From: a bacterium
GTDB lineage: Bacteria > Krumholzibacteriota > Krumholzibacteriia > LZORAL124-64-63
Direction: 5' to 3'
Assembly (NCBI GenBank): GCA_003353795.1
Contig: PIVY01000001.1
Coordinates: 16,932-80,931 of the forward strand
DNA length: 64,000 bases
Part shown: in pieces, positions 1-64,000 of the stretch
How the letters are laid out: each line of letters starts with the position of its first letter
Numbering within the stretch: position 1 is the stretch's first letter
The notes under the pieces: generated by a model
Databases searched by the model: none
Seen by the model: the letters and a program-made list of their open reading frames with translations, nothing else
Told to the model about the DNA's origin: nothing
Translations under genes and position numbers: made by a program

Positions 1-384
1 CACGGCTCGCCGGCCTGGCACAACTGTCAGGCTTGCGGGCGGCAGTATCCCTACGAGTGGGCGTACGAGCAGGTCCACCGCGACGGCGTGCCGCGCTGCG
101 ACGATTGTCGCGACGTGGTGAAGCCGGACGTGACGTTCTTCGGCGAGATGCTGCCGGACGGCGCCCTGGAGCGCGCCTGCGAACTGGCCGCCGAGGCCGA
201 GTTGATGCTGGTGCTGGGATCGTCGCTCCAGGTGCAGCCCGCGGCCTCGGTGCCTCTGGTGACCGTTCGCGGCGGTGGCGAACTGGTCATCGTCAACAAG
301 GGGGAGACACCCCTGGACCGGCATTGTACCGTGCGCTTCGACGATCTCGCGGCCGTCTTCGAGCACGTCGCCGCGGCGATCTGA
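1..384 (+). CDS. Sir2-family NAD-dependent protein deacylase, C-terminal part (5' end outside window)
   Basis: Frame 1 is open from base 1. Translation reads ...NCQACG...PRCDDCRDVVKPDVTFFGE...LMLVLGSSLQVQPAA...VIVNKGETPLD, showing the sirtuin Zn-ribbon Cys pairs plus the VKPDVxFFGE and GSSLxVxPA motifs. Stop is at 382-384. Confidence 0.85.
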   Translation, partial: HGSPAWHNCQACGRQYPYEWAYEQVHRDGVPRCDDCRDVVKPDVTFFGEMLPDGALERACELAAEAELMLVLGSSLQVQPAASVPLVTVRGGGELVIVNKGETPLDRHCTVRFDDLAAVFEHVAAAI

Positions 385-493
385 TCCGACCCGGCGCTTG
401 CCCCGTACCGGCCGCCGATGATAGATTCCCCCACTGTGCGACGTCCTCCGGTCGACCGACACGACCGATCGAAACTGGCAAAGGAAGGTGATC

Positions 494-2413
494 GTGACCA
501 CGACCACGAAAGGCAGACACCCACAGGGCCTCTACCCGCTCTTCTTCACGGAGATGTGGGAGCGCCTGGCGTTCTACCTGATGCTGGGCATCCTGGTGCT
601 CTACACCATCGACACCGAGCGCGGCGGCCTGGGAATGCCGCTGAGCAAGGCGGTGGAGATCTACGGCACCTACATGGCCTTCGTCTACTTCACGCCCTTC
701 CTTGGCGGCATGATCGCCGACCGGTTCCTCGGATTCCGCCGTGCGGTCTTCATCGGCGGCCTCCTCATGGCGGCCGGTCTCTTCCTGCTGGGCGTCCGCA
801 GCGAGATGACGCTCTTCGCCGGACTCGCGTTGCTCTGCCTGGGCAACGGCCTGTTCAAGCCCAACATCTCAGCCATGGTCGGCAACCTCTACGAGGCGGG
901 CGACCCGAGACGCGACGCGGGCTTCAACATCTTCTACATGGGCATCAACATCGGCGCCGCGGCGTCGGCGCTGTTGTCGGCGCCCCTACGCAACCTCTTC
1001 AGCTTCAACGTGGCCTTCGTGGCCGCGGGAGTGGGCCTGGTGATCGGTGTGATCATCCTGAGCCTCAACTGGAAGAAGCTGGAGAAGGCCGACCAGCGCT
1101 CGGAACCGGATCCCGAGGACATCACCTTCGGTCAGGTCATGCTGCGCATCATCGCGCCGGCCGCGGTCTGCGGAGCCCTGGGTTACTTCGTCGGTGAACG
1201 CTGGCACTTCGTGCAGGACACCATCGGCTCGGTGACCTTCGCCTTCCTCGTGGGCATGCTGCCCATCATGGGCTACTTCCTGTCGCTGTGGCTGCGGGCC
1301 AAGCCGGAGGAGAAGCCGGGCTTCGGCGCCCTCATCCCGGTGTTCATCGCCGGCGGCACCTTCTTCATGATCCTGCACCTCTCGGGTGGACTCATGACCA
1401 TCTACGCCGAGGACCAGACTGACCGCGAGGTACCGGCGTTGGCCATCGGCCCCTATAGCCAGCAGGCCATGCCGGGCTACTTCCACAACGCGGCCGAGCG
1501 CACCCTGCGCCCCGACGAGCAGACTCTCATCGAGGTGCCCGCAGATGCCGAGGCCATGTTCGGTGCTCGCCGCATCGCCGAGGCCGCCGTGGCCGACCTG
1601 ACCGCCAGCGGCCGCGTACAGGCGGTGACGCCCGACGATCCCCGGGTGGATTCGGAGTGGGGCTTCCTGGCCTGCCGCGTCTACGCCGACTCGAACCTCG
1701 AAGTGGAGACCGGCACCGACTCCCACGGCGTGGCCGTGACCTCGGTGAAGGTCACGCCCAAGACCGCCCGGGCCCTGCGTAGTGCGGTCTTCCTGACCAC
1801 CGTCAACGGCCGGGACGTGCCTGCGCTCCTGGTGAGTTCCGACACCTACCGCTCGGTCTTCCAGCAGGCCGGCGACGGTCGCCTGGAGCCGAACAAGTTC
1901 CTCGGCCTGGTGAACGCCGAGATGATCACCGCGCTCTTCAACCCGGTGTTCGTGGTGCTGCTGACGCCGGTGGTGGTGTTCATCTTCGGCCGCCTCGCAT
2001 CCCGGGGCCTGGAGATCTCCACGGCTCGCAAGATCTTCATCGGCATGATCCTCACCACGGTGTCGCTGTTGATCATGGTCTGGTCGGCGAGAGTGGGAGG
2101 TGACGGCGCCATCAAGGTCTCTGTGATGTGGCTGATCATCTACTACCTGGTGATCACCTTCGGCGAACTGTGCCTCTCGCCCATGGGCCTGAGCCTGGTG
2201 ACCAAGCTGGCGCCCAAGCGCTACGTGGGCCTGATGATGGGCGGCTGGTTCCTGTCGACCGCGGTGGGCAACAAGCTCTCCGGCTTCATCAGCGGCCTGG
2301 CGCCCACGGCCATCATGTTCCTCGTCCTGGCGGGGTCGACCCTGATGGTGGCGGTGTTCATCCTGGTGCTGCTGCCGAAGCTAGACAAGGCGATAAAGCA
2401 ATACGGAGGGTGA
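494..2413 (+). CDS. POT/PTR2-family proton-dependent oligopeptide transporter with a large loop insertion
   Basis: ORF 488-2413. GTG 494 lies 5 nt after AAGGAAGG (481-488), though GTG 488 is also possible. Motifs: LYPLFFTEMWERLAFY, GGMIADRFLGFRR, NGLFKPNISAMVG. About 14 hydrophobic helices. Confidence 0.85.
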   Translation: MTTTTKGRHPQGLYPLFFTEMWERLAFYLMLGILVLYTIDTERGGLGMPLSKAVEIYGTYMAFVYFTPFLGGMIADRFLGFRRAVFIGGLLMAAGLFLLGVRSEMTLFAGLALLCLGNGLFKPNISAMVGNLYEAGDPRRDAGFNIFYMGINIGAAASALLSAPLRNLFSFNVAFVAAGVGLVIGVIILSLNWKKLEKADQRSEPDPEDITFGQVMLRIIAPAAVCGALGYFVGERWHFVQDTIGSVTFAFLVGMLPIMGYFLSLWLRAKPEEKPGFGALIPVFIAGGTFFMILHLSGGLMTIYAEDQTDREVPALAIGPYSQQAMPGYFHNAAERTLRPDEQTLIEVPADAEAMFGARRIAEAAVADLTASGRVQAVTPDDPRVDSEWGFLACRVYADSNLEVETGTDSHGVAVTSVKVTPKTARALRSAVFLTTVNGRDVPALLVSSDTYRSVFQQAGDGRLEPNKFLGLVNAEMITALFNPVFVVLLTPVVVFIFGRLASRGLEISTARKIFIGMILTTVSLLIMVWSARVGGDGAIKVSVMWLIIYYLVITFGELCLSPMGLSLVTKLAPKRYVGLMMGGWFLSTAVGNKLSGFISGLAPTAIMFLVLAGSTLMVAVFILVLLPKLDKAIKQYGG

Positions 2414-2530
2414 TGTGAATGCGCCCGTCTGGCGAAGTCCTCACGACCCCTGCGGGGTCGCTGCGGAGATCGCCAGGCGGGCGGTCCACATCACCACGCA
2501 TTCTTCATCACCTTGCCGGAGAGTGAATCC

Positions 2531-3355
2531 ATGAAACGTAGCGTGATTCTGTGGTTGGTCGCCGTGGTGGTGACGCTGGCCAGCGCGGTGTGGCAGAAGA
2601 CGACGGGGCCGACATATCCGTTGAAGGTTGATGCGGAGGTCCATGGGCTGGCGGTGTCGGGGAAGTTGATGCGGTCGCAGACCGTGGATACGCCGGTGCC
2701 GGTGTCGCTGGAGGCTGGCGAGGGGCTCAGTGGCGAGGTGCGTTGGCGGCGCTGGCCTTCGGACGACCCGTGGCAGACTGTGGCGCTGGTGCGCGAGGGC
2801 GGAACGCTGGTCGGCGAGTTGCCCGGGCAGTCGGTGAAGGCGGCCAAGATCGAGTACGCCGTGAGCGTGGGCACCAGTGACGCCGATCGCATCACTTACC
2901 CCACGCGGCTGCGTTTCAAGGGCGCCGTGCCCACGCCGATCCTCGTGGTTCACATCTTCGCCATGTTCTTCGGCATGCTCTTCTCGTTGCGTGCGGGCCT
3001 CGAGGCGCTGGTCCGGGGCGCCGCCTTGCGCTGGCAGACCGCGGTCACCCTGCTGTGCCTGGGGGTGGGCGGACTCATGCTCGGGCCCATCGTGCAGCGA
3101 TACGCCTTCGATGCCTACTGGACCGGCTGGCCCATCGGCGAGGACCTCACCGACAACAAGCTGGCAGTGGCGGTGCTATTCTGGGTCATCGCGGCCTGGC
3201 AGGAGCGGCGCGGACGCCTCTGGCCGTCGATGGTGGCCGCCGTGGTGACCTTCGTGATCTTCATCATTCCGCACAGCCTCCACGGCTCGACCCACGACTG
3301 GGAATCGGGTCAGCAGATCCAGGCGGCGATCGTTCGCTGGCTGCCCTTCGCGTAG
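2531..3355 (+). CDS. hypothetical integral membrane protein (N-terminal anchor, soluble domain, C-terminal multi-TM block)
   Basis: ORF 2513-3355. ATG 2531 (MKRSVILWLVAVVV) follows GGAGAG. GC3-rich frame with four or more hydrophobic helices in the C-terminal half. No family recognised. Confidence 0.6.
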   Translation: MKRSVILWLVAVVVTLASAVWQKTTGPTYPLKVDAEVHGLAVSGKLMRSQTVDTPVPVSLEAGEGLSGEVRWRRWPSDDPWQTVALVREGGTLVGELPGQSVKAAKIEYAVSVGTSDADRITYPTRLRFKGAVPTPILVVHIFAMFFGMLFSLRAGLEALVRGAALRWQTAVTLLCLGVGGLMLGPIVQRYAFDAYWTGWPIGEDLTDNKLAVAVLFWVIAAWQERRGRLWPSMVAAVVTFVIFIIPHSLHGSTHDWESGQQIQAAIVRWLPFA

Positions 3356-3378
3356 ATCCCGACGCTAGCCAAAGAATC

Positions 3379-3405
3379 GGCCCCGGAGCAGAGAGCTCCG
3401 GGGCC
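3379..3405. terminator. GC-rich hairpin between convergent genes
   Basis: GGCCCCGGAGC-agaga-GCTCCGGGGCC, an 11-bp perfect stem, lies in the gap between the stops at 3355 (+) and 3459 (-). No clear U-tract. Confidence 0.45.
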
Positions 3406-3458
3406 TACCTGCCCCGTGCGGGTGGAAAGGGCATGCCAGGGCAGGCGTTGTCGGGGGA

Positions 3459-5276
3459 TCAGCCCAGGACTTCGCAGAAGCCGTCGTCCTCCCGCACCGG
3501 CGGCCATTCGGCCCGCCGGAATCGTTGCCGTACGAGATGGTCTCCCACCGCGAGTACGGCGATCGCCACGATCCACATTGCCACCGGGCCGCCGGGGACG
3601 ACGGTCACGAGCAGGTTGCTGACCGCGAGGATCAAGAAGTTGAGCCCGGCCGGGTCGCCGGCCTTGGCGAGACTGAAGAAGAACGGCGCCAGATAGAATC
3701 CCATGAGAATCACCAGCAGCGCCACGAAGGCCACCTTGCGGGACCGGTCGGTCACCCCGGGGCGGAATCGGCCCAGGTAGACCAGGATAGCCGCCTGGAA
3801 CAGCAAGCCCACGAGAAGGACTTGCAACGGCAACAGGCCGCGAAAACGTTGCGGTCGAAGGTCGGGATACGCTTCGCGGAGCGTCGGCGCGTCATTCCGC
3901 CACACGATCGGTCCGTCGGATTGCTCGGCAAGGAAACGGTCGCGCAGTTCGTCCATGGGCAACGACGCGCCGTACACGTGCTCGACCGCACGGGCGAGTT
4001 GCCAGGCGGCAAACTCGAGGGACGCGTCCGCCGGCACGTGGAAAGGCTTGTAGAGCACCGGCCCGAGAGGCCCCAGGGGCCGCCACGCATTTGGAGGTGT
4101 GCTCTGCATGCCGTCGGGTCCCACGTTCACCGGCGGATCGCCCCAGGACACCGCGAAGTAGCGCGGCGCCATGCGCAGGCCATAGATGTCGTCCTCGTTG
4201 CTCCAGGTGACCATTTCGACCGCGGGAATCTCGCGGATCAAGGCGATCTCGCCGCCCAGGAATCCCACTGCCAGGAACACCAGCTGCGGACCGATCAGAC
4301 AGGCCAGCAGGCGCGACCGAGACAGCGGCAGATGGTCGAAGACCGCGAGCTTGAGCAGCGGGGTTCCCGTCAGGGCGAACAGGCAATAGGCGATCATCGG
4401 GATCATGAACACGCCCAGGTGTTCACCGCTGTCGCTGAAGACGGTCCAGCCGCTGAAGGTGACGCCGAGGAGGATCAGCATGATCGCAGCCACCAGCAGC
4501 AATGCCGGGTGCTTGGAGGTGGCCTGGATCACCGTCATCCAGACCGGGCGGCGGCGCCACCAGGGAGCCATGGCCGACAGCGGCATCCGTGCGCCGGACG
4601 TCGCGGCGGCAGCCGGTTCGCGAGGCGCGATGCTCATGGTCGCGGGCAATCGACGACCCGTCAGGACGAGAAGGACGATGGCCACCGCGAACGGCACGAG
4701 GGCCGTGATGGGTCCGAGGAAACCCAGTCCCACCATTCCCACGTACGCCGCGGCGACCAATCCGAGATGGCGACCGTACCACGCGCGATCGCGCGGAAGC
4801 TCGGCCACGGCAGGGCGATGGATCACCACCAGAGCGGCGAGCAACAGCCACCAGGCAAGGCCATGGCTCACCAGGGTCAGCAGCGGTATGGTCAGGTCGA
4901 CGTCGGGACGCTCCACAGGATCGATGAGGGATCGCAGACCCAGGACGCCGTACGTCACGAATGCCAGGGTGAGCGCCATCATGCCGCCGGTGGTCAGCAG
5001 CAGCGCCGACACGTGGGCTCGCCAGACTGAGCGGGCTGGCAAGGGCAACGTGAGGGCGAACTCCCGGGCGCGCTGGTTGTGGGGACCGAGGGCGAGGAAG
5101 AGCGCCGGGACCAGCCACAGGGTGGTCATGGGCACCCAGGGCATCGAGAACAGTTCGCGGTGCAGTTTCATGGCCACGATACCCAGCCACAATGAGCCGG
5201 TGGCCAGGACGAGCAGCATCCACTTCACGTAGACGGGACGCAGCAGGGGATGGTGCCGGATCAGGACCCGCATCAT
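3459..5276 (-). CDS. ABC transporter permease-like polytopic membrane protein (605 aa) with a central soluble domain
   Basis: ORF 3459-5543. ATG 5276 overlaps the upstream ATPase stop as ATGA. Many hydrophobic helices flank a soluble segment of about 130 aa. Third gene of the GntR-ABC operon. Confidence 0.7.
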   Translation of the reverse strand: MMRVLIRHHPLLRPVYVKWMLLVLATGSLWLGIVAMKLHRELFSMPWVPMTTLWLVPALFLALGPHNQRAREFALTLPLPARSVWRAHVSALLLTTGGMMALTLAFVTYGVLGLRSLIDPVERPDVDLTIPLLTLVSHGLAWWLLLAALVVIHRPAVAELPRDRAWYGRHLGLVAAAYVGMVGLGFLGPITALVPFAVAIVLLVLTGRRLPATMSIAPREPAAAATSGARMPLSAMAPWWRRRPVWMTVIQATSKHPALLLVAAIMLILLGVTFSGWTVFSDSGEHLGVFMIPMIAYCLFALTGTPLLKLAVFDHLPLSRSRLLACLIGPQLVFLAVGFLGGEIALIREIPAVEMVTWSNEDDIYGLRMAPRYFAVSWGDPPVNVGPDGMQSTPPNAWRPLGPLGPVLYKPFHVPADASLEFAAWQLARAVEHVYGASLPMDELRDRFLAEQSDGPIVWRNDAPTLREAYPDLRPQRFRGLLPLQVLLVGLLFQAAILVYLGRFRPGVTDRSRKVAFVALLVILMGFYLAPFFFSLAKAGDPAGLNFLILAVSNLLVTVVPGGPVAMWIVAIAVLAVGDHLVRQRFRRAEWPPVREDDGFCEVLG

Positions 5277-6169
5277 GAGCGGCCTCCTCCCACCAGCTCG
5301 ATGAACATCTCCTCGAGCGGCAACGAGTGGCAGCGGACGTCGCCGAGTCCCAGGTCCCGGGCCAGGGTGTGCTCGCACGAATCCGCGTGGAGTTCGAAGA
5401 CGGCGCGCACGGTCCCCTCGCGTTCGCGGGCCGAGAGGCATTTGCCGTGGGCGAGGAGACGCTGGCTGGTGACGTTGCTGGTGGCCGGTGTCAGCACCAG
5501 GCAGTAACCCTCGCGTACATCGTCGAGGGAACTGTCGATCCACTTCTGGCCCTCGTGCAACATGACCAGGCGACTGGCGAGGCGCTCGACGTCGGTCATG
5601 TGGTGGCTCGAGAACAGGATCGTGGAGCCCGACTCGCCCAGGAGCTGGATCGCGGTCTCCAGGAACTCGCGGCGCATGGCGGGATCGAGTCCGCCGGCAG
5701 GCTCGTCCAGCAGCAGCAGCGGCGGACGGTGAGCCACCGCGCAGAGCAGTGCCACCTGGCGGGCCTGGCCCTTGCTGAGCTGCTTGATCTTCTGATTGGC
5801 ATCCATGTGGAAACGCGACGAGAGATCGCGAGCCAGGTCGTCGTCCCAGCCGGGGTAGAGGCGTCGATGGAAGTCTATGACCTCGCGCACGCGGAGGAAT
5901 CCCGGGAGGGTCTGGTCCTCGGACACGTAGCCCACCCGCTCCTTCACCGTTACGGCATCCTCGCGGGGGTCGTGACCGAGCACCTGGATCGATCCGCCCT
6001 GGGATTCCAGCAGGCCCATGGCCAGGCGGATGAGCGTTGTCTTGCCCGCTCCGTTGCGTCCGAGTAGGCCGATGACCTCGCCCTCGGTCACGGTCAGGTC
6101 CAGACTGCTCAGGACGTCCTGGCCCCGGGTGTAGGCCCGACTCACGTCACGCATCTCCAGCACGTTCAT
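5273..6169 (-). CDS. ABC transporter ATP-binding protein
   Basis: Walker A GLLGRNGAGKTT, signature LSKGQARQV, Walker B LLLLDEPAGGLD. The start MNVLEMRDV overlaps the GntR stop as ATGA (6166-6169). Confidence 0.9.
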   Translation of the reverse strand: MNVLEMRDVSRAYTRGQDVLSSLDLTVTEGEVIGLLGRNGAGKTTLIRLAMGLLESQGGSIQVLGHDPREDAVTVKERVGYVSEDQTLPGFLRVREVIDFHRRLYPGWDDDLARDLSSRFHMDANQKIKQLSKGQARQVALLCAVAHRPPLLLLDEPAGGLDPAMRREFLETAIQLLGESGSTILFSSHHMTDVERLASRLVMLHEGQKWIDSSLDDVREGYCLVLTPATSNVTSQRLLAHGKCLSAREREGTVRAVFELHADSCEHTLARDLGLGDVRCHSLPLEEMFIELVGGGRS

Positions 6170-6552
6170 GACGACTCCTCGAGTTCGGCGATCAGGCGGC
6201 GCAATAGGGCGACCGCCTCGTCGGGATCGATATCCAGCCGCAGGCACATGACGGCGGCCGGTTTCAGCTTCTTTTCCAGCGCGGACAGTCGCTGGGCGCC
6301 CAGTTCGTCCTCGGGGAGGTCGGCCACCACCAGCGGCTTCCCGGGGCGGCGTTCGAGGATCCCTTCGCGTTCGAGCAGGTTGTAGGCCTTGCTGATGGTC
6401 ATGGGATTCACCCCCAGGGGAACGGCCAGCGAGCGGACGGAGGGCAGCGGATCACCCGGCGTCAGGCGGCTGCTGGCGATGGCCAGCTTCACCTGTTCCA
6501 TGAGTTGCCTGAAGATGGGTACCCCGCTGTGCGGATCCACCACGAAGAGCAT
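6166..6552 (-). CDS. GntR-family (YtrA-like, short) transcriptional regulator
   Basis: MLFVVDPHSGVPIFRQLMEQVKLAI...LPSVRSLAVPLGVNPMTISKAYNLLEREG is a winged-HTH GntR signature. Only 128 aa with a short C-terminal tail. First gene of the ABC operon. Confidence 0.85.
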   Translation of the reverse strand: MLFVVDPHSGVPIFRQLMEQVKLAIASSRLTPGDPLPSVRSLAVPLGVNPMTISKAYNLLEREGILERRPGKPLVVADLPEDELGAQRLSALEKKLKPAAVMCLRLDIDPDEAVALLRRLIAELEESS

Positions 6553-6606
6553 GTTGCGGGTTCCTTTCGCGCCTTGCCCTCTCCACCCGGTCACCACGAA
6601 GATATG

Positions 6607-6637
6607 GTGTATTAGTGTATTAGTCAACCGATACACA
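6607..6637 (-). promoter_or_regulatory. candidate GntR operator (tandem TGTATTAG plus inverted ATACACA)
   Basis: Plus strand reads GTGTATTAGTGTATTAGTCAACCGATACACA, 55-85 nt upstream of the GntR start codon at 6552. TGTATTAG occurs at 6608-6615 and again at 6616-6623. The inverted arm is at 6631-6637. Confidence 0.45.
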
Positions 6638-6662
6638 TACGGGGTTCGCCGGGATGGGTTTC

Positions 6663-6693
6663 AAAAAAATGACCCGGCACGGCGGCCGGGTCA
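6663..6693 (-). terminator. Rho-independent terminator of the M2 peptidase gene
   Basis: Minus strand after stop 6719 reads TGACCCGGC-cgccgt-GCCGGGTCA followed by TTTTTTT. This is a 9-bp stem plus a 7-U tract, the canonical architecture. Confidence 0.75.
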
Positions 6694-6718
6694 CGGGGTG
6701 TGATCGAACGTCGGGACC

Positions 6719-8581
6719 TTACTGAAATCCCACGTCCCGCCCGGCGTTCTGCTCCTGCAGCCAGGCCATGAGCGGCTCGTAGTAGTCCAGCATCGCCGAG
6801 GCGGTGAGCGGCTCGCCGGTGGCCTCGTACAGCAGTCGATTCCAGTCGCGGGTCCCGCCCGCCGAGAGGATCGATTCGAGGTAGATGCCCACCTGGGCGT
6901 TGCCGTAGTAATTGGCGGCGTGCACGTCCTGCTGGAGGAGTTGCTCGCAGATGTAGCGGTGCAACTGGTGCAGGATCACGTAGCTGATGGCGTAGTCGTA
7001 GTACTGCGCAGGGTCGTCGTTGATGTGGGTCTTGGTGGCCGGGTCGCAGTAGTCCTCGCCGCGCTGGGACGGGGGCGCGATGCCCTGGTGCTCGGCGGCG
7101 TACTGCCACCAGCGCACGTTCCACTGATGGCGCGGAAGCTCTTCCTCGTAGAAGTCGTGTTCCCAGTGAGTCATCGTCCCGCAGGCGAAGGGCAGGAAGA
7201 CCACGGGCCCGGTGAGCGCTTCGTTCAGCAGCCACCGCACCTGGTCGGGCGCGTCGTCTTCGCGCAACATGCCGATCTCTTGCAGGTACGGTACCTGGCT
7301 GCTCGCCAGCTCGATGAGCGTGCCGATGGCCTCGTGGAAACCGCGGTTGGCGCCACGGCGCAGGAGGGGAGGCACCTCGGGACGGGCATAGCTGAGGTAG
7401 TAGTAGATGTGTCCCAGCTCGTGGTGCACGGTGCCGAACCAGCGGAAGTCGTTGCGCACCGACATGAGCGACCGCACGTCCTGGTCGAGATCGATGTGCC
7501 AGGCCGAGGCATGGGTGTTCTTACGGCGGTTGGCGTCGGCGGGCAGTTCGTAAAGATCGCTGCGGCCCCAGAAGGTCAACGGCAGCGCCTCGAAGCCCAG
7601 GCTCATGTAGAAGCGTTCGCCCTGCTCGATGATCCACTGCGGCGAAACGTCACGCAGCATGCCGTCCATGTCGATGCCGTCCACCACACCGGGCCACTCC
7701 TGGCCCCAGCGGTTCGGCAGCCAGTGGGCGGGGATGAGGCGAGGGACGTCCGGCGCGTTGTAGCGTGCCGCCAGTTCGTGGCGCACCCAGCAATGAAGCT
7801 GCTCGTACAGCGGGCGCATGCCCTCGAGCAGGTCGTCCATGAGCAGCATCATCTCGGCGCTGGTCATGCCGTAGTCGGCACACTGCAGGCCGAAGAAGGA
7901 ACTGAAGTCCATCTTCACGGCAACGGCGTTGCGCAGGGTCTGCAACTCGGCCAGACCGTCCTTGAGCGTTGGGCCCACCGTCTTGCTGCACTCCCAGACC
8001 GCGCGCCGCTCGCGCAGGTCTCGGCTCGCGAGCAGGATCTCGTCGAGTTCGTTGGGCGTGACCTCGCGCGGCTCCTGGCCGGGCAAGGTCAGCACGAAGC
8101 GGTGGCTGTAAAGCATGGCGTTCTGCGCGGCTTCGAACTGCAGCAGCTTGCGGACCGTGGCCGGCGCGGTGCCGGGATAGTTGGCGGCCAGTTGCCACGC
8201 CCGCTCGAGCTGCCGCTCTTCGAGTTCATTGAGATCCTCGGCGCGGCGCAGCTGTTGCAGCTGGTCGATGACCTCACGGCTGCCGACGTAGTCGGCCAGG
8301 GCCTGGGTCGCGGTGACCTCGGCCTTGCTGTTGGCCTCGGTGATGTCCACGTTGGCCTGCCACTTGGCGCCCTCGGAACCCGTCCAGAGCTCCCGGTAGG
8401 CATCGTTGTAGTCGTCGAGGAATTCGGTGACGTCGCCCTTGCTCGGGGGCGGGTGATCGGCGGCGACCTGGTGACGATCGCCGGGCGCGGCCGCATCATC
8501 CTTGCGCCCGAGCAGCAGGATCAGCGCACCCCCCGCAACGAGGAGGACCACGCCGGCGAGGGCCAGCCTGCGGATATCCAT
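6719..8581 (-). CDS. peptidase family M2 (angiotensin-converting-enzyme-like peptidyl-dipeptidase), membrane-anchored or secreted
   Basis: Zinc motif HHELGHIYYY with downstream GFHEAIGTLIELA, as in ACE-type M2 enzymes. ATG 8581 follows AAGGAG. N-terminal anchor MDIRRLALAGVVLLVAGGALILLL. Confidence 0.85.
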   Translation of the reverse strand: MDIRRLALAGVVLLVAGGALILLLGRKDDAAAPGDRHQVAADHPPPSKGDVTEFLDDYNDAYRELWTGSEGAKWQANVDITEANSKAEVTATQALADYVGSREVIDQLQQLRRAEDLNELEERQLERAWQLAANYPGTAPATVRKLLQFEAAQNAMLYSHRFVLTLPGQEPREVTPNELDEILLASRDLRERRAVWECSKTVGPTLKDGLAELQTLRNAVAVKMDFSSFFGLQCADYGMTSAEMMLLMDDLLEGMRPLYEQLHCWVRHELAARYNAPDVPRLIPAHWLPNRWGQEWPGVVDGIDMDGMLRDVSPQWIIEQGERFYMSLGFEALPLTFWGRSDLYELPADANRRKNTHASAWHIDLDQDVRSLMSVRNDFRWFGTVHHELGHIYYYLSYARPEVPPLLRRGANRGFHEAIGTLIELASSQVPYLQEIGMLREDDAPDQVRWLLNEALTGPVVFLPFACGTMTHWEHDFYEEELPRHQWNVRWWQYAAEHQGIAPPSQRGEDYCDPATKTHINDDPAQYYDYAISYVILHQLHRYICEQLLQQDVHAANYYGNAQVGIYLESILSAGGTRDWNRLLYEATGEPLTASAMLDYYEPLMAWLQEQNAGRDVGFQ

Positions 8582-8791
8582 TCCACTCCTTTCGCCGCGA
8601 CAAGAGTCAGCGACTGTACCGAACCCACGATGCCGCGAATCATAAGCACCCCGGCCAGCCCTGTAAATGGCGAGGTCGCCCCTCAAGAAGGCGACCCCAT
8701 CGGCCAGATTGGCGTTCGATACCCGTAGCGAGGTCCCCACCGCCGTCGCTGGTCACGCGGCGGGCGGCGCCCGCCGCCGGCCGTTGAGCTG

Positions 8792-8810
8792 CAGGCGCCC
8801 TTGGCGCCTG
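8792..8810 (-). terminator. hairpin just downstream of the protease stop
   Basis: CAGGCGCC-aag-GGCGCCTG (8-bp stem) sits 17 nt after stop 8827 on the minus strand. No U-tract. Confidence 0.35.
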
Positions 8811-8826
8811 TCAGCTCGAACGGCCG

Positions 8827-11307
8827 TCATTTGACGAGCACCAGCTTGGTCGTGCTGGCCACGCCATCGGATTCGAGTCTCGCGAAGTAGACCCCGCTCC
8901 CGAGCCGGCGGCCGGATTGATCGGTACCGTTCCAGGCCGCGGCATGGCGGCCGGCCGGCAGATCGGCATCGTGGAGCACGTGAACCAGGCGTCCCCGGGC
9001 ATCGTGCACCGTGACGCGTGCGTGAGCGGCGCTGGCCAGGGTCCAGCGTATCTCGGTGCGGGGATTGAACGGGTTGGGCGCGGCGCCGTGCAGGGCGGTG
9101 ACCATTCGAGGCGTCTCGGGCGCTGCGGTGGGGCCGATCTGCAGCGCCCGGATCTCGATGTCGTCGAGATTCCATCCGCTGTACTGCCAGCTCTCGTCGG
9201 TGGTCCCCATGACCCAGCGCAGGAAGACCGTGGCCTCACCGTCGGCGTGGAGGCTCAGGTCGTACTCCACCTGCTGCCACTGATCGTCAGTGATCTCGCT
9301 GCCGTTCTCCCACACGGTATTCCAGGTCGTGCCGTCGGTACTGACGCGCAGGTAGACGTGGTCGTAGGTGGGCTGTTCCACGTTGAGCCAGCGCTGGAAT
9401 CGCACCGACACCGACTGCAAGCTGGAGCAGTCGATGACCCCGGTGGTCAGGGAGTACTCGGGCAGATCGCTGGCGTAGTCGCCACCCAGGTTGTAGCCCA
9501 GCACGTTGCCGCCGGTATACCCCGCGGTCGGGTCGGCGTTGCCGTGCTGGGCGCCGCCGCCGCCGCCGGGCTCTCCGAACGCCCACTGGCCTTGCCGATC
9601 CCAGCCCGGATCGGTCTCCAGGTTCCAGGACATCACCGTGGTCACGCTGCCGACCTGGAGCCGGACCGGGCGGGTGGTGTCACCGTCGCCATCGGTGAGG
9701 TTGGTGAACGAGACGGTGCCGGCGTAGAGGCCGCCGGGCAGGTTCGCTGCCGACGCCGCGATGGACACCGTGACCGTGGTGGATGCGCCGACGCCGAGGA
9801 CCCCGCCACTGGAGTCCGTGTCGATCCAGGGCTGATCGGCGGTCACGCCAAAGGAAACGTTGGCGTCGCTGTTGTTGGCCAGGGTGTAGGCCAGGCTCGA
9901 TGGGGAGAACGGACCGCCGGGCTCACCTTGCGATTCGAGGCCGGAGAACGGCGTGACCACCAGACCGCTGGCGCCGGGATCGTAGAGGTCGAGGGCCAGC
10001 GGCGCGATGCCGATCGGGTCGAGCCAGTCGCTGAGCCGGGAACCGGCGGAACCGCCGCCGTTCCAGCTGACGGACAGGCGACCGTACCAGTCGGATTCGT
10101 TGTTGCCGCAGGCCGCATAGCCGCCGTGCAACTGGCCGATGATGTGGTGGTTGGGGCTGTAGAGAGGTGAGCCGCTGCTGCCCGGTTCGGTGGTGCCGTC
10201 ATCCCAGTCGATCACCCGGATGTGGGTGCCGTCGCCGGGGACGGCGTTGTTGAGGTAGCTGGTGGTGACCGTGGGGTCGTCCTCGAAGCTGATGGACTTC
10301 TCGTCGGTGCTCGGGTGGTGGATCGCCACGACGCCGGGCTGGTCGCCGTCGCTGCGATCCCAACCGGAATACGTGACGTCCCATTCCGGGTCTGGCAGTT
10401 CCTCGAGTTCCACGAGGCAGACGTCGCTGCCGGCGTACGCGGCGCGGAAAATGGTGCCGGTCTGGTTGTCGGCGAGCGAGCCGCCGCCCTGTTGCCCGCA
10501 CACGGGGCTCTGGAAGTTCCAGTAGACCACCACGCTGTGATCGTTGCTGCCGGAGATGCCGCAGTGATTGGCGGTGAGGAAGTAGGGCGTGGCGTCCTCG
10601 GCGGTGTTGTTGATCATGGCGCCGGTGCATTTCCAGATGCCGCCGATGGTGAAGACGCCGACGCTGTTGATCTCCGCGCGCCAGGGGTCGCCCTCGGGAC
10701 AGATCACGTCGTTGTTGCAGGAGCCGGACTTTTCGCCGAGCTGTTCGCCGAAGTACCGATAGCCCTTGCCGACCTGGTGCAGACTCAGGGCGTAATCATG
10801 GCGGCTTTCTGCGGGCAGCGTCAGCTCGATCACGATCTCGTCGCCGAGGACGATCGGCGACCAGAGCTGCCCGTGCGGGCGGTTGTCGCGCGCTGTGAAT
10901 TCGTGGGCGAGCTCGACCGTGCCGGTCGGATGCAGCACCAGCCGACCACCCTTGGGCACCCGGAACCGGTCGAATCCCAGATTCAGCGAGAGGGCGCCCT
11001 CGGCCTGGATGCGCAGACGCCAGAGCTGGAATCGCGGGTCAGGGAGGATCTCCCAGGTGCCGTGGGTTTCGGGCGTGATCGCCACGGATTCCGGTTCGGC
11101 GAATCGCTCCGGGTCGCCCTGAAGCAGGCGGACCTCGTCGTCGTCGGCGGCCTCATCGCGATCGACCGGCGTCAACGCCAGCTGCTCGACGGACGACAGG
11201 GGGCGGGCGTCCTGGAGGACGGCGGTGGGCACGACGTCGGCGACCGCGGGCATGGCGAGCATCAAGGCGCCAATGGCAACCAGTCTCATGGCGGTGGGGC
11301 GAATCAT
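8827..11307 (-). CDS. secreted S1 (lysyl-endopeptidase-like) serine protease with beta-sandwich domains and a FlgD-Ig/T9SS-type C-terminal domain
   Basis: Catalytic motifs YFLTANHCG (His), SDVCLVEL (Asp) and EPGSSGSPLY (Ser). A MAM/galactose-binding-like segment (...YLRVSTDGTTWNTVWENG...). C-terminus PNPFNPRTEIRWTL...GVYFARL...LVLVK. Signal MIRPTAMRLVAIGALMLAMPAVA. Confidence 0.85.
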   Translation of the reverse strand: MIRPTAMRLVAIGALMLAMPAVADVVPTAVLQDARPLSSVEQLALTPVDRDEAADDDEVRLLQGDPERFAEPESVAITPETHGTWEILPDPRFQLWRLRIQAEGALSLNLGFDRFRVPKGGRLVLHPTGTVELAHEFTARDNRPHGQLWSPIVLGDEIVIELTLPAESRHDYALSLHQVGKGYRYFGEQLGEKSGSCNNDVICPEGDPWRAEINSVGVFTIGGIWKCTGAMINNTAEDATPYFLTANHCGISGSNDHSVVVYWNFQSPVCGQQGGGSLADNQTGTIFRAAYAGSDVCLVELEELPDPEWDVTYSGWDRSDGDQPGVVAIHHPSTDEKSISFEDDPTVTTSYLNNAVPGDGTHIRVIDWDDGTTEPGSSGSPLYSPNHHIIGQLHGGYAACGNNESDWYGRLSVSWNGGGSAGSRLSDWLDPIGIAPLALDLYDPGASGLVVTPFSGLESQGEPGGPFSPSSLAYTLANNSDANVSFGVTADQPWIDTDSSGGVLGVGASTTVTVSIAASAANLPGGLYAGTVSFTNLTDGDGDTTRPVRLQVGSVTTVMSWNLETDPGWDRQGQWAFGEPGGGGGAQHGNADPTAGYTGGNVLGYNLGGDYASDLPEYSLTTGVIDCSSLQSVSVRFQRWLNVEQPTYDHVYLRVSTDGTTWNTVWENGSEITDDQWQQVEYDLSLHADGEATVFLRWVMGTTDESWQYSGWNLDDIEIRALQIGPTAAPETPRMVTALHGAAPNPFNPRTEIRWTLASAAHARVTVHDARGRLVHVLHDADLPAGRHAAAWNGTDQSGRRLGSGVYFARLESDGVASTTKLVLVK

Positions 11308-11361
11308 GGGAACCTCGCGAGCGTCTGGAGACAACGTCCGTACAAAAACACGACTAATTCA

Positions 11362-11390
11362 ATTATATATCATCTGCGCGGTGACGTGCA
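11362..11390 (-). promoter_or_regulatory. candidate sigma70-type promoter of the protease gene
   Basis: An AT-rich island in GC-rich DNA. The minus strand reads ...TGCACG-N17-TATAAT (-10 at 11362-11367), about 50 nt upstream of ATG 11307. Confidence 0.4.
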
Positions 11391-11429
11391 GCCGCCAGTT
11401 TTCCGGCAATGGTGATTCGGGATCGAGGG

Positions 11430-12446
11430 TCAGCGGCGGGAACGCCAGAAGAAGTAGGCGCCGAAGAGGACCCCCGCCGCGATGACGGTGATCCAGGGAA
11501 AACCGCGCCGCTGCGCCGCCGGCCGGTCGATGCCCCGCGCGTCGGTCTGACCGGCTTCGGCGAACACGGGTTCCGCGTCCGGAGCCGTCGGCGTGCTCAC
11601 GGAGACGTCGATCTCGCGACCGGGTTCCATGGCCGGACCGCGCCAGCGGCTGAACTCGGCGTAGGCGTTGGAGTCGTCGTGTTCGAGGTCGAAGCTGCGA
11701 ACCTCGAGGGTCGCCGGCCAGGCCAGAAGGCTCCATTGCGCCACCGGTAGGTTCAGTTCCACGGTGAATTCCACGCGGTCGGTGGTGGGCAGGTCGCCGC
11801 GAATGGTGATGCGGGCCTCGCCCGGCGGCAAGGCGGCCGTCACGCCCTGCAAGCCGCCGCCGGCGGATCGCGTGGAACCGGAAAGGGGATCCGGTCCGTT
11901 GTCCACGTCCACCTCGATCCCGCGCAGTCCGCGAGGCAGGGACAGCTGGAGCGGTAGCGCGTCGGCGCGCATGGTGCGCTGGGGGCGGGACTGGTTGTCC
12001 AATGTGACGATGTACTCCAGCTCGAAGCCGGTCTCCTGCTGACGCACCACCACGTTCATGCCGGTGACGGTCAGGCCGGAGAGGTCGTCGGTCTGCTCGA
12101 ACGCGTGGACGACGGCCGGCTGGCCATTCATGAAGACCTGGCCATTGACCTTGGTGTGGTAGGCGACCCCTTCGACCCAGGCCGACACGATGTGGGGCTT
12201 GAAATTGAAGAGCCGCAGGTCCTCGAACGTGACCTCGCCGTCGACGTCGTGAGCCTCGGCTACGGTGGTCATCACGGCGCCGACTTCGCGCAGCAGCACG
12301 CGTTCGGCCCGCACCGTCGTGCCGGTGACGCCCAGTTCGACGCGGATCGTGGCATCGGTCTCCAGGCGCTCGAGCACGGCGTCCTGGGCGCCGGCGGCAC
12401 CGCAGATGAGGGCGCAGAATAGGAGGAAGACGACCAACCGCTGCAT
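11430..12446 (-). CDS. hypothetical exported protein with C-terminal TM anchor
   Basis: Signal MQRLVVFLLFCALICGAAGAQD, a beta-rich body and a C-terminal helix FPWITVIAAGVLFGAYFFWRSRR. No family recognised. Confidence 0.6.
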   Translation of the reverse strand: MQRLVVFLLFCALICGAAGAQDAVLERLETDATIRVELGVTGTTVRAERVLLREVGAVMTTVAEAHDVDGEVTFEDLRLFNFKPHIVSAWVEGVAYHTKVNGQVFMNGQPAVVHAFEQTDDLSGLTVTGMNVVVRQQETGFELEYIVTLDNQSRPQRTMRADALPLQLSLPRGLRGIEVDVDNGPDPLSGSTRSAGGGLQGVTAALPPGEARITIRGDLPTTDRVEFTVELNLPVAQWSLLAWPATLEVRSFDLEHDDSNAYAEFSRWRGPAMEPGREIDVSVSTPTAPDAEPVFAEAGQTDARGIDRPAAQRRGFPWITVIAAGVLFGAYFFWRSRR

Positions 12447-12543
12447 GTTCGAACCCCCGCTGGCGTCACCCGCCGGTTGCCGGATCATCGACCGCCGGGT
12501 TACCCTCTCGAATAGTCATTCACTCTCGTCAGGGAGTATCGGC

Positions 12544-13401
12544 GTGAAGTTTGGACCTGTCTACCTCTGTTGTCTTTTCATGCTGCTGTCCGTCCACGCC
12601 GGAGGACAGCAGCCACCGCCCGGCTGGGAGGAGTGGACCTCGCAGACCTACACCCTCGCTGCGGGCGAATCCATGCCCTTCCGCGTGGACTGGGATCAAA
12701 TCCCGGTGCGACGCTGGCTGTTGCTCGTCGAGGGCGACCTGCAGGTGAGCTACCTGAATCTGCGGCGGGAGCGCGATCGCAGTCTGGTCTACGATCTGCG
12801 TGACGAGTCGCGGCACATGGTGGAGATCCCGTGGGGCGAAGGTGAGTCGATCACGGGCTTGCTGCGCGCCGAACGCGCCGGCGCCTATGCGATCTCGCTC
12901 TGGGGCCCGCCTCGCGACAACTACCTCCGTGCCTACAGCTACGGCGTCAACCGCGCTCTCGAAGCTCTGGAAGAAGACGACCGTGTCGGCGCGCGGGCGC
13001 ATCTGCTCACCGCCCTGCAGGACGATCCTGCCGACGTGGTGGCGCAGACGCTCATGCTCGGTCTCGATGGCCGCAGGAGGCTCGACGCCGTCGACCGTGC
13101 CGCGTTGGACGGCGAGGCGGACCCGGATGCACTTCGTCACCTCGATGCGGTGCGGGAACGCGCTGCCGAGTTGCGAGGGGAGGGCCTTTATCTCGCCGCC
13201 GCCGACACTCTGCACCAGACCATCGCGCCGCAGCTGGGAGCCGCCGGGGTGGCACTCATCTACGCCGATCTGGCCGATCTGTACCTCGACCTGGGCAACC
13301 CGGTCCAGGCACAGGCAGCACTCGCAGCGGCCGAGTCGCTGGGTTTGGCGGAAGACACTGCGTCGCGTTTACGGAAGCGGCTGGCGGACGAGGCGGAGTG
13401 A
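12544..13401 (+). CDS. hypothetical secreted protein with C-terminal TPR-like helical repeats
   Basis: GTG 12544 lies 8 nt after AGGGAG. Signal VKFGPVYLCCLFMLLSVHAGG. The C-terminal half is Ala/Leu-rich and helical (LYLAAADTLHQ...LADLYLDLGNPVQAQAAL). Confidence 0.55.
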   Translation: MKFGPVYLCCLFMLLSVHAGGQQPPPGWEEWTSQTYTLAAGESMPFRVDWDQIPVRRWLLLVEGDLQVSYLNLRRERDRSLVYDLRDESRHMVEIPWGEGESITGLLRAERAGAYAISLWGPPRDNYLRAYSYGVNRALEALEEDDRVGARAHLLTALQDDPADVVAQTLMLGLDGRRRLDAVDRAALDGEADPDALRHLDAVRERAAELRGEGLYLAAADTLHQTIAPQLGAAGVALIYADLADLYLDLGNPVQAQAALAAAESLGLAEDTASRLRKRLADEAE

Positions 13402-13408
13402 CGGAGGC

Positions 13409-14800
13409 TCAGCGGATGTCGCTGGTGCGCGCTCTGGTCGCCACGGTCGGCTCCACGTCGCGATCGAAGGCGCCGCGGTCGCCGCACAGGAAGAACAATC
13501 CGTACGCCGTGTAGTAGCTCTGGGGCGTGCCGGCCTGGGCCGTGCGGCTGGGCCGCGGATTGGAACCGGTGAGGGGGTAGAACGCCATGTATGGTCGGTA
13601 CATCATGGCCCACTCGAAGCAATGGCGCGCCATTCCCATGTCGCCGGACCGAGCGTAGAGCAAGCCCTGGTCCTGCCAGTATCGCGATGCCAGTCGCGAG
13701 GGGAACTCGAGGTGCGTGGGCGGCGGTCCGAGGATCCACAACGTGTGAGAGATATCGCCGCTCGGTGCTCCCGCCATGGCCTTGATCCAGCGTCGGCCGA
13801 AGTCGGAGACCAGCTTGGGCCAAGCCGAGCGGTCGTAGCCGAGGGCTTCCCAGTGAGGGGCGTCGAGATACCAGCGCAGGTCCTCCCGCACACTGCCGCG
13901 GATGGACCGACTGGTCACCTCGATGCGTGGCAGGTCGCGGGCCTGGCTCATGGCGGCCAGCCACTCGCCCTTGTCGGCGAGGGCCAGACCGCGCAACACG
14001 CCGGCCTCGAAGATACGGTCGGCGCGTTCCGGCGATTCGGTGCGCAGCCAGGGATGGACGTGATCCAGGTAGGCGAGGGTCAGGTCGGGTTGCTTGAGGT
14101 CGCGCGCCAGCCAGGCCAGATCGAGAAAGACGTCGCGGCGCAGACGGCCGGGGTCGCCCTCGGCCAGCTGGTCCGGATCGATACGGTCGAGGGACACCAG
14201 CGCGGCGCCGAGGGCCCGCTGCTGCCGCGGGCGGTCACCGACGACGCCGTAGAAGTAGGCGAGGTCGCGCCAACCGGCCGGGTTGGACGGATCGACGCCG
14301 ACGGCGGCCACGAGGTTGCGGATGCCGGTGGTGACGGCCGTCTCGACGCCCATGGGAATGGGGGCGTTGTCCATGGAGTTGAGGTTGGGGACGTATCCGC
14401 GCGACGCCTGGCTCCAGTAGTGGTTCATGGTGCCCATGACCACGTTCCGCGCCTTGGCGATATGCTTGCGGGCGACCCGCTGGCGATCGAGTTGCTCGGC
14501 CTCGTTCAGCGACAGGAAGGTGATCAGTCCGACGGAGTCCCAGACGGCCTGGAAGGTGACGGCTTTCTGGTAGTCGGCGGCGGGATCGCGACGGCCCAGA
14601 TTCTGGGTCGTCGCGTAGTCGCGTACGTTGACCAGGATGTAGCGATCCACGCGCCAATCGGTCAGGTCCCAGTCCACGTACAGGTCCGCGGGCACCACCT
14701 GGTCGGGCGCCAGATCAGCATCGGGCTTACTGCCACAACTGGCGAGGGCCAGTGCGGTCAGCACCATGACGCAGACCAGTAGGATCGGTCGCAAACGCAT
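13409..14800 (-). CDS. lipoprotein, short member of a three-paralogue family (paralogue 1)
   Basis: Lipobox VLTALALASC. Shares blocks with 16096-18384 and 18428-20950, for example SRYWQDQGLLYARSGDMGMARHCFEWAMMYRPYMAFYPL and YYTAYGLFF. Confidence 0.7.
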   Translation of the reverse strand: MRLRPILLVCVMVLTALALASCGSKPDADLAPDQVVPADLYVDWDLTDWRVDRYILVNVRDYATTQNLGRRDPAADYQKAVTFQAVWDSVGLITFLSLNEAEQLDRQRVARKHIAKARNVVMGTMNHYWSQASRGYVPNLNSMDNAPIPMGVETAVTTGIRNLVAAVGVDPSNPAGWRDLAYFYGVVGDRPRQQRALGAALVSLDRIDPDQLAEGDPGRLRRDVFLDLAWLARDLKQPDLTLAYLDHVHPWLRTESPERADRIFEAGVLRGLALADKGEWLAAMSQARDLPRIEVTSRSIRGSVREDLRWYLDAPHWEALGYDRSAWPKLVSDFGRRWIKAMAGAPSGDISHTLWILGPPPTHLEFPSRLASRYWQDQGLLYARSGDMGMARHCFEWAMMYRPYMAFYPLTGSNPRPSRTAQAGTPQSYYTAYGLFFLCGDRGAFDRDVEPTVATRARTSDIR

Positions 14801-14941
14801 CAGAGGTCCCTCCGAGCCTTTTCTCCCCCAATGACGATACAGTATCGGCAAGTCGCTGTCACGCCTGAACGCCCTTGGAGTTACCGCGGCGAAGGCTTAC
14901 CATCGGCCCGCCAGAGCGATCCTGCCACCGGGAGATTCAGC

Positions 14942-16099
14942 ATGCGTCTCGCCCTGTTCGGTCCCTCGCCTCCGTTGCGCGGCGGAATCGTCGCCGCCCA
15001 CGCCAATCTGCACCGGACGCTCACCGAGCGCGGCCATGACCTGCATTGGACCGGTTTTCGCCGGCAGTACCCCGATTTCCTCTTCCCCGGATCGTCGCAG
15101 GAGGGCGCCGTGGGGGCCTGGCTGCAGTGCGAGAGCGAACGGACGTTCGTGCCGTGGGAGCCGTGGTCCTGGCCGCGGACGGCGCGCAACCTTCTGGCCT
15201 TCCAGCCTGACGCGGTGCTGGCCCGCTGGTGGATCCCGTTCTTCGCCGTGGGATTCTGGGCGGTCATGCGCCAGGTGCGCCGCCGGACCCGCGTGATCTG
15301 GGTCCTGGACAACGTGGTGCCGCACGAGAGCTATCCCCTGGGCATGTGGCTCACGCGACAGGCGCTCCGGCAGGGGCACGGTTTCCTGGTGCAGAGTGAG
15401 CAGGTGAGGCGCGATTTGCTCGGTCTCCTGCCCGAGATCGACCCATCGCGGGTCCGCCTCGCCCACCATCCGGTCTACGACTACGGCGCTCCGGGTAGGC
15501 CGCGCCCGACCAGTGACGAGGCGCGCCGCGAGCTCGGTCTGCCGGCCGACGCTCGCGTACTGCTCTTCTTCGGCTTCATCAAACCCTACAAGGGTCTGCA
15601 GCACCTCATCGACGCGGCGCCGCGACTGCGTGAGCGGTTCGGCCCCGATGGCGTTCGCATCGTGGTCGTGGGGGACGTCTACGGCGATCGCCAGGAATAC
15701 GTCGACCGCATCGAGGCCACCGGCGCCGGCGACATCATCGTTTTCCACGATCGCTACGTGGCCGACGAGGAGGTCGAGCCCTGGTTCGTGGCCAGCGACC
15801 TGGTGGTGTTGCCCTACGTGTCGGCCACCCAGAGCGGCATCGCGCTGCTGGCCTGGAACTACGACAAGCCGGTAGTCACCACCAACGTGGGTGGGCTGCC
15901 CGAACTGATCCGCGACGGCGAGACCGGCTTCCTCGTACCGCCGGGCGATTCCGATGCGCTCGCAGACGCCTGCATCCGATTCTTCGACGAGGATCGCGCC
16001 GAGGATATGGCGTTGGCCGTGGCCGAGGCCAAGAAGGCGTACACCTGGGAAGCGCAGGCCGAGGCCGTCGAGGATCTGGTGCGCACCATCGATCGCTAG
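14942..16099 (+). CDS. GT4-family (GT-B fold) glycosyltransferase
   Basis: Motifs FFGFIKPYKGLQHLIDA and ASDLVVLPYVSATQSGIALLAWNYDKPVVTTNVGGLPELIRDGETGFLVPPGD (E-x7-E region). ATG 14942 follows GGGAGA. Confidence 0.85.
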   Translation: MRLALFGPSPPLRGGIVAAHANLHRTLTERGHDLHWTGFRRQYPDFLFPGSSQEGAVGAWLQCESERTFVPWEPWSWPRTARNLLAFQPDAVLARWWIPFFAVGFWAVMRQVRRRTRVIWVLDNVVPHESYPLGMWLTRQALRQGHGFLVQSEQVRRDLLGLLPEIDPSRVRLAHHPVYDYGAPGRPRPTSDEARRELGLPADARVLLFFGFIKPYKGLQHLIDAAPRLRERFGPDGVRIVVVGDVYGDRQEYVDRIEATGAGDIIVFHDRYVADEEVEPWFVASDLVVLPYVSATQSGIALLAWNYDKPVVTTNVGGLPELIRDGETGFLVPPGDSDALADACIRFFDEDRAEDMALAVAEAKKAYTWEAQAEAVEDLVRTIDR

Positions 16100-18384
16100 G
16101 GCAGACGCGCGGCCAGGTCGCGCAGGGCCGGCTCGTCGGGCGCCAGGATCTGTGCGCGCTGAAAGGTCTGCCGCGCGGCCTCGGTCCGGCCGTGATCCAG
16201 CAGGATGGTCGTGGCGCGTACGAGGACTGCCACGTCGAGAGCCTCGGCCGGCACCCCGCCGGCGGCGATGGCGGCGGCTCGATCGACCTGTCCCTCGGCA
16301 CGATCAGCGTCCATGAGCAACGCCCGTTCTCGTGCCGACAGTTGCGACGGCCAGGCCGGCGCGAGCAGGGCGACGACCCCGGTCTGGTCGTCGGCTCGCG
16401 AACGCGCCTCGGCCAGCTGGGCGCGGTGCTCCGGCGTGGGCTCGTCCCCGTAGCGATGCTCCAGCAGTTCCAACCACAGGGCACGTTCATCGGCGGAGCC
16501 GGTCAGCATCTCCTGCAACTCGGGATCCAGACTGTCGGTGGTCAGCAACCTGTCGAGGTCGTCGGCCAGGGCGCGCTCGTCGCGGGACGCCACCAACTGC
16601 ACAGGCTGCGGCGCCAGATCCACCGTGACCTCGCGACCACTGGCAACGGCCTGCAGGAGCGCGATGGCGCGCTGGTTGTCGTCGAGAAGGGTGGCGGCCT
16701 GGAGAAGGTCGGCCTCGGCCGCGTCGCGGCGTCCCTGTTGCAGGTGCAGCAGTCCGCGATTGAAGTAGTTGGTGCCGTCCAGCGGTTGAATCCGAGTCAC
16801 CTCCGCATAGGCCGCCAGCGCTTCGGCGTCGCGGCCAAGGTAGCTCAGCGCGATGGCCTGCGACTGCCAGGCGCGGACGTGATCGGGCTCCAGTTCCACG
16901 CACCGGCGCAGCGGGCCGAGACTGGCTTCCAACCGGCCTGCGTTGAGTAGGGCCACGCCGCGAAGGAAGACCAGGTCGGCCTCGGCATCGGTGCCGGTGA
17001 GTCGTTCCACTGCGGCATGGCGCAGGTCGGATTCTGCCCGTTGCCAGTCGCCCCGTTGCAGATTGAGCCGTGCGCGCAGGAGCCTGGCCTCGGGAGCCAT
17101 GATCTGTCGGCGCACGCAGGCGTCGAGGCTCGCGAAGGTCAGTCGCCAGAGATCTGGGTCGGCTTCATGATCATGGATCTGACAGGCAAGGGCACGAGTG
17201 GCCGTGAATCCCCAGAGGCTGCCGCCGGTGTAGAAGCGGCGAAAAGAAAGGAAGTACGGCTCGTCCGTATCCGGGTGATCGAGTATCCCGTCGATGCCAT
17301 GCAGAGCGGTCTGGGGATAGAAGCCCACGAAGGGGCGGGTCATGAACGCGAGCGCCCAGAACCGCCTGGCGAGATCCCGGTCGCCGAGTTCCTCGCAGAT
17401 GAGACCAAGGTCCTGCCAGTAGCGCCAGGCGACGCCGGCGGGTAGGCGGACGAAACGGCGAAAGCCGAGGTGATTGCTCGCGAGGTCAGGATACCCCGAT
17501 CGCAACTCGGCCCATGCGTTGACCCAGGTGCGCAGGAATTCGCTCTCGCGTGAGCCCATGCTGCGGGGTACGACCACCAGCGGCAGATGGGAAAGCAGGC
17601 GGCGGGCCTCGTGGCGATCGCCCCGAGCGGCGGCGCAGAGGGCGCGAATCAGTTCGGCCTCCACGGTGGGTGCGAGGGAGTGCTCGCCCACGGGCTCGGG
17701 CGACAGTTCGCCGCCGTGGCCGTCGAGCCAGAGGACGGCGGCCTCGTACCGGCCGGCGTCGCGCAGGCTCCACGCTTCGTCCAGAATCGCTCGTGGTCGC
17801 CGGGAGTCCGGCGGCGAGGTGACTGCCAGCAGTCGCTGGCGGGACGTGGCCGCCGCCGCGTCGTCACCCACGGCCGCACTGAACGAGGCGAGGCTGCTCC
17901 AGGCGGCGGCGCTGGAGGGATCCGTGCCCACGGCCGTGTGGAGTCGACCAAGAGCACGGAGCATGACGCGGTCGAGCAGGTGCATGGCGCTGTTGCTGCC
18001 ACGATAGACCTTGGCCTCGGCGCGCAGACGATAGACCCGGTCGGCCACCGCCAGGAATGCGTTACGCACCAGCTCGTCGGCCTGTTCACGGCGCTGCCGG
18101 CGAGACGACGGTGACAGGGCGGCGAATGTGTCGGCGTCGAGGGAATCCCAGGCGGCGGAGAAGCGCGTTTCCCGCCGGTATTTCCCGGCGGGGTTGGGAT
18201 CCATGTCACCGAACAAGCGGGTGTACCTGGCGAGGGTCCCTCCTGGGAGCTGCCAGGCGAACTCGGCCCAGTCCACCGTGGTGTGGATCTCGGGAGGGGC
18301 CGTCTCCGGTTCGGGCGCAGAGCTGCAAGACAGAAGGAACAGGATCAGACCGACGGCCGGCAAGAGCCGGGCGTGACGTTTCAT
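16096..18384 (-). CDS. large TPR-repeat lipoprotein (paralogue 2)
   Basis: Lipobox LILFLLSC. Conserved core WRYWQDLGLICEELGDRDLARRFWALAFMTRPFVGFYP and PYFLSFRRFYTGGSLWGF. C-terminal TPR-like repeats. Its stop shares a palindromic CTAG with the GT4 stop. Confidence 0.75.
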   Translation of the reverse strand: MKRHARLLPAVGLILFLLSCSSAPEPETAPPEIHTTVDWAEFAWQLPGGTLARYTRLFGDMDPNPAGKYRRETRFSAAWDSLDADTFAALSPSSRRQRREQADELVRNAFLAVADRVYRLRAEAKVYRGSNSAMHLLDRVMLRALGRLHTAVGTDPSSAAAWSSLASFSAAVGDDAAAATSRQRLLAVTSPPDSRRPRAILDEAWSLRDAGRYEAAVLWLDGHGGELSPEPVGEHSLAPTVEAELIRALCAAARGDRHEARRLLSHLPLVVVPRSMGSRESEFLRTWVNAWAELRSGYPDLASNHLGFRRFVRLPAGVAWRYWQDLGLICEELGDRDLARRFWALAFMTRPFVGFYPQTALHGIDGILDHPDTDEPYFLSFRRFYTGGSLWGFTATRALACQIHDHEADPDLWRLTFASLDACVRRQIMAPEARLLRARLNLQRGDWQRAESDLRHAAVERLTGTDAEADLVFLRGVALLNAGRLEASLGPLRRCVELEPDHVRAWQSQAIALSYLGRDAEALAAYAEVTRIQPLDGTNYFNRGLLHLQQGRRDAAEADLLQAATLLDDNQRAIALLQAVASGREVTVDLAPQPVQLVASRDERALADDLDRLLTTDSLDPELQEMLTGSADERALWLELLEHRYGDEPTPEHRAQLAEARSRADDQTGVVALLAPAWPSQLSARERALLMDADRAEGQVDRAAAIAAGGVPAEALDVAVLVRATTILLDHGRTEAARQTFQRAQILAPDEPALRDLAARLP

Positions 18385-18427
18385 GGTCGCCTCCCGTGGT
18401 TTGGTCGGGCAGATCGCGGCCGCGGCG

Positions 18428-20950
18428 TCAGGGCGTGCCCACTAGGTTTCGGTGCAGATCCTGCAGCACCTGGTTGCCCGGCTGCAAGTCCAGGGCGCGG
18501 TCGACCACGCGGCGGGCGAGGTCGCGTCGGTCGTGATCCATGAGGATGGCGGCGGCCACGGTGAGGAGGTCCACGTCTTCCCCGCTTCCCGGCCAGTCGA
18601 GTCCGGCGGCGACCTCGGTGGCGCGCGACGCTTCCCCAGTCTCGCGGTCGGCGTGCAGGAGGAGCCGGCGCTCGGCAGGGGTCAAGCGCCCGGGCCAGTA
18701 TGGCGCCAGGGTGTCACGCGCCATTGCCGGCCGACCGACCAGCATGGCTCCCTGCGCGAGTTTGAGACGGTTGAGCGGGTCGGGATCCTCGTCGTACCTC
18801 TTCTGGAGGTCGGCCAGCACGCGCTCTCTGGATTCCGGATCCATGACGAGCAGGTCGGACAGGTCGCCTGCCGGGCTGCCACCTAAGCGCGCGGCCATCT
18901 GCTCAGCGAGGGAGCGTCGCTGCTCCTCGGGCAGGTCCATGTGCACCGGTGAGGCCGCCATCTGAAGGTCGTACTGCACCGGATCGGTGACCACCTGGGC
19001 CATTTGCGCGATCTGCGGGTTCTCCGGCCACAATTCCTGGGCTCGCAGGAAGTCGCTCTCGGCGCCGTCGCGGAGGCCGGAGCGGTATCGAAGCAGCCCG
19101 CGATTGTAGAGGTAGGTCGGATTGTCGGGGGCCAGGGCCACGGCCCGGTCCAGCGACTCGAGCGCCAGTTCCGGCTCCTTCAGGAACGCCTGGGTCATGC
19201 CCAGGGCCTGCCATCCCACGTGCGCGTCGGGATCGCGCAGAACGAAGGCCTGCAACCAGGGGCGCGCCGCCAACCATGCGTCACGATTGAAGTGGCAGAG
19301 ACCGAGCATGAGGGCGATGTCGGCCGGCGCCGTAGCATCGGATTCCAGGGATTGCCACGCCGCTTCCAGATCGATCTCCGCCGCTGCGTAGTCGGCGGCC
19401 AGGAAGGACATGCGGCCGCGCATGGCCTGGGCCTGGGGCACGAAGAAACCGCGCCGGATGCAGGCGTCGAGGTGAGCCATGGCGTTGTCGCGCAGCATGG
19501 CCTGCTCGCGGGCGCCGTCTTCCACCTGGCTGGCGAGTCCGGCGTTGGCGGCATAGCTCCACAGGCTTCCGGCGGTGAAGAACGTGCCGTAGGTCAGGAA
19601 GTACGGCTGGCCCGTCCCGGTGAGACCGTGCACGCGCGCGATGCCGTGACCCTGGCCGAGTGGTGCGTAGATGAACAGCGGACGGTAGACGGCGCCGCGG
19701 GCCCAGCAGACCTGCGCCAGGTCGTACTCGCCGAGTTGCTCGTAGATCAGTCCCTGGTCCTGCCACCAGCGCGCAGCCAGGCGTGGCTGGAACTCGAGCT
19801 CCAGCTCGATGCGGCCGAGGTCGCGTCGAATCGTTTCCTCGTCGAGGCCGCGGCGCAGCGACAGCCACGCCTTTACCCACTTGCGCAGGTAGGAACTGCT
19901 GCGATGCTCACGGGCCAGGTTGTCGCTGACGGTGTCCTGCCATTTTTCGTTGCTGAGGTGGATCGGTGAGTTCGAATTCGACTGCGTGCCGGTGTCGCGG
20001 CCCATCCAGTCGGAGCCGGGTTGCGTGACGCCGGCGGACCGCATGCGTCGGTAGTATTCCATCCGCTGATTGAACTGCGTCACGTAGGTCTGGTTAGGCG
20101 CCGCCGAGCGCGAAGGCAGGTCCATGAGCGGCAGGTGTTGAACGATATTCCGCGCCGGACCCGTCTCACCCCTCTCGGCATGGACGAGCGCACGGATCAG
20201 CAACGACTCGAGGTAGGGCGCGAGAACCGGCGGCTCCGCATTGTGCGCCAGCTCGCCGTCGTGCCCGGCCAACCAGGCCAGACACCGGTCGTACTCGCCG
20301 GCCTCACGCAGATCCCAGGCGTGGTCGAGGATGGCCTGCTCGCGGTAGAAGAGGAGGCTCTCGGTGCGGTCGGATTCCGCCAGGTGTTCCCAGGCAGCGA
20401 AGAATCCCTCGTGCGCGCGTGTGGCTCGAAGCTGGTCGCCGACGATGCCGCTGAAGTAGGCCAGGTGGTACCAGGCCTCGACGTTGAGCGGATCGTGATC
20501 GAGGGCGAACTCGAGACGGCCCAGTGCCGAGGTGATGGCCTCACCGAATCCCGGCGTCTCCCACATGAGATCGCCGATGTAGTTGACGTCGTTGGCCTGG
20601 ACCTGGTCGCGCAGGTCGGTGGCGTAGTCGGCCACGGCGATGCGAGCGCTCTCGAGCAATTCGTACGATCGATGGGACCGCTCGGCGCGGCGGTGCTCCG
20701 GCAAGGCCAGGAACGGCTCGATGTCGTCGGCCGTGGGGGAGACGCCCTCGGCGAGCGTCTTCAGGTACTCGGCCCACGGATCAGCCGGCTGGCGGTCATG
20801 GAAGAGGTAGCGACTCACCAGGAGGGCCCGGTCGAGGCGCCAGTCGATCCTGTTCCAGTCGAGGATCTCACTGGCAATTGCGGGCGTGGCGACGAATGCG
20901 GCGAAGGACATCGCCACGACGATCGGCGCGAGAAACACACGCGTCTTCAT
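18428..20950 (-). CDS. large secreted TPR-repeat protein (paralogue 3)
   Basis: ATG 20950 follows GGGAGGGAG. Signal MKTRVFLAPIVVAMSFAAFVATPAIA. Core ARWWQDQGLIYEQLGEYDLAQVCWARGAVYRPLFIYAP and PYFLTYGTFFTAGSLWSY. C-terminal TPRs (PDNPTYLYNRGLLRYRSG). Confidence 0.75.
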   Translation of the reverse strand: MKTRVFLAPIVVAMSFAAFVATPAIASEILDWNRIDWRLDRALLVSRYLFHDRQPADPWAEYLKTLAEGVSPTADDIEPFLALPEHRRAERSHRSYELLESARIAVADYATDLRDQVQANDVNYIGDLMWETPGFGEAITSALGRLEFALDHDPLNVEAWYHLAYFSGIVGDQLRATRAHEGFFAAWEHLAESDRTESLLFYREQAILDHAWDLREAGEYDRCLAWLAGHDGELAHNAEPPVLAPYLESLLIRALVHAERGETGPARNIVQHLPLMDLPSRSAAPNQTYVTQFNQRMEYYRRMRSAGVTQPGSDWMGRDTGTQSNSNSPIHLSNEKWQDTVSDNLAREHRSSSYLRKWVKAWLSLRRGLDEETIRRDLGRIELELEFQPRLAARWWQDQGLIYEQLGEYDLAQVCWARGAVYRPLFIYAPLGQGHGIARVHGLTGTGQPYFLTYGTFFTAGSLWSYAANAGLASQVEDGAREQAMLRDNAMAHLDACIRRGFFVPQAQAMRGRMSFLAADYAAAEIDLEAAWQSLESDATAPADIALMLGLCHFNRDAWLAARPWLQAFVLRDPDAHVGWQALGMTQAFLKEPELALESLDRAVALAPDNPTYLYNRGLLRYRSGLRDGAESDFLRAQELWPENPQIAQMAQVVTDPVQYDLQMAASPVHMDLPEEQRRSLAEQMAARLGGSPAGDLSDLLVMDPESRERVLADLQKRYDEDPDPLNRLKLAQGAMLVGRPAMARDTLAPYWPGRLTPAERRLLLHADRETGEASRATEVAAGLDWPGSGEDVDLLTVAAAILMDHDRRDLARRVVDRALDLQPGNQVLQDLHRNLVGTP

Positions 20951-21093
20951 GTTGCTCCCTCCCGGAACTGGACCGGCGACGTTCCTGACCCCGATGACGA
21001 TAGCGACTGGCGACCACCGCGTCCACGCTTGCGCACACCGCCCTTGGCCGCAGCCCACCCCTGGCGTACACTGCCGCGGACAAGGAGGTGACC

Positions 21094-22266
21094 ATGGATC
21101 CGGTCCAGACCGGTCTCGACGTGATCATGGCCGACGGTGCGCAGCGTCTGCGAGGACGCCGCGTGGGCCTGCTCGTGCATCCGGCCAGCGTGGATCGCGA
21201 CCTGCACCACGCGGTGCCGCTGCTGCACGGCGCGCTCGGCCGTGACCTGCGCGCCCTGTTCGGACCGCAGCACGGACTGCGCGGCGAGACCCAGGATAAC
21301 ATGATCGAGTGGGACGGATTCACCGATCCGCTCACCGGCTTGCCGACGCACTCGCTGTACGGCGAGCACCGCAAGCCCACGCCCGCCATGCTCCACGACC
21401 TCGACGTCCTGGTGATCGACCTTCAGGATGTGGGGGCGCGCTACTACACGTTCGTGTGGACCCTGCTCCTGTGCCTGGAGGCTTGTGCCGAGCAGGGCGT
21501 CGCCGTGATGGTGCTCGACCGACCCAATCCCCTGGGCGGTGCGACCGAGGGCAACGTGCTCGACCCCGGATACCGGAGCTTCGTCGGGCTGGCGCCCATC
21601 CCCATGCGTCACGGCCTGAGCATGGGCGAGTTGGCGCATTGGCTGCGCCGCCAATTCCATCTGGATGTGGAACTGGAGGTTGTCGCTGCAAGCGGCTGGA
21701 AACGCAGCGATTGGCACGACACGACCGGGCTGCCCTGGGTCTTGCCGTCGCCCAACATGCCGACCCTGGCCACGGCCACTGTCTACCCCGGCGCCTGCCT
21801 CCTCGAGGGCACCCAGTTGAGCGAGGGACGGGGCACCACGCGGCCGTTCGAGATCCTGGGCGCTCCCTGGCTGGACCCCGAATCCCTGATGGCCGCCATG
21901 GGGCCTCACGATCTGCCGGGCGCCGTCCTGCGTCCCTTGCATTTCGAGCCCACGTTCCAGAAGCACGCCGGCCGCAACTGCGGGGGCGTGCAGGTTCACG
22001 TCACCGATCGCGAAGAATTCCGCCCCGTGCTCACCTACCTCGCCCTGCTCACCGAGATCCACCGGCTCTGGCCCGACCGCTTCGCCTGGAAAGAACCGCC
22101 TTACGAGTACGAGCACGAGAAGCTTCCCATCGACATCCTCGCCGGCGGCCCCGAATTGCGCGCCGTCGTGGAAGAGGGCCGCGATCCGCGCACCGTGGCC
22201 GACCGCTGGCGTAACGAGGCCCGCGCCTGGTCGATTGCCGCCGCCGAGAGCCGCCTCTATGACTGA
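21094..22266 (+). CDS. DUF1343-family protein (NamZ-like exo-beta-N-acetylmuramidase candidate)
   Basis: GLDVIMADGAQRLRGRRVGLLVHPASV...LFGPQHGLRGE...TGLPTHSLYGEHRKP...DLQDVGARYYTF...VLDRPNPLGG matches the DUF1343 pattern as I recall it. AGGAGG lies 5 nt before ATG 21094. Confidence 0.8.
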   Translation: MDPVQTGLDVIMADGAQRLRGRRVGLLVHPASVDRDLHHAVPLLHGALGRDLRALFGPQHGLRGETQDNMIEWDGFTDPLTGLPTHSLYGEHRKPTPAMLHDLDVLVIDLQDVGARYYTFVWTLLLCLEACAEQGVAVMVLDRPNPLGGATEGNVLDPGYRSFVGLAPIPMRHGLSMGELAHWLRRQFHLDVELEVVAASGWKRSDWHDTTGLPWVLPSPNMPTLATATVYPGACLLEGTQLSEGRGTTRPFEILGAPWLDPESLMAAMGPHDLPGAVLRPLHFEPTFQKHAGRNCGGVQVHVTDREEFRPVLTYLALLTEIHRLWPDRFAWKEPPYEYEHEKLPIDILAGGPELRAVVEEGRDPRTVADRWRNEARAWSIAAAESRLYD

Positions 22267-24124
22267 CCTGCGCGGCATGGTCCTGGCAGCGGGCCTCGGC
22301 ACGCGCCTCAGACCGGTCACCGACTACCTGCCCAAGCCCCTACTGCCGGTGGCCGGCACGCCCTTGCTCGATCGTGCGGTGACCGCGCTCACCGACGCCG
22401 GCATCGACCGTGTCGCCGTCAACGCCCACCACCGCGCCGACCGCATCGAGGCCCATCTGCGCCATCGGCCCGACCGCCATCGATTCCACCTCAGCGTGGA
22501 GACCGAAATCCTGGGAACGGCCGGCGCTCTGCATGGTGCGCGTGCCTTCCTCGCCGCCGCGAAACAGTTCGTGATCTACAACGGCGACGTGCTCTGCGAT
22601 CTCGACGTCGGCGAACTGGTCGCTGCCCATCGTCGCCACCCTGCACCGGCCACCCTGGCGCTGGTCGACTGGCCGGCTGTCAACAGCGTCGTCCTCGGCG
22701 CCGGCGGCATCGTTCGCGACCTCGCCGGGCGGCTCGGCGTCTCCGATGGGCCCGACGATCGCACGCTCACCTTCACCGGCATCGCCTGTTACGACCGCTC
22801 CCTTCTGGACCGCGTCCCCGACGGCGCCGGCGACCTTGTCACCGTTCTCGTCGACCTCATGCGAGCGCAACCCGACGCGGTGCGCGCCCACGTCCACGGC
22901 GGCGCCTGGGAAGACCTGGGAACCCTCGAACGCTACCTCGACGCCCACCGCCGGATCCTGGGGCCGGGATTCCTGAGCGTCGGTCGCGGCGCCGAGATCG
23001 GTGCCGATGCGCAACTCTCCGACTGCGTCGTCCTTCCCGGGGCCGTGGTGCCCGGCGGCGCCACCCTGGATCGCGCGGTCCTGGGCGCCGGCTGGGCCGT
23101 GGTCGAGCGCCCCGACGCCAACGGTGAACTGGCCCTGGCCGCTCGCGCCGGCTTCGACAGCAGCACGCAACTCGACTGGATCACCGGCCATGGTAGCGAG
23201 CGCCGCTTCGTCCGGCTGCGGCAGGGCGATCGACGCGCCGTCCTCATGAGCGTTCCACAGTCCGACCCGGACCACGACCGATTCCTCGCCATCGCCGGCT
23301 TCCTCTACGATTGCGGCCTCGGCGCTCCCGCCGTCCTGGCCCACGATCCCCGTCGCCGCACCGTGCTGCTGGAGGATCTGGGCAAGGACACCCTGCAGAC
23401 TCTGGTGGGCGCCAGCCCTGCTCGCGCCGGCCTGCTCTACGACCAGATCCTCGACCGCCTCGCCGATCTGCAGACCTTCGGCGCCGAGTCCCGCACGCTC
23501 TGCCCTCCGGCCTGGAATCGAACCTTCGATGCGGACCACCTGCGCTGGGAGACCGACTATTTCCGCGAGCGCTTCCTGGTGGGACATCTCGGTTTGCCGG
23601 CCTCGGAACTCGAGGCGCTCACCCCCGAGTTCGATGCCCTGGCCGCGGCCTGCCTCCGTCAGCCGCGCACCCTGGTCCACCGCGATTTCCAGTCGCAGAA
23701 CATCCTGGTGAAGGACGGCGTGGTGCGATTGGTCGACTTCCAGGGCATGCGCTGGGGACCCATGGCCTACGACGTGGTCTCGTTGCTGCTGGATCCGTAC
23801 GTGGACCTGGATGCGACCCTCGTAGACGGCCTCCTGGCAGGATTTCCGGCCCGGGTCGCCGCGCGCGGCGGTCCGGTCATCGCGGCCGACGACTGGCAGG
23901 CCATGGTGGTCGCCGCCGCTCTACAGCGCCTGATGCAGGCCCTGGGAGCCTACGGATTCCTGGGCCACGTCCGCCGACGTCCGCAATTCCTCGAATCCAT
24001 TCCCACGGCCCTCGCGCGCCTCGGCGAACAGGTCGCGCAGATTCCTCGGGTTGCCGGCTGCGCTGCGTCCCCGCCGCCCATGCCCAATCTCGCCGATCTC
24101 CTTTTCCAGAAATCGATTCGCTGA
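22259..24124 (+). CDS. fusion protein: N-terminal sugar-1-phosphate nucleotidyltransferase (MurU-like) plus C-terminal aminoglycoside-phosphotransferase-fold sugar kinase (AmgK-like)
   Basis: N-terminus MVLAAGLGTRLRPVTDYLPKPLLPV (NTP-transferase G-loop). C-terminus GSERRFVRL...LVHRDFQSQNILVKDGVVRLVDFQGMRWGPMAYDVVSLL (APH/ChoK-type catalytic loop). The start overlaps the upstream stop by 8 nt. Confidence 0.75.
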   Translation: MTDLRGMVLAAGLGTRLRPVTDYLPKPLLPVAGTPLLDRAVTALTDAGIDRVAVNAHHRADRIEAHLRHRPDRHRFHLSVETEILGTAGALHGARAFLAAAKQFVIYNGDVLCDLDVGELVAAHRRHPAPATLALVDWPAVNSVVLGAGGIVRDLAGRLGVSDGPDDRTLTFTGIACYDRSLLDRVPDGAGDLVTVLVDLMRAQPDAVRAHVHGGAWEDLGTLERYLDAHRRILGPGFLSVGRGAEIGADAQLSDCVVLPGAVVPGGATLDRAVLGAGWAVVERPDANGELALAARAGFDSSTQLDWITGHGSERRFVRLRQGDRRAVLMSVPQSDPDHDRFLAIAGFLYDCGLGAPAVLAHDPRRRTVLLEDLGKDTLQTLVGASPARAGLLYDQILDRLADLQTFGAESRTLCPPAWNRTFDADHLRWETDYFRERFLVGHLGLPASELEALTPEFDALAAACLRQPRTLVHRDFQSQNILVKDGVVRLVDFQGMRWGPMAYDVVSLLLDPYVDLDATLVDGLLAGFPARVAARGGPVIAADDWQAMVVAAALQRLMQALGAYGFLGHVRRRPQFLESIPTALARLGEQVAQIPRVAGCAASPPPMPNLADLLFQKSIR

Positions 24125-24135
24125 GATTCAGATGA

Positions 24136-24156
24136 CGGACAAGTTCTTGTTGTCCG
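24136..24156 (+). terminator. weak hairpin after the MurU-AmgK-like gene
   Basis: CGGACAA-gttcttg-TTGTCCG sits 12 nt after stop 24124. The stem is short and there is no U-tract. Confidence 0.25.
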
Positions 24157-24251
24157 GGGTTGCCAAGGCGCCATCCTGCTGATTATGTGGCAACGATCCG
24201 TTCGTGCCGCGTTGCCGGCGCCGCCGACCATTCCAACCGGGTGTGCCGACC

Positions 24252-25826
24252 ATGTCTCATCGCGACGACCTCTTCCCCCGCAGCAGCGGCGTCATCCTGC
24301 ACCCCACCAGCTTGCCCGGCCCTCACGGCATCGGCGACCTGGGACGCAGCGCGCACCGTTTCGTGGACTGGCTCGTTGCGGCGGGTCAGAGCCTGTGGCA
24401 GGTGTTGCCGCTGGGCCCCACCAGCTACGGCGACTCGCCCTACCAGACGCTCAGCGCTCTGGCGGGCAATCCCCTGCTCATCGATCTCGACGGTCTCGTG
24501 GAGGAGGGTTGGCTCACGGAGAGCGACCTCGCTGAGCGACCCTCGTTTCCCGCCGACCGCGTCGATTTCGGCTCGGTGATTCCGTGGAAGTTCGACCTGC
24601 TCGACCGTGCCTGGGAACGCTTCCGGGATACCGCACGACCCGCCGACCGCTCGGCCTTCACGGCCTTCCGCGATCAGCAGCAGAAGTGGCTGCGCGAGTT
24701 CACGGTATTCATGGCGCTCAAGGACGAGCAGGACGGCCGACCCTGGCCCGAGTGGCCCCTGGGACTGCGGTCCCGTGACCCCGAGGCACTGGCCGAGGCG
24801 GCCGGTCGTCTGTCCGACCGTATCGCCGCCCACGCCTTCCGGCAGTGGGTCTTCGATCGCCAGTGGCAGCGACTGCGCCAGTACGCCAACGTGCACGGCG
24901 TGCGGCTCATGGGTGACCTGCCCATATTCGTGGCTCACGACAGCTGTGACGTCTGGGCCCGGCCGAAGCTCTTCCACCTCGACACGCACGGCCGCCCGAC
25001 CGCGGTGGCCGGCGTTCCGCCCGACTACTTCTCCGCCACCGGCCAGCTCTGGGGCAATCCCCTCTACGACTGGCGCGCCATGGCCCGCGAGGACTACGCC
25101 TGGTGGGTGCGCCGCATCCGCTGCTGCCTGCGTCAGACCGATCTGATACGCATCGACCACTTCCGCGGCTTCGAATCCTACTGGGAGGTGCCGGCGGGCG
25201 CCGCGACCGCGGTGGACGGTCAGTGGGTCCGGGGCCCGGGACTCGGATTCTTCGAGGCCCTCCGTCGACAGCTGGGATCGTTGCCCATCGTGGCCGAGGA
25301 CCTGGGCGTGATCACCCGCGAGGTGGAGGAACTGCGCGACGCCTTCGACATGCCCGGCATGAAGGTTCTGCAGTTCGCCTGGGGCGAGCCGCGCAATCCC
25401 TTCCAGCCTCACAATCACGTGCAGAATTGCGTGGTCTATTCCGGCACCCACGATAACGATCCCACCAACGGCTGGTGGGGTCTGGAGTGCGACGACGAGA
25501 CCAAGAACCGGGTGCGGGATTACGTGGGGCACGGGGTGTCGGAGGCCAACTGGACCCTCATCCGCATGGGAATGCAGTCGGTGGGGCACACCTTCGTGAT
25601 GCCCATGCAGGACGTGCTGGGGCTGGGGCGCGAGGGCCGCATGAATCGGCCCGGCGCCGAGAGCGGCAACTGGGATTGGCGGATGCCGGAGTGGGCGCTC
25701 GATCCGGGACACCCCACGCGTGAACGCCTCGCGCACCTGACCTGGCTCGGTCGGCGCCAGCCCGATCAGCGGCGGTCGTTGTACGACGACCAGGCTGACG
25801 GCGGGGGCGTCGACGCGGCGAACTGA
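24252..25826 (+). CDS. malQ: 4-alpha-glucanotransferase (amylomaltase, GH77)
   Basis: RSSGVILHPTSLPGPHGIGDLG, WQVLPLGPTSYGDSPYQ, IRIDHFRGF, IVAEDLG and YSGTHDNDP are the classic MalQ blocks. Confidence 0.92.
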   Translation: MSHRDDLFPRSSGVILHPTSLPGPHGIGDLGRSAHRFVDWLVAAGQSLWQVLPLGPTSYGDSPYQTLSALAGNPLLIDLDGLVEEGWLTESDLAERPSFPADRVDFGSVIPWKFDLLDRAWERFRDTARPADRSAFTAFRDQQQKWLREFTVFMALKDEQDGRPWPEWPLGLRSRDPEALAEAAGRLSDRIAAHAFRQWVFDRQWQRLRQYANVHGVRLMGDLPIFVAHDSCDVWARPKLFHLDTHGRPTAVAGVPPDYFSATGQLWGNPLYDWRAMAREDYAWWVRRIRCCLRQTDLIRIDHFRGFESYWEVPAGAATAVDGQWVRGPGLGFFEALRRQLGSLPIVAEDLGVITREVEELRDAFDMPGMKVLQFAWGEPRNPFQPHNHVQNCVVYSGTHDNDPTNGWWGLECDDETKNRVRDYVGHGVSEANWTLIRMGMQSVGHTFVMPMQDVLGLGREGRMNRPGAESGNWDWRMPEWALDPGHPTRERLAHLTWLGRRQPDQRRSLYDDQADGGGVDAAN

Positions 25827-25836
25827 CCGTCGACGC

Positions 25837-26193
25837 CTAGGCTCCCCGTGCTTGCTCGAGGCTGTCGCAGAAGTTCGCGAACTGGTGCAGGTGCAGGAAC
25901 TCGAGGACCTTGCGATTGCGGTCGCTCAGGCCCACCAGGGACAGCGCGCCGCCCTGGTTGCGCGTCGACGTGAGCATGGCGGCGAGGATGCCGGCGCCGG
26001 CACTGTTGATCATCTCCACCGCGGACATGTCCAGGATGATGAACTTGAGGCCGTCCTGGACCCGGTCCCGGGTCTCGTCCAGCAGTGCGTAGCAGGCCGG
26101 CGATCCGATGAGCTTCCCCTTGAGAGTCACGAGTTGCTCGTCGCGTCCGGGGTCGGTGGCGACGGTGGTCTTCAGGTTAGGCTTCAGAGTCAT
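25837..26193 (-). CDS. STAS-domain protein (anti-sigma-factor antagonist-like)
   Basis: 118 aa. ...LKFIILDMSAVEMINSAGAGILAAMLTSTRNQGGALSLVGLSDRNRKVLEFLHL is the SpoIIAA/STAS pattern, including the 'INSAG' phospho-Ser region. Confidence 0.8.
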   Translation of the reverse strand: MTLKPNLKTTVATDPGRDEQLVTLKGKLIGSPACYALLDETRDRVQDGLKFIILDMSAVEMINSAGAGILAAMLTSTRNQGGALSLVGLSDRNRKVLEFLHLHQFANFCDSLEQARGA

Positions 26194-26268
26194 GCGTGAA
26201 CCCTCCGGGGTCGAGATCGTTGTCGGGTCGCGGGATCATAAGGGTACCGTCGTCCCGGTGGCAAGCGG

Positions 26269-27342
26269 CTAGCGTGCGGAACTCAGACCGTCCAGCCGCT
26301 CGGCCAGCCGCCGCCCGGCCAGGGCATTCCCCGCCGCCGTCCAGTGGCCGTCGACAGGGTAATAGAGGTCCGCGATGCTGTCGGCCTTCAGTTCGATATC
26401 GGGGCGTAGATCGAGCCACGCGAATCCTTCGCGGTCGAGGAAAGCCGCCAGTTCGGACTGTCGGCGGACCGGTTCGCCGCTGCCCGGCAGGGCGGGAACG
26501 GGCATGACCAGCAGCGCGGTGCCGCGGCCTTCGCAGGCGGCTCGCAGTTCCTTCAGCAGCGCCTCGGTGAGGGCTCGTTCGTGCCGCCACACCTCGGCGT
26601 CCACAGCACCGTCGGCGGCCTCGCGTTCGAGGCGGCCGTGGTGGCGTCGGGCATACCACTGCCGCAGCCGATTCAGGAAGTGGGAGCGCGCGAACCATGT
26701 GTCGTATCCCGGCAGGGCGCGCAGCTTGCGGAGCCAGCGCAACGAGCGGGTCTCGGTGGCCGGGTGCTGCACGAGGGAACTGTCGGCGGCGAGGGTGAAC
26801 AGGCCGCCCTTGGTGTTGTCGGTCCAGTCGTTGATGCAGAAGGCCAGGACCACCACGTCGGGCCCGTATTCGTACCCGGTGAGTTCGTACCACGCCAGTT
26901 GCTCGGCGGTGCCGGTTGCCACCACGCCGGCGTTGATCACCTCGACGTTCTCGCCGAGGCTGCGGTCGGCCACCTTGGCGAACGTCTCGTCGCCGTGTAC
27001 GCCCAGACCGCAGGTGAAGGAATCGCCGATGCAGAGCACGCGCGGTATGGAGTCCGAGCCCGCGTCGGCGAACTCGCGGTCCTCTCGTAATCCGCCGCCG
27101 TTGGTGTGGATCTCCATGGTGAATTCCGGGCAGCGAACGAAGCCGGACGCATGGGGTAGCTGCCGGATGCGGCACACGGGATCGAAGGTGTTGGGGATCA
27201 GTTCGAACCGCTGTTCGGGCATGAGCAACCGGGTCCCGAACTCCAGGCCCGCGACCACCAGGGTCAGGGAGAACAGGAGCTTGGCCGCCACCGTGGCGGC
27301 GCGGCGCAGGCGGCGATGCGCGGCGGCGTTCCCGGGATGCAT
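26269..27342 (-). CDS. membrane-anchored SGNH-fold protein of the AlgX/AlgJ ('DxHW') type
   Basis: ATG 27342. N-terminal anchor VAAKLLFSLTLVVAGLEF. Block I VLCIGDSFTCG. C-terminal YYPVDGHWTAAG (Asp-x-His-Trp as in AlgJ/AlgX-like O-acyltransferases). Confidence 0.7.
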   Translation of the reverse strand: MHPGNAAAHRRLRRAATVAAKLLFSLTLVVAGLEFGTRLLMPEQRFELIPNTFDPVCRIRQLPHASGFVRCPEFTMEIHTNGGGLREDREFADAGSDSIPRVLCIGDSFTCGLGVHGDETFAKVADRSLGENVEVINAGVVATGTAEQLAWYELTGYEYGPDVVVLAFCINDWTDNTKGGLFTLAADSSLVQHPATETRSLRWLRKLRALPGYDTWFARSHFLNRLRQWYARRHHGRLEREAADGAVDAEVWRHERALTEALLKELRAACEGRGTALLVMPVPALPGSGEPVRRQSELAAFLDREGFAWLDLRPDIELKADSIADLYYPVDGHWTAAGNALAGRRLAERLDGLSSAR

Positions 27343-27438
27343 GGTTGCCTTCCGGCGAGGGTCCGTCGATACTCTCGACGCATGAGCATAGGGCAGGTCG
27401 GGCGACGGCGCCCGCCTTCTTTTAGGACCGGGAGTCCC

Positions 27439-27993
27439 ATGTCCACGGCGAGTCGACAGGTCTGGAACTGGCGCGACGACACACCCACGCGGCGGCGTGA
27501 GGCGGCCGTCGCGCGCCTGCGGCGAACCGGTCTGGTAGGGGGCGTGGTGGCCCTGGTCGCGGGCACCGTACTGAACCTGGTGCTGGGCCACGTGATCGTA
27601 GGGCGGTTGCTGGTTACCCTCGGCGCGCTGCAGACCATGGCTGCCCTCTGGCGGCCGCACTTGCTCGCGTCGCCCTTGCGATGGCTGCAGCGCTTCGGCC
27701 AGCTGGTCGGCGCCGGGCTGGCCTGGTTGCTGTTGACGCCGCTCTGGCTGCTGGTCTTCGTGCCCGTCGGCTGGTGGCTGCGCCTACGTCGGCGTGATCC
27801 CCTGCACCGCGCACCGCTGGCGGCCGGGCTGACGGCCTGGATCCCACGGCGCCGGTCTTCCGATGCGGCATCGGCGGCGCGCCAGTTCCAGGACGAGGAC
27901 CGCGAGGCCCGTGAGCTCGAACGTCCCGAGTGTGCCTTGCCTGCGCCGGAACTCCTGGCCGAGGTCGACGACGCCGGAGGTCCGTCGGCGTGA
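27439..27993 (+). CDS. SxtJ-like small membrane protein
   Basis: Two hydrophobic hairpins (GLVGGVVALVAGTVLNLVLGHVIVG; LVGAGLAWLLLTPLWLLVFVPVGWWLRLRRRDPLHR) resemble the SxtJ family. Its stop overlaps the carbamoyltransferase GTG as GTGA. The start is uncertain (27439 versus 27382). Confidence 0.55.
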   Translation: MSTASRQVWNWRDDTPTRRREAAVARLRRTGLVGGVVALVAGTVLNLVLGHVIVGRLLVTLGALQTMAALWRPHLLASPLRWLQRFGQLVGAGLAWLLLTPLWLLVFVPVGWWLRLRRRDPLHRAPLAAGLTAWIPRRRSSDAASAARQFQDEDREARELERPECALPAPELLAEVDDAGGPSA

Positions 27994-29816
27994 ACATTCT
28001 CGGCATCAGCGCTTACTACCACGACAGCGCCGCGTGCTTGCTCCAGGACGGCCGGCTGGTGGCAGCGGCCCAGGAGGAACGGTTCACCCGGCGCAAGCAC
28101 GACGCCGCCTTCCCGCGCCACGCCCTGCGCTACTGCCTCGCCGAGGGAGGCGTCAGTAGGGACGCGGTGGATGCGGTGGTCTTCTATGACAAGCCCGTCA
28201 CCAAGTTCGTGCGCATCCTGAAGACCGCCTTCGCGGTGGCGCCGCGCGGCCTGCCCACATTCGTCCAGGCCGTGCCCACCTGGATGCGCCGCAAGCTGTG
28301 GATCCCCGCCGAGATCGCCACCGAGCTGGATCGGGCCGGCGCCGGCCGCTGCGGGCGCGTGCTCTTCACCGAGCACCACGAGGCACACGCCGCGAGCGCC
28401 TTCTTCGCGTCGCCGTTCGAGAACGCCGCCATCCTCACCCTGGACGGCGTGGGCGAGTGGGCCACGTCCAGCCTGAGCGCCGGCCGCGGCAACCGCCTGC
28501 GCCTCCTCGAGGAGATCCACTTCCCGCACTCCCTGGGCCTGCTCTACTCGGCCTTCACCTACTTCTGCGGCTTCCGGGTCAACAGCGGCGAGTACAAGCT
28601 CATGGGCCTGGCGCCCTACGGCGAGCCCCGCTACGAGCACACCATCCGCGAGCACCTCATCGACCTGCGCGAGGACGGCAGCTTCCGCCTGAATCTCGAT
28701 TACTTCGATTATCTCGGCGGCCTGCGCATGACCAACGCGCGCTTCGCCGACCTCTTCGACGGTCCGCCGCGCACCGCCGAGTCGGCCCTCACCCGTCGCG
28801 AGTGCGACCTCGCCCGCAGCATCCAGGCCGTCACCGAGGACGCGGTCCTGCGCATGGCCCGGCATGCCCACCGCGCCACGGGCGACCGGCGGCTCTGCCT
28901 CGCCGGCGGTGTCGCGCTCAACTGCGTGGCCAATGGTCGGGTGCTGCGCGAGGGGCCCTTCGACGAGCTCTGGATCCAGCCCGCGGCGGGCGATGCCGGC
29001 GGCGCCGTGGGGGCGGCCCTCCATGCCTGGCATCAACTCGAGGGCGGCGACCGGGTGCTCGACGGCCAGGACCGCATGGCCGGCGCCTACCTCGGCCCCG
29101 CATTCTCCGACGCCGACATCGCCGCCTGGCTCGACGCCCGCGACTATTCCTACACGACCCTCGGCGCTGGGGAACTCGAGCGAGACGCGGCTCGTCGCAT
29201 CGCGGCCGGGGAGGTCGTCGGACTGTTCCAGGGACGCATGGAGTTCGGCCCGCGCGCCCTGGGCAACCGGTCCATCGTGGGCGACGCGCGGTCGCCACGC
29301 ATGCAGTCGGTGCTCAATCTGAAGATCAAGTACCGCGAGAGCTTCCGCCCCTTCGCCCCGTCGGTGCTGGCCGAGCGCGCCCACGAATGCTTCGACCTCG
29401 ACGCGCCCTCGCCCTACATGCTGCTCACCGCGCCGGTGGCTCGCGAGCGCTGGACCGAGACCAAGGACGAGCCCTTCGACGACATCATCGCCACCGTGAA
29501 CCAGGTGCGGTCGGACATTCCGGCTGTGACCCACGTGGACCAGTCGGCCCGCATCCAGACCGTGCATGCGGAGACCAATCCCCGCTACCATCGCATCATC
29601 AGCGAGTTCGCGGAACTCACCGGCTGTCCCACGGTCATCAACACCAGCTTCAACGTGCGCGGCGAGCCCATCGTCTGCACGCCCAGCGACGCCTACCGCT
29701 GCTTCATGCGCACCGAGATGGACACGCTCGTCCTCGGCAACCATGTTCTGGAGAAGAGCGCCCAGCCGGCCTGGAACGAGGACGGCGACTGGCGCGACGA
29801 TCTGCCTCTCGACTGA
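27990..29816 (+). CDS. NodU/CmcH-family carbamoyltransferase
   Basis: VNILGISAYYHDSAACLLQDGRLVAAAQEERFTRRKHD, FTEHHEAHAASAF, LAGGVALNCVANG, GRMEFGPRALGNRSI, VINTSFNVRGEPIV. GGAGG lies 9 nt before GTG 27990. Confidence 0.92.
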   Translation: MNILGISAYYHDSAACLLQDGRLVAAAQEERFTRRKHDAAFPRHALRYCLAEGGVSRDAVDAVVFYDKPVTKFVRILKTAFAVAPRGLPTFVQAVPTWMRRKLWIPAEIATELDRAGAGRCGRVLFTEHHEAHAASAFFASPFENAAILTLDGVGEWATSSLSAGRGNRLRLLEEIHFPHSLGLLYSAFTYFCGFRVNSGEYKLMGLAPYGEPRYEHTIREHLIDLREDGSFRLNLDYFDYLGGLRMTNARFADLFDGPPRTAESALTRRECDLARSIQAVTEDAVLRMARHAHRATGDRRLCLAGGVALNCVANGRVLREGPFDELWIQPAAGDAGGAVGAALHAWHQLEGGDRVLDGQDRMAGAYLGPAFSDADIAAWLDARDYSYTTLGAGELERDAARRIAAGEVVGLFQGRMEFGPRALGNRSIVGDARSPRMQSVLNLKIKYRESFRPFAPSVLAERAHECFDLDAPSPYMLLTAPVARERWTETKDEPFDDIIATVNQVRSDIPAVTHVDQSARIQTVHAETNPRYHRIISEFAELTGCPTVINTSFNVRGEPIVCTPSDAYRCFMRTEMDTLVLGNHVLEKSAQPAWNEDGDWRDDLPLD

Positions 29817-29840
29817 CGGCGCTACGAGGAGACCACCCGC

Positions 29841-30005
29841 ATGCACTACCTGCGCTACCTGGGACGCCTGCTCGCCGAAATCGGCGCCTACGCCCGGCGC
29901 AACAAGGCGTGGTGGTTGGTGCCGCTGGTGATCGTGATGCTGGTGCTGGGGCTCTTGATCGTCACGGGACAGGCGGCGGCGCCGTTCATCTACACGCTGT
30001 TCTAG
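29841..30005 (+). CDS. 54-aa DUF5989/SxtK-like small membrane protein (not in the ORF track)
   Basis: ATG 29841 is preceded by GAGGAG (29826-29831). MHYLRYLGRLLAEIGAYARRNKAWWLVPLVIVMLVLGLLIVTGQAAAPFIYTLF-stop. One TM helix and a terminal 'APFIYTLF', as in DUF5989 proteins that follow carbamoyltransferases. Confidence 0.7.
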   Translation: MHYLRYLGRLLAEIGAYARRNKAWWLVPLVIVMLVLGLLIVTGQAAAPFIYTLF

Positions 30006-30086
30006 ACCGGGTATGATGTCCTGGAATCTGGTATCATTGACGTCTCCGTCGAGCGATTCTTGCGAACACATCCTGAGGGGGAGACC

Positions 30087-30920
30087 ATGATTCGCCACAA
30101 ACTGTTTCTCTACCTGTTCATTCTTGCCGCGCCGGTCCTGTGGCTGACCGGTTGTTCCGACGAAGATTCCGTCGCCCCTACGGAAGAGTTCGCCATCGAC
30201 ATCACGGTCCTCGATGCGGCGGGACAGCCCCTGGCCGACCGGTCGGTGATCGTGATGCCCTTGCTGCCGCCCGGCGTCCTTCAGGATGACCTGCAGGCGG
30301 CGATGCCGTCGGCGGTGCAGATTCCCTTCCAGGTGCCCGATCCCTGCCTCGTCGATCTGGAGATCCGCGACGTCGCGGGCGCCACGGTCCGCATGCTCCT
30401 CTCCGGCGACGAGGCGCCGGCGGGTCAGCACACCGTTGTCTGGAACGGACAGGACGACGCGGAGGTCGACCGATACACAGGCTGGTACGCCGCGGTGCTC
30501 ACCTGTCGGGATGCCACCACCGGCGAGGTGCTGTTCACCGACGCGCGCGACATGCTGATGGCCACCGTGGACTTCGACCGCACCGAGTTCCGCACCGACT
30601 CGGACGGCAAGCTGACCATCACCGACCGCCGCGTGGTGCCGGGTTTCTGGGACGTGCCGGAGATGCGATTCACCGACGAGAACGGCAACCTGACCGGGCT
30701 GCACACGTTCACACGCTGGACCCAGATCCGGGCTGCCGGCGACCGGGTAGAGTTCGAGGCGGTCGACGGGCGGCAGAGCTACACGCTACAACAACCGACA
30801 CTGAATCTGGACGCGCCCGCCGGCGCGACCGCTGCGGCGATCACGAGCAGTCTCGTGGACGTGCCGCCCGTGGACGGCGAATTCGAACTCGGGAATCCCC
30901 GCCCGAACCCGTTCAACTGA
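30087..30920 (+). CDS. lipoprotein with internal FlgD-Ig-like domain, ending in PNPFN (one-module paralogue)
   Basis: GAGGGGGAG precedes ATG 30087. Lipobox LWLTGCSDE. VDLEIRDVAGATVRMLLSGDEAPAGQHTVVWNGQDD...GWYAAVL (FlgD-Ig-like). DGKLTITDRRVVPGFWDVPEMRFTDENGN. Last residues GNPRPNPFN. Confidence 0.75.
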   Translation: MIRHKLFLYLFILAAPVLWLTGCSDEDSVAPTEEFAIDITVLDAAGQPLADRSVIVMPLLPPGVLQDDLQAAMPSAVQIPFQVPDPCLVDLEIRDVAGATVRMLLSGDEAPAGQHTVVWNGQDDAEVDRYTGWYAAVLTCRDATTGEVLFTDARDMLMATVDFDRTEFRTDSDGKLTITDRRVVPGFWDVPEMRFTDENGNLTGLHTFTRWTQIRAAGDRVEFEAVDGRQSYTLQQPTLNLDAPAGATAAAITSSLVDVPPVDGEFELGNPRPNPFN

Positions 30921-31000
30921 CGCGGTCCGGTTGATCCGACTGTGTGTGCGGAGTAGCCTTAGAGGTGCCAACGAACCTGTATCCTGGAGGGGGATCCAAG

Positions 31001-32467
31001 TTGCGTCCATCATCTGCACTCGTCTTGCCCATCTGTGTTCTCGCCTTGGCGCTGCTGACCGGCTGCAGCGACGACGACCCGCCCACCGGCCCGGCCCCGG
31101 AGTTTTCACTCGCGCTCACGGTGACGCACCTCGACGGCAGTCCCGCCGCCGGCGTCCGGGTGGCCGGCATGCCCGTTCTCGCGAACTGGATGGCGCCCGC
31201 CGAGCCCCCAGTGGAGGGCGGCGCCGCGCCGTGGCGGCGCATTCGGGTCGGATTCGACATGCTGGCCAACGGTTTTGCCAAGGTCACGGTCATCGACGTG
31301 GCCGGCGACGAGGTGCGTACGCTTCTTTCCGCACCCATTCCATCGGGCGTTCACCTGGTCGAGTGGGACGGCCTCGACGACGACGGCCAGCCGCTGCCCG
31401 GCGGTTGGTACGACGTGCATATCGTGCTCACCTGGAGCGACACCGCCGGTCGCAGCTCCGATGTTCCGGTGCTGCTCGAGGTGTGCGATCCCGACTGGCA
31501 CTCGCTGGGCACGACCGGCCCGGACGGGCGCCTCGTCATCGATGACCGGCGCCTGGTGCCGGCGTTCTTCGACTGCGAGCAGGTCGGCGGCATGGAGTTC
31601 ACCACCGAGACCCTGCTGCGGCTGGAGAACCAGTACGGCGACGGTCAGTATGTGAGCTTCGACGCCGCCGACGCGGAGATCGACCTGGATGCAGTGTGGA
31701 ATCCGGAGTTTGAGACGTTCCGGTTCGAGATGCTGGTAGTGGACCAGGCCGGCGACCCATTGGAAGGAGTCGCCGTCGGCTCCCTGCCGGCCTTGCCCGA
31801 ATCGGTCTGGCCGTGGCCGCCCAACAATGAGCCCACGCGCTCCCGGGTCGCCATTCCGTTCGAGTTGACCGAGCCGCTTCCGGTGCGGATCCATATCCAG
31901 GACGTGACCGGCGCGGTGATCCGCGATCTTCCGCTCGGCCATCTCGCTGCCGGGGAGCACCGGGCGATCTGGGACGGCCGCGACGAGAGCGGAATCACCA
32001 CACGAAGCGGGTGGTACGAGGTCGTGATCCTGTTCTCGGAGTACGGCGGCGATCCCTACTGGACCGCTGTCGATTCGGCGGGGGTGGTGCACGTTCCCTT
32101 CGACACGGGTCACGTATCGCTGGGCGAGACCGACGCCGACGGTCGCCTCGTGATCACGGATCGCCGCCTGGTCCCTGCGCTGTGGGACCTGCCCGCCGTC
32201 ACGTTCCGGGACGAGAACGGCGACGACATCGGGACCTACGAATTGACGACCACGACCTGGCTCAACTGCCGCAGTGATGTCTCCGGCGGCGCGTGGGCAG
32301 TGGTGGAGGCCGTGGACGGTGCTCAGGCCGTTCCGGTGTCCCTTTTGCCGCCGGATGGGCACCGCGCACCTTCCGGTGGAACCATGGTGGTCGACAAGGG
32401 AGACGGGCCGGACAACCCGCCGCCTCCGATCTCGCTCGGCGGGCCGTTTCCCAACCCGTTCAACTAG
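31001..32467 (+). CDS. lipoprotein, two-module paralogue of 30087-30920, ending in PNPFN
   Basis: TTG 31001 lies 7 nt after GGAGGGGG (an ATG at 30944 is possible but lacks an RBS). Lipobox ALLTGCSDD. Two copies of the Ig-like block plus the 'DGRLVIxDRRLVPAxxD' block. Last residues GGPFPNPFN. Confidence 0.7.
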   Translation: MRPSSALVLPICVLALALLTGCSDDDPPTGPAPEFSLALTVTHLDGSPAAGVRVAGMPVLANWMAPAEPPVEGGAAPWRRIRVGFDMLANGFAKVTVIDVAGDEVRTLLSAPIPSGVHLVEWDGLDDDGQPLPGGWYDVHIVLTWSDTAGRSSDVPVLLEVCDPDWHSLGTTGPDGRLVIDDRRLVPAFFDCEQVGGMEFTTETLLRLENQYGDGQYVSFDAADAEIDLDAVWNPEFETFRFEMLVVDQAGDPLEGVAVGSLPALPESVWPWPPNNEPTRSRVAIPFELTEPLPVRIHIQDVTGAVIRDLPLGHLAAGEHRAIWDGRDESGITTRSGWYEVVILFSEYGGDPYWTAVDSAGVVHVPFDTGHVSLGETDADGRLVITDRRLVPALWDLPAVTFRDENGDDIGTYELTTTTWLNCRSDVSGGAWAVVEAVDGAQAVPVSLLPPDGHRAPSGGTMVVDKGDGPDNPPPPISLGGPFPNPFN

Positions 32468-32481
32468 TCGGAGTTGGATTC

Positions 32482-32514
32482 AGCAAGCCGCCGGCAGAAC
32501 GCCGGCGGCTTGCT
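32482..32514 (+). terminator. intrinsic terminator after the second lipoprotein gene
   Basis: AGCAAGCCGCCGGC-agaac-GCCGGCGGCTTGCT (14-bp perfect stem) followed by GTTT, 15 nt after stop 32467. Confidence 0.6.
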
Positions 32515-32561
32515 GTTTCCCCACAGGTTGACGACATTGCGGCCTCCCTCTAGGAGGCCCC

Positions 32562-33773
32562 GTGACCCCGCAGCAACGCACAGACTTCCGCCGCATGCTC
32601 CTGGCCAGCGTCGCTTTCGGCGCCACGGCGGGCATCTTCAATTCCACCCTCGGCAACTACCTCCACGACGTGCACGCCTTCGGCGCCGAGGCTCGCGGCT
32701 GGCTAGAGTTCCCGCGCGAGCTTCCGGGTTTCCTCGTCCTCTTCACGGTAGGGCTGCTGGCCGCACGCTTCCGCGAGGGTCGCACCATGGCGGTGGCCAT
32801 GGCGGTGACGGCCATCGGCGCTGTCGGCATGGCGTTGCTGGCGCCCTCGTCGGCGCTGGTGGTGTTCTGGATCTTCATCTGGTCCACGGGCGACCACATG
32901 AACTTCGCGCTCGAAGGCCCGCTCGGGCTCAAGCTCGCCAAGCAGGGGGGCGAAGGCCGGCGCCTCGGCCAGTTCGGCGGCGCCAAGAATCTCGGCGGCT
33001 TGCTGGGGGCGGGCTCGGTCTTCCTGATCGCGCGCTGGCTGGGCGACGACTACACCGTGTTCTTCCTGGTCGCCGCCGTGCTGGCCGCCATCGCCGGCAT
33101 CAACTACGGACGCATCGAGACCGGTCGCCGCGATCCGGCGCCGCGCCGCTTCGTATGGCGCCGGGAATACCACATCTTCTACGCCATCAGCGCTCTGTTC
33201 GGTATCCGCAAGCAGATCTTCTTCGTCTTCGGAACCTGGGTGCTGGTGGACATCCACCAGGTGCCTGTCTCCACCATCGCGACACTCATGTTCCTGGGGT
33301 CGGGGCTGGGGGTGGTTCTGCGCCCGCTCCTGGGTGACGTCATCGACTGGCTGGGCGAACGCACGGTGCTCGCGGCCGACGAGATCGTACTCATCCTGGT
33401 CTGTCTCGTGTACGCCTTCGCCGGTCTGATATTCCCGGCCGGCGCCGTGGTCTGGGCGCTCTATGCCGCCTACGTGCTGGACCACACCCTCTTCGCCCTG
33501 CGCGTGGCGCGCACCACCTACCTCAAGAAGATCGCCGTCGACCCTGCCGACATCACGCCTACCATGAGCGTGGGCCTGACCATCGATCACGCGGTGGCCA
33601 TGACGCTGCCCATCTTCTCCGGCTGGTTGTGGGTGAACGTCGGCTACCAGTGGGTATTCGTCATGGCGGCGGCCATCGCCCTGGCGGGATTCTTCGTCTG
33701 CCTCAGGATCCGCGTTCCTCGGTCGACGGTGGTAGCATCGCCCGCACCGCCTCCAGCAGCGCCGGGGGCGTGA
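32562..33773 (+). CDS. MFS-type transporter (about 12 TM)
   Basis: GTG 32562 follows AGGAGG (32553-32558). About 12 hydrophobic helices with short charged loops. Substrate unknown. Confidence 0.7.
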   Translation: MTPQQRTDFRRMLLASVAFGATAGIFNSTLGNYLHDVHAFGAEARGWLEFPRELPGFLVLFTVGLLAARFREGRTMAVAMAVTAIGAVGMALLAPSSALVVFWIFIWSTGDHMNFALEGPLGLKLAKQGGEGRRLGQFGGAKNLGGLLGAGSVFLIARWLGDDYTVFFLVAAVLAAIAGINYGRIETGRRDPAPRRFVWRREYHIFYAISALFGIRKQIFFVFGTWVLVDIHQVPVSTIATLMFLGSGLGVVLRPLLGDVIDWLGERTVLAADEIVLILVCLVYAFAGLIFPAGAVVWALYAAYVLDHTLFALRVARTTYLKKIAVDPADITPTMSVGLTIDHAVAMTLPIFSGWLWVNVGYQWVFVMAAAIALAGFFVCLRIRVPRSTVVASPAPPPAAPGA

Positions 33774-35214
33774 ACGGTTTGGCCAGCCAGGGAGTCTCGC
33801 TGTCGATTCCGCCGAGGGCTTCGTAGTCCTTGCTGGCGTGACCGCTGATCACCAGGAGCGGCAGGTCCGGGTGACGCCGTGCGATCTGCTCCCGCACGCG
33901 ACGTCCGTCCAGACCGGGTAGGGCCCAGTCGAGCACCACCGCGTCCAGGGGCTCGCCGCCGGCGATGACGGCCAGGGCGTCCACACCGTCCTCGCAACTG
34001 ACCACCTGATAGCCACCGGATCGTAGCACCCGCTCGCAGTAGTTGCGGATGTCGGGGTCGTCGTCGACCAGGAGCACCGTCTGGGTCGAGACGTGTTCGC
34101 CGGCGTCCGGCTCACCGGCCAGGATGTCGTCGACGAATCGTGCCGGCAGCAGTACGCGGAAGACGGCGCCTTGCCCGGGACGGCTCTCCGCCTCGATGCT
34201 GCCTTCGTGCTGGGTGACGATGCCGTGAGCCAGCGCCAGTCCGAGACCCGCACCGCCGTCGGTGGTGGTGAAGAAGGGCTCCAGGATCCGCTCGCGAGTG
34301 GCATGGTCGAAACCCGGACCCGTGTCCCGAACCTCGATGGTGATCCACGGGCGAGGCGGCGCCGAGGGCGGACCGTCGGGAACGGGATCGGCCGCGCGCA
34401 GACCGGTGGACACGGTGATCGAGCCGTCGCCGGCCACGGCCTCGAGGGCATTGGCAACCAGGGCGCTGACCACCCGCTCGATCTGGTGCGGATCAGCCCA
34501 GACGGTGGATCCACCTGCGCCGGGCCGATGCATCAGTTCCACGCCTGGTGGCAAGTTCTCGCGCGCGCCCGCCAGGGTCTCGGCGACGTGGAGATCGATG
34601 TCGAGGTCTTCGCGCTGCAACTCCAGGCGACCGGCGAGGGTGGCGAGCTGCGCCACCCGTTCGGCGGCGCGCGACAGCAGTGGAGACGGCTCGGGTTCCT
34701 CGCTGGACTGCAGATTCCCGTCCAGGTCGGCGACCAGGGAGTGGAAATCATCGAACACGCCGCCGGCCAGGCGCGCCACGGCTTCCATCTTCTGATTCTC
34801 GAGTCGGGATTGTTCCTGCAGCCGATCCCGCCGTTCGCGATCGCGCCGGCCGCCGATGTCCCGCGCCACGCCGAGCAGCTCGAGTGGCTGTCCGTCACTG
34901 TCCAGCAGAAGGCGGCTGTGGACCTCGAGCGGAATGAGCCGACCGTCGGCGTGCTTGATCCGCGTCTCGTGCACGAGCCCGGCCGTGCGGTCGCCCGACG
35001 CCAGGGCGGCGCTGAGCGTATCCCGCAGATGCTGGAGATCTTCGGCAGTGGTGTGATCGGAGAGGGAGCTGCCTACCAGGACGTTCGCCGGGATTCCAAA
35101 CATGGATTCGGCGACGGGGCTGACGTAGGTGATCCGCAAGTCCAGGTCCATGCGCCACACGCAGTCCAGGAGATGTTCGGCGGGGATCCGGTCTTGGCGG
35201 TGAGTACGCTCCAT
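33703..35214 (-). CDS. hybrid sensor histidine kinase (PAS - DHp - HATPase_c - receiver)
   Basis: PAS-like N-terminus (LDLRITYVSPVAESMFG). N box VVSALVANALEA, G1 VRDTGPGF, F/G2 EPFFTT...GAGLGLAL. Receiver domain VLLVDDDPDIRN...AVVLDWALPGLDG...LAKPF. ATG 35214 follows GGAAGGAAG. Confidence 0.85.
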   Translation of the reverse strand: MERTHRQDRIPAEHLLDCVWRMDLDLRITYVSPVAESMFGIPANVLVGSSLSDHTTAEDLQHLRDTLSAALASGDRTAGLVHETRIKHADGRLIPLEVHSRLLLDSDGQPLELLGVARDIGGRRDRERRDRLQEQSRLENQKMEAVARLAGGVFDDFHSLVADLDGNLQSSEEPEPSPLLSRAAERVAQLATLAGRLELQREDLDIDLHVAETLAGARENLPPGVELMHRPGAGGSTVWADPHQIERVVSALVANALEAVAGDGSITVSTGLRAADPVPDGPPSAPPRPWITIEVRDTGPGFDHATRERILEPFFTTTDGGAGLGLALAHGIVTQHEGSIEAESRPGQGAVFRVLLPARFVDDILAGEPDAGEHVSTQTVLLVDDDPDIRNYCERVLRSGGYQVVSCEDGVDALAVIAGGEPLDAVVLDWALPGLDGRRVREQIARRHPDLPLLVISGHASKDYEALGGIDSETPWLAKPFTPPALLEAVRAMLPPSTEERGS

Positions 35215-35372
35215 GGGCTTCCTTCCACAGCACAGTATACGGGATCGAAGTGGCACCGGCTGTCGAGGTCGCCGGCGCGGGCCGGCTCCAGCGCGATGAG
35301 AACCAGAAGGAGGATCACGAACGGGATCAGCGCTGCCATGATAACGGCATCGGGCTTGGGCAATCGGGACAT
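35073..35372 (-). CDS. possible small single-TM protein upstream of and overlapping the kinase start (or a frameshifted kinase N-terminus)
   Basis: GAGGAG lies 5 nt before ATG 35372. MSRLPKPDAVIMAALIPFVILLLVLIALEPARAGDLDSRCHFDPVYC has GC3-rich codons for about 45 codons. After that the frame runs over the kinase start in another frame and looks non-coding. Confidence 0.3.
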   Translation of the reverse strand: MSRLPKPDAVIMAALIPFVILLLVLIALEPARAGDLDSRCHFDPVYCAVEGSPWSVLTAKTGSPPNISWTACGAWTWTCGSPTSAPSPNPCLESRRTSW

Positions 35373-35498
35373 GCAGGCTCCTCGAGTGTTGCATTGACCA
35401 GCGAAAGCATGGCAGACCGGAACCGCTCTGTCGAGGTCTCGCTGAGATCTTGCTCACCGTCGGCGTGTGACCTAACGTGGTCGTCTGAGGAGGATTCC

Positions 35499-36020
35499 AT
35501 GACCACCTGGCTCGTGCTCGCCCTGACCGTCGCCGCGGCCACCGCCACCCCGGACACCACCGAGGTGCTCCCGAGCTATGGGACCCTCGCTGTCGGAGCC
35601 GAGGCGCCCTGGATCGCGGGATGGACCGTGGAAGACGCGGTCTGGAACATCGATCAGGCGGCCGGGGCCGAGCGGACGGTCCTGGTGTTCTGGGCCACGT
35701 GGTGCGCCCCTTGCCGGGAAGGACTCGAACGCCTGGCCGCCGAATCCTCGCGTCTGGAATCGGGCGGGGTGAGGGTGGTGCTGATCAATCTGGATACGCG
35801 CCAGGCCGTGGTGACGAAATTCCTGGCGGAACAACCTTTGCCGTTCACCTGCGTTCTCGACCCCTTCCAGCTCAACACCCGCGGATTCTTCGGCCTGCCC
35901 ACCGCCGGCGCCGACACGCTGGCGTTGCCGCGCACGGTGATCCTCGACGCCGACCGCCGGGTGCTCGCCATCCTCGGAAGCGAGGGCGCCGACTACGTCG
36001 ATCTCCTGCTGCAGGAGTAG
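35499..36020 (+). CDS. TlpA-like periplasmic thioredoxin-fold thiol:disulfide oxidoreductase
   Basis: GAGGAGG precedes ATG 35499. Signal MTTWLVLALTVAAATA. Active site VLVFWATWCAPCREGL. Confidence 0.85.
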   Translation: MTTWLVLALTVAAATATPDTTEVLPSYGTLAVGAEAPWIAGWTVEDAVWNIDQAAGAERTVLVFWATWCAPCREGLERLAAESSRLESGGVRVVLINLDTRQAVVTKFLAEQPLPFTCVLDPFQLNTRGFFGLPTAGADTLALPRTVILDADRRVLAILGSEGADYVDLLLQE

Positions 36021-36039
36021 CACCCGGGCGACCCTGATC

Positions 36040-37494
36040 TCAGCCTGACACATCGATGATTCCCGGCTGACTGGAACCGGTGATGGGCATGCTGCGGCCG
36101 AGTCCCGCGCCGATGTAGGTGGGGTCGCACACCGTGAAACGGATGTCGCGCCAGGTGAAACGGTCGCCGGGCGGGTCGCCCGGCAGGGCCACGGCCGTGG
36201 CGATGTGCCCGGGATAGTCCAGTCCGACCACCTCGAGTCCCACCAGTTCGCGCACGAGCGCGGCGAAGAGGGCCGCGCGGTCCTCGCAGTCGCATGCTGG
36301 GTAGTAGAGAGCCTCGTCGGGATAGAGGTAGTCCTCGTAGCCGAACTGGTCCTGATCGGTGGCGTAGGGCAAGGCGGTCTGGACGAAATGGAGCAGCACG
36401 GCCACGCGGCCGGTGGGGTCGCGCCCCTCCAGGTCCGGGGCCAGCGCGGTGGCCAGCGAGTTCAGGGCCGGGGGCGAAATGGAGGTTCCGAAATGGCTGT
36501 CGAGGCCGGTCTGGGGGACCGAGCCCAGGAAGTCGACCAGTCGGGTGTCCAGGACCACTTCGGTCTCGCGCTGCTCGCCGTTGAGGGCCCAGTCGAGGGT
36601 GCGGATCCGGCGATCGGGTTCGGTCAACGGCAAGAGGGCGAAGTCGAAGGACAGCGGCCGCAGATCGCCGGGCGAATGGGCATCGTAGGTGCGGAGAGAT
36701 TCGGTGTCGGCGAACCGGGCTTCGGTGTCGTGAATGTAGTACGCGGTCTTCTCGCGCACGAAGAAGTGAACCTGGTACACGGCCTGCTCGGTGGCGTAGA
36801 GCACCACGAATCCGGGGCGGGAGAAGGCGAGCCTCACGTCCAGGCCGCTGCGGACCGACAGATACCAGTGCAGGAGGGCGCGGCGGGACGGATCCACCGG
36901 GTAGAAATCGTCGGCCACGGTCTCGAGCAGTCGGAAGAGACCCCAGTCGCCCAGTTGACGCTCGCGAGCCAGGGTGTCCACGGTCGTGAGCAGGTCCTGG
37001 CTGTCGATGGCGCTGAGGGCGAGCCAGGCGGCGGCGGCCGATTCGGGACTGGCCGAATCGCGGCGAAGGTCTCCGAGGCGAAGGTCGGCGGGCAGGCGGT
37101 ACACCAGCCCGAGAAACTCCACGTCCATCTCCCGCGCGGCGGGCCGAACGATCGGCGGTGGCGGTGGCGGGGTGGGTTCCGGGAGGGGGGGCAGGGGCTC
37201 CGGATCAGGGTCGGCAGACACCGCCGGAGGGGTGACCGGTTTGGGCGCCATGGGGACTTCGCGGGGTTTCGGGGCCGTGTCGCGAACCCTGCCGGCAGAC
37301 ACGTCGAACTCGCGCCATACCTCGCTCAGGAAGGCGGCAAACTCCCGATCCTGCTCCGAAACGTAGGCCTCGAACTCGTCTCGCTGATCCTGCATCCAGC
37401 GGCGCATGTCGTCGGCGCTGTCGTCTTGCTGCTGGGAAATGGCCACTGGAGCCAGGAATAGCGCAAAAATCAGGAACCGGGCGAATCTGGGCAT
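36040..37494 (-). CDS. secreted protein with Pro-rich linker and C-terminal transglutaminase-like (Cys-His-Asp) core
   Basis: Signal MPRFARFLIFALFLAPVAIS. Linker PEPLPPLPEPTPPPPPPI. C-terminal YYPACDCEDRAALFAALVRELVGLEVVGLDYPGHIATAVAL...FTVCDPTY fits the transglutaminase-core order C...H...D. Confidence 0.6.
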   Translation of the reverse strand: MPRFARFLIFALFLAPVAISQQQDDSADDMRRWMQDQRDEFEAYVSEQDREFAAFLSEVWREFDVSAGRVRDTAPKPREVPMAPKPVTPPAVSADPDPEPLPPLPEPTPPPPPPIVRPAAREMDVEFLGLVYRLPADLRLGDLRRDSASPESAAAAWLALSAIDSQDLLTTVDTLARERQLGDWGLFRLLETVADDFYPVDPSRRALLHWYLSVRSGLDVRLAFSRPGFVVLYATEQAVYQVHFFVREKTAYYIHDTEARFADTESLRTYDAHSPGDLRPLSFDFALLPLTEPDRRIRTLDWALNGEQRETEVVLDTRLVDFLGSVPQTGLDSHFGTSISPPALNSLATALAPDLEGRDPTGRVAVLLHFVQTALPYATDQDQFGYEDYLYPDEALYYPACDCEDRAALFAALVRELVGLEVVGLDYPGHIATAVALPGDPPGDRFTWRDIRFTVCDPTYIGAGLGRSMPITGSSQPGIIDVSG

Positions 37495-37556
37495 GGTTTC
37501 CCTCCTTGTCCATCCAGTATGCCCCTGACCGCCGATGTGGGCAAGCGCTGTGCACC

Positions 37557-37585
37557 TTGACTCAACCCGCAGGCACCACTAGCAT
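37557..37585 (+). promoter_or_regulatory. candidate sigma70-type promoter of the LPP20-like operon
   Basis: TTGACT (37557-37562), a 17-nt spacer, then TAGCAT (37580-37585), about 75 nt upstream of ATG 37663. Confidence 0.4.
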
Positions 37586-37662
37586 CAAGTGCGCATGACC
37601 CGTGCCGATGTCACGGACGACCCGCAGTCACGCACGCTCAAACCACATGGAGGGGCTACGCC

Positions 37663-38259
37663 ATGCGCAACGAGAATTCTATCCGGTTCGCATTTGCTGC
37701 CACCCTGCTGCTTGCGACCGGTCTGCTGCTGTCCGGCTGTGGCGGCGGCGACGACGTCGAGACCGATCCGGGCAACTACGTTTCCGAGGAGTTCGCGGGA
37801 GCTCCCCAGTGGGTGATCAACGGCCGCGGCGACGATGGCGACAAGATCTACGGACTGGGATCGGCCAGTGGCAGCCGCGACGTCGGCCTGCTCCGCGACA
37901 CCGCCCTCGCCCGGGCCCGCAACGACATCGTCCTGAGGATCCAGGCCGAGGTGCGGTCGCTGCTCGAGAGCTACCAGGCCAGCACCACGGGTGGCTCGGA
38001 GTACGGCGAGGCCGCCAACGACGAGCAGCACATCGAGAACATGGTGGCCCAGGTGGCCAAGATGGACATCTCCGGCGCCGGCATGGAGACCCAGTGGATC
38101 TCCAAGACCGAGACCATGTGGGTCCTCGCCTCGGTGGACATGGAGGAGTTCGCCCGCAAGGTCGATCAGATGTCCCAGCTCAACGAGCAGGTTCGTCGCG
38201 ACGTGGTCGAACGCGCCCGCGAGGGGCAGGGGCGGCTGTGGGAGAAGACCGAGGATTGA
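37663..38259 (+). CDS. LPP20-family lipoprotein
   Basis: Lipobox GLLLSGCGG. FAGAPQWVINGRG...GLGSASG...TALARARNDIVLRIQAEVRSLLESY...MWVLASVD parallels H. pylori Lpp20 (GAPDWV..., AKARANLAANL..., VFVLVGLD). Confidence 0.75.
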   Translation: MRNENSIRFAFAATLLLATGLLLSGCGGGDDVETDPGNYVSEEFAGAPQWVINGRGDDGDKIYGLGSASGSRDVGLLRDTALARARNDIVLRIQAEVRSLLESYQASTTGGSEYGEAANDEQHIENMVAQVAKMDISGAGMETQWISKTETMWVLASVDMEEFARKVDQMSQLNEQVRRDVVERAREGQGRLWEKTED

Positions 38260-38280
38260 TCGAAGGACACGCTGAACGTC

Positions 38281-39375
38281 ATGCGAACCCTCGATAGCCG
38301 ATTCCGGTGGGGCCTGCTTCACCGACTGGTCGCGACCGCCGCCGTGGTGGTCGCGACCGCCGGTATGCTCGCCCTCGTGGGTTGCGGTGGTTCCGGCGGC
38401 GGCAATGTGCATTCTGCTCCGCAGACGGTCTATCCGGACGAGCATTACCTGGTGGCCGTCGGCACCAGCACCGAGAGCATGGAGGACGCCGAGAATCGCG
38501 CGCGCCAGGCCATCGCGGCCCAGGTGCGGTCGACCCTCGACTCCCAGATCGACACGAGGGTCGATTCCGAGATCGCCGACGGATTCGAGACCTACACCGC
38601 ATCCACCCGCCAGACCATGCAGCAGCAGGCGACCTTTTCCCACGCCGAGCTCATCAAGGTCGACCTCGAGAGCCGGCGTGAGCGCGACGGCGTCTACGAG
38701 GTCGTCGCCTATCTGCCGCGACGGGAATCCGGCCAGGTGCTGCGTCGCGACTACGATGCAGCAGCCTCGGCGCTGGGGCGCCAGGCCGACGCCGTGGACG
38801 CCGTGCCCCAGGGGGACCTACCCACCTTCGCCGCTGCCTACTCCGAGGCCAACGAGAGCTGGACCGAACTGCACCAGCGGGCCATGGAACTCTGGGCGGT
38901 GACCGGCAACCCGCCGGCCAGCTTCCGCCAGGATCAGGATCGATGGGATGCCGTGGAGCGGCGCCGCATGGATTTCCTGGACGGCGTGAAGGTGTCGTTC
39001 TCGTTGCTGGATGTCCGCCCGGCCGGCGATCACCTCGACGACGCATACCTGCGTCAGGAATTCGGCGAAGCGCTGACGGACCTCGGTCTGACCATCCGCG
39101 GCGACAACTGTGGTGCCGGCGACTACCTGGTGGAACTGCAGCCGCGGTTGCACTACCAGGGCGTCATCGGCGTGGTCTGTCGCCTGGACTTCGCCGGGCG
39201 CCTGGTGGAATGCGAGTCGGGACATTCCTGGAACCTTCACCTGCAGGACGACGGTTTCGTGGGAGAGGGCTCCAACACCTACGCCGCCCGCAAGGGTGCC
39301 GAGGCCGCCGTGAACGCTGATGTGCTGGCGCCCCTTCTGGCCAGGGCACTCGACGAGAGCCTTCCTGTTCGCTGA
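38281..39375 (+). CDS. LPP20-like lipoprotein with extra C-terminal domain
   Basis: Lipobox MLALVGCGG. YLVAVGTSTESMEDAENRARQAIAAQVRSTLDSQID...VYEVVAYL (LPP20-like core), followed by about 200 aa of unknown domain. Confidence 0.6.
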   Translation: MRTLDSRFRWGLLHRLVATAAVVVATAGMLALVGCGGSGGGNVHSAPQTVYPDEHYLVAVGTSTESMEDAENRARQAIAAQVRSTLDSQIDTRVDSEIADGFETYTASTRQTMQQQATFSHAELIKVDLESRRERDGVYEVVAYLPRRESGQVLRRDYDAAASALGRQADAVDAVPQGDLPTFAAAYSEANESWTELHQRAMELWAVTGNPPASFRQDQDRWDAVERRRMDFLDGVKVSFSLLDVRPAGDHLDDAYLRQEFGEALTDLGLTIRGDNCGAGDYLVELQPRLHYQGVIGVVCRLDFAGRLVECESGHSWNLHLQDDGFVGEGSNTYAARKGAEAAVNADVLAPLLARALDESLPVR

Positions 39376-39390
39376 ACCATCGCCGCACCT

Positions 39391-40347
39391 GTGAGGACAC
39401 TCGACGTGACGCGACCGAATCCGGTTCGAAATCTCCTGATCCCGCTGTTGGTGGTCTGCTCGGCGCTGGCCAGTTGCGGCAGTTCCGACACGGTGCCACT
39501 GCAGCCGGTCGACGACAATCCCTTCAGGGTTCACGCCATCGGTGGCGATGCGAGCCTCGAGGTGGTCACCTGGAATCTCCACAATTTTCCCAACGATTCC
39601 GGGTCTGACGAGATCGCGCTCGTGGCCCAGGCCATCGCGGGAATGGGGGCGGACGTCGTCGCGCTCCAGGAGATCGCGAATTCGAATCGGTTCCCGGAAC
39701 TGATGGAGCAATTGCCGGACTGGTCGAGCTATCAGGCGGTGTCCGACAACTACCAGAATCTGGCCTACGTCTGGCTCGACAGCACGGTGAGCGTGACCCG
39801 GGTCAGCGAGCTCTTCACCAACGACTATCGGCCGCTGCCCCGCTCGCCGCTGGTCCTGGAGATCACCTGGCAGGGCCACGACGTGGTGCTGATCAACAAT
39901 CACCTGAAGTGCTGCGGTGATGGGGTGCTCGATCGGGACGATACCGACGACGAGGAGAACCGCCGCTGGGTCGCCTGCCAGATGATGGAGGAGTGGATCG
40001 CCACCGAGCATCCCGACGATGCGGTGATCCTTCTCGGCGACCTCAACGACCACCTGACCGACTCGGCCCAGCACAACGTGTTCGCGCCGTTCCTGGACCG
40101 CCCCGAGAGCTACCGCTTCGCCGACATGGCCGTGGCCACGGGCCCTCCTGCCGGCTGGTCCTGGGGCCCGGCGCAGAGCCACCTCGATCACCTCCTGGTG
40201 ACCGACGAACTGTTCGCCGCCCTGACCGCCGACGGGGCGGCCTGCTACACCCTGCGGATCGACAACGTCATGGACGGGCAGTTTCGAAACCTGGTGAGCG
40301 ACCACTTGCCGGTGGGCCTGGTCCTGCCGGGCGCGGCGCTCCCCTGA
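39391..40347 (+). CDS. endonuclease/exonuclease/phosphatase (EEP)-family lipoprotein
   Basis: Lipobox SALASCGSS. VVTWNLHNF, ADVVALQEI, LINNHLKC, ILLGDLND, LDHLLV and SDHLPVGL are the EEP catalytic blocks. GTG 39391 (GTG 39406 possible). Confidence 0.8.
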   Translation: MRTLDVTRPNPVRNLLIPLLVVCSALASCGSSDTVPLQPVDDNPFRVHAIGGDASLEVVTWNLHNFPNDSGSDEIALVAQAIAGMGADVVALQEIANSNRFPELMEQLPDWSSYQAVSDNYQNLAYVWLDSTVSVTRVSELFTNDYRPLPRSPLVLEITWQGHDVVLINNHLKCCGDGVLDRDDTDDEENRRWVACQMMEEWIATEHPDDAVILLGDLNDHLTDSAQHNVFAPFLDRPESYRFADMAVATGPPAGWSWGPAQSHLDHLLVTDELFAALTADGAACYTLRIDNVMDGQFRNLVSDHLPVGLVLPGAALP

Positions 40348-40348
40348 T

Positions 40349-42178
40349 CTACCGGAAGACCAGCCCGATGCGCCAGTGGGTGTATCGGTAGAACTGCTCG
40401 TACTCGCCGGTGACCCGGGGTCCGTAGACGACCGTTCCATCCTGCTTCCAGACCAGCTGGTCGTCGTATTCCAGCTTCATGTCGACCCGGTTGAATCCCA
40501 CTTCCAGGAAGAGCGAGGGGCCGCCGTCGTCCCGACCGCCGTATCCCGGTTCCCAGCCGAATCCCCAGCCGTAGATCCAGGTACCCGGGGCGATGTCCGC
40601 CGGCAGGTAGAGGTCGGGCGCCTCGGGAGGATCGTTCACGGCCTCGGCGCCGAGGGCTACCTGTCCGAATCCCATGGCCCCGAACGCGTGGATGTAGATG
40701 GACGGGTTGCCGATGAGATGCCACTTCAGGCCGAGGCCGACCCGGTGGAAGAGGAATGGCCTGGGCTCCTGGTTCTCGTCGTCGCCGGCCACGTGGTGGT
40801 TGCCGCTGCTGAGAGCTCCGTAAAGCAGGCCGAACTGGATGCTGCGGCTGCGGCGTAACCACAGGCTGGCGCTGAAGCCCCAGGTGAAGTCCTGATAGAG
40901 GGGCAGGTCGGGTTCGGGATCGGTGGTCGCGTCGAACGCCAGGTCGAATCCCAAGCGATTGAACGACTGGCTCTTCTTCGCCGAAGTGGTTTCCAGTTCC
41001 ACGTCCAGGGTCTCGACCGCGTTCTCCTCGATCTGCACCGTGCCGCTCCAGCGGCCGTTCGCGTGCTCGATCTCCACGCCGTATCGGCCGACCAGCAGGG
41101 TGAATCGATCGGGTGCGTGGCCGAGGCGACGTCCGTCCACCGTGACCATGGCCGAGATCGAATCGCCGTCCTCGTCGCGGGCGCGGACCGCGAGGTATCC
41201 TTCGCGCGCCGACGGCGTAAACTCCAGGATCCGGGCCTCGCCGGAGGACATGACCAAGTGGTCGCCCATCTCGTGATATCGCGGATCGACGATGCGCACG
41301 GTGTGCGGACCCGGCCGCAGGGGCCAGCGGTGAATGGGAGTGCGCCCGATGGAGCGGTCGTCCACCACCACGGCCAGGTCGGGCGGCGTGGAAATGACGT
41401 CGAGCACACCGAACTCCGGCGTGAGCGCCCGTTCCAGGCGCAGTCTGCCGACGGAGGCCGACACGTGCAGGGTCTCGATCCACGGTTCGTGATCGGCGAG
41501 GTCCAGCGCCAGTTCGTGGGTACCGGGGTCAACGTCCACCATGCAGGGCGTCGCGTGGCTGTGAGGCTCTCCGTCGATCCGGACGTCGGCGCCCGGGGGA
41601 TCGGTGATCACCTCGAGCTCCACGGTACGGAAAACGCCGGGTTGTTCGGTCGCCACGGCGATGGGCAAGGTCGCGAACACTGCGGCGGCGGCGGTGGTCA
41701 CCGCGGCCTCGAGTTCCAGGGGATCGGCCCCACCCACGCGCCGCATGACCAGCAGGTTGGCTTCCTCGGTGGCGTACAGCGAGAGGATGACTCGCAACTC
41801 GCCGCCGAAGTGGACCACCTGGCCGGTGACCACGTAGTGCGCGCCGAGGCGTCGCCCGGTCTCCACGGCGCAGTCACCGACACATTCGCTGAGCCGGGTG
41901 CCCGGCGGCAACAGCTCCAGGATGCTGTCACGCGTCATCACGATGGACTGTTCGGGCGGAAGAGCCAGGCGGGCTTCCGAGCGGACCACGTCGGCGAGAT
42001 AGCTCACGGCATGGGGGTCGAGGGTGGAGAGGTTCTCGAAATCGAGCACCGCGACCCGTACGCGTTCCGGCGGGGCGTCGGCGACGCCCTGAGCCGAAGA
42101 GAGCGAGACGAGGAACGAGAATGAGACCAGGAGCGCCGCCAGCAGGCAGGCGGACCATACGGCGCCGGGGCGAGTCAT
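40349..42178 (-). CDS. secreted PEGA-repeat protein with an N-terminal FlgO/LpoB-like domain and a C-terminal beta-barrel-like region
   Basis: Signal MTRPGAVWSACLLAALLVSFSFLVSLSSAQG. VRVAVLDFENLS...CVGDCAVETGRRLGAHYVVTGQV. PEGA-like TDPPGADVRIDGEP...TPC and STPPDLAVVVDDRSIGRTP. The C-terminal 200 aa have alternating aromatic/Gly strands. Confidence 0.65.
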   Translation of the reverse strand: MTRPGAVWSACLLAALLVSFSFLVSLSSAQGVADAPPERVRVAVLDFENLSTLDPHAVSYLADVVRSEARLALPPEQSIVMTRDSILELLPPGTRLSECVGDCAVETGRRLGAHYVVTGQVVHFGGELRVILSLYATEEANLLVMRRVGGADPLELEAAVTTAAAAVFATLPIAVATEQPGVFRTVELEVITDPPGADVRIDGEPHSHATPCMVDVDPGTHELALDLADHEPWIETLHVSASVGRLRLERALTPEFGVLDVISTPPDLAVVVDDRSIGRTPIHRWPLRPGPHTVRIVDPRYHEMGDHLVMSSGEARILEFTPSAREGYLAVRARDEDGDSISAMVTVDGRRLGHAPDRFTLLVGRYGVEIEHANGRWSGTVQIEENAVETLDVELETTSAKKSQSFNRLGFDLAFDATTDPEPDLPLYQDFTWGFSASLWLRRSRSIQFGLLYGALSSGNHHVAGDDENQEPRPFLFHRVGLGLKWHLIGNPSIYIHAFGAMGFGQVALGAEAVNDPPEAPDLYLPADIAPGTWIYGWGFGWEPGYGGRDDGGPSLFLEVGFNRVDMKLEYDDQLVWKQDGTVVYGPRVTGEYEQFYRYTHWRIGLVFR

Positions 42179-42274
42179 GGGCGACCATCCGGAGCTGAGG
42201 GTGACGCGGCGCGGGGGATGTTCATGATAGGGGATCCCGGCGTCGCCGGAAACCCCCGATTCACGGCGGGTGGG

Positions 42275-43213
42275 TCAGTCTTTCTGCCAGGGTAGCGTGA
42301 TCCCCAGTTCCTGAGCCTTCGTTTCGAGCTCCGCGCGTTCGCGGTGGCGGACGAGATCGCCGGTCTTGGCCGACATCTTGAGCCAGCCTGCTTCGTCCGC
42401 GATGGCCCGGGCCTCGTCCCTGCGACCCTGACCGGCCTCGGCGAGAATCCGGCGTTCGACGCGCGAAAGGCTCAGCGAACCGAAGCGGTAGTCCTGGAAC
42501 GCTTCCCAGGTGATGGGCACCCAGCGGGCGGCGATCTGGTCGCCGATCACGGTGGCATAGTCGCGGATCTCCTGCTGGGCGTGGCTGTCCATGCGCAGGG
42601 CGAGGAAGTGCAGGAGGTTGTGCAGGTCGATCTTCCAGTAGGCCTCGGTGTAGGTGCAGAGCGGCAGGTCCTTGCGGGCCTGTTCGCGGGCCACGCCCTG
42701 CTCGAGACGCTCGTCATACACGGCGCGGATACGGTCCTGGAGGTCCGCCTCCTGCTGGGTGAGCATGGCGCCGGCGTCGGGAGCGAGTTCGCCGTCGCTG
42801 CCCTGGCGGTTGTTCGCCGCCTGGATCCGCCATTGCTCGGGCGCGGTGCGCTGGGCACGGTCGATGGCGATGGAGTACCGAGTGCTGGTCTCGTTGACCG
42901 ACGCCGTGCGGTGCCGGATCCACTGACGCCAGGCATCCATGGGCACCCGTACGTGGAGCTTGATCTCGCACATCTCGAACGGCGTGGTGTGACGGTGCCG
43001 AAGCAAGTAGCGGATGAGCCCGCGATCGTCGGAGACCTTCTTGGTGCCCTCGCCGTAACTCACGCGCGCGGCCTGCACGACGGCGGCGTCGTCGCCCATG
43101 TAGTCGACCACGCGGACGAAGCCGTCGTCGAGGACCGGGAAGGCCAGGCCGAGGATCTCGTCGAGGGCGGCAACGTGGATGCGCTGGAGGCGTTCGGCAT
43201 TCTGTTCCGGCAT
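42275..43213 (-). CDS. thyX: flavin-dependent thymidylate synthase
   Basis: ThyX motif RHRTASVNETSTRY plus LLRHRHTTPFE. ATG 43213. At 312 aa it is longer than typical because of a C-terminal tail of about 60 aa. Confidence 0.9.
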   Translation of the reverse strand: MPEQNAERLQRIHVAALDEILGLAFPVLDDGFVRVVDYMGDDAAVVQAARVSYGEGTKKVSDDRGLIRYLLRHRHTTPFEMCEIKLHVRVPMDAWRQWIRHRTASVNETSTRYSIAIDRAQRTAPEQWRIQAANNRQGSDGELAPDAGAMLTQQEADLQDRIRAVYDERLEQGVAREQARKDLPLCTYTEAYWKIDLHNLLHFLALRMDSHAQQEIRDYATVIGDQIAARWVPITWEAFQDYRFGSLSLSRVERRILAEAGQGRRDEARAIADEAGWLKMSAKTGDLVRHRERAELETKAQELGITLPWQKD

Positions 43214-43294
43214 GGGTCGCGTCCTTGCGGCGATGGTCAGATCTTGGCGGCCGCAGCACGATACCACGGCCATGATCGCGAGAAAAGAGCGCCT

Positions 43295-45331
43295 CTAGAA
43301 CGCCCCGTCGATGGCTGCGTCGACCACGGTATCTTCGGCGTGCTCGGCCAAGGTCACCCGCAGGAGTGGATCGCGGTCCATGGCCTGCGCGATGGCGAAC
43401 TCGGCCGGCGAGTTCCGAGCCCAGGCGCGCCGGGCGATGCCGTTGTTCACGTCCCAGTTGAGCATCAGGTTCAGGCGCCGACCGGCATCGTCCGAGCCGT
43501 CGAGAACCATGCCGAAGCCGCCATTGACGACCTCGCCCCAGCCCACGCCGCCGCCGTTGTGGAGCGACACCCAGGTGGCGCCGCGGAAGCTGTCGCCGAT
43601 ACAGTTCTGCACCGCCATGTCGGCGGTGAACATGCTGCCGTCGGTGATGTTGGCGGTCTCGCGGAAGGGACTGTCGGTGCCCGAGACGTCGTGGTGGTCA
43701 CGGCCCAGGACGATGGGTGCGGAGATCTCGCCCGACGCGATGGCGCGGTTGAACGCCGCGGCGATCTGCCGACGTCCCTGCTCGTCGCTGTAGAGGATGC
43801 GTGCCTGCGAGCCCACCACCATGCGGTTCTCGCCGGCCTGGCGGATCCAGCGCAGGTTGTCGAGGTATTGCTGGCGCGTCTCGGGCGGCGCAGCGGCGGC
43901 CAGTTCTTCGATGACGTCGCCGGCGATACGGTCGCTCACGACGAGGTCCTCGGCCTTGCCGCTGGCGCAGACCCAGCGGAACGGTCCGAAGCCGTAGTCG
44001 AAGCACAGGGGCCCCATGATGTCCTCGACGTAACTGGGATAGGTGAAACGACCGTCGGGCTTGGCGATGTCGGCGCCGGCGCGTGAGCACTCGAGCAAGA
44101 AGGCGTTGCCGTAGTCCCAGAAATGAAGGCCACGCTGTTTCGCCAGCTTGTCGACGGCGCCGATGTGGCGCATGAGCGAGGTCTGGACCCGCTCCTTGAA
44201 GCCCTCGGGGTCCCGCACCATCATGGCGTTCGACTCATCCAGCGACATGCCCGCCGGATAGTAGCCGCCGGTGTAGGGGATGTGCAGGGAGGTCTGGTCG
44301 CTGCCCAGTTCCACCTCGACGTCGCTGGCCAGCAGCGCTTCCCACAGGTCGACCACGTTGCCGAGGTAGGCCAGCGCAACGGCTTCGCGGTTCTTCTTGG
44401 CGTGCTCGATACGCACAAGCAGCGCGCCCACGTCCTCGTGGATCTCGTCGACCCAGCCCTGCTCGTGGCGCTTGTAGGCCGCGGCGGGGTTGATCTCGGC
44501 GATCACGCCGATGCAGCCGGCGATCACGGCCGCCTTGCCCTGCGCCCCGCTCATGCCGCCGAGTCCACTGGTGACGTAGACCTTGCCGGCCAGGGGATGG
44601 TCGCCCTCGCCGGACAGGTACCGGCGGCCGGCGCCCAGGATCGTGATGGTCGTGCCATGTACGATTCCTTGCGGACCGATGTACATGAAGCTGCCCGCGG
44701 TCATCTGTCCGTAGCTCGTCACGCCGAGGGCGGCCATGCGGGTGTAGTCGTCGCCGGAGCTGTGATTGGGGATGACCATGCCGTTGGTCACCACGACCCG
44801 GGGCGCGTCGGGATGCGACGGGAACAGGCCGAGGGGATGCCCCGAGTACATGACCAGCGTCTGCTCCTCGGTCATCTCGCTCAGATAGCGCATGGTGAGC
44901 AGATACTGCGCCCAGTTCTGGAAGACCGTGCCGTTGCCGCCGTAGGTGACCAGTTCGTAGGGGTGCTGCGCCACAGCGGGATCCAGATTGTTCTGGATCA
45001 TGAGCATGATGGCGGCAGCCTGCCGGCACCGCGCGGGGTACTCGTCGATGGGCCGCGCGCGCATGGCGTAGGTCGGCCGGAAACGATGCATGTAGATGCG
45101 GCCGTGCTCCTTCAACTCGCCGGCGAACTCGGGCGCGAGGTCGGCGTGCATGGCGGCCGGGAAGTAGCGCAACGCGTTGTGAAGAGCCAGCCGTTTCTCG
45201 TCGTCCGATAGCAGCATGGGGCGTTCGGGGGCGCGGCTGATGGTCGCATCGCACGCCGGCGCGGCGGGCATGGCCGCGGGGATGCCCTGGCGGATCTGGT
45301 CCTGGAACTGGCTCGCGGACAGGTCGTTCAC
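43295..45331 (-). CDS. hutU: urocanate hydratase (long form)
   Basis: GTG 45331 is preceded by AGGAGG. YGGNGTVFQNWAQY, SGLGGMSGAQGKA, IVLGRDHHDVSGTDSPFRET and VSLHNGGGVGWGE are urocanase blocks. Confidence 0.9.
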   Translation of the reverse strand: MNDLSASQFQDQIRQGIPAAMPAAPACDATISRAPERPMLLSDDEKRLALHNALRYFPAAMHADLAPEFAGELKEHGRIYMHRFRPTYAMRARPIDEYPARCRQAAAIMLMIQNNLDPAVAQHPYELVTYGGNGTVFQNWAQYLLTMRYLSEMTEEQTLVMYSGHPLGLFPSHPDAPRVVVTNGMVIPNHSSGDDYTRMAALGVTSYGQMTAGSFMYIGPQGIVHGTTITILGAGRRYLSGEGDHPLAGKVYVTSGLGGMSGAQGKAAVIAGCIGVIAEINPAAAYKRHEQGWVDEIHEDVGALLVRIEHAKKNREAVALAYLGNVVDLWEALLASDVEVELGSDQTSLHIPYTGGYYPAGMSLDESNAMMVRDPEGFKERVQTSLMRHIGAVDKLAKQRGLHFWDYGNAFLLECSRAGADIAKPDGRFTYPSYVEDIMGPLCFDYGFGPFRWVCASGKAEDLVVSDRIAGDVIEELAAAAPPETRQQYLDNLRWIRQAGENRMVVGSQARILYSDEQGRRQIAAAFNRAIASGEISAPIVLGRDHHDVSGTDSPFRETANITDGSMFTADMAVQNCIGDSFRGATWVSLHNGGGVGWGEVVNGGFGMVLDGSDDAGRRLNLMLNWDVNNGIARRAWARNSPAEFAIAQAMDRDPLLRVTLAEHAEDTVVDAAIDGAF

Positions 45332-45531
45332 GTCGGTCCTCCTGGCTGGATCGTCTCGACCGGCAACATAGCAAACGGCCCTGGCGGCCGAAAGGACTTC
45401 TGCCGCGATCCGGAGGAGGCCGGCGTGCGGGGACTCGGGGCCGGGGGGTTGCCTTCGGCATCCCGAATACCGTATCCTTGAGGTACGGGATTGCCACCCC
45501 TGATTCCCAACCCCTGGGAAAGGTCCATGAC

Positions 45532-46476
45532 ATGACAGGATTCGCCTTACACAAGGCCAGCCCGCTGGTTTTCGTGGTCCTGCTACTGTTCGCGCTGCCC
45601 TCAACCGCCAAATTGCTGATCCCCCAGGACGTCCACGGTGTGACCGTGGTTCTGAGCGGAGGCTGGGAGTATCCGGATCTGACGGTGCGCTGGTCCGACG
45701 ACAGCGACGGTCTGTGGGTGTTCCGCTCGGACGGCGCCAGGCGGTTGTATCGGCCCGAAGAGCTGGTCGGTATCCGCGACGCCGCGGGCGGTGACGTGAC
45801 ACGGACCATCATTCCTCCGTCGGTTATGCCCCGTCTGGCGGTGATGCCGGGGCAGCCCACGGTTCCGGGTCAGCCACTGCCAGAGCAGCCGCCGGGCGAG
45901 ATGGGTGGCGGCGACCCACCCGCGGAGCCGCGCATCCGGGATTGGCGATTCCTGCTGGGCATCGAGGCCGGCTGGGGCAAACCTCACGACAACGATTTCC
46001 TCAACAGCCGTGGCGGTCTCGGAGTTGGCGCGAGCGTGCGCCTGCAACTCGGCGGCGGAATATACCTCGCCGGTGGCTACGATCGTCAGGCCCTTCACAT
46101 GGAATACGGCGACGTGCTCTATCCGGAAGACGGTATGGAGTTCGCTAGCCTGCAGTATGGGGCCGACGACGGTCAGCTGCGCGGATTCTGGGCCGGGCTG
46201 GCGCTGCTCTCGGCGGCGGACGGCCCGGAGGCGGCCCGTTTCTATCTCGAGGGCGGCGTCGGTCGTTACGAGGTGGTGGGCATGCCGGTCTTCAGCGCTG
46301 AAGACGCATACCTGGGCTACCACGCGGGCGTGGGTTTCTTGATTCCGCTCGGCCCTGCGATCGCCCTGGATCTGGGTGCTCGCGGCACTCACGTCGTGAA
46401 TCTGGATCTCGGCTATGGCGACGACACCCACTCGGTGGTCGCCTTCCGTGCCGGTCTCGCCATTCTCGCGCGCTGA
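45532..46476 (+). CDS. exported protein: N-terminal small beta domain, Pro-rich linker, C-terminal OMP-type beta-barrel (paralogue A)
   Basis: Signal MTGFALHKASPLVFVVLLLFALPSTA. GWEYPDLTVRWSDDSDGLWVFRSDGARRLY. Linker PGQPTVPGQPLPEQPPGE. Gly/aromatic alternating strands to the end (VVAFRAGLAILAR). Confidence 0.6.
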   Translation: MTGFALHKASPLVFVVLLLFALPSTAKLLIPQDVHGVTVVLSGGWEYPDLTVRWSDDSDGLWVFRSDGARRLYRPEELVGIRDAAGGDVTRTIIPPSVMPRLAVMPGQPTVPGQPLPEQPPGEMGGGDPPAEPRIRDWRFLLGIEAGWGKPHDNDFLNSRGGLGVGASVRLQLGGGIYLAGGYDRQALHMEYGDVLYPEDGMEFASLQYGADDGQLRGFWAGLALLSAADGPEAARFYLEGGVGRYEVVGMPVFSAEDAYLGYHAGVGFLIPLGPAIALDLGARGTHVVNLDLGYGDDTHSVVAFRAGLAILAR

Positions 46477-46507
46477 ACAGACGCCGAATCGATCCTGGAG
46501 GGGAATC

Positions 46508-47419
46508 ATGAAGATATTGACGACCATCCTGTCGATCCTGGTCCTGTTGGCGGGCGCTTGTCCTGTGGCGGGACAGACGATTCCGGACGACGCCTGGACC
46601 AACGTGACCGTGCTGCTCGTCGACGGATGGCGCTATCGCGACGTCACCGTCTACCTCGACGAATTCGGCGCCGGGATGTGGCTGCTGCGTGGTGACGGCG
46701 CCGAGCGGCTGGTGCCCGCCGGCCGGGTCATGCAGATCGTCGGACCTGACGGCGACGACATCACGGCCATCGTGATGTCGGGGCAGAGCCCGCCGGGTGG
46801 CGCGCCGCCGCCTGTGCAGCAACCGGGATGGGCCGGCAAACCGACGACCGAGGGCTGGGACGAGGCTATCGTACCGGCTGCTCAGCAGGCGAGCGACCCC
46901 GAACTCGAGATCCGACCGTTCAAGCTGGCATTCACCCTCGAGGGCGGGTACGGCTTTCCCATGAGCGGCCGGTACGAGGCGTACGAACCCAGCTGGTCCG
47001 CCGGCGCGCGGTTGCGCATCGGCACCAGCCACCGCAGCTATCTCGGCCTCGGATACCGGTACCAGGACCTGGGCACTCGCAACCGGTACGCGAACACCTA
47101 CGATTCCAACCTGGACATCTACGAGGGATCCTTCGGCTGGATGAACGGTGCGCCGGGAAATCGTCCTCGCAGCTATTTTGAGCTGGGAGCGGCGTTCATC
47201 CAGAGGAAGGTTTCGTTTACCACTGACGAGGACATGTATCGGTACTCCCAGAACGAGGGCGCGTTCCTGGTGCGTGGTGGTGTCCTGATCCCGTTCGGTG
47301 AGGGATTCGGACTCGACCTCGGCTGCTCGTGGACCTACAAGGCCCTGATCTTCACCGACGAACACGAGCCGACCAGTTCGCTGCTCAGCCTGCACCTGGG
47401 ACTGACCTGGATGAATTGA
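46508..47419 (+). CDS. exported protein, paralogue B of 45532-46476
   Basis: GGAGGGG precedes ATG 46508. Signal MKILTTILSILVLLAGA. GWRYRDVTVYLDEFGAGMWLLRGDGAERLV. Pro-rich linker. Barrel-like C-terminus ending LSLHLGLTWMN. Confidence 0.6.
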   Translation: MKILTTILSILVLLAGACPVAGQTIPDDAWTNVTVLLVDGWRYRDVTVYLDEFGAGMWLLRGDGAERLVPAGRVMQIVGPDGDDITAIVMSGQSPPGGAPPPVQQPGWAGKPTTEGWDEAIVPAAQQASDPELEIRPFKLAFTLEGGYGFPMSGRYEAYEPSWSAGARLRIGTSHRSYLGLGYRYQDLGTRNRYANTYDSNLDIYEGSFGWMNGAPGNRPRSYFELGAAFIQRKVSFTTDEDMYRYSQNEGAFLVRGGVLIPFGEGFGLDLGCSWTYKALIFTDEHEPTSSLLSLHLGLTWMN

Positions 47420-47514
47420 CGGCGGCGGCCATGCAATCCACCTGACAGCGGTCTCGCGCTCCGTTATTCTCGACGGCGCGAGACCGCTTCTTCGTTTGCC
47501 GCGAAAGGATCCCC

Positions 47515-48786
47515 ATGAATCGCTCGAAGTGCCTGACCCTCGTCGCTGGCTGGCTGTTGATCACCGTCGTTGTCTGCCCGGCCCAGGACCTCGTCTACCG
47601 CGAGAAGAATCAGTACCCCGTGCTCGACGAGATCCGGGCCGCCCGGGCCGCCCGGCAAGCGGTCAGCGATTCGCTCGTGGCGGAGGCCGACGCCCGCCAC
47701 GAGGCCGAGCGCGAGGCCCGCGACGACGCAGCGCTCTCGCTGCGCCTGGACTGGTCGGACATCAAGGTGCCGGCCGGGCCCGACGCGTTCGACAGCGCCT
47801 GGCATCTGCCGCCCACGCCCCAGTTCTACACCGGCAGTTGCTGGGCCTTCTGCTCGATCTCATACCTGGAGTCGGAGATCCAGCGTCTTCATGGCCGCGA
47901 GGTGAAGCTGTCGGAGATGTGGATCGTGTACAACGAGTACGTGGAGAAGGCCCGCCGCTTCCTGCGCGAGTTCGGTCACAGCGTGGTGGCCGAGGGCAGC
48001 CAGGATCACGGTACTCTGGAGGTCTGCCGGCTCTATGGAGTGGTTCCCCGCGAGGCCTACGTCGGCGTGCTCACCGAGGACGGCCGTCACGATCACACGC
48101 CGCTCATGCGGGAGCTGAACGGCTACCTGGACTGGGTCCGCGACAGCGGTGCCTGGGACGAGGAGCGGAACCTGGACACCGTGCGGGCCATCCTCGACAA
48201 GCACCTCGGCGCCCCGCCCACCGAGTTCACATACCAGGGCAGTGTTTTCACTCCCCAGTCGTTCTTCTCGGAGGTATGCGCCCTCGATCTGGATCAGTAC
48301 GTGAGCTGCGTCTCGCGCCTCGACGCACCCTTCGGGACCTTCGTGCTTCTGGACGTCCGCGACAACTGGCGTCGCAAGGACGACTACCTGAATCTGCCGT
48401 TGAAGGACTGGTACGACGTGCTGCGCAGCACGATCAAGGACGGTCAGACGGTTGCCTTCGGCGGTGACAATTCAGAACCCGGCATGGACGGCGTGCACGA
48501 CGCGGCGGTGATTCCCGCGTGGGACATCCCGGCCAAGGCCATCGATCAGGAATCCCGGGAGATGCGCATCGCCAACGGCCAGACCGGCGACGATCATGGC
48601 GTGCATTGCGTGGGCTACAAGAAGCACAAGGGTCGCGAATGGTTCCTGATCAAGGACTCGAACCGCTCGTCGCGGCTTGGCCAGTATGAGGGTTATTACA
48701 TGTGGGATGGTGACTACATCCGGCTCAAGATGCTGTCCTATCTTGTCCACCGCGATCATCTACAAGGATTGCTTCCTGACGGGTAG
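47515..48786 (+). CDS. C1-family cysteine peptidase (aminopeptidase C/bleomycin-hydrolase-like) with a signal peptide
   Basis: QFYTGSCWAFCSISYLE (catalytic Cys), DDHGVHCVGY (His), FLIKDSNRS...GYYMWDGDYIRLKM (Asn region and PepC-like tail). N-terminus MNRSKCLTLVAGWLLITVVVCPAQ. Confidence 0.75.
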   Translation: MNRSKCLTLVAGWLLITVVVCPAQDLVYREKNQYPVLDEIRAARAARQAVSDSLVAEADARHEAEREARDDAALSLRLDWSDIKVPAGPDAFDSAWHLPPTPQFYTGSCWAFCSISYLESEIQRLHGREVKLSEMWIVYNEYVEKARRFLREFGHSVVAEGSQDHGTLEVCRLYGVVPREAYVGVLTEDGRHDHTPLMRELNGYLDWVRDSGAWDEERNLDTVRAILDKHLGAPPTEFTYQGSVFTPQSFFSEVCALDLDQYVSCVSRLDAPFGTFVLLDVRDNWRRKDDYLNLPLKDWYDVLRSTIKDGQTVAFGGDNSEPGMDGVHDAAVIPAWDIPAKAIDQESREMRIANGQTGDDHGVHCVGYKKHKGREWFLIKDSNRSSRLGQYEGYYMWDGDYIRLKMLSYLVHRDHLQGLLPDG

Positions 48787-49022
48787 CCCCGACGCAATTC
48801 TCGAGTAGCCGCGCCTCCGCCTGGCAGGGGCGCGATTCTGTTTGTCCGCGGTCCTCGGGGCATGGAACTTGATTACCGATCTCCTTCGATTCGCGGCCCG
48901 TGCGGAACGCCGATGTCGCGGAGTAAGTGAAAACTGCAAATAGCGCATTTGCTGGAACTTGCAGCGCCACTGGCGGTTCGAGGGATCTGCCGGACGACGG
49001 GGAAATCGAAGGAGAGATTGCG

Positions 49023-49169
49023 ATGTTCAACGACATCCATCACGACGAGCAGACCGTGGGACGCGACGATCGCGATCTCATCGCGGACAACCTGAAACGG
49101 ATCAAGGAATCGATCTACGGCGGGGGCGAAGAACGGCCTGCATCGTCGGGACGCGACCGCGAAGGCTGA
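49023..49169 (+). CDS. possible 48-aa acidic small protein
   Basis: AAGGAGAG ends 8 nt before ATG 49023. MFNDIHHDEQTVGRDDRDLIADNLKRIKESIYGGGEERPASSGRDREG has GC3-rich codons and is followed by a strong hairpin. No family recognised. Confidence 0.4.
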   Translation: MFNDIHHDEQTVGRDDRDLIADNLKRIKESIYGGGEERPASSGRDREG

Positions 49170-49191
49170 GGCGCGCGCATACCACGAAATA

Positions 49192-49228
49192 CGAAGCGGC
49201 GCCGGTTCCGGGAACCGGCGCCGCTTCG
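49192..49228. terminator. 18-bp-arm palindromic hairpin between convergent genes
   Basis: CGAAGCGGCGCCGGTTCC / GGAACCGGCGCCGCTTCG lies between stop 49169 (+) and stop 49242 (-). No U-tract on either side. Confidence 0.55.
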
Positions 49229-49241
49229 CGTCGACAGGTGA

Positions 49242-50285
49242 TCAGTCCCGCCAATCGGTGACGAAGATGTTGGTCTCGCGCGGGTTGCTGTTGTGGCGGT
49301 TCGAGGCGAACACCAGTCGCTTGCCGTCGGGGCTGAACATGGGGAAGCCGTCGAAGTCGTCCGTCCAGGTGATGCGCTCGAGATTGCTGCCGTCGGTGTT
49401 GATCATCCACAGGTCGAACTCGCGGCCGCGGGGGTCGGGATGGTTGGAGCTGAAGAGGATCTTCTCGCCCGACGGATGGAAGAACGGCGCGAACGAAGCG
49501 CAGCCCAGGTCGGTGACCTGCCGCTGGTTCGAACCGTCGATGTCCATGACCCAGACGTCGAGCTGGCCCGGCCGGATCAGTCCCTCCCCGAGCAGCCGCT
49601 GGTAGTCGGCCAGGGCGTCGCCCTCGGGGTGGCTGGCGCGGTACACGATCTGCTTGCCGTCGGGGCTGAAGAAGGGACCGCCGTCGTAGCCGGGCCTGTC
49701 GGTGAGCCGCTTAACGCGGCCGCCCTCGAGGTCCATGGTGTAGATGTCCAGATCGCCGTCGCGCATGGAGGTGAAGACGATGGACTTGCCGTCAGGGGAG
49801 ACGGTGGCCTCGGCGTCGTAACCGGGTTCGTCGGTGAGGTCCACGAGCTCACCCGTTTCGGTGTCCAGGCGCACGATCTCGTAGCTGTCGTAGATGGGCC
49901 AGACGTAGCCTTGGCTGTGGTCGGGCGTCGGCGGACAGGCCGGGTCGGCGCCGTGGGTGGAGGCGTAGACGATGTAGCGGTCGTCCTCGCCGGCGAAGTA
50001 GGCGCAGGTAGTGCGGCCCTTGCCGGTGGACACCAGTTCCGCCTCGCCGCCGACGGCAGCAATCACGTAGATCTGGTCACAGTCGTACGGCGGACGGTTG
50101 CTCTGCAGCACCAGTCGCTTGCCGTCGAGGCTCCAGTAGGCTTCGGCGTTCTCGGCCCCGTCGGTGATCATGAGCAGGGGCCCGAAGTGGACCTCGCGCT
50201 CGTCCGGGGCATGGGTACGGGGCAAGTCGCCGGCGGCGGCGACGGTCGAGATCAAGACGATGAGCAGTACGAGCAAACGGATCAC
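49242..50285 (-). CDS. periplasmic TolB-like WD40/PD40 beta-propeller protein
   Basis: Repeated PD40 units: SLDGKRLVLQSNR, SPDGKSIVFTSMRDGDLDIYTM, SPDGKQIVYRASH, SPDGKRLVFASNR. GTG 50285 lies 5 nt after GAGGAG. Signal VIRLLVLLIVLISTVAAA. Confidence 0.8.
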   Translation of the reverse strand: MIRLLVLLIVLISTVAAAGDLPRTHAPDEREVHFGPLLMITDGAENAEAYWSLDGKRLVLQSNRPPYDCDQIYVIAAVGGEAELVSTGKGRTTCAYFAGEDDRYIVYASTHGADPACPPTPDHSQGYVWPIYDSYEIVRLDTETGELVDLTDEPGYDAEATVSPDGKSIVFTSMRDGDLDIYTMDLEGGRVKRLTDRPGYDGGPFFSPDGKQIVYRASHPEGDALADYQRLLGEGLIRPGQLDVWVMDIDGSNQRQVTDLGCASFAPFFHPSGEKILFSSNHPDPRGREFDLWMINTDGSNLERITWTDDFDGFPMFSPDGKRLVFASNRHNSNPRETNIFVTDWRD

Positions 50286-50287
50286 GG

Positions 50288-51481
50288 TCACTCCTCGGGT
50301 TGGGTGGGGCCGAGGTCGGCGGTGGCGGGATCGCTTTCCCACTGTTCCACACACACGCCTCGGCGTTCGAGTTCGGCCAGCATGCGTCCGGCCGGGATGA
50401 TGGTTTCCTGCGGACGGGCGCCTGGCGAGTCTACCTCGCCCGACGCCAGCAGACGCGCGATGATCGCGGCCGGGAACCCGGTCATGCGCATCATGGCGCT
50501 CAGTTCCGTGTCGGGATCGTTGCGGTCGATGATGCGGATGCTGCTTCGAACGGCCCGACCGGCAACGAATCCTTCGGCCTCGGCCAGTACCAGCACCACG
50601 TCGTCGCCTTCGTGGGGCAGCACGGTCTCGAGACAGTGCGCGAGGACGTTGCGGGGCGTGATGGTCACGCCTCCGATGACCGCCTCGTCACTGGACGTCA
50701 GGCCCAGGCCGTGCAGCAACCGGATCTGCTCGCAATGGCCGCGGTAGCGGATGGTCTTGTAGTCGAGGCTGGTGACCTTGCCGAGCAACGACTGGGGCAG
50801 GGTCGAGGTGCCGCCACTGGTCTGGAAGGCTTCCAGTTCACCGAAGGGTTCGGGGAAAACCAGGGTCTCGAGCTCCGAGAGCCCCGGCACCGTGAGGATC
50901 GCGCCGTCGCGAATCACAGCGCAGTCCTCGATGTACTCGTTGATCAGGCCCTGCACAGAGAACACGATCTGGTAGTTCAGGGGCGGGCGTGGCGCCGCCG
51001 GCAGACCACCCACTCGCAGGCTCACCGATTCACACGTGTCGAAGCTCTCGGCGAGGTGCCAGCCGAGAATGCCGGCGAGGCCCGGCGCCAGTCCGGTGTC
51101 CGGCACCACCGTGACGCCGGCTGCGCGGGCGCTGTCGTCGCGGGCGAGCTGGCGGGCCACCACGTCGTTGTTGCCGCCCAGGTCCAGGAAGTGGGCGCCG
51201 TGGGCGATGGCCAGGGCCGTGAGGTCGTCGTTGAACCAGTAGTTGACCGCCGAGATCAGCACGTCGGCAACGCCGGCCAGGGGAGCCAGGAACGCGGCGT
51301 CCGAGACGTCGCCTGCCACGGTGGTGAGCCTCTCCTCGGTGCCGAATCGGGCGGCGAGACGGTCGAGTGAGGCATGATCGCGATCGACCACCACCAGGCC
51401 GGTGGTATCGTCGACCTGACGCAGGAGATCCCAGGCGATGGCCGTGCCCTGGAGGCCGGCGCCGAGCAGCAGGTATTTCAC
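50288..51481 (-). CDS. saccharopine dehydrogenase-family NAD(P)-binding oxidoreductase
   Basis: MKYLLLGAGLQGTAIAWDLL (Rossmann GxGxxG). The length and layout are typical of the saccharopine dehydrogenase-like family. The stop lies 2 nt before the next gene's start. Confidence 0.7.
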   Translation of the reverse strand: MKYLLLGAGLQGTAIAWDLLRQVDDTTGLVVVDRDHASLDRLAARFGTEERLTTVAGDVSDAAFLAPLAGVADVLISAVNYWFNDDLTALAIAHGAHFLDLGGNNDVVARQLARDDSARAAGVTVVPDTGLAPGLAGILGWHLAESFDTCESVSLRVGGLPAAPRPPLNYQIVFSVQGLINEYIEDCAVIRDGAILTVPGLSELETLVFPEPFGELEAFQTSGGTSTLPQSLLGKVTSLDYKTIRYRGHCEQIRLLHGLGLTSSDEAVIGGVTITPRNVLAHCLETVLPHEGDDVVLVLAEAEGFVAGRAVRSSIRIIDRNDPDTELSAMMRMTGFPAAIIARLLASGEVDSPGARPQETIIPAGRMLAELERRGVCVEQWESDPATADLGPTQPEE

Positions 51482-51700
51482 GAGACGATTCTCCTGGGAG
51501 GCGAGCGCGCGCGGGCGCCGGCACGGGATCGGAGCCCAGATGATCGCGGCACCCTAACAACGTCGGGCCCCGCTGGCAAGAATCGGCACGGACAACGGGT
51601 TTGACCGGGGGCCGTGGGAGGTCTACCATCGCGGCCAGGCAACTCCGGGCCCGAGCGACGGCGAACGGCCCAACCGGCTTTCTACCGCCAAGGAGCGACC

Positions 51701-52588
51701 ATGGATTCCAAGATCCTGCAGGCGCAGCTGCTGGAGTTGATCCGGCGCACGTCGTCGCGGCTGCCGGGCGATGTGGTACGGTCCATCGAGAAGGGCTGGC
51801 GCAAGGAGAAGAAAGGCTCCACCGCCAAGTATGCTCTCAAGGTGGTCCTGGACAATATCGCCATGGCCCGCGACAAGTCGCAGCCCCTGTGCCAGGACAC
51901 CGGCACCATCATCTGCTACGCCGATCTTCCCGCCTGGTGCGACGAGCCCACGTTCAAGAAAGCCTACGAGCGCGCCGTGGTGCAGGCCACCAAGAAGGGC
52001 TACCTGCGGCAGAACTCGGTGGACTCGATCACGGGCAAGAATTCCGGCAACAACCTGGGCCCCGGCAACCCCGCGTTTCATCTCCACCAGACCCGCGCCC
52101 GGACCCTCACCGTGCGCATGATGCTCAAGGGTGGCGGCTGCGAGAACGTGGGGGCCCAGTACACGGTGCCCGACACCCGGATCGGCGCCGGTCGCGACCT
52201 GGCCGGTGTCCGCAAGTGCATCCTCGACGCGGTGCACCAGGCCCAGGGCAAGGGCTGCGGCCCCGGTATCCTGGGCGTCTGCATCGGCGGCGATCGCGGG
52301 GCCGGGTACCTGGCCAGCAAGGAAGAGTTCTTCCGCGAGATCGACGACGCCAACGACGATCCCCGCCTGGCCCGCATGGAGCGCCAGATCGTCAAGGAGG
52401 CCAACTCCCTGGGCATCGGTCCCATGGGATTCGGCGGCTCGACCACGTTGCTCGGCTGCAAGATCACCCATCGCAACCGGGTGCCGGCCTCGTTCTTCGT
52501 GTCCGTGTCCTACATGTGCTGGGCGTTCCGGCGCGACGGCTTCAAGCTGTCCGAGGGCGGCAAGATCACCAGCTGGCTGTACGAGTAG
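51701..52588 (+). CDS. class I fumarate hydratase / tartrate dehydratase-type, alpha (N-terminal domain) subunit
   Basis: AAGGAG precedes ATG 51701. ...DNIAMARDKSQPLCQDTGTIICY...GGGCENVG...GPMGFGGSTTLLG are Fe-S hydro-lyase alpha blocks. Confidence 0.85.
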   Translation: MDSKILQAQLLELIRRTSSRLPGDVVRSIEKGWRKEKKGSTAKYALKVVLDNIAMARDKSQPLCQDTGTIICYADLPAWCDEPTFKKAYERAVVQATKKGYLRQNSVDSITGKNSGNNLGPGNPAFHLHQTRARTLTVRMMLKGGGCENVGAQYTVPDTRIGAGRDLAGVRKCILDAVHQAQGKGCGPGILGVCIGGDRGAGYLASKEEFFREIDDANDDPRLARMERQIVKEANSLGIGPMGFGGSTTLLGCKITHRNRVPASFFVSVSYMCWAFRRDGFKLSEGGKITSWLYE

Positions 52589-52600
52589 AAGGAGATGACC

Positions 52601-53164
52601 ATGTTGCTCGAAGCTCCCTTCACCGAGGCGAAGATCCGCGCTCTCGAGGTGGGCCAGATGGTGGAGATCTCCGGACTCGTCTACACTGGCCGCGACGCGG
52701 TGCACAAGTATCTCCACGACGGCGGCAAGCCGCCGGTGAATCTCATCAACAGCATCGTCTACCATTGTGGCCCGGTGGTGGTGCAGGAGCGCGGCAAGTG
52801 GGTGGTGAAGGCCGCGGGCCCCACCACCAGCATCCGCGAAGAGCCGTACCAGGGGCCGCTCATGGAGCAGTACAAGATCCGCGGCGTCATCGGCAAGGGG
52901 GGCATGGGGCCCAAGACGCTGGAGTATTGCCGCAAGGTAGGATCTGTCTACTTCCACGCCATCGGCGGTGCCGCCCAGGTTCTGGCCGAGAAGGTCGTCG
53001 CCGTGGAAGGCGTCCACATGCTGGAAGAGTTCGGCTCGCCCGAGGCCATCTGGGAGTTCCGCGTGGAGCGGTTCCCCGTGGTGGTGACCATGGATTCCCA
53101 CGGCCGTTCGTTGCACGAGGATGTGCAGGCGGTCTCGCAGGCGGCGCTCGACCGTCTCGTCTAG
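52601..53164 (+). CDS. class I fumarate hydratase-type, beta (C-terminal domain) subunit
   Basis: AAGGAG lies 6 nt before ATG 52601 (ATG 52595 abuts the RBS). VEISGLVYTGRDAVHKYL...VYHCGPVV...GPTTSIREEPY...GVIGKGGMG. Confidence 0.85.
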   Translation: MLLEAPFTEAKIRALEVGQMVEISGLVYTGRDAVHKYLHDGGKPPVNLINSIVYHCGPVVVQERGKWVVKAAGPTTSIREEPYQGPLMEQYKIRGVIGKGGMGPKTLEYCRKVGSVYFHAIGGAAQVLAEKVVAVEGVHMLEEFGSPEAIWEFRVERFPVVVTMDSHGRSLHEDVQAVSQAALDRLV

Positions 53165-53189
53165 CTGATAGTGCCCGAGGAGGCAGGGT

Positions 53190-54461
53190 TTGAATCAGGA
53201 CACGTCCACGACCGATCAGGAATTCAACCTCGCGGCGATCCTGAACATCCTCTGGCGTCGACGCCTCATCGTGCTGGGTCTGCCGGCGCTGGGGCTCCTC
53301 GTCGGCGTGCTCTACGGCATCCTCGGCACTCGCCGCTGGGAGGCCACGCTCACCATCCGGCCCGGCATCACCGCCTTCAGTCCGGACGGCGGGGCTCATC
53401 GGCAGTGGCAGTTGAAGGACATCACCCGCTGGTACGAGAAGCAGATGTACCGGCACGATCTCGTCGACCGCCTGCAGCTCGGCGACGGCGCACGCCCGGT
53501 GATCGCAGCCGAGTTCATCGCCCAGGGCCTGCAGAACCTGCAGGGCGGAGACGTGATCACGCTCTGGACCACGGGCACGAGTCCGGAACTGGCGGCGGCC
53601 ATGCTGGACACCTCGGTGGTGCTGTTCAACCTCTATGCCGAGGCCGATTCGGTGTCCAGTCAGCTCAAGCTCACCCGCGACGGACTGCAGTTGCAGATCT
53701 TGGGGCTGGAGACCCAGTTGCTTTCGGTGGACAAGCAGGACGCCACCATCACCCTGCGCCTGATGCAGGCCCGGGCCGAGTCGTTGATGGTGGTGGCCGA
53801 GGACCTGGACATGGCCCTGGAACTGGACAAGCTCACCGGCAAGATCGAGTTCTGCAATCGTCGGATTCTCGATCTCCAGGTGGAGGAGCCCCTGCTGCAG
53901 CAGGACCTGACGCAGCTCGACCACACCATGCGCCGCCTCGCGGCCGGCAACATGGACGACACCGGGGAGGAGGACGTGCCCAGCTGGGCGAGGCGTGACG
54001 CGGTGCTCGATTCGGGCGACGTGCTCAATACGCTCGTCCTGGCGAAGCTCGAACTACAACAGGCGTTGGCGCGAAATCGGTCGCTCAATGACAGTCTCAC
54101 CTATACCGCCGAGATGGCCCGGCTCGATCAGGCGAAGCTCGAGATCCAGCGTGAGGTGACGATCCGCTCCAAGATCCGCGATGCCGAGGGCAAGATCGGC
54201 GACCTGCTCCTCGAGCGCGACTTCGACGTGCCCGCCCAGCGTCGCGACCTGCGTAACCAGATCGCCGAACGCACCGTCAAACTCGGTACGATCGCGCCCC
54301 TGCAACGCGTCGGCGACACCATGATCTCCGACAAACCCGTGCGGCCGCGTACCCTGCGGGCCATCATCATTCTGCTGTTCCTGGGCGGCGCCGGCGGACT
54401 GGTTCTGGGCTTCGCCTGGGACTATGTGGCCACTCACCGCCGCGAGATCTTCCGCTCTTGA
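53190..54461 (+). CDS. Wzz/PCP-like polysaccharide chain-length determinant protein (no kinase domain)
   Basis: TTG 53190 lies 6 nt after GAGGAGG. N-terminal TM ILWRRRLIVLGLPALGLLVGVLYGIL, a long coiled-coil periplasmic region, and a C-terminal TM AIIILLFLGGAGGLVLGFAW. Confidence 0.65.
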   Translation: MNQDTSTTDQEFNLAAILNILWRRRLIVLGLPALGLLVGVLYGILGTRRWEATLTIRPGITAFSPDGGAHRQWQLKDITRWYEKQMYRHDLVDRLQLGDGARPVIAAEFIAQGLQNLQGGDVITLWTTGTSPELAAAMLDTSVVLFNLYAEADSVSSQLKLTRDGLQLQILGLETQLLSVDKQDATITLRLMQARAESLMVVAEDLDMALELDKLTGKIEFCNRRILDLQVEEPLLQQDLTQLDHTMRRLAAGNMDDTGEEDVPSWARRDAVLDSGDVLNTLVLAKLELQQALARNRSLNDSLTYTAEMARLDQAKLEIQREVTIRSKIRDAEGKIGDLLLERDFDVPAQRRDLRNQIAERTVKLGTIAPLQRVGDTMISDKPVRPRTLRAIIILLFLGGAGGLVLGFAWDYVATHRREIFRS

Positions 54462-55915
54462 GCGACCTGCACGGGACGGCCGGCGGCCAGCGGGCCGTCC
54501 TGCGCAATATCGCGGTGCTGGGTGTGGCCCAGGCCGCCACCATGCTCCTGAACCTGGCGGCGCTGGTGCACATCGCCCTGACCGTGGGCGATACCTGGTT
54601 CGGTGTGCTCCAGTGGGGCGTGGCCTTTTCGGCCTACGCGCTCATCGTGGCCGAGTGGGGGCTGGCGACCCTTGCAGTGCGCGAGATCTCCCGCCTGCCC
54701 TCCACCGCCGCCGTGCAATCGTTCGCGCGCACCCATCTCGGTCTCATGATGTCGCTGGGCGTTCTGGTGATGGCGCTGGGCGCGGTGGCCCTGCCGGTCT
54801 TTCCGATGTTCCGCACGGATCCGGTGATCCTCCTGGTGTACCTCGCCACCATCATCCCGTTCATGGTGTCGCTCGACTGGGTCGGTATCGGACTGCAGCG
54901 CCTGACCACGGTGAGCGTCGTGAAGACACTACGCAGCTTCCTGTATGCACTAGCGGTGTTGCTGCTGCTGCGGAAGATGGACGGCGTTGGGGGTTGGACG
55001 TCGGCGCGCTGGGTGCCGGTGTTCTTCTGGGTGGCCTGGATCGTCGCCGCTGCGGTGATGGCCTGGCGGGTGCGCGGCTGGTTGGGCGGCTGGGTCCGGC
55101 CGGAATTCGGTCCGCTGGCCGAGTGGCGCCAGCGACTGCGCGCGACGGCCCCCATCGGTGCGGGGGCGATCACCCTTCGCGTCCTGCTGAACATCGACAT
55201 CGTCCTGCTGGGCTTCCTGGCCGTGCCTGCGGTGGTGGGAAACTATGCAGCAGCGGCCAAGGTCGTCTTCGTACTCACCATCGCCGTGGAGGTGGTGTGG
55301 AAAGCGCTCTTGCCGCGGCTGTCCCTGGCCTGGACGGAGTCACCGGACCTGAGCCGCCGGCGATTCAGCTTCTACCTCGGACTGGTGCTGCTGGTACTCG
55401 TGCCGGTGGCCGTGGGCGGCGTGATCCTTGGCGACGATCTCATGGTGATGCTCTACGACGACAGCTTTCCGGACGCCGGGACGGTCTGCCGCATCCTCAG
55501 CGTGAGTTACGTGGCGCTGGCAGTGGGGCAGTTCTGCGGCAACGGGCTCATCGCCACCGATCGCCAGTCGCGATACTTTCCGCCTCTGGCGGTGGGGGCA
55601 GTGGTCGCCGTGGTGGCCGTGATTCTGCTTGGCTCGAGGCAGGGAGGGATCGGGGCTGCCTGGGGCATGCTCGCGGCGCACTCGGTGCTCGCCGTGGCCA
55701 CGGCGACCGTGGCGCGCGATCTGATCGTGCGGGCGCTCTGGCGTCCGGTGGCGTCGGCAGTCGCAGGAGCGGCCATCATGACCGTGGTGCTGGGCGCGCT
55801 GCCGGGATGGCATCTGGTCGCACGCGTGGCCGTGGCGATCGCCGTCTACGGCGCCGTGGCGTCGCCGCTCGCACTGGGCTGGCTGCGTCGCGAGGTTCGC
55901 GGCACCGGACTCTGA
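54458..55915 (+). CDS. MOP-superfamily polysaccharide flippase (Wzx-like)
   Basis: TTG 54458 overlaps the upstream stop as TTGA. LRNIAVLGVAQAATMLLNL and 12-14 hydrophobic helices, typical of 'polysaccharide biosynthesis protein' flippases. Confidence 0.7.
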   Translation: MSDLHGTAGGQRAVLRNIAVLGVAQAATMLLNLAALVHIALTVGDTWFGVLQWGVAFSAYALIVAEWGLATLAVREISRLPSTAAVQSFARTHLGLMMSLGVLVMALGAVALPVFPMFRTDPVILLVYLATIIPFMVSLDWVGIGLQRLTTVSVVKTLRSFLYALAVLLLLRKMDGVGGWTSARWVPVFFWVAWIVAAAVMAWRVRGWLGGWVRPEFGPLAEWRQRLRATAPIGAGAITLRVLLNIDIVLLGFLAVPAVVGNYAAAAKVVFVLTIAVEVVWKALLPRLSLAWTESPDLSRRRFSFYLGLVLLVLVPVAVGGVILGDDLMVMLYDDSFPDAGTVCRILSVSYVALAVGQFCGNGLIATDRQSRYFPPLAVGAVVAVVAVILLGSRQGGIGAAWGMLAAHSVLAVATATVARDLIVRALWRPVASAVAGAAIMTVVLGALPGWHLVARVAVAIAVYGAVASPLALGWLRREVRGTGL

Positions 55916-57090
55916 TGCGCGTCCCTGGCCGCGACGACCAGGAACCAGGCGGCCAGGATCACGAACGTGGGGTTGTTGAGATGTTCCTCGAACATGAACA
56001 CCCCGGCGGTATGGAAGGCGAGTAGACCTTCGAGCATGAAGGGACCGTCGCGGCCGCCGAGTCCCCGCACCGACACCACCGTCATGGCCACCAGGAGCGC
56101 GAGGCCCAGGGGCAACCCGAGATAGACCGACGCCTGCAGGAAGGCGTTGTGGGTGGCGCGGATGCCCACGGCGTCGTGCAGGGCTTCCTTGCCCTGGGTC
56201 ACGCCCAGGCCCAGGGGATGCTCGATGGACAGGACGACGGCCCCGCGATTGCTCTCGACACGTTCGCCCGCGTTGGCACTGATGGCCGAGGCGTCGCGCC
56301 AGCGGCTCCAGCCGCCCGGCGGTCCGTAGATCACCAGGAGCGGCGCGATCACCGCCAGCAATACCGAACCGATGACGAATCCCCGGGCGAATTGCCGCGC
56401 CGCCACGAACGCGTAGACCACCGTCAGCACCGCGATGACCAGCGGACTGCGCGTGCTGGTCAGATGCAGGACCACCAGGAAACCTGCGAGCACCGCCATC
56501 AGCACCGGCAGCCGGCAGCGCCGTCGGAAGTAGAGGAAAAAGACCGCCGGCACGGCGAGACTGAGGACGGTGGCCGACGCATTGTGCTGTCCATGGAGCC
56601 CGGGCAATCGCACGGTCTGGGCCACGTAGTGGTAGTACTCCGACTGGCTCGACGACAAGCCCACCAGGCGCAGGAGACCCTCGAATCCCGCCCATTGCAA
56701 CAGCACCACCGCCACGTTCACGCCGCCACCGATGACCAGCCCCCAGGCGAAACGCTCGCGCTCCACGCGGCCGGACAGCATCACCGACAGTGCCACGGCC
56801 CAGGGCACCGCCACGAGCCAGCGGCCCGCCTGGGTGACGGTGGTCGGGTCGCTGTCGACCAGGCTCAGGACCAGCCAGCCGGCGGGAAATAGCGCCGCGG
56901 CGCCCAGGATCACCAGCGGCCGCGGGTCCTGGCGCCCGGCTGCCAGGCGCATGACGAGCCACACGGCCAGCATTGCGCCCACCAGGTCGGTGGCCCGCGG
57001 GGAGGCGGGAACCGTGGGCAGCAGGTAGAAGTTGACCGTCAGGACGAATCCGGCCAGCCAGGGGGCGTGTTTCTGCAAGAGCGTGAGCAT
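55846..57090 (-). CDS. O-antigen ligase/polymerase-family (Wzy_C-like) membrane protein
   Basis: ATG 57090. At least 10 helices. GIRATHNAFLQASVYLGLPLGLALL resembles the Wzy_C 'HN.yL' block. The 3' end overlaps the convergent flippase gene by 70 nt. Confidence 0.65.
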   Translation of the reverse strand: MLTLLQKHAPWLAGFVLTVNFYLLPTVPASPRATDLVGAMLAVWLVMRLAAGRQDPRPLVILGAAALFPAGWLVLSLVDSDPTTVTQAGRWLVAVPWAVALSVMLSGRVERERFAWGLVIGGGVNVAVVLLQWAGFEGLLRLVGLSSSQSEYYHYVAQTVRLPGLHGQHNASATVLSLAVPAVFFLYFRRRCRLPVLMAVLAGFLVVLHLTSTRSPLVIAVLTVVYAFVAARQFARGFVIGSVLLAVIAPLLVIYGPPGGWSRWRDASAISANAGERVESNRGAVVLSIEHPLGLGVTQGKEALHDAVGIRATHNAFLQASVYLGLPLGLALLVAMTVVSVRGLGGRDGPFMLEGLLAFHTAGVFMFEEHLNNPTFVILAAWFLVVAARDAHQSPVPRTSRRSQPSASGDATAP

Positions 57091-57274
57091 GGCTCGTTCC
57101 GGAGAGAGCTGGAGCAAAATCCGACGTGGGCGCCGGCGCGTCTGCGATGCTAGTATTCTCCGGCGACCGGTGGCCGTCAACCTGCGGCCTCGGTGAACCT
57201 GGACTTCGATCGCATTTCGGTCGATCATGGAACCCGAAATCTGCAGTTTCCAGCTCCGAGAGGTGATCACGATC

Positions 57275-58384
57275 ATGCCCAAGATCTTTGCGAACCGCTT
57301 GCTCCTGACCGCGCTCGCCGCGCCGATCCTTCTGGCTGGCTGCGGAGGAGGCATCGACAGTGTCCTGGAGAGCGACGGATTCCACGTGGAAGACCTCACC
57401 ATCGGCACCGGTGACGTCGCTGCGACCGGCGACCACCTCACCGTCTCCTTCTCGACCTGTCTCTATACCGACGGCGCCAAGGGTCGCGAGATGGACCGCG
57501 CGGGCGACGACGGCCACGGCTTCGTCCTGGGCGTCGGCGAGGTCATGCCCGGGTGGGATGCTGGGCTCGTGGGCATGGCCGAGGGCGGCGTGCGTCGAAT
57601 TGTGGTCGCGCCATCCATGATCGGTCGTGGATTCCGGCCGCGCGCCGTGTCGGCCGACGATGCCCTCTGGTGCGAGGTGACCCTGCTGGACATCGCTCGG
57701 CTCCAGACCACGGATCTCGCGCCTGGCGCCGACGAGCCGCTCGGAGCGGGTCACTACGTGGCGATCCACTACACGGGCTGGCACTACGAGAACGGGGCCA
57801 AGGCCACCCAGTTCATCTCCAGCCGGGACGACTCGGCGCCCGTGGGCGTGATGCTGGGCGCCGGCATGGTGAACCCAGGGCTCGACATCGGTCTCCTCGG
57901 CATGCGGGTCGGTGGCAGTCGCCGGGTGATCGTTCCGCCCGCGCTGGCCTACGGCAAGCAGGGCCGCGACCCCGTCAAGCCCGATGCGACCCTGCTCTAC
58001 GAGGTCGAGGTGGTGTCGCGTCCCGAGGTGGTCGCCGAGACCATCCGCGAGGGCGAGGGCGAGCCTGTGGGGTCGGGAGAACGGGTGAGCTTCCATCTGG
58101 CCGGATGGGTGCGCGAACCCGACGGCAGCAAGGGTGAGCAGTTCCAGGACAGCCGAAATCAGCGACAACCGCTGACCGTGGTCCTCGGTGCGTTCAAGAT
58201 CCAGCCGGGTCTCGAACTGGGAATCCGGGGCATGAAATCCGGCGAGTTGCGGCGTCTGGACGTGCCTTCGGCCATGGCATTCGGTGCCCGCGGCTGGCAC
58301 CGGGGGGACCGCACCCTCGTGCCGCCCGATACCGATGTCGTCTACGAGGTCGAGCTCCAGAGCGGTAGCGTCCAGGTGAAGTGA
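57275..58384 (+). CDS. lipoprotein with three tandem FKBP-type peptidyl-prolyl isomerase domains
   Basis: Lipobox ILLAGCGGG. Three repeats of the FKBP pattern (GxG...V.VHYTG...F.SS...P..F.LG.G.VI.GWD.GL.GM..GG.R...IP). Examples: GHYVAIHYTGWHYENG...MVNPGLDIGLLGMRVGGSRRVIVPPALAYG. Confidence 0.8.
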   Translation: MPKIFANRLLLTALAAPILLAGCGGGIDSVLESDGFHVEDLTIGTGDVAATGDHLTVSFSTCLYTDGAKGREMDRAGDDGHGFVLGVGEVMPGWDAGLVGMAEGGVRRIVVAPSMIGRGFRPRAVSADDALWCEVTLLDIARLQTTDLAPGADEPLGAGHYVAIHYTGWHYENGAKATQFISSRDDSAPVGVMLGAGMVNPGLDIGLLGMRVGGSRRVIVPPALAYGKQGRDPVKPDATLLYEVEVVSRPEVVAETIREGEGEPVGSGERVSFHLAGWVREPDGSKGEQFQDSRNQRQPLTVVLGAFKIQPGLELGIRGMKSGELRRLDVPSAMAFGARGWHRGDRTLVPPDTDVVYEVELQSGSVQVK

Positions 58385-58456
58385 CCGCTTCCCGGTGACG
58401 GTTTTTCCTTTTTTTGGCGCTTCTCCCCTGGCAGAAGCGTCAAATTCTGCTAATCC

Positions 58457-58485
58457 TTGATCGTTCCGTCGAAGCCGTGTAACTT
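58457..58485 (+). promoter_or_regulatory. candidate sigma70-type promoter of hppA
   Basis: TTGATC (58457-58462), a 17-nt spacer, then TAACTT (58480-58485). Preceded by an unusual T-rich tract GGTTTTTCCTTTTTTTGG. About 118 nt upstream of ATG 58604. Confidence 0.3.
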
Positions 58486-58603
58486 GGGCGCCGCCCGGAT
58501 GCGGAGGAAACCGCTCCGGGAATGGCTGCGGACCGTCCGGACGTCCCGCCTGCCTCGATGTAGACCGCGCTGGTCGCGGTCGTTCTGCAAGGAGAACTCG
58601 TCG

Positions 58604-60619
<2,016 letters not shown>

Positions 60620-60646
60620 ATCGGGATACATCACGGATCGGTGACA

Positions 60647-60678
60647 GGCGGCCCGAACCCACATGGGGGCGGGCCGCC
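60647..60678 (+). terminator. hairpin after hppA
   Basis: GGCGGCCCG-(14-nt loop)-CGGGCCGCC sits 28 nt after stop 60619, followed by CGTTCGTT. Confidence 0.4.
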
Positions 60679-60855
60679 CGTTCGTTCCCCAAACCCTCAC
60701 CAAGGCGACAGAATTCGTCAGCAGGGACAATCTCCGCGGTTCTACAGCTGATCCCTTGTGTTGCCTTTTGCTCCGGTATTTGCCCGACGATTAGAAGGTG
60801 ACCTTAACCTATAAAAAAGAAATCTGTACTATTTCGACCTAGAAACGTGAGTAGA

Positions 60856-60869
60856 TTTGTGCTATGGTC
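60856..60869 (+). promoter_or_regulatory. promoter-like box TTTGTGCTATGGTC (extended -10 TGnTATGGT), copy 1
   Basis: Lies in an AT-rich island upstream of ATG 61057. The same 14-mer, with one mismatch, recurs upstream of the paralogue at 63536-63549. Confidence 0.45.
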
Positions 60870-61056
60870 ACCGCGGTATGAGGGGAACCAGGCTATCTAC
60901 GGATCCCGCCCCGTGATTGCCTGCGTTGCTTAATTAGAATTGCATCTTGCTCTTGCACCCTCCCCGCCTCACCACACCCCGGGCCGAAATGTGTCCGGGG
61001 CTTCAAAGGCCGTCCTTCGCGCTAGATCGGAGGACCAAGTGGAAGGGAACTTCACC

Positions 61057-62076
61057 ATGCGGAAACTGCTAGTGTTCGCCATGATGCTGACTCTGGTCGG
61101 CACGGCTATGGCCTTCGACCTTGGCAACCAGGCTGGCGACAAGCCGGTCATCAACTACCCCGAGAACATTCCTGGCGATCGTCAGGGTGGCGATACCATC
61201 CTCGACGCCGTTCTCGTCGCTCTCCCCGTCGTCAACGGCACCGGCACCACCGCCGGCTACACTGACGACTACGACGAAGTGTGCCCCTACACCAACTCCA
61301 CCTCGCCGGACGTGGTCTACACGTTCATCCCGGATGCGGACGTCGGCATCAATGTCGATCTGTTCGGATCCGCGTATGACACCAAGACCTACCTCTACGA
61401 CGAGAACCTGGCCCTGGTCGCCTGCAACGACGACTTCTACAGCGACTACACCTCGCTGCTGGAGAACGTGCCCGTGGTCGCCGGTGTCCAGTACTTCCTG
61501 GTCATCGATGGTTATGGTGGCGACTTCGGCGACTACCTGGTCAACATCACCGAGTTCGAGCCTTGCGTGGTCGACTGCCCCGCTGGTGCTTCCATGGAAG
61601 GCGAGCCCCCGCTGGCGAACGACCAGGTGGACAACTGGAATGGTGGCTGTAACACGGATCCCGTGAACGGCCCCTTCCAGCCCATGGGCCCGGGTGACTT
61701 CTGTGGCGTGAGTGGCTTCTTCCTCGCCGCTGGATCCAATAACCGTGACACCGACTGGTTCACCCTGGAGATCGGCGCTGACGGCTTCATCGAGTTCTAC
61801 GGTGATGCTGAACTGGCCACCTACATGTTCGAACTGGGTCCCCAGGACTGTAATACCGTCGGCGTGATTCAGAACGTGATCATCGGCCCCTGCCTTCCCG
61901 GCGTCATGACGATCGTCGGTGCTCCGGGTTCGACGGTGTGGTTCTGGGTCGGCCCGACGACCTTCGCCTCGCCCGACGGCTCTGACGTTTACGAGTATGA
62001 CTACGTCATCAACGTGAGCGGCATCGTCGCCGTCGAGGATCACAGCTGGACGAACGTCAAGTCGCTGTTCGACTGA
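61057..62076 (+). CDS. secreted protein with two PPC (pre-peptidase C-terminal)-like beta-sandwich domains
   Basis: Signal MRKLLVFAMMLTLVGTAMA. GGDTILDAV...GYTDDYDEVCPYTNSTSPDVVYTF...FGSAYDTKTYLYDENLALVACNDDFY...YFLVIDGYGGDFGDY. Second domain NGGCN...NRDTDWFTLE. Ends HSWTNVKSLFD. Confidence 0.65.
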   Translation: MRKLLVFAMMLTLVGTAMAFDLGNQAGDKPVINYPENIPGDRQGGDTILDAVLVALPVVNGTGTTAGYTDDYDEVCPYTNSTSPDVVYTFIPDADVGINVDLFGSAYDTKTYLYDENLALVACNDDFYSDYTSLLENVPVVAGVQYFLVIDGYGGDFGDYLVNITEFEPCVVDCPAGASMEGEPPLANDQVDNWNGGCNTDPVNGPFQPMGPGDFCGVSGFFLAAGSNNRDTDWFTLEIGADGFIEFYGDAELATYMFELGPQDCNTVGVIQNVIIGPCLPGVMTIVGAPGSTVWFWVGPTTFASPDGSDVYEYDYVINVSGIVAVEDHSWTNVKSLFD

Positions 62077-62117
62077 TCGTTCCGGATTGACCGTCTGACC
62101 GAAGGCGGGACGGTCAT

Positions 62118-62143
62118 GGGGCCGGGGAGCAATCCCCGGCCCC
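62118..62143 (+). terminator. intrinsic terminator after 61057-62076
   Basis: GGGGCCGGGGA-gcaa-TCCCCGGCCCC (11-bp stem, tetraloop) followed by TTCTTCAT. Confidence 0.55.
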
Positions 62144-62180
62144 TTCTTCATGCCCTCGACCTTCATGTGCCTCGACGAAA

Positions 62181-62210
62181 CGGGGCCGGGTCCTGGCGGA
62201 CCCGGCCCCG
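62181..62210 (-). terminator. intrinsic terminator after the aminotransferase gene
   Basis: CGGGGCCGGGTCC-tggc-GGACCCGGCCCCG (13-bp stem). On the minus strand it follows stop 62231 and is followed by TTTCGT. Confidence 0.55.
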
Positions 62211-62230
62211 TTCGTCTGGACGAATCCAGA

Positions 62231-63340
62231 TCAGTCTTCCGGCATCTGCGCGAAGTTGCGCACGTTCTCGATCACCAGGTCGATCTGCTCGCTGGTGAGG
62301 TCGCCGTGCATGGGCAGACTCACGATCTCGTCCTGATACTTGCTCGCCACGGGGAATTGCTCAGGGCGGTAGCCGAGGTCCTCGTACGCGGCGATCAGGG
62401 GCAGCGCTTTCAGGTAGTGCACACCGGTGGGAATTCCGGCTTCCTGCATGTTCTTGCGGAACTCATCGCGGTTGGCCACGCGGATCACGTAGAGATGGAA
62501 GACGTGCCGGGCGTCGGCATTCACTTCCGGCACCGCGCAGACCTCGCGCAGGCCGTCGGTGTAGCGGGAGGCTGCGGCGATCCGTGCCTCGGTCCATGTT
62601 TCGAGATGCCGAAGTTTCACCGACAGTACGGCGGCCTGGAAGCCGTCCATGCGGCTGTTCACGCCGACCATGCCGTGCAGCAGGTGATCGTGACGACCGT
62701 GGTTGCAGAAGTTGCTGACCCACTCTCGCAACTCGTCGCTGTCGGTCACCATGCAGCCGGCGTCGCCGTACGCACCCAGGTTCTTGCCGGGATAGAAGCT
62801 GTAGCAGGCGCAGTCGCCGAAGGTGCCGGCGGTCTTGCCTTGCCACTTGGCGCCGTGGGACTGGGCGGTGTCCTCGCAGACCTTGAGGCCGTGCTTCTCG
62901 GCGATGGCCATGACCTTGTCGATCTCGCAGGGCTGGCCGTAGAGGTGCACCGGCGCGATGGCCTTGGTCTTCGGGGTGATGGCCGCTTCGATCTTCTCCA
63001 CGTCGATGTTGTAATAGACGGGATCGTTGTCCACGAACACCGGCACGGCGCCAGTGTGGGAGATGGCCTCCGCCGTGGCGAAGAAGGTGTTGGCCGCGGT
63101 GATGACCTCGTCGCCGGGGCCGATACCCAGGCCTCGCATGGCGGCGTGGAGGGCATCGGTGCCGTTGGCCACGCCAACGCAGTGCTTGCTGCCGATGTAG
63201 CCTGCGAAATCCTTCTCGAAGGCGGCGGCGTACTTGCCGCCGATGAAAGCGCAATTGCCGAGGACGTCGGCCAGGGCCTGGTCGATCTCGGGCTTGATGG
63301 TCTGGTACTGGGTCTTCAGGTCGACGAAGGGGACACGCAT
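62231..63340 (-). CDS. DegT/DnrJ/EryC1/StrS-family PLP-dependent sugar aminotransferase
   Basis: MRVPFVDLKTQYQTIKPEIDQAL...FIGGKYAAAFEKDFAGYIGSKHCVGVANGTDALHAAMRGLGIGPGDEVITAANTFFATAEAI...SFYPGKNLGAYGDAG. Confidence 0.9.
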   Translation of the reverse strand: MRVPFVDLKTQYQTIKPEIDQALADVLGNCAFIGGKYAAAFEKDFAGYIGSKHCVGVANGTDALHAAMRGLGIGPGDEVITAANTFFATAEAISHTGAVPVFVDNDPVYYNIDVEKIEAAITPKTKAIAPVHLYGQPCEIDKVMAIAEKHGLKVCEDTAQSHGAKWQGKTAGTFGDCACYSFYPGKNLGAYGDAGCMVTDSDELREWVSNFCNHGRHDHLLHGMVGVNSRMDGFQAAVLSVKLRHLETWTEARIAAASRYTDGLREVCAVPEVNADARHVFHLYVIRVANRDEFRKNMQEAGIPTGVHYLKALPLIAAYEDLGYRPEQFPVASKYQDEIVSLPMHGDLTSEQIDLVIENVRNFAQMPED

Positions 63341-63535
63341 GGCCTACCTCGAAAGGTGTGGGGTGGCTCGGATCTTCCGCTCGAGGCGGACCCCCTGATC
63401 CGAATCGGGTTCGCAAGCATCATCTCTGGCATCGGCCGGGTCCAGACGGGATTGAGTCCAGCCGGTCCCGAAATCACGAGAAATAATAATATCAGAATGT
63501 TAAACATTTGTCAGGAACTAATTCTGATCCGGTAT

Positions 63536-63549
63536 TTTGTGATATGGTC
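63536..63549 (+). promoter_or_regulatory. promoter-like box TTTGTGATATGGTC, copy 2
   Basis: AT-rich divergent region between 63340 (-) and 63627 (+). Matches the box at 60856-60869 at 13 of 14 positions. About 80 nt upstream of ATG 63627. Confidence 0.45.
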
Positions 63550-63626
63550 TCTTCACTGCCGCGCCGAATCTGTTAGAATCGAATCTCGCCTTTTCGATCC
63601 GATCATCGAGCCGTTGGAGGGAACTC

Positions 63627-64000
63627 ATGATCCGCCTGCTCACGCTCCTCAGCCTGATCGTCCTCGCCTCGCCCATTCTCGCTCTCGACGCACAGCTCTC
63701 GCGCAAACCCGTCGAGAAGCCGCTTCGCCAGGTCACGCCGCCGCCGCCCAGCGCGGAGGTTCTGCGGCAGGGGGGCGACACCATCGTCGATGCGGTGGCG
63801 CTGACCGTCCCGGCGTCGCTGACCGGGTCGACCGTCGGCTACACCGATGACTACGACGAGGTCTGCCCCTACATGAACTCCACGTCGCCTGATGTGGTCT
63901 ACTCGCTGGTTCTGGCCGGCGACGCCGGGATCACCGTCGACCTTCTCGGCTCGGCCTATGACACGAAAGTCTACGTCTACGACGAGAACCTGAACCTCGT
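63627..64000 (+). CDS. secreted PPC-like protein, paralogue of 61057-62076 (3' end outside window; not in the ORF track)
   Basis: GGAGGGA precedes ATG 63627. MIRLLTLLSLIVLASPILA...GGDTIVDAVALTVPASLTGSTVGYTDDYDEVCPYMNSTSPDVVYSL...LGSAYDTKVYVYDENLNLV. The frame is open to the window end. Confidence 0.7.
   Translation, partial: MIRLLTLLSLIVLASPILALDAQLSRKPVEKPLRQVTPPPPSAEVLRQGGDTIVDAVALTVPASLTGSTVGYTDDYDEVCPYMNSTSPDVVYSLVLAGDAGITVDLLGSAYDTKVYVYDENLNL

Follow-up and report, generated by a model that had tools for sequence, protein, structure and literature searches.

A conserved PNPFN ending in a family of FlgD-like lipoproteins may be the displaced first strand of a T9SS-type Ig domain

Two adjacent genes in a 64-kb stretch of bacterial DNA (here called the window) encode putative lipoproteins that both stop directly after the peptide PNPFN. 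The same peptide belongs to the opening segment of T9SS-type C-terminal domains (CTDs), one of which is complete in a protease encoded in the window. What such an ending may do when the rest of the domain does not follow it was investigated using sequence profiles, structure prediction and comparison of relatives.

The tandem genes and their lipoprotein signals

Re-reading of the window bore out the coordinates and sequence that a first-pass annotation had given for both genes (Table 1). Gene 1 has an ATG start at 30087 and a TGA stop at 30918-30920. Gene 2 most likely starts with the TTG at 31001, after GGAGGGGGA, which is the start also used in its database copy P0001, and it stops with TAG at 32465-32467. 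Each gene ends with AAC CCG TTC AAC directly before its stop codon, as had been reported. The pair had also been described as tandem paralogues, gene 1 containing a given module once and gene 2 twice, and BLASTP agreed with this description (E 1e-19 to 2e-38). Gene 1 matched the module most similar to it, module 2 of gene 2, with E 3e-36 / 1.7e-38 and module 1 with E 1e-19 / 3e-17, and the two gene 2 modules matched each other with E 5e-21. The repeated blocks align significantly.

Table 1. Positions, in the window, of the two lipoprotein genes, their parts and the reference protease
Feature	Position	Strand	Basis
Trypsin-like protease with complete canonical CTD beginning ...LHGAAPNPFNPRTEIRWTL	8827..11334	-	Pfam Trypsin_2 and FlgD_ig
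Gene 1, one-module lipoprotein (P0005), predicted, 277 aa, PNPFN-TGA	30087..30920	+	Full-length family-profile match, E 1.2e-86
Gene 1 signal peptide and lipobox LWLTG-C23, then SDED	30087..30155	+	Sequence; Cys23 invariant in family
Gene 1 part (a), N-terminal strands of outer beta domain, residues 34-59	30186..30263	+	AlphaFold2 strands 36-42, 55-58; Foldseek best match FlgD two-domain core
Gene 1 part (b), inserted FlgD-type Ig, residues 74-162	30306..30572	+	Pfam FlgD_ig 25.2 bits; profile vs PDB FlgD E 3e-11
Gene 1 part (c), C-terminal part of outer beta domain, residues 163-236, including DGKLTITDRRVVPGFWD	30573..30794	+	AlphaFold2 strands between 175 and 235
Gene 1 linker, residues 237-263	30795..30875	+	pLDDT ~57; sequence variable, length constrained
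Gene 1 tail GEFELGNPRPNPFN, residues 264-277, putative displaced first CTD-type Ig segment	30876..30917	+	P273/P275 invariant; pLDDT 87-95
Gene 2, two-module lipoprotein (P0001), predicted, 488 aa, PNPFN-TAG	31001..32467	+	Two family-profile matches, E 1.4e-113
Gene 2 lipobox Cys22	31064-31066	+	Sequence
Gene 2 module 1, residues 23-235; Ig ~31229-31489; without own tail	31067..31705	+	BLASTP vs gene 1 E 1e-19
Gene 2 module 2, residues 236-449; Ig ~31832-32104	31706..32347	+	BLASTP vs gene 1 E 3e-36 including tail; FlgD_ig best stretch 282-342
Gene 2 tail PISLGGPFPNPFN, residues 476-488	32426..32464	+	PNPFN invariant in four two-module orthologues
Perfect 15-bp GC-rich hairpin 3' of gene 2	32481..32515	+	dG -40.5 kcal/mol, z -6.6

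The neighbours in the window are a carbamoyltransferase, an MFS transporter and a PAS kinase. A six-frame search of the 64 kb gives PNPFN at three places only, the two lipoprotein termini and the start of the protease CTD, in agreement with the earlier observation that the internal Ig blocks lack this entry motif. No other ORF of the window matched the profile of the family described below; hence, no downstream frame completes the CTD, as had been noted before. Components of the T9SS machinery (SprA/Sov, PorV, PorU and others) were not seen among the window ORFs scanned. The region 3' of gene 2 had been called a strong terminator. A strong and perfect hairpin is indeed present there, followed by GUUUCCCC, and probably marks the transcript end; the terminator scan made no call at this place because the U tract is weak.

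From their lipoboxes (LWLTG-C23 and ALLTG-C22), both products are predicted to be bacterial lipoproteins, and the Cys is invariant in 47 family sequences. The family consensus continues as C-[SG]-D-D-[DG], with an acidic residue (D/E) at position +3 in 52 of 66 members and at position +4 in 48 of 66. In most members the lipobox is followed by S/G-D-D-D at +2 to +5, similarly to Bacteroidota surface lipoproteins; the lipoprotein export signal (LES) of Bacteroides was described as CS(D/E)2 and SDDDD (PMC5080379, PMC6222051). Both C-SDED in gene 1 and C-SDDD in gene 2 show the LES pattern of a polar residue at +2 and then at least two acidic residues at +3/+4. Since the acidic residues after the lipidated Cys resemble the Bacteroides LES, the proteins are probably located on the cell surface. 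Unlike Bacteroidota LES lipoproteins, the members of this family come from hosts outside the Bacteroidota, and their closest named relative is Krumholzibacteriia.

The ending across the family

By profile comparison, both genes belong to a family of N-terminally lipidated proteins that is widespread but has no name; its members come from a Krumholzibacteriia genome and from many metagenome contigs. A search of genome contigs with a 6-sequence alignment detected 3 loci only, and a homologue search with an alignment gave 8 proteins, its candidates being swamped by FlgD_ig words. An exhaustive profile search gave about 75 short representatives, <50% identical to each other, about 55 of which end in [YFRH]P[NVCI]PFN. 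Orthologues of 34-56% identity share the ending. One-module relatives stop at RPNPFN, FPIPYN or YPNPFN. The four two-module orthologues (39-53% identity) all have PNPFN as their last residues, while the ~35 residues of linker before it vary. Conservation of PNPFN-stop among orthologues, a check that the first-pass annotation had proposed, was thus confirmed and extends over a large family.

The alignment of 47 sequences contains only 6 invariant columns: the lipobox Cys, G113, T170, P185, P273 and P275. In addition, F276 and N277 are conserved at 90% or more, and G174 and D180 are nearly invariant. The linker before the tail is variable in sequence and measures 23-37 residues in 46 of the 47 members (median 27). 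In some members (L068, L086), a further domain of ~125 aa separates the core from the tail, so that linker length becomes a weaker argument. Tail-less relatives also exist, namely a one-module subgroup of 230-245 aa and some two-module proteins, indicating that the Ig can exist without the tail. A literature search on "PNPFN" found nothing.

The use of the ending was then surveyed in a metagenome scan for YPNPFN-stop, counting in-frame ORFs of at least 100 aa. The family profile matched 35 of the 41 ORFs, with matches that span almost the entire profile in 26, and the family contigs range from 29 to 71% GC. Judged by this distribution, PNPFN-stop is no general tag. A lineage-specific family had been offered as one possibility, a view at odds with the GC span of the contigs, on which the estimate of taxonomic range mostly rests.

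A FlgD-like module and a CTD-like segment in swapped order

The module had been described as consisting of three parts. The repeat itself was recovered; parts (a) and (c) appear in the predicted structure to form one beta domain that is interrupted by the Ig (b). Pfam FlgD_ig (PF13860) matched gene 2 in two stretches with 74.3 bits, above the gathering cut-off of 27, and gene 1 came just under it; this was the FlgD_ig check proposed earlier. The family profile found the Ig of FlgD structures in the PDB, and Foldseek gave FlgD as the best structural match for the whole module (E 6e-5 to 1e-5 over 150-195 aligned columns). In the prediction, the module thus resembles the core of the hook-cap protein FlgD (PDB 7eha, 7bhq, 3osv, 3c12), a hybrid of tudor-like and fibronectin type III/Ig domains, with the Ig likewise inserted in a second beta domain. 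The rmsd of these 150-195-column matches is high (14-20 Å), indicating that the domain orientation differs, and in the NCBIfam FlgD models only the Ig part matches, with 20-60 bits versus cut-offs of 230-383. Unlike FlgD, the family lacks the N-terminal helix/export region and a flagellar gene context, and it has a lipoprotein signal, module duplication and the PNPFN tail. A carboxypeptidase-regulatory-like reading of parts (a) and (c), for which the sole hint was a precomputed PF13620 label in one distant relative, was rejected; the FlgD-core reading is preferred because it has direct Foldseek support.

AlphaFold2 was run on gene 1 with the 47 sequences and gave a model of pLDDT 88.5 and pTM 0.80. 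The tail was confidently placed on the folded body (pLDDT 87-95, beta bridges at 267-268, 272, 274 and 276), in agreement with the docking idea of the first-pass annotation, in a monomer run by which docking within one molecule and docking between molecules are indistinguishable. With 6 sequences only, pLDDT was 65 and the tail was disordered (pLDDT ~28). The predicted Ig has six strands (77-83, 87-95, 100-110, 113-119, 132-141 and 148-158), which we read as beta2-beta7 of the seven-stranded CTD-type sandwich, without beta1.

The FlgD-Ig-like form of the T9SS type A CTD (TIGR04183/PF18962) reads …F-x-L-x-Q-N-Y-P-N-P-F-N-P-x-T-x-I…K-K-x-L-L-L-K. The tail of the family matches its first segment, [FW]xLxxxYPNPFN, as had been proposed, and covers its opening 12-14 residues. 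The remainder of the CTD has its homologue in the internal Ig, which adopts the same Ig sandwich in the prediction. Unlike the CTD, the family holds these pieces in swapped order, separated by ~100-115 residues of outer beta domain and linker. We observed this order directly with the family profile. In 14 of 14 distinct canonical CTD proteins, defined as those giving both tail and Ig matches, profile positions ~231-275 (tail) align directly before positions ~70-136 (Ig), and in 13 of the 14 the two matches abut within 0-2 residues. Tail is followed by Ig in these proteins, and Ig by tail in the family. The Ig matches have E 1e-7 to 1e-16 and the tail-segment matches are individually weak (i-E 0.008 to 90), the tail-segment argument resting on motif identity and consistent position. 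In the window protease, used as canonical reference, the profile meets first the tail segment (residues 734-757) and then the Ig (758-824). Its CTD passes TIGR04183 with 31 bits (cut-off 23), in support of the earlier description as complete; the coordinates had to be corrected to the minus strand, where the gene encodes 835 aa. The swapped profile order and the tail placement by AlphaFold2 both agree with the earlier suggestion of strand complementation in a circularly permuted Ig.

The lipoproteins themselves are not recognized as CTD proteins. Neither TIGR04183 (cut-off 23 bits) nor PF18962 (27 bits) matched either product at E up to 1; the CTD model check proposed earlier was therefore negative. 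Synthetic de-permuted tail+Ig constructs reached 13-15 bits with TIGR04183 in 3 of 4 cases, below the cut-off, the gene 1 construct gave no match to this model, and gains against NCBIfam and Pfam were weak and sub-threshold. Instead of a complete seven-stranded C-terminal sandwich, there are 12-14 residues at the C-terminus and a six-stranded Ig that lies internally and hence is by definition not a CTD. Type A CTDs have a near-invariant, functionally important Lys near the domain C-terminus (PMC10994853); at the positions preceding the last Ig strand, no more than 2 of the 47 family sequences have a Lys. The family thus differs from the T9SS CTD in lacking a threshold model match and the conserved terminal Lys and in having a lipoprotein signal peptide.

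What the tail may do

We consider it probable that the Ig of these proteins is circularly permuted, its missing edge strand being provided by the C-terminus, which folds back to serve as a structural latch or cap and not as a secretion signal. The CTD topology is beta4-3-6-7 / beta5-2-1 (PMC11285876), in which beta1 is an edge strand and can be supplied separately. The inserted Ig would lack beta1, its six strands being beta2-beta7, and the C-terminal [FWY]-x-L-x-x-x-[YF]-P-N-P-F-N-COOH would be the missing first segment, tethered by the flexible linker of ~27 residues and folded back onto the body. We infer that the tail docks within the same molecule, with beta2 of the last module's Ig as its most likely neighbour. 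A point against this reading is that two-module proteins pair a single tail with two Ig domains. A chain end directly after Asn is probably required, because the canonical chain runs from that Asn straight into beta2; here, the insertion point would enter that position instead. A partner that recognizes a free C-terminus would also explain why the chain ends strictly at Asn. Isopeptide formation or cyclisation at the terminal Asn was dropped as a reading, since canonical CTDs conserve the same Asn.

Could the tail instead fill the open Ig edge of another molecule? The acceptor would be a second copy of the protein, its tandem paralogue or, in a two-module protein, the first module, which has no tail; the outcome would be head-to-tail oligomers or fibres on the surface, in logic like the type V pili of Bacteroidota. 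The likeness to donor-strand-complemented pilins lies in an Ig-like domain that misses an edge strand supplied by a terminal peptide, and type V pilins (FimA/Mfa) are also lipoprotein precursors (PMC4789730). Such exchange is consistent with the long flexible linker, tandem paralogues here and in L002, the two Ig domains and single tail of gene 2, the edge position of beta1 and chaperone-usher pilin/chaperone complexes among the weak Foldseek matches (E ~1e-2). However, the narrow range of linker lengths is more readily explained by a fixed reach inside a single molecule, and the prediction favours complementation within one molecule. Unlike chaperone-usher and type V pilins, the family belongs to a different fold family and has no usher, chaperone or processing-protease context; no FimA/Mfa structure was recognized among the Foldseek matches listed, the top match being FlgD, and no neighbouring assembly gene is conserved. 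We give donor-strand exchange an outside chance. The tail might also be a free C-terminal ligand that mimics the entry segment of CTD cargo and is recognized by a separate protein (a T9SS/attachment-complex component, a C-terminus-binding protease, a PDZ-like domain or a CTD-bearing neighbour) for anchoring, sorting or regulation. In favour of this reading, the chain always stops exactly after Asn, the motif is identical to that in CTD cargo of the same contigs, and a CTD protein lies within 1 kb of 6 of the 30 family genes with enough flank (L005 is a seventh, at 333 bp). However, the adjacent CTD proteins are mutually unrelated (carboxypeptidase, GLUG repeat, propeller, dockerin-type), and AlphaFold2 puts the tail on the protein's own body, where it looks like a structural piece and not a sorting tag. 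Against both this reading, which we regard as unlikely, and the "minimal sorting tag" suggested by the first-pass annotation stand the restriction of the ending to one family, with no spread over unrelated cargo, the lack of a conserved C-terminal Lys in the family Ig and the finding in Flavobacterium johnsoniae that the motifs conserved in type A CTDs determine folding and not translocon contacts (PMC10994853). A dedicated partner gene was also considered and dropped, since neighbours differ among the window, L001 and L002 and the adjacent CTD proteins are unrelated.

It is hardly credible that the genes are truncated pseudogenes, assembly errors or non-functional relics of a lost CTD, although this would account for a tail identical to the opening 12-14 residues of a CTD. 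One frameshifted CTD gene and one frameshifted family member do occur elsewhere (L001 and L037), but across a span of 29% to 71% GC the same ending recurs in dozens of independent assemblies, the linker varies while the columns of the adjoining tail are invariant, and no CTD-coding frame follows. The concern about truncation raised earlier was not borne out, and this explanation is effectively refuted by the conserved ending. It is, finally, improbable that the tandem one- and two-module lipoproteins join head to tail, each PNPFN strand entering an open Ig edge, and so form a lipid-anchored surface fibre or lattice, which would be a third, independent form of donor-strand polymerisation assembled from T9SS-CTD parts; the same holds for a tail that imitates the CTD entry and docks on cargo or machinery of the T9SS.

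The preferred reading, a permuted Ig closed by its own C-terminal strand, would provide a natural example of an Ig domain with its first strand relocated to the opposite end of the polypeptide, and would link the inserted Ig domains of the FlgD type with T9SS-type C-terminal domains. It would independently support the notion that the conserved PNP motif of CTDs is a fold determinant and not a recognition signal. For annotation, the combination of a lipobox with acidic residues, a FlgD-like module and …PNPFN-COOH offers a simple diagnostic of the family, and these genes should be taken neither for truncated CTD proteins nor for pseudogenes. Exchange of the tail between molecules, if true, would be a new principle of surface-polymer formation.

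Two tandem lipoproteins and their modules

Gene 1 (one module) and gene 2 (two modules) lie on the same strand, 80 nt apart. The TTG start of gene 2 comes after GGAGGGGGA and is also the start of the public protein copy. Each protein has an N-terminal signal peptide that closes with a lipobox (...LTG-C), after which comes SDED or SDDD, and each ends in ...PNPFN, encoded on AACCCGTTCAAC with the stop codon directly after; ORFs, lipoboxes and shared final nucleotides thus bear out the first-pass annotation of tandem lipoproteins ending at PNPFN-stop. Six-frame translation of the window gave three PNPFN occurrences, namely these two ends and the start of the C-terminal domain of a trypsin-like protease. 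That the motif opens this domain had been noted before and stands, with the strand and extent of the gene corrected as in the table. The domain is a C-terminal sorting domain of T9SS type A (CTD), which passes the TIGR04183 cut-off of 23 with 31 bits, implying T9SS-type cargo in the source organism, whose nearest named relative is a Krumholzibacteriia MAG. Gene 2 is followed by a hairpin whose 15-bp stem is perfectly paired (dG -40.5 kcal/mol, z -6.6); its U tract is weak.

The proposed repetition of modules was confirmed by significant alignments of gene 1 with module 2 (E 3e-36/1.7e-38) and module 1 (E 1e-19/3e-17) of gene 2, and of these two modules with each other (E 5e-21). The HMM searches suggested earlier gave a split answer: Pfam FlgD_ig is present within each module (74.3 bits over two stretches in gene 2; 25.2 bits, slightly below cut-off, in gene 1), and the T9SS sorting-domain models matched neither protein. 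Both proteins belong to the FlgD_ig superfamily, and a profile of the family of related lipoproteins matches FlgD Ig at the sequence level (E 3e-11). An AlphaFold2 model of gene 1 from 47 sequences reached a pLDDT of 88.5 and a pTM of 0.80, with six predicted strands in the Ig (residues 77-83, 87-95, 100-110, 113-119, 132-141 and 148-158). In Foldseek searches of the PDB, this model and an earlier, weaker one both matched best to structures of the FlgD hook cap, over 150-195 aligned columns (E 1e-5 to 6e-5; TM 0.4-0.5 on the target). This FlgD-core match suggests that module parts (a) and (c) form a single beta domain into which the Ig (b) is inserted, a reading that we grade as moderately supported because the high rmsd to FlgD indicates a different domain orientation. 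Module 1 of all four two-module proteins carries an invariant C-D-P-D-W-H motif, which is absent from module 2 and from one-module proteins.

Features of the window and of related loci
Feature	Sequence	Positions	Strand	Remarks
Gene 1	window	30087-30920	+	277 aa; ORF and sequence
Gene 2	window	31001-32467	+	488 aa, counted from TTG start
C-D-P-D-W-H motif	window	~31484-31501		gene 2, module 1
Carbamoyltransferase, then short hydrophobic ORF	window	27930-30005	+	Carbam_trans_N and Carbam_trans_C; directly 5' of gene 1
Promoter-like site	window	29989-30017		between preceding segment and gene 1
Trypsin-like serine protease	window	8827-11334	-	Trypsin_2, 835 aa; canonical T9SS type A / FlgD-Ig CTD
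Peptidase_M2 homologue	window	6719-8740	-	angiotensin-converting-enzyme family, full length, E 1.8e-102; adjoins protease
PEGA protein	window	40349-42178	-	609 aa; two PEGA domains
Urocanase ORF	window	43295-45802	-	835 aa; urocanase domains at residues 247-804
1796-aa ORF	window	55340-60730	-	no Pfam match at E up to 1e-5
Second tandem pair	L002	5920-7568	+	273- and 267-aa one-module genes, each ending in PNPFN-stop
Variant with extra Fn3-like domain	L068	1978-3165	-
Tail-less two-module member	L005	354-1697	+	ends ...W-D-P
694-aa repeat protein, as called	L001 (= L003, about 7424-9623)	5490-7689		just 5' of family gene
Intact CTD, other frame	L001	7297-7689
Family member in two overlapping frames	L037	8-794	-	profile 1-130 and 161-275

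Distribution of the ending

The ending is kept in homologues, a check that the first-pass annotation had proposed. All three non-identical two-module homologues end in YPNPFN (39-53% identity), and the ~35 residues ahead of the motif vary; one-module homologues end in RPNPFN (a Krumholzibacteriia MAG), FPIPYN or YPNPFN, and two distant ones have no tail. When 1.84 billion cluster representatives were searched exhaustively with the profile, 248 matches fell below 1e-30. Among the best 150 of these, about 55 of ~75 short proteins end in [YFRH]P[NVCI]PFN-COOH, most short ones carry a lipobox followed by acidic residues, and the tail is missing from a 230-245-aa subgroup and from some two-module proteins. 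Some branches have either lost the tail or never acquired it. Tail-less two-module members ending in ...W-D-P were seen at locus L005 and in the homologues P0034 and P0097, one of them from an uncultured Fibrobacteraceae MAG. We aligned 47 representatives that carry the tail and share 25-56% identity with gene 1. The only invariant columns were the lipobox Cys, G113, T170, P185, P273 and P275; F276 and N277 reach at least 90% conservation. This conservation excludes an assembly error or a recent truncation as the cause of the ending.

Metagenome contigs were scanned with TAYCCNAAYCCNTTYAAYTRA to test the idea of a general tag. The scan yielded 41 in-frame ORFs with a length of 100 aa or more and a YPNPFN-stop end; the family profile matched 35 of them, and 26 of these matches covered nearly the full profile (E 1e-30 to 1e-108). 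Requiring Tyr at position -6 biases this set, and the about 55 of ~75 representatives and the 47-sequence columns give the unbiased figures. Two of the six other ORFs (L021, L121) are 5'-truncated pieces of a variant in which an additional Fn3-like domain precedes the tail, an arrangement also found in the profile-matching L068 and L086; the remaining four look like chance matches. The ending is thus a hallmark of this one family; the minimal sorting tag considered earlier, which would be spread over unrelated proteins, is not supported. The contigs concerned range from 29% to 71% GC, and low-GC members close with ...W-x-L-x-Q-N-Y-P-N-P-F-N, exactly as canonical CTDs encoded on those contigs begin. 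The variant runs from the core through a ~125-aa Fn3-like domain, containing ...W-K-T-N-W-E-I-N-N-x-G-F-E-I-Q-R..., to a ...F-S-L-x-x-N-Y-P-N-P-F-N-stop tail.

Role of the tail

The canonical CTD is a seven-stranded sandwich of sheets beta4-3-6-7 and beta5-2-1, which makes beta1 an edge strand (PMC11285876). When the family profile was run against every ORF of the window and of the retrieved loci, the order was swapped in 14/14 distinct canonical CTD proteins with tail and Ig matches, the window protease included: profile ~231-275 (tail) aligned directly ahead of ~70-136 (Ig), the two abutting with a gap of 0-2 residues in 13 of them. The Ig matches are significant (1e-7 to 1e-16); those of the tail are each weak (3-13 bits), as expected at 12-20 residues, so that for the tail the argument consists of motif identity and constant position. 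In the 47-sequence model the tail (261-277) has a pLDDT of 87-95 and beta bridges at 267-268, 272, 274 and 276, behind a linker (241-260) at about 57; with six sequences only, the tail was disordered. From the last core strand to the tail, the linker measures 23-37 residues in 46/47 members (median 27) and varies in sequence, a narrow range of lengths that fits a fixed reach inside one molecule. According to a cryo-EM study of substrate-bound translocons, the conserved motifs of type A CTDs set the fold and not translocon contacts, except for a near-invariant Lys near the C-terminus (PMC10994853), which is absent from the Ig of the family. Taken together, these observations lead us to favour a structural role, in which the tail would be the displaced beta1, or the cap, of a circularly permuted CTD-type Ig, in line with the strand-complementation or permutation idea of the first reading. 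In canonical domains the chain runs from the Asn of the motif on into beta2; in the family, beta2 would be entered from the insertion point, leaving no room for residues past Asn, which may be why the stop follows exactly there.

Several observations keep two other explanations alive. Synthetic tail+Ig constructs scored a sub-threshold 13-15 bits against TIGR04183 in 3/4 cases, with none for gene 1, and two-module proteins have two Ig domains for a single tail. The tail-less relatives and the extra domain between core and tail (L068, L086) are further points against the favoured reading. Strand exchange, with the tail filling the Ig of another chain, is compatible with the monomer prediction as well, and we consider it unlikely next to the narrow linker length. 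The strict free C-terminus would also suit a separate partner that recognises C-termini; given the fold-setting role of the CTD motifs and the missing Lys, we hold this to be about equally unlikely.

Export, gene context and relation to known systems

The post-Cys consensus of the family, C-[SG]-D-D-[DG], matches the Bacteroides lipoprotein export signal CS(D/E)2, SDDDD in B. fragilis (PMC5080379, PMC6222051). By analogy, surface exposure is likely in these phyla as well. Neither the window nor the other loci showed a conserved operon partner; genes 1 and 2 neighbour a carbamoyltransferase, an MFS transporter and a PAS-kinase/receiver protein, and the neighbours at other family loci differ. 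For 6 of the 30 family genes that have enough flank (L074, L098, L122, L018/L112, L047, L003), a CTD protein is encoded within 1 kb, and L005 is a seventh case at 333 bp; these are raw counts. These CTD neighbours are mutually unrelated (M14 carboxypeptidase, GLUG repeats, beta-propeller, FG-GAP/dockerin-like).

The contig with the second tandem pair has 66% GC, and the pair sits beside hypD/hypE-like genes and an RND efflux operon. The called C-terminus of the 694-aa repeat protein looks like out-of-frame junk, so that the Krumholzibacteriia MAG probably has a frameshift or an assembly error here, and the split member at L037 reflects a frameshift or sequencing error. Elsewhere in the window, the Peptidase_M2 homologue belongs to the ACE-like enzymes, which are uncommon among bacteria. 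The ~245-aa N-terminal extension of the urocanase reflects either a start called too far upstream in high-GC DNA or an extra domain. The 1796-aa ORF, overlapped by several long opposite-strand ORFs, may be spurious (67% GC DNA) or a large novel protein.

The family members are not T9SS CTD proteins, from which they differ in model score, C-terminal position, the conserved Lys and signal-peptide type; nor are they FlgD, whose N-terminal region and flagellar context they lack. Pfam and NCBIfam have no dedicated model for the family, and a full-text literature search for 'PNPFN' found no paper. We read these proteins as an uncharacterised family of lipoproteins with a predicted CTD-type Ig that is permuted or split. 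The family represents a clean, unusual case of domain evolution and provides a handy annotation rule.
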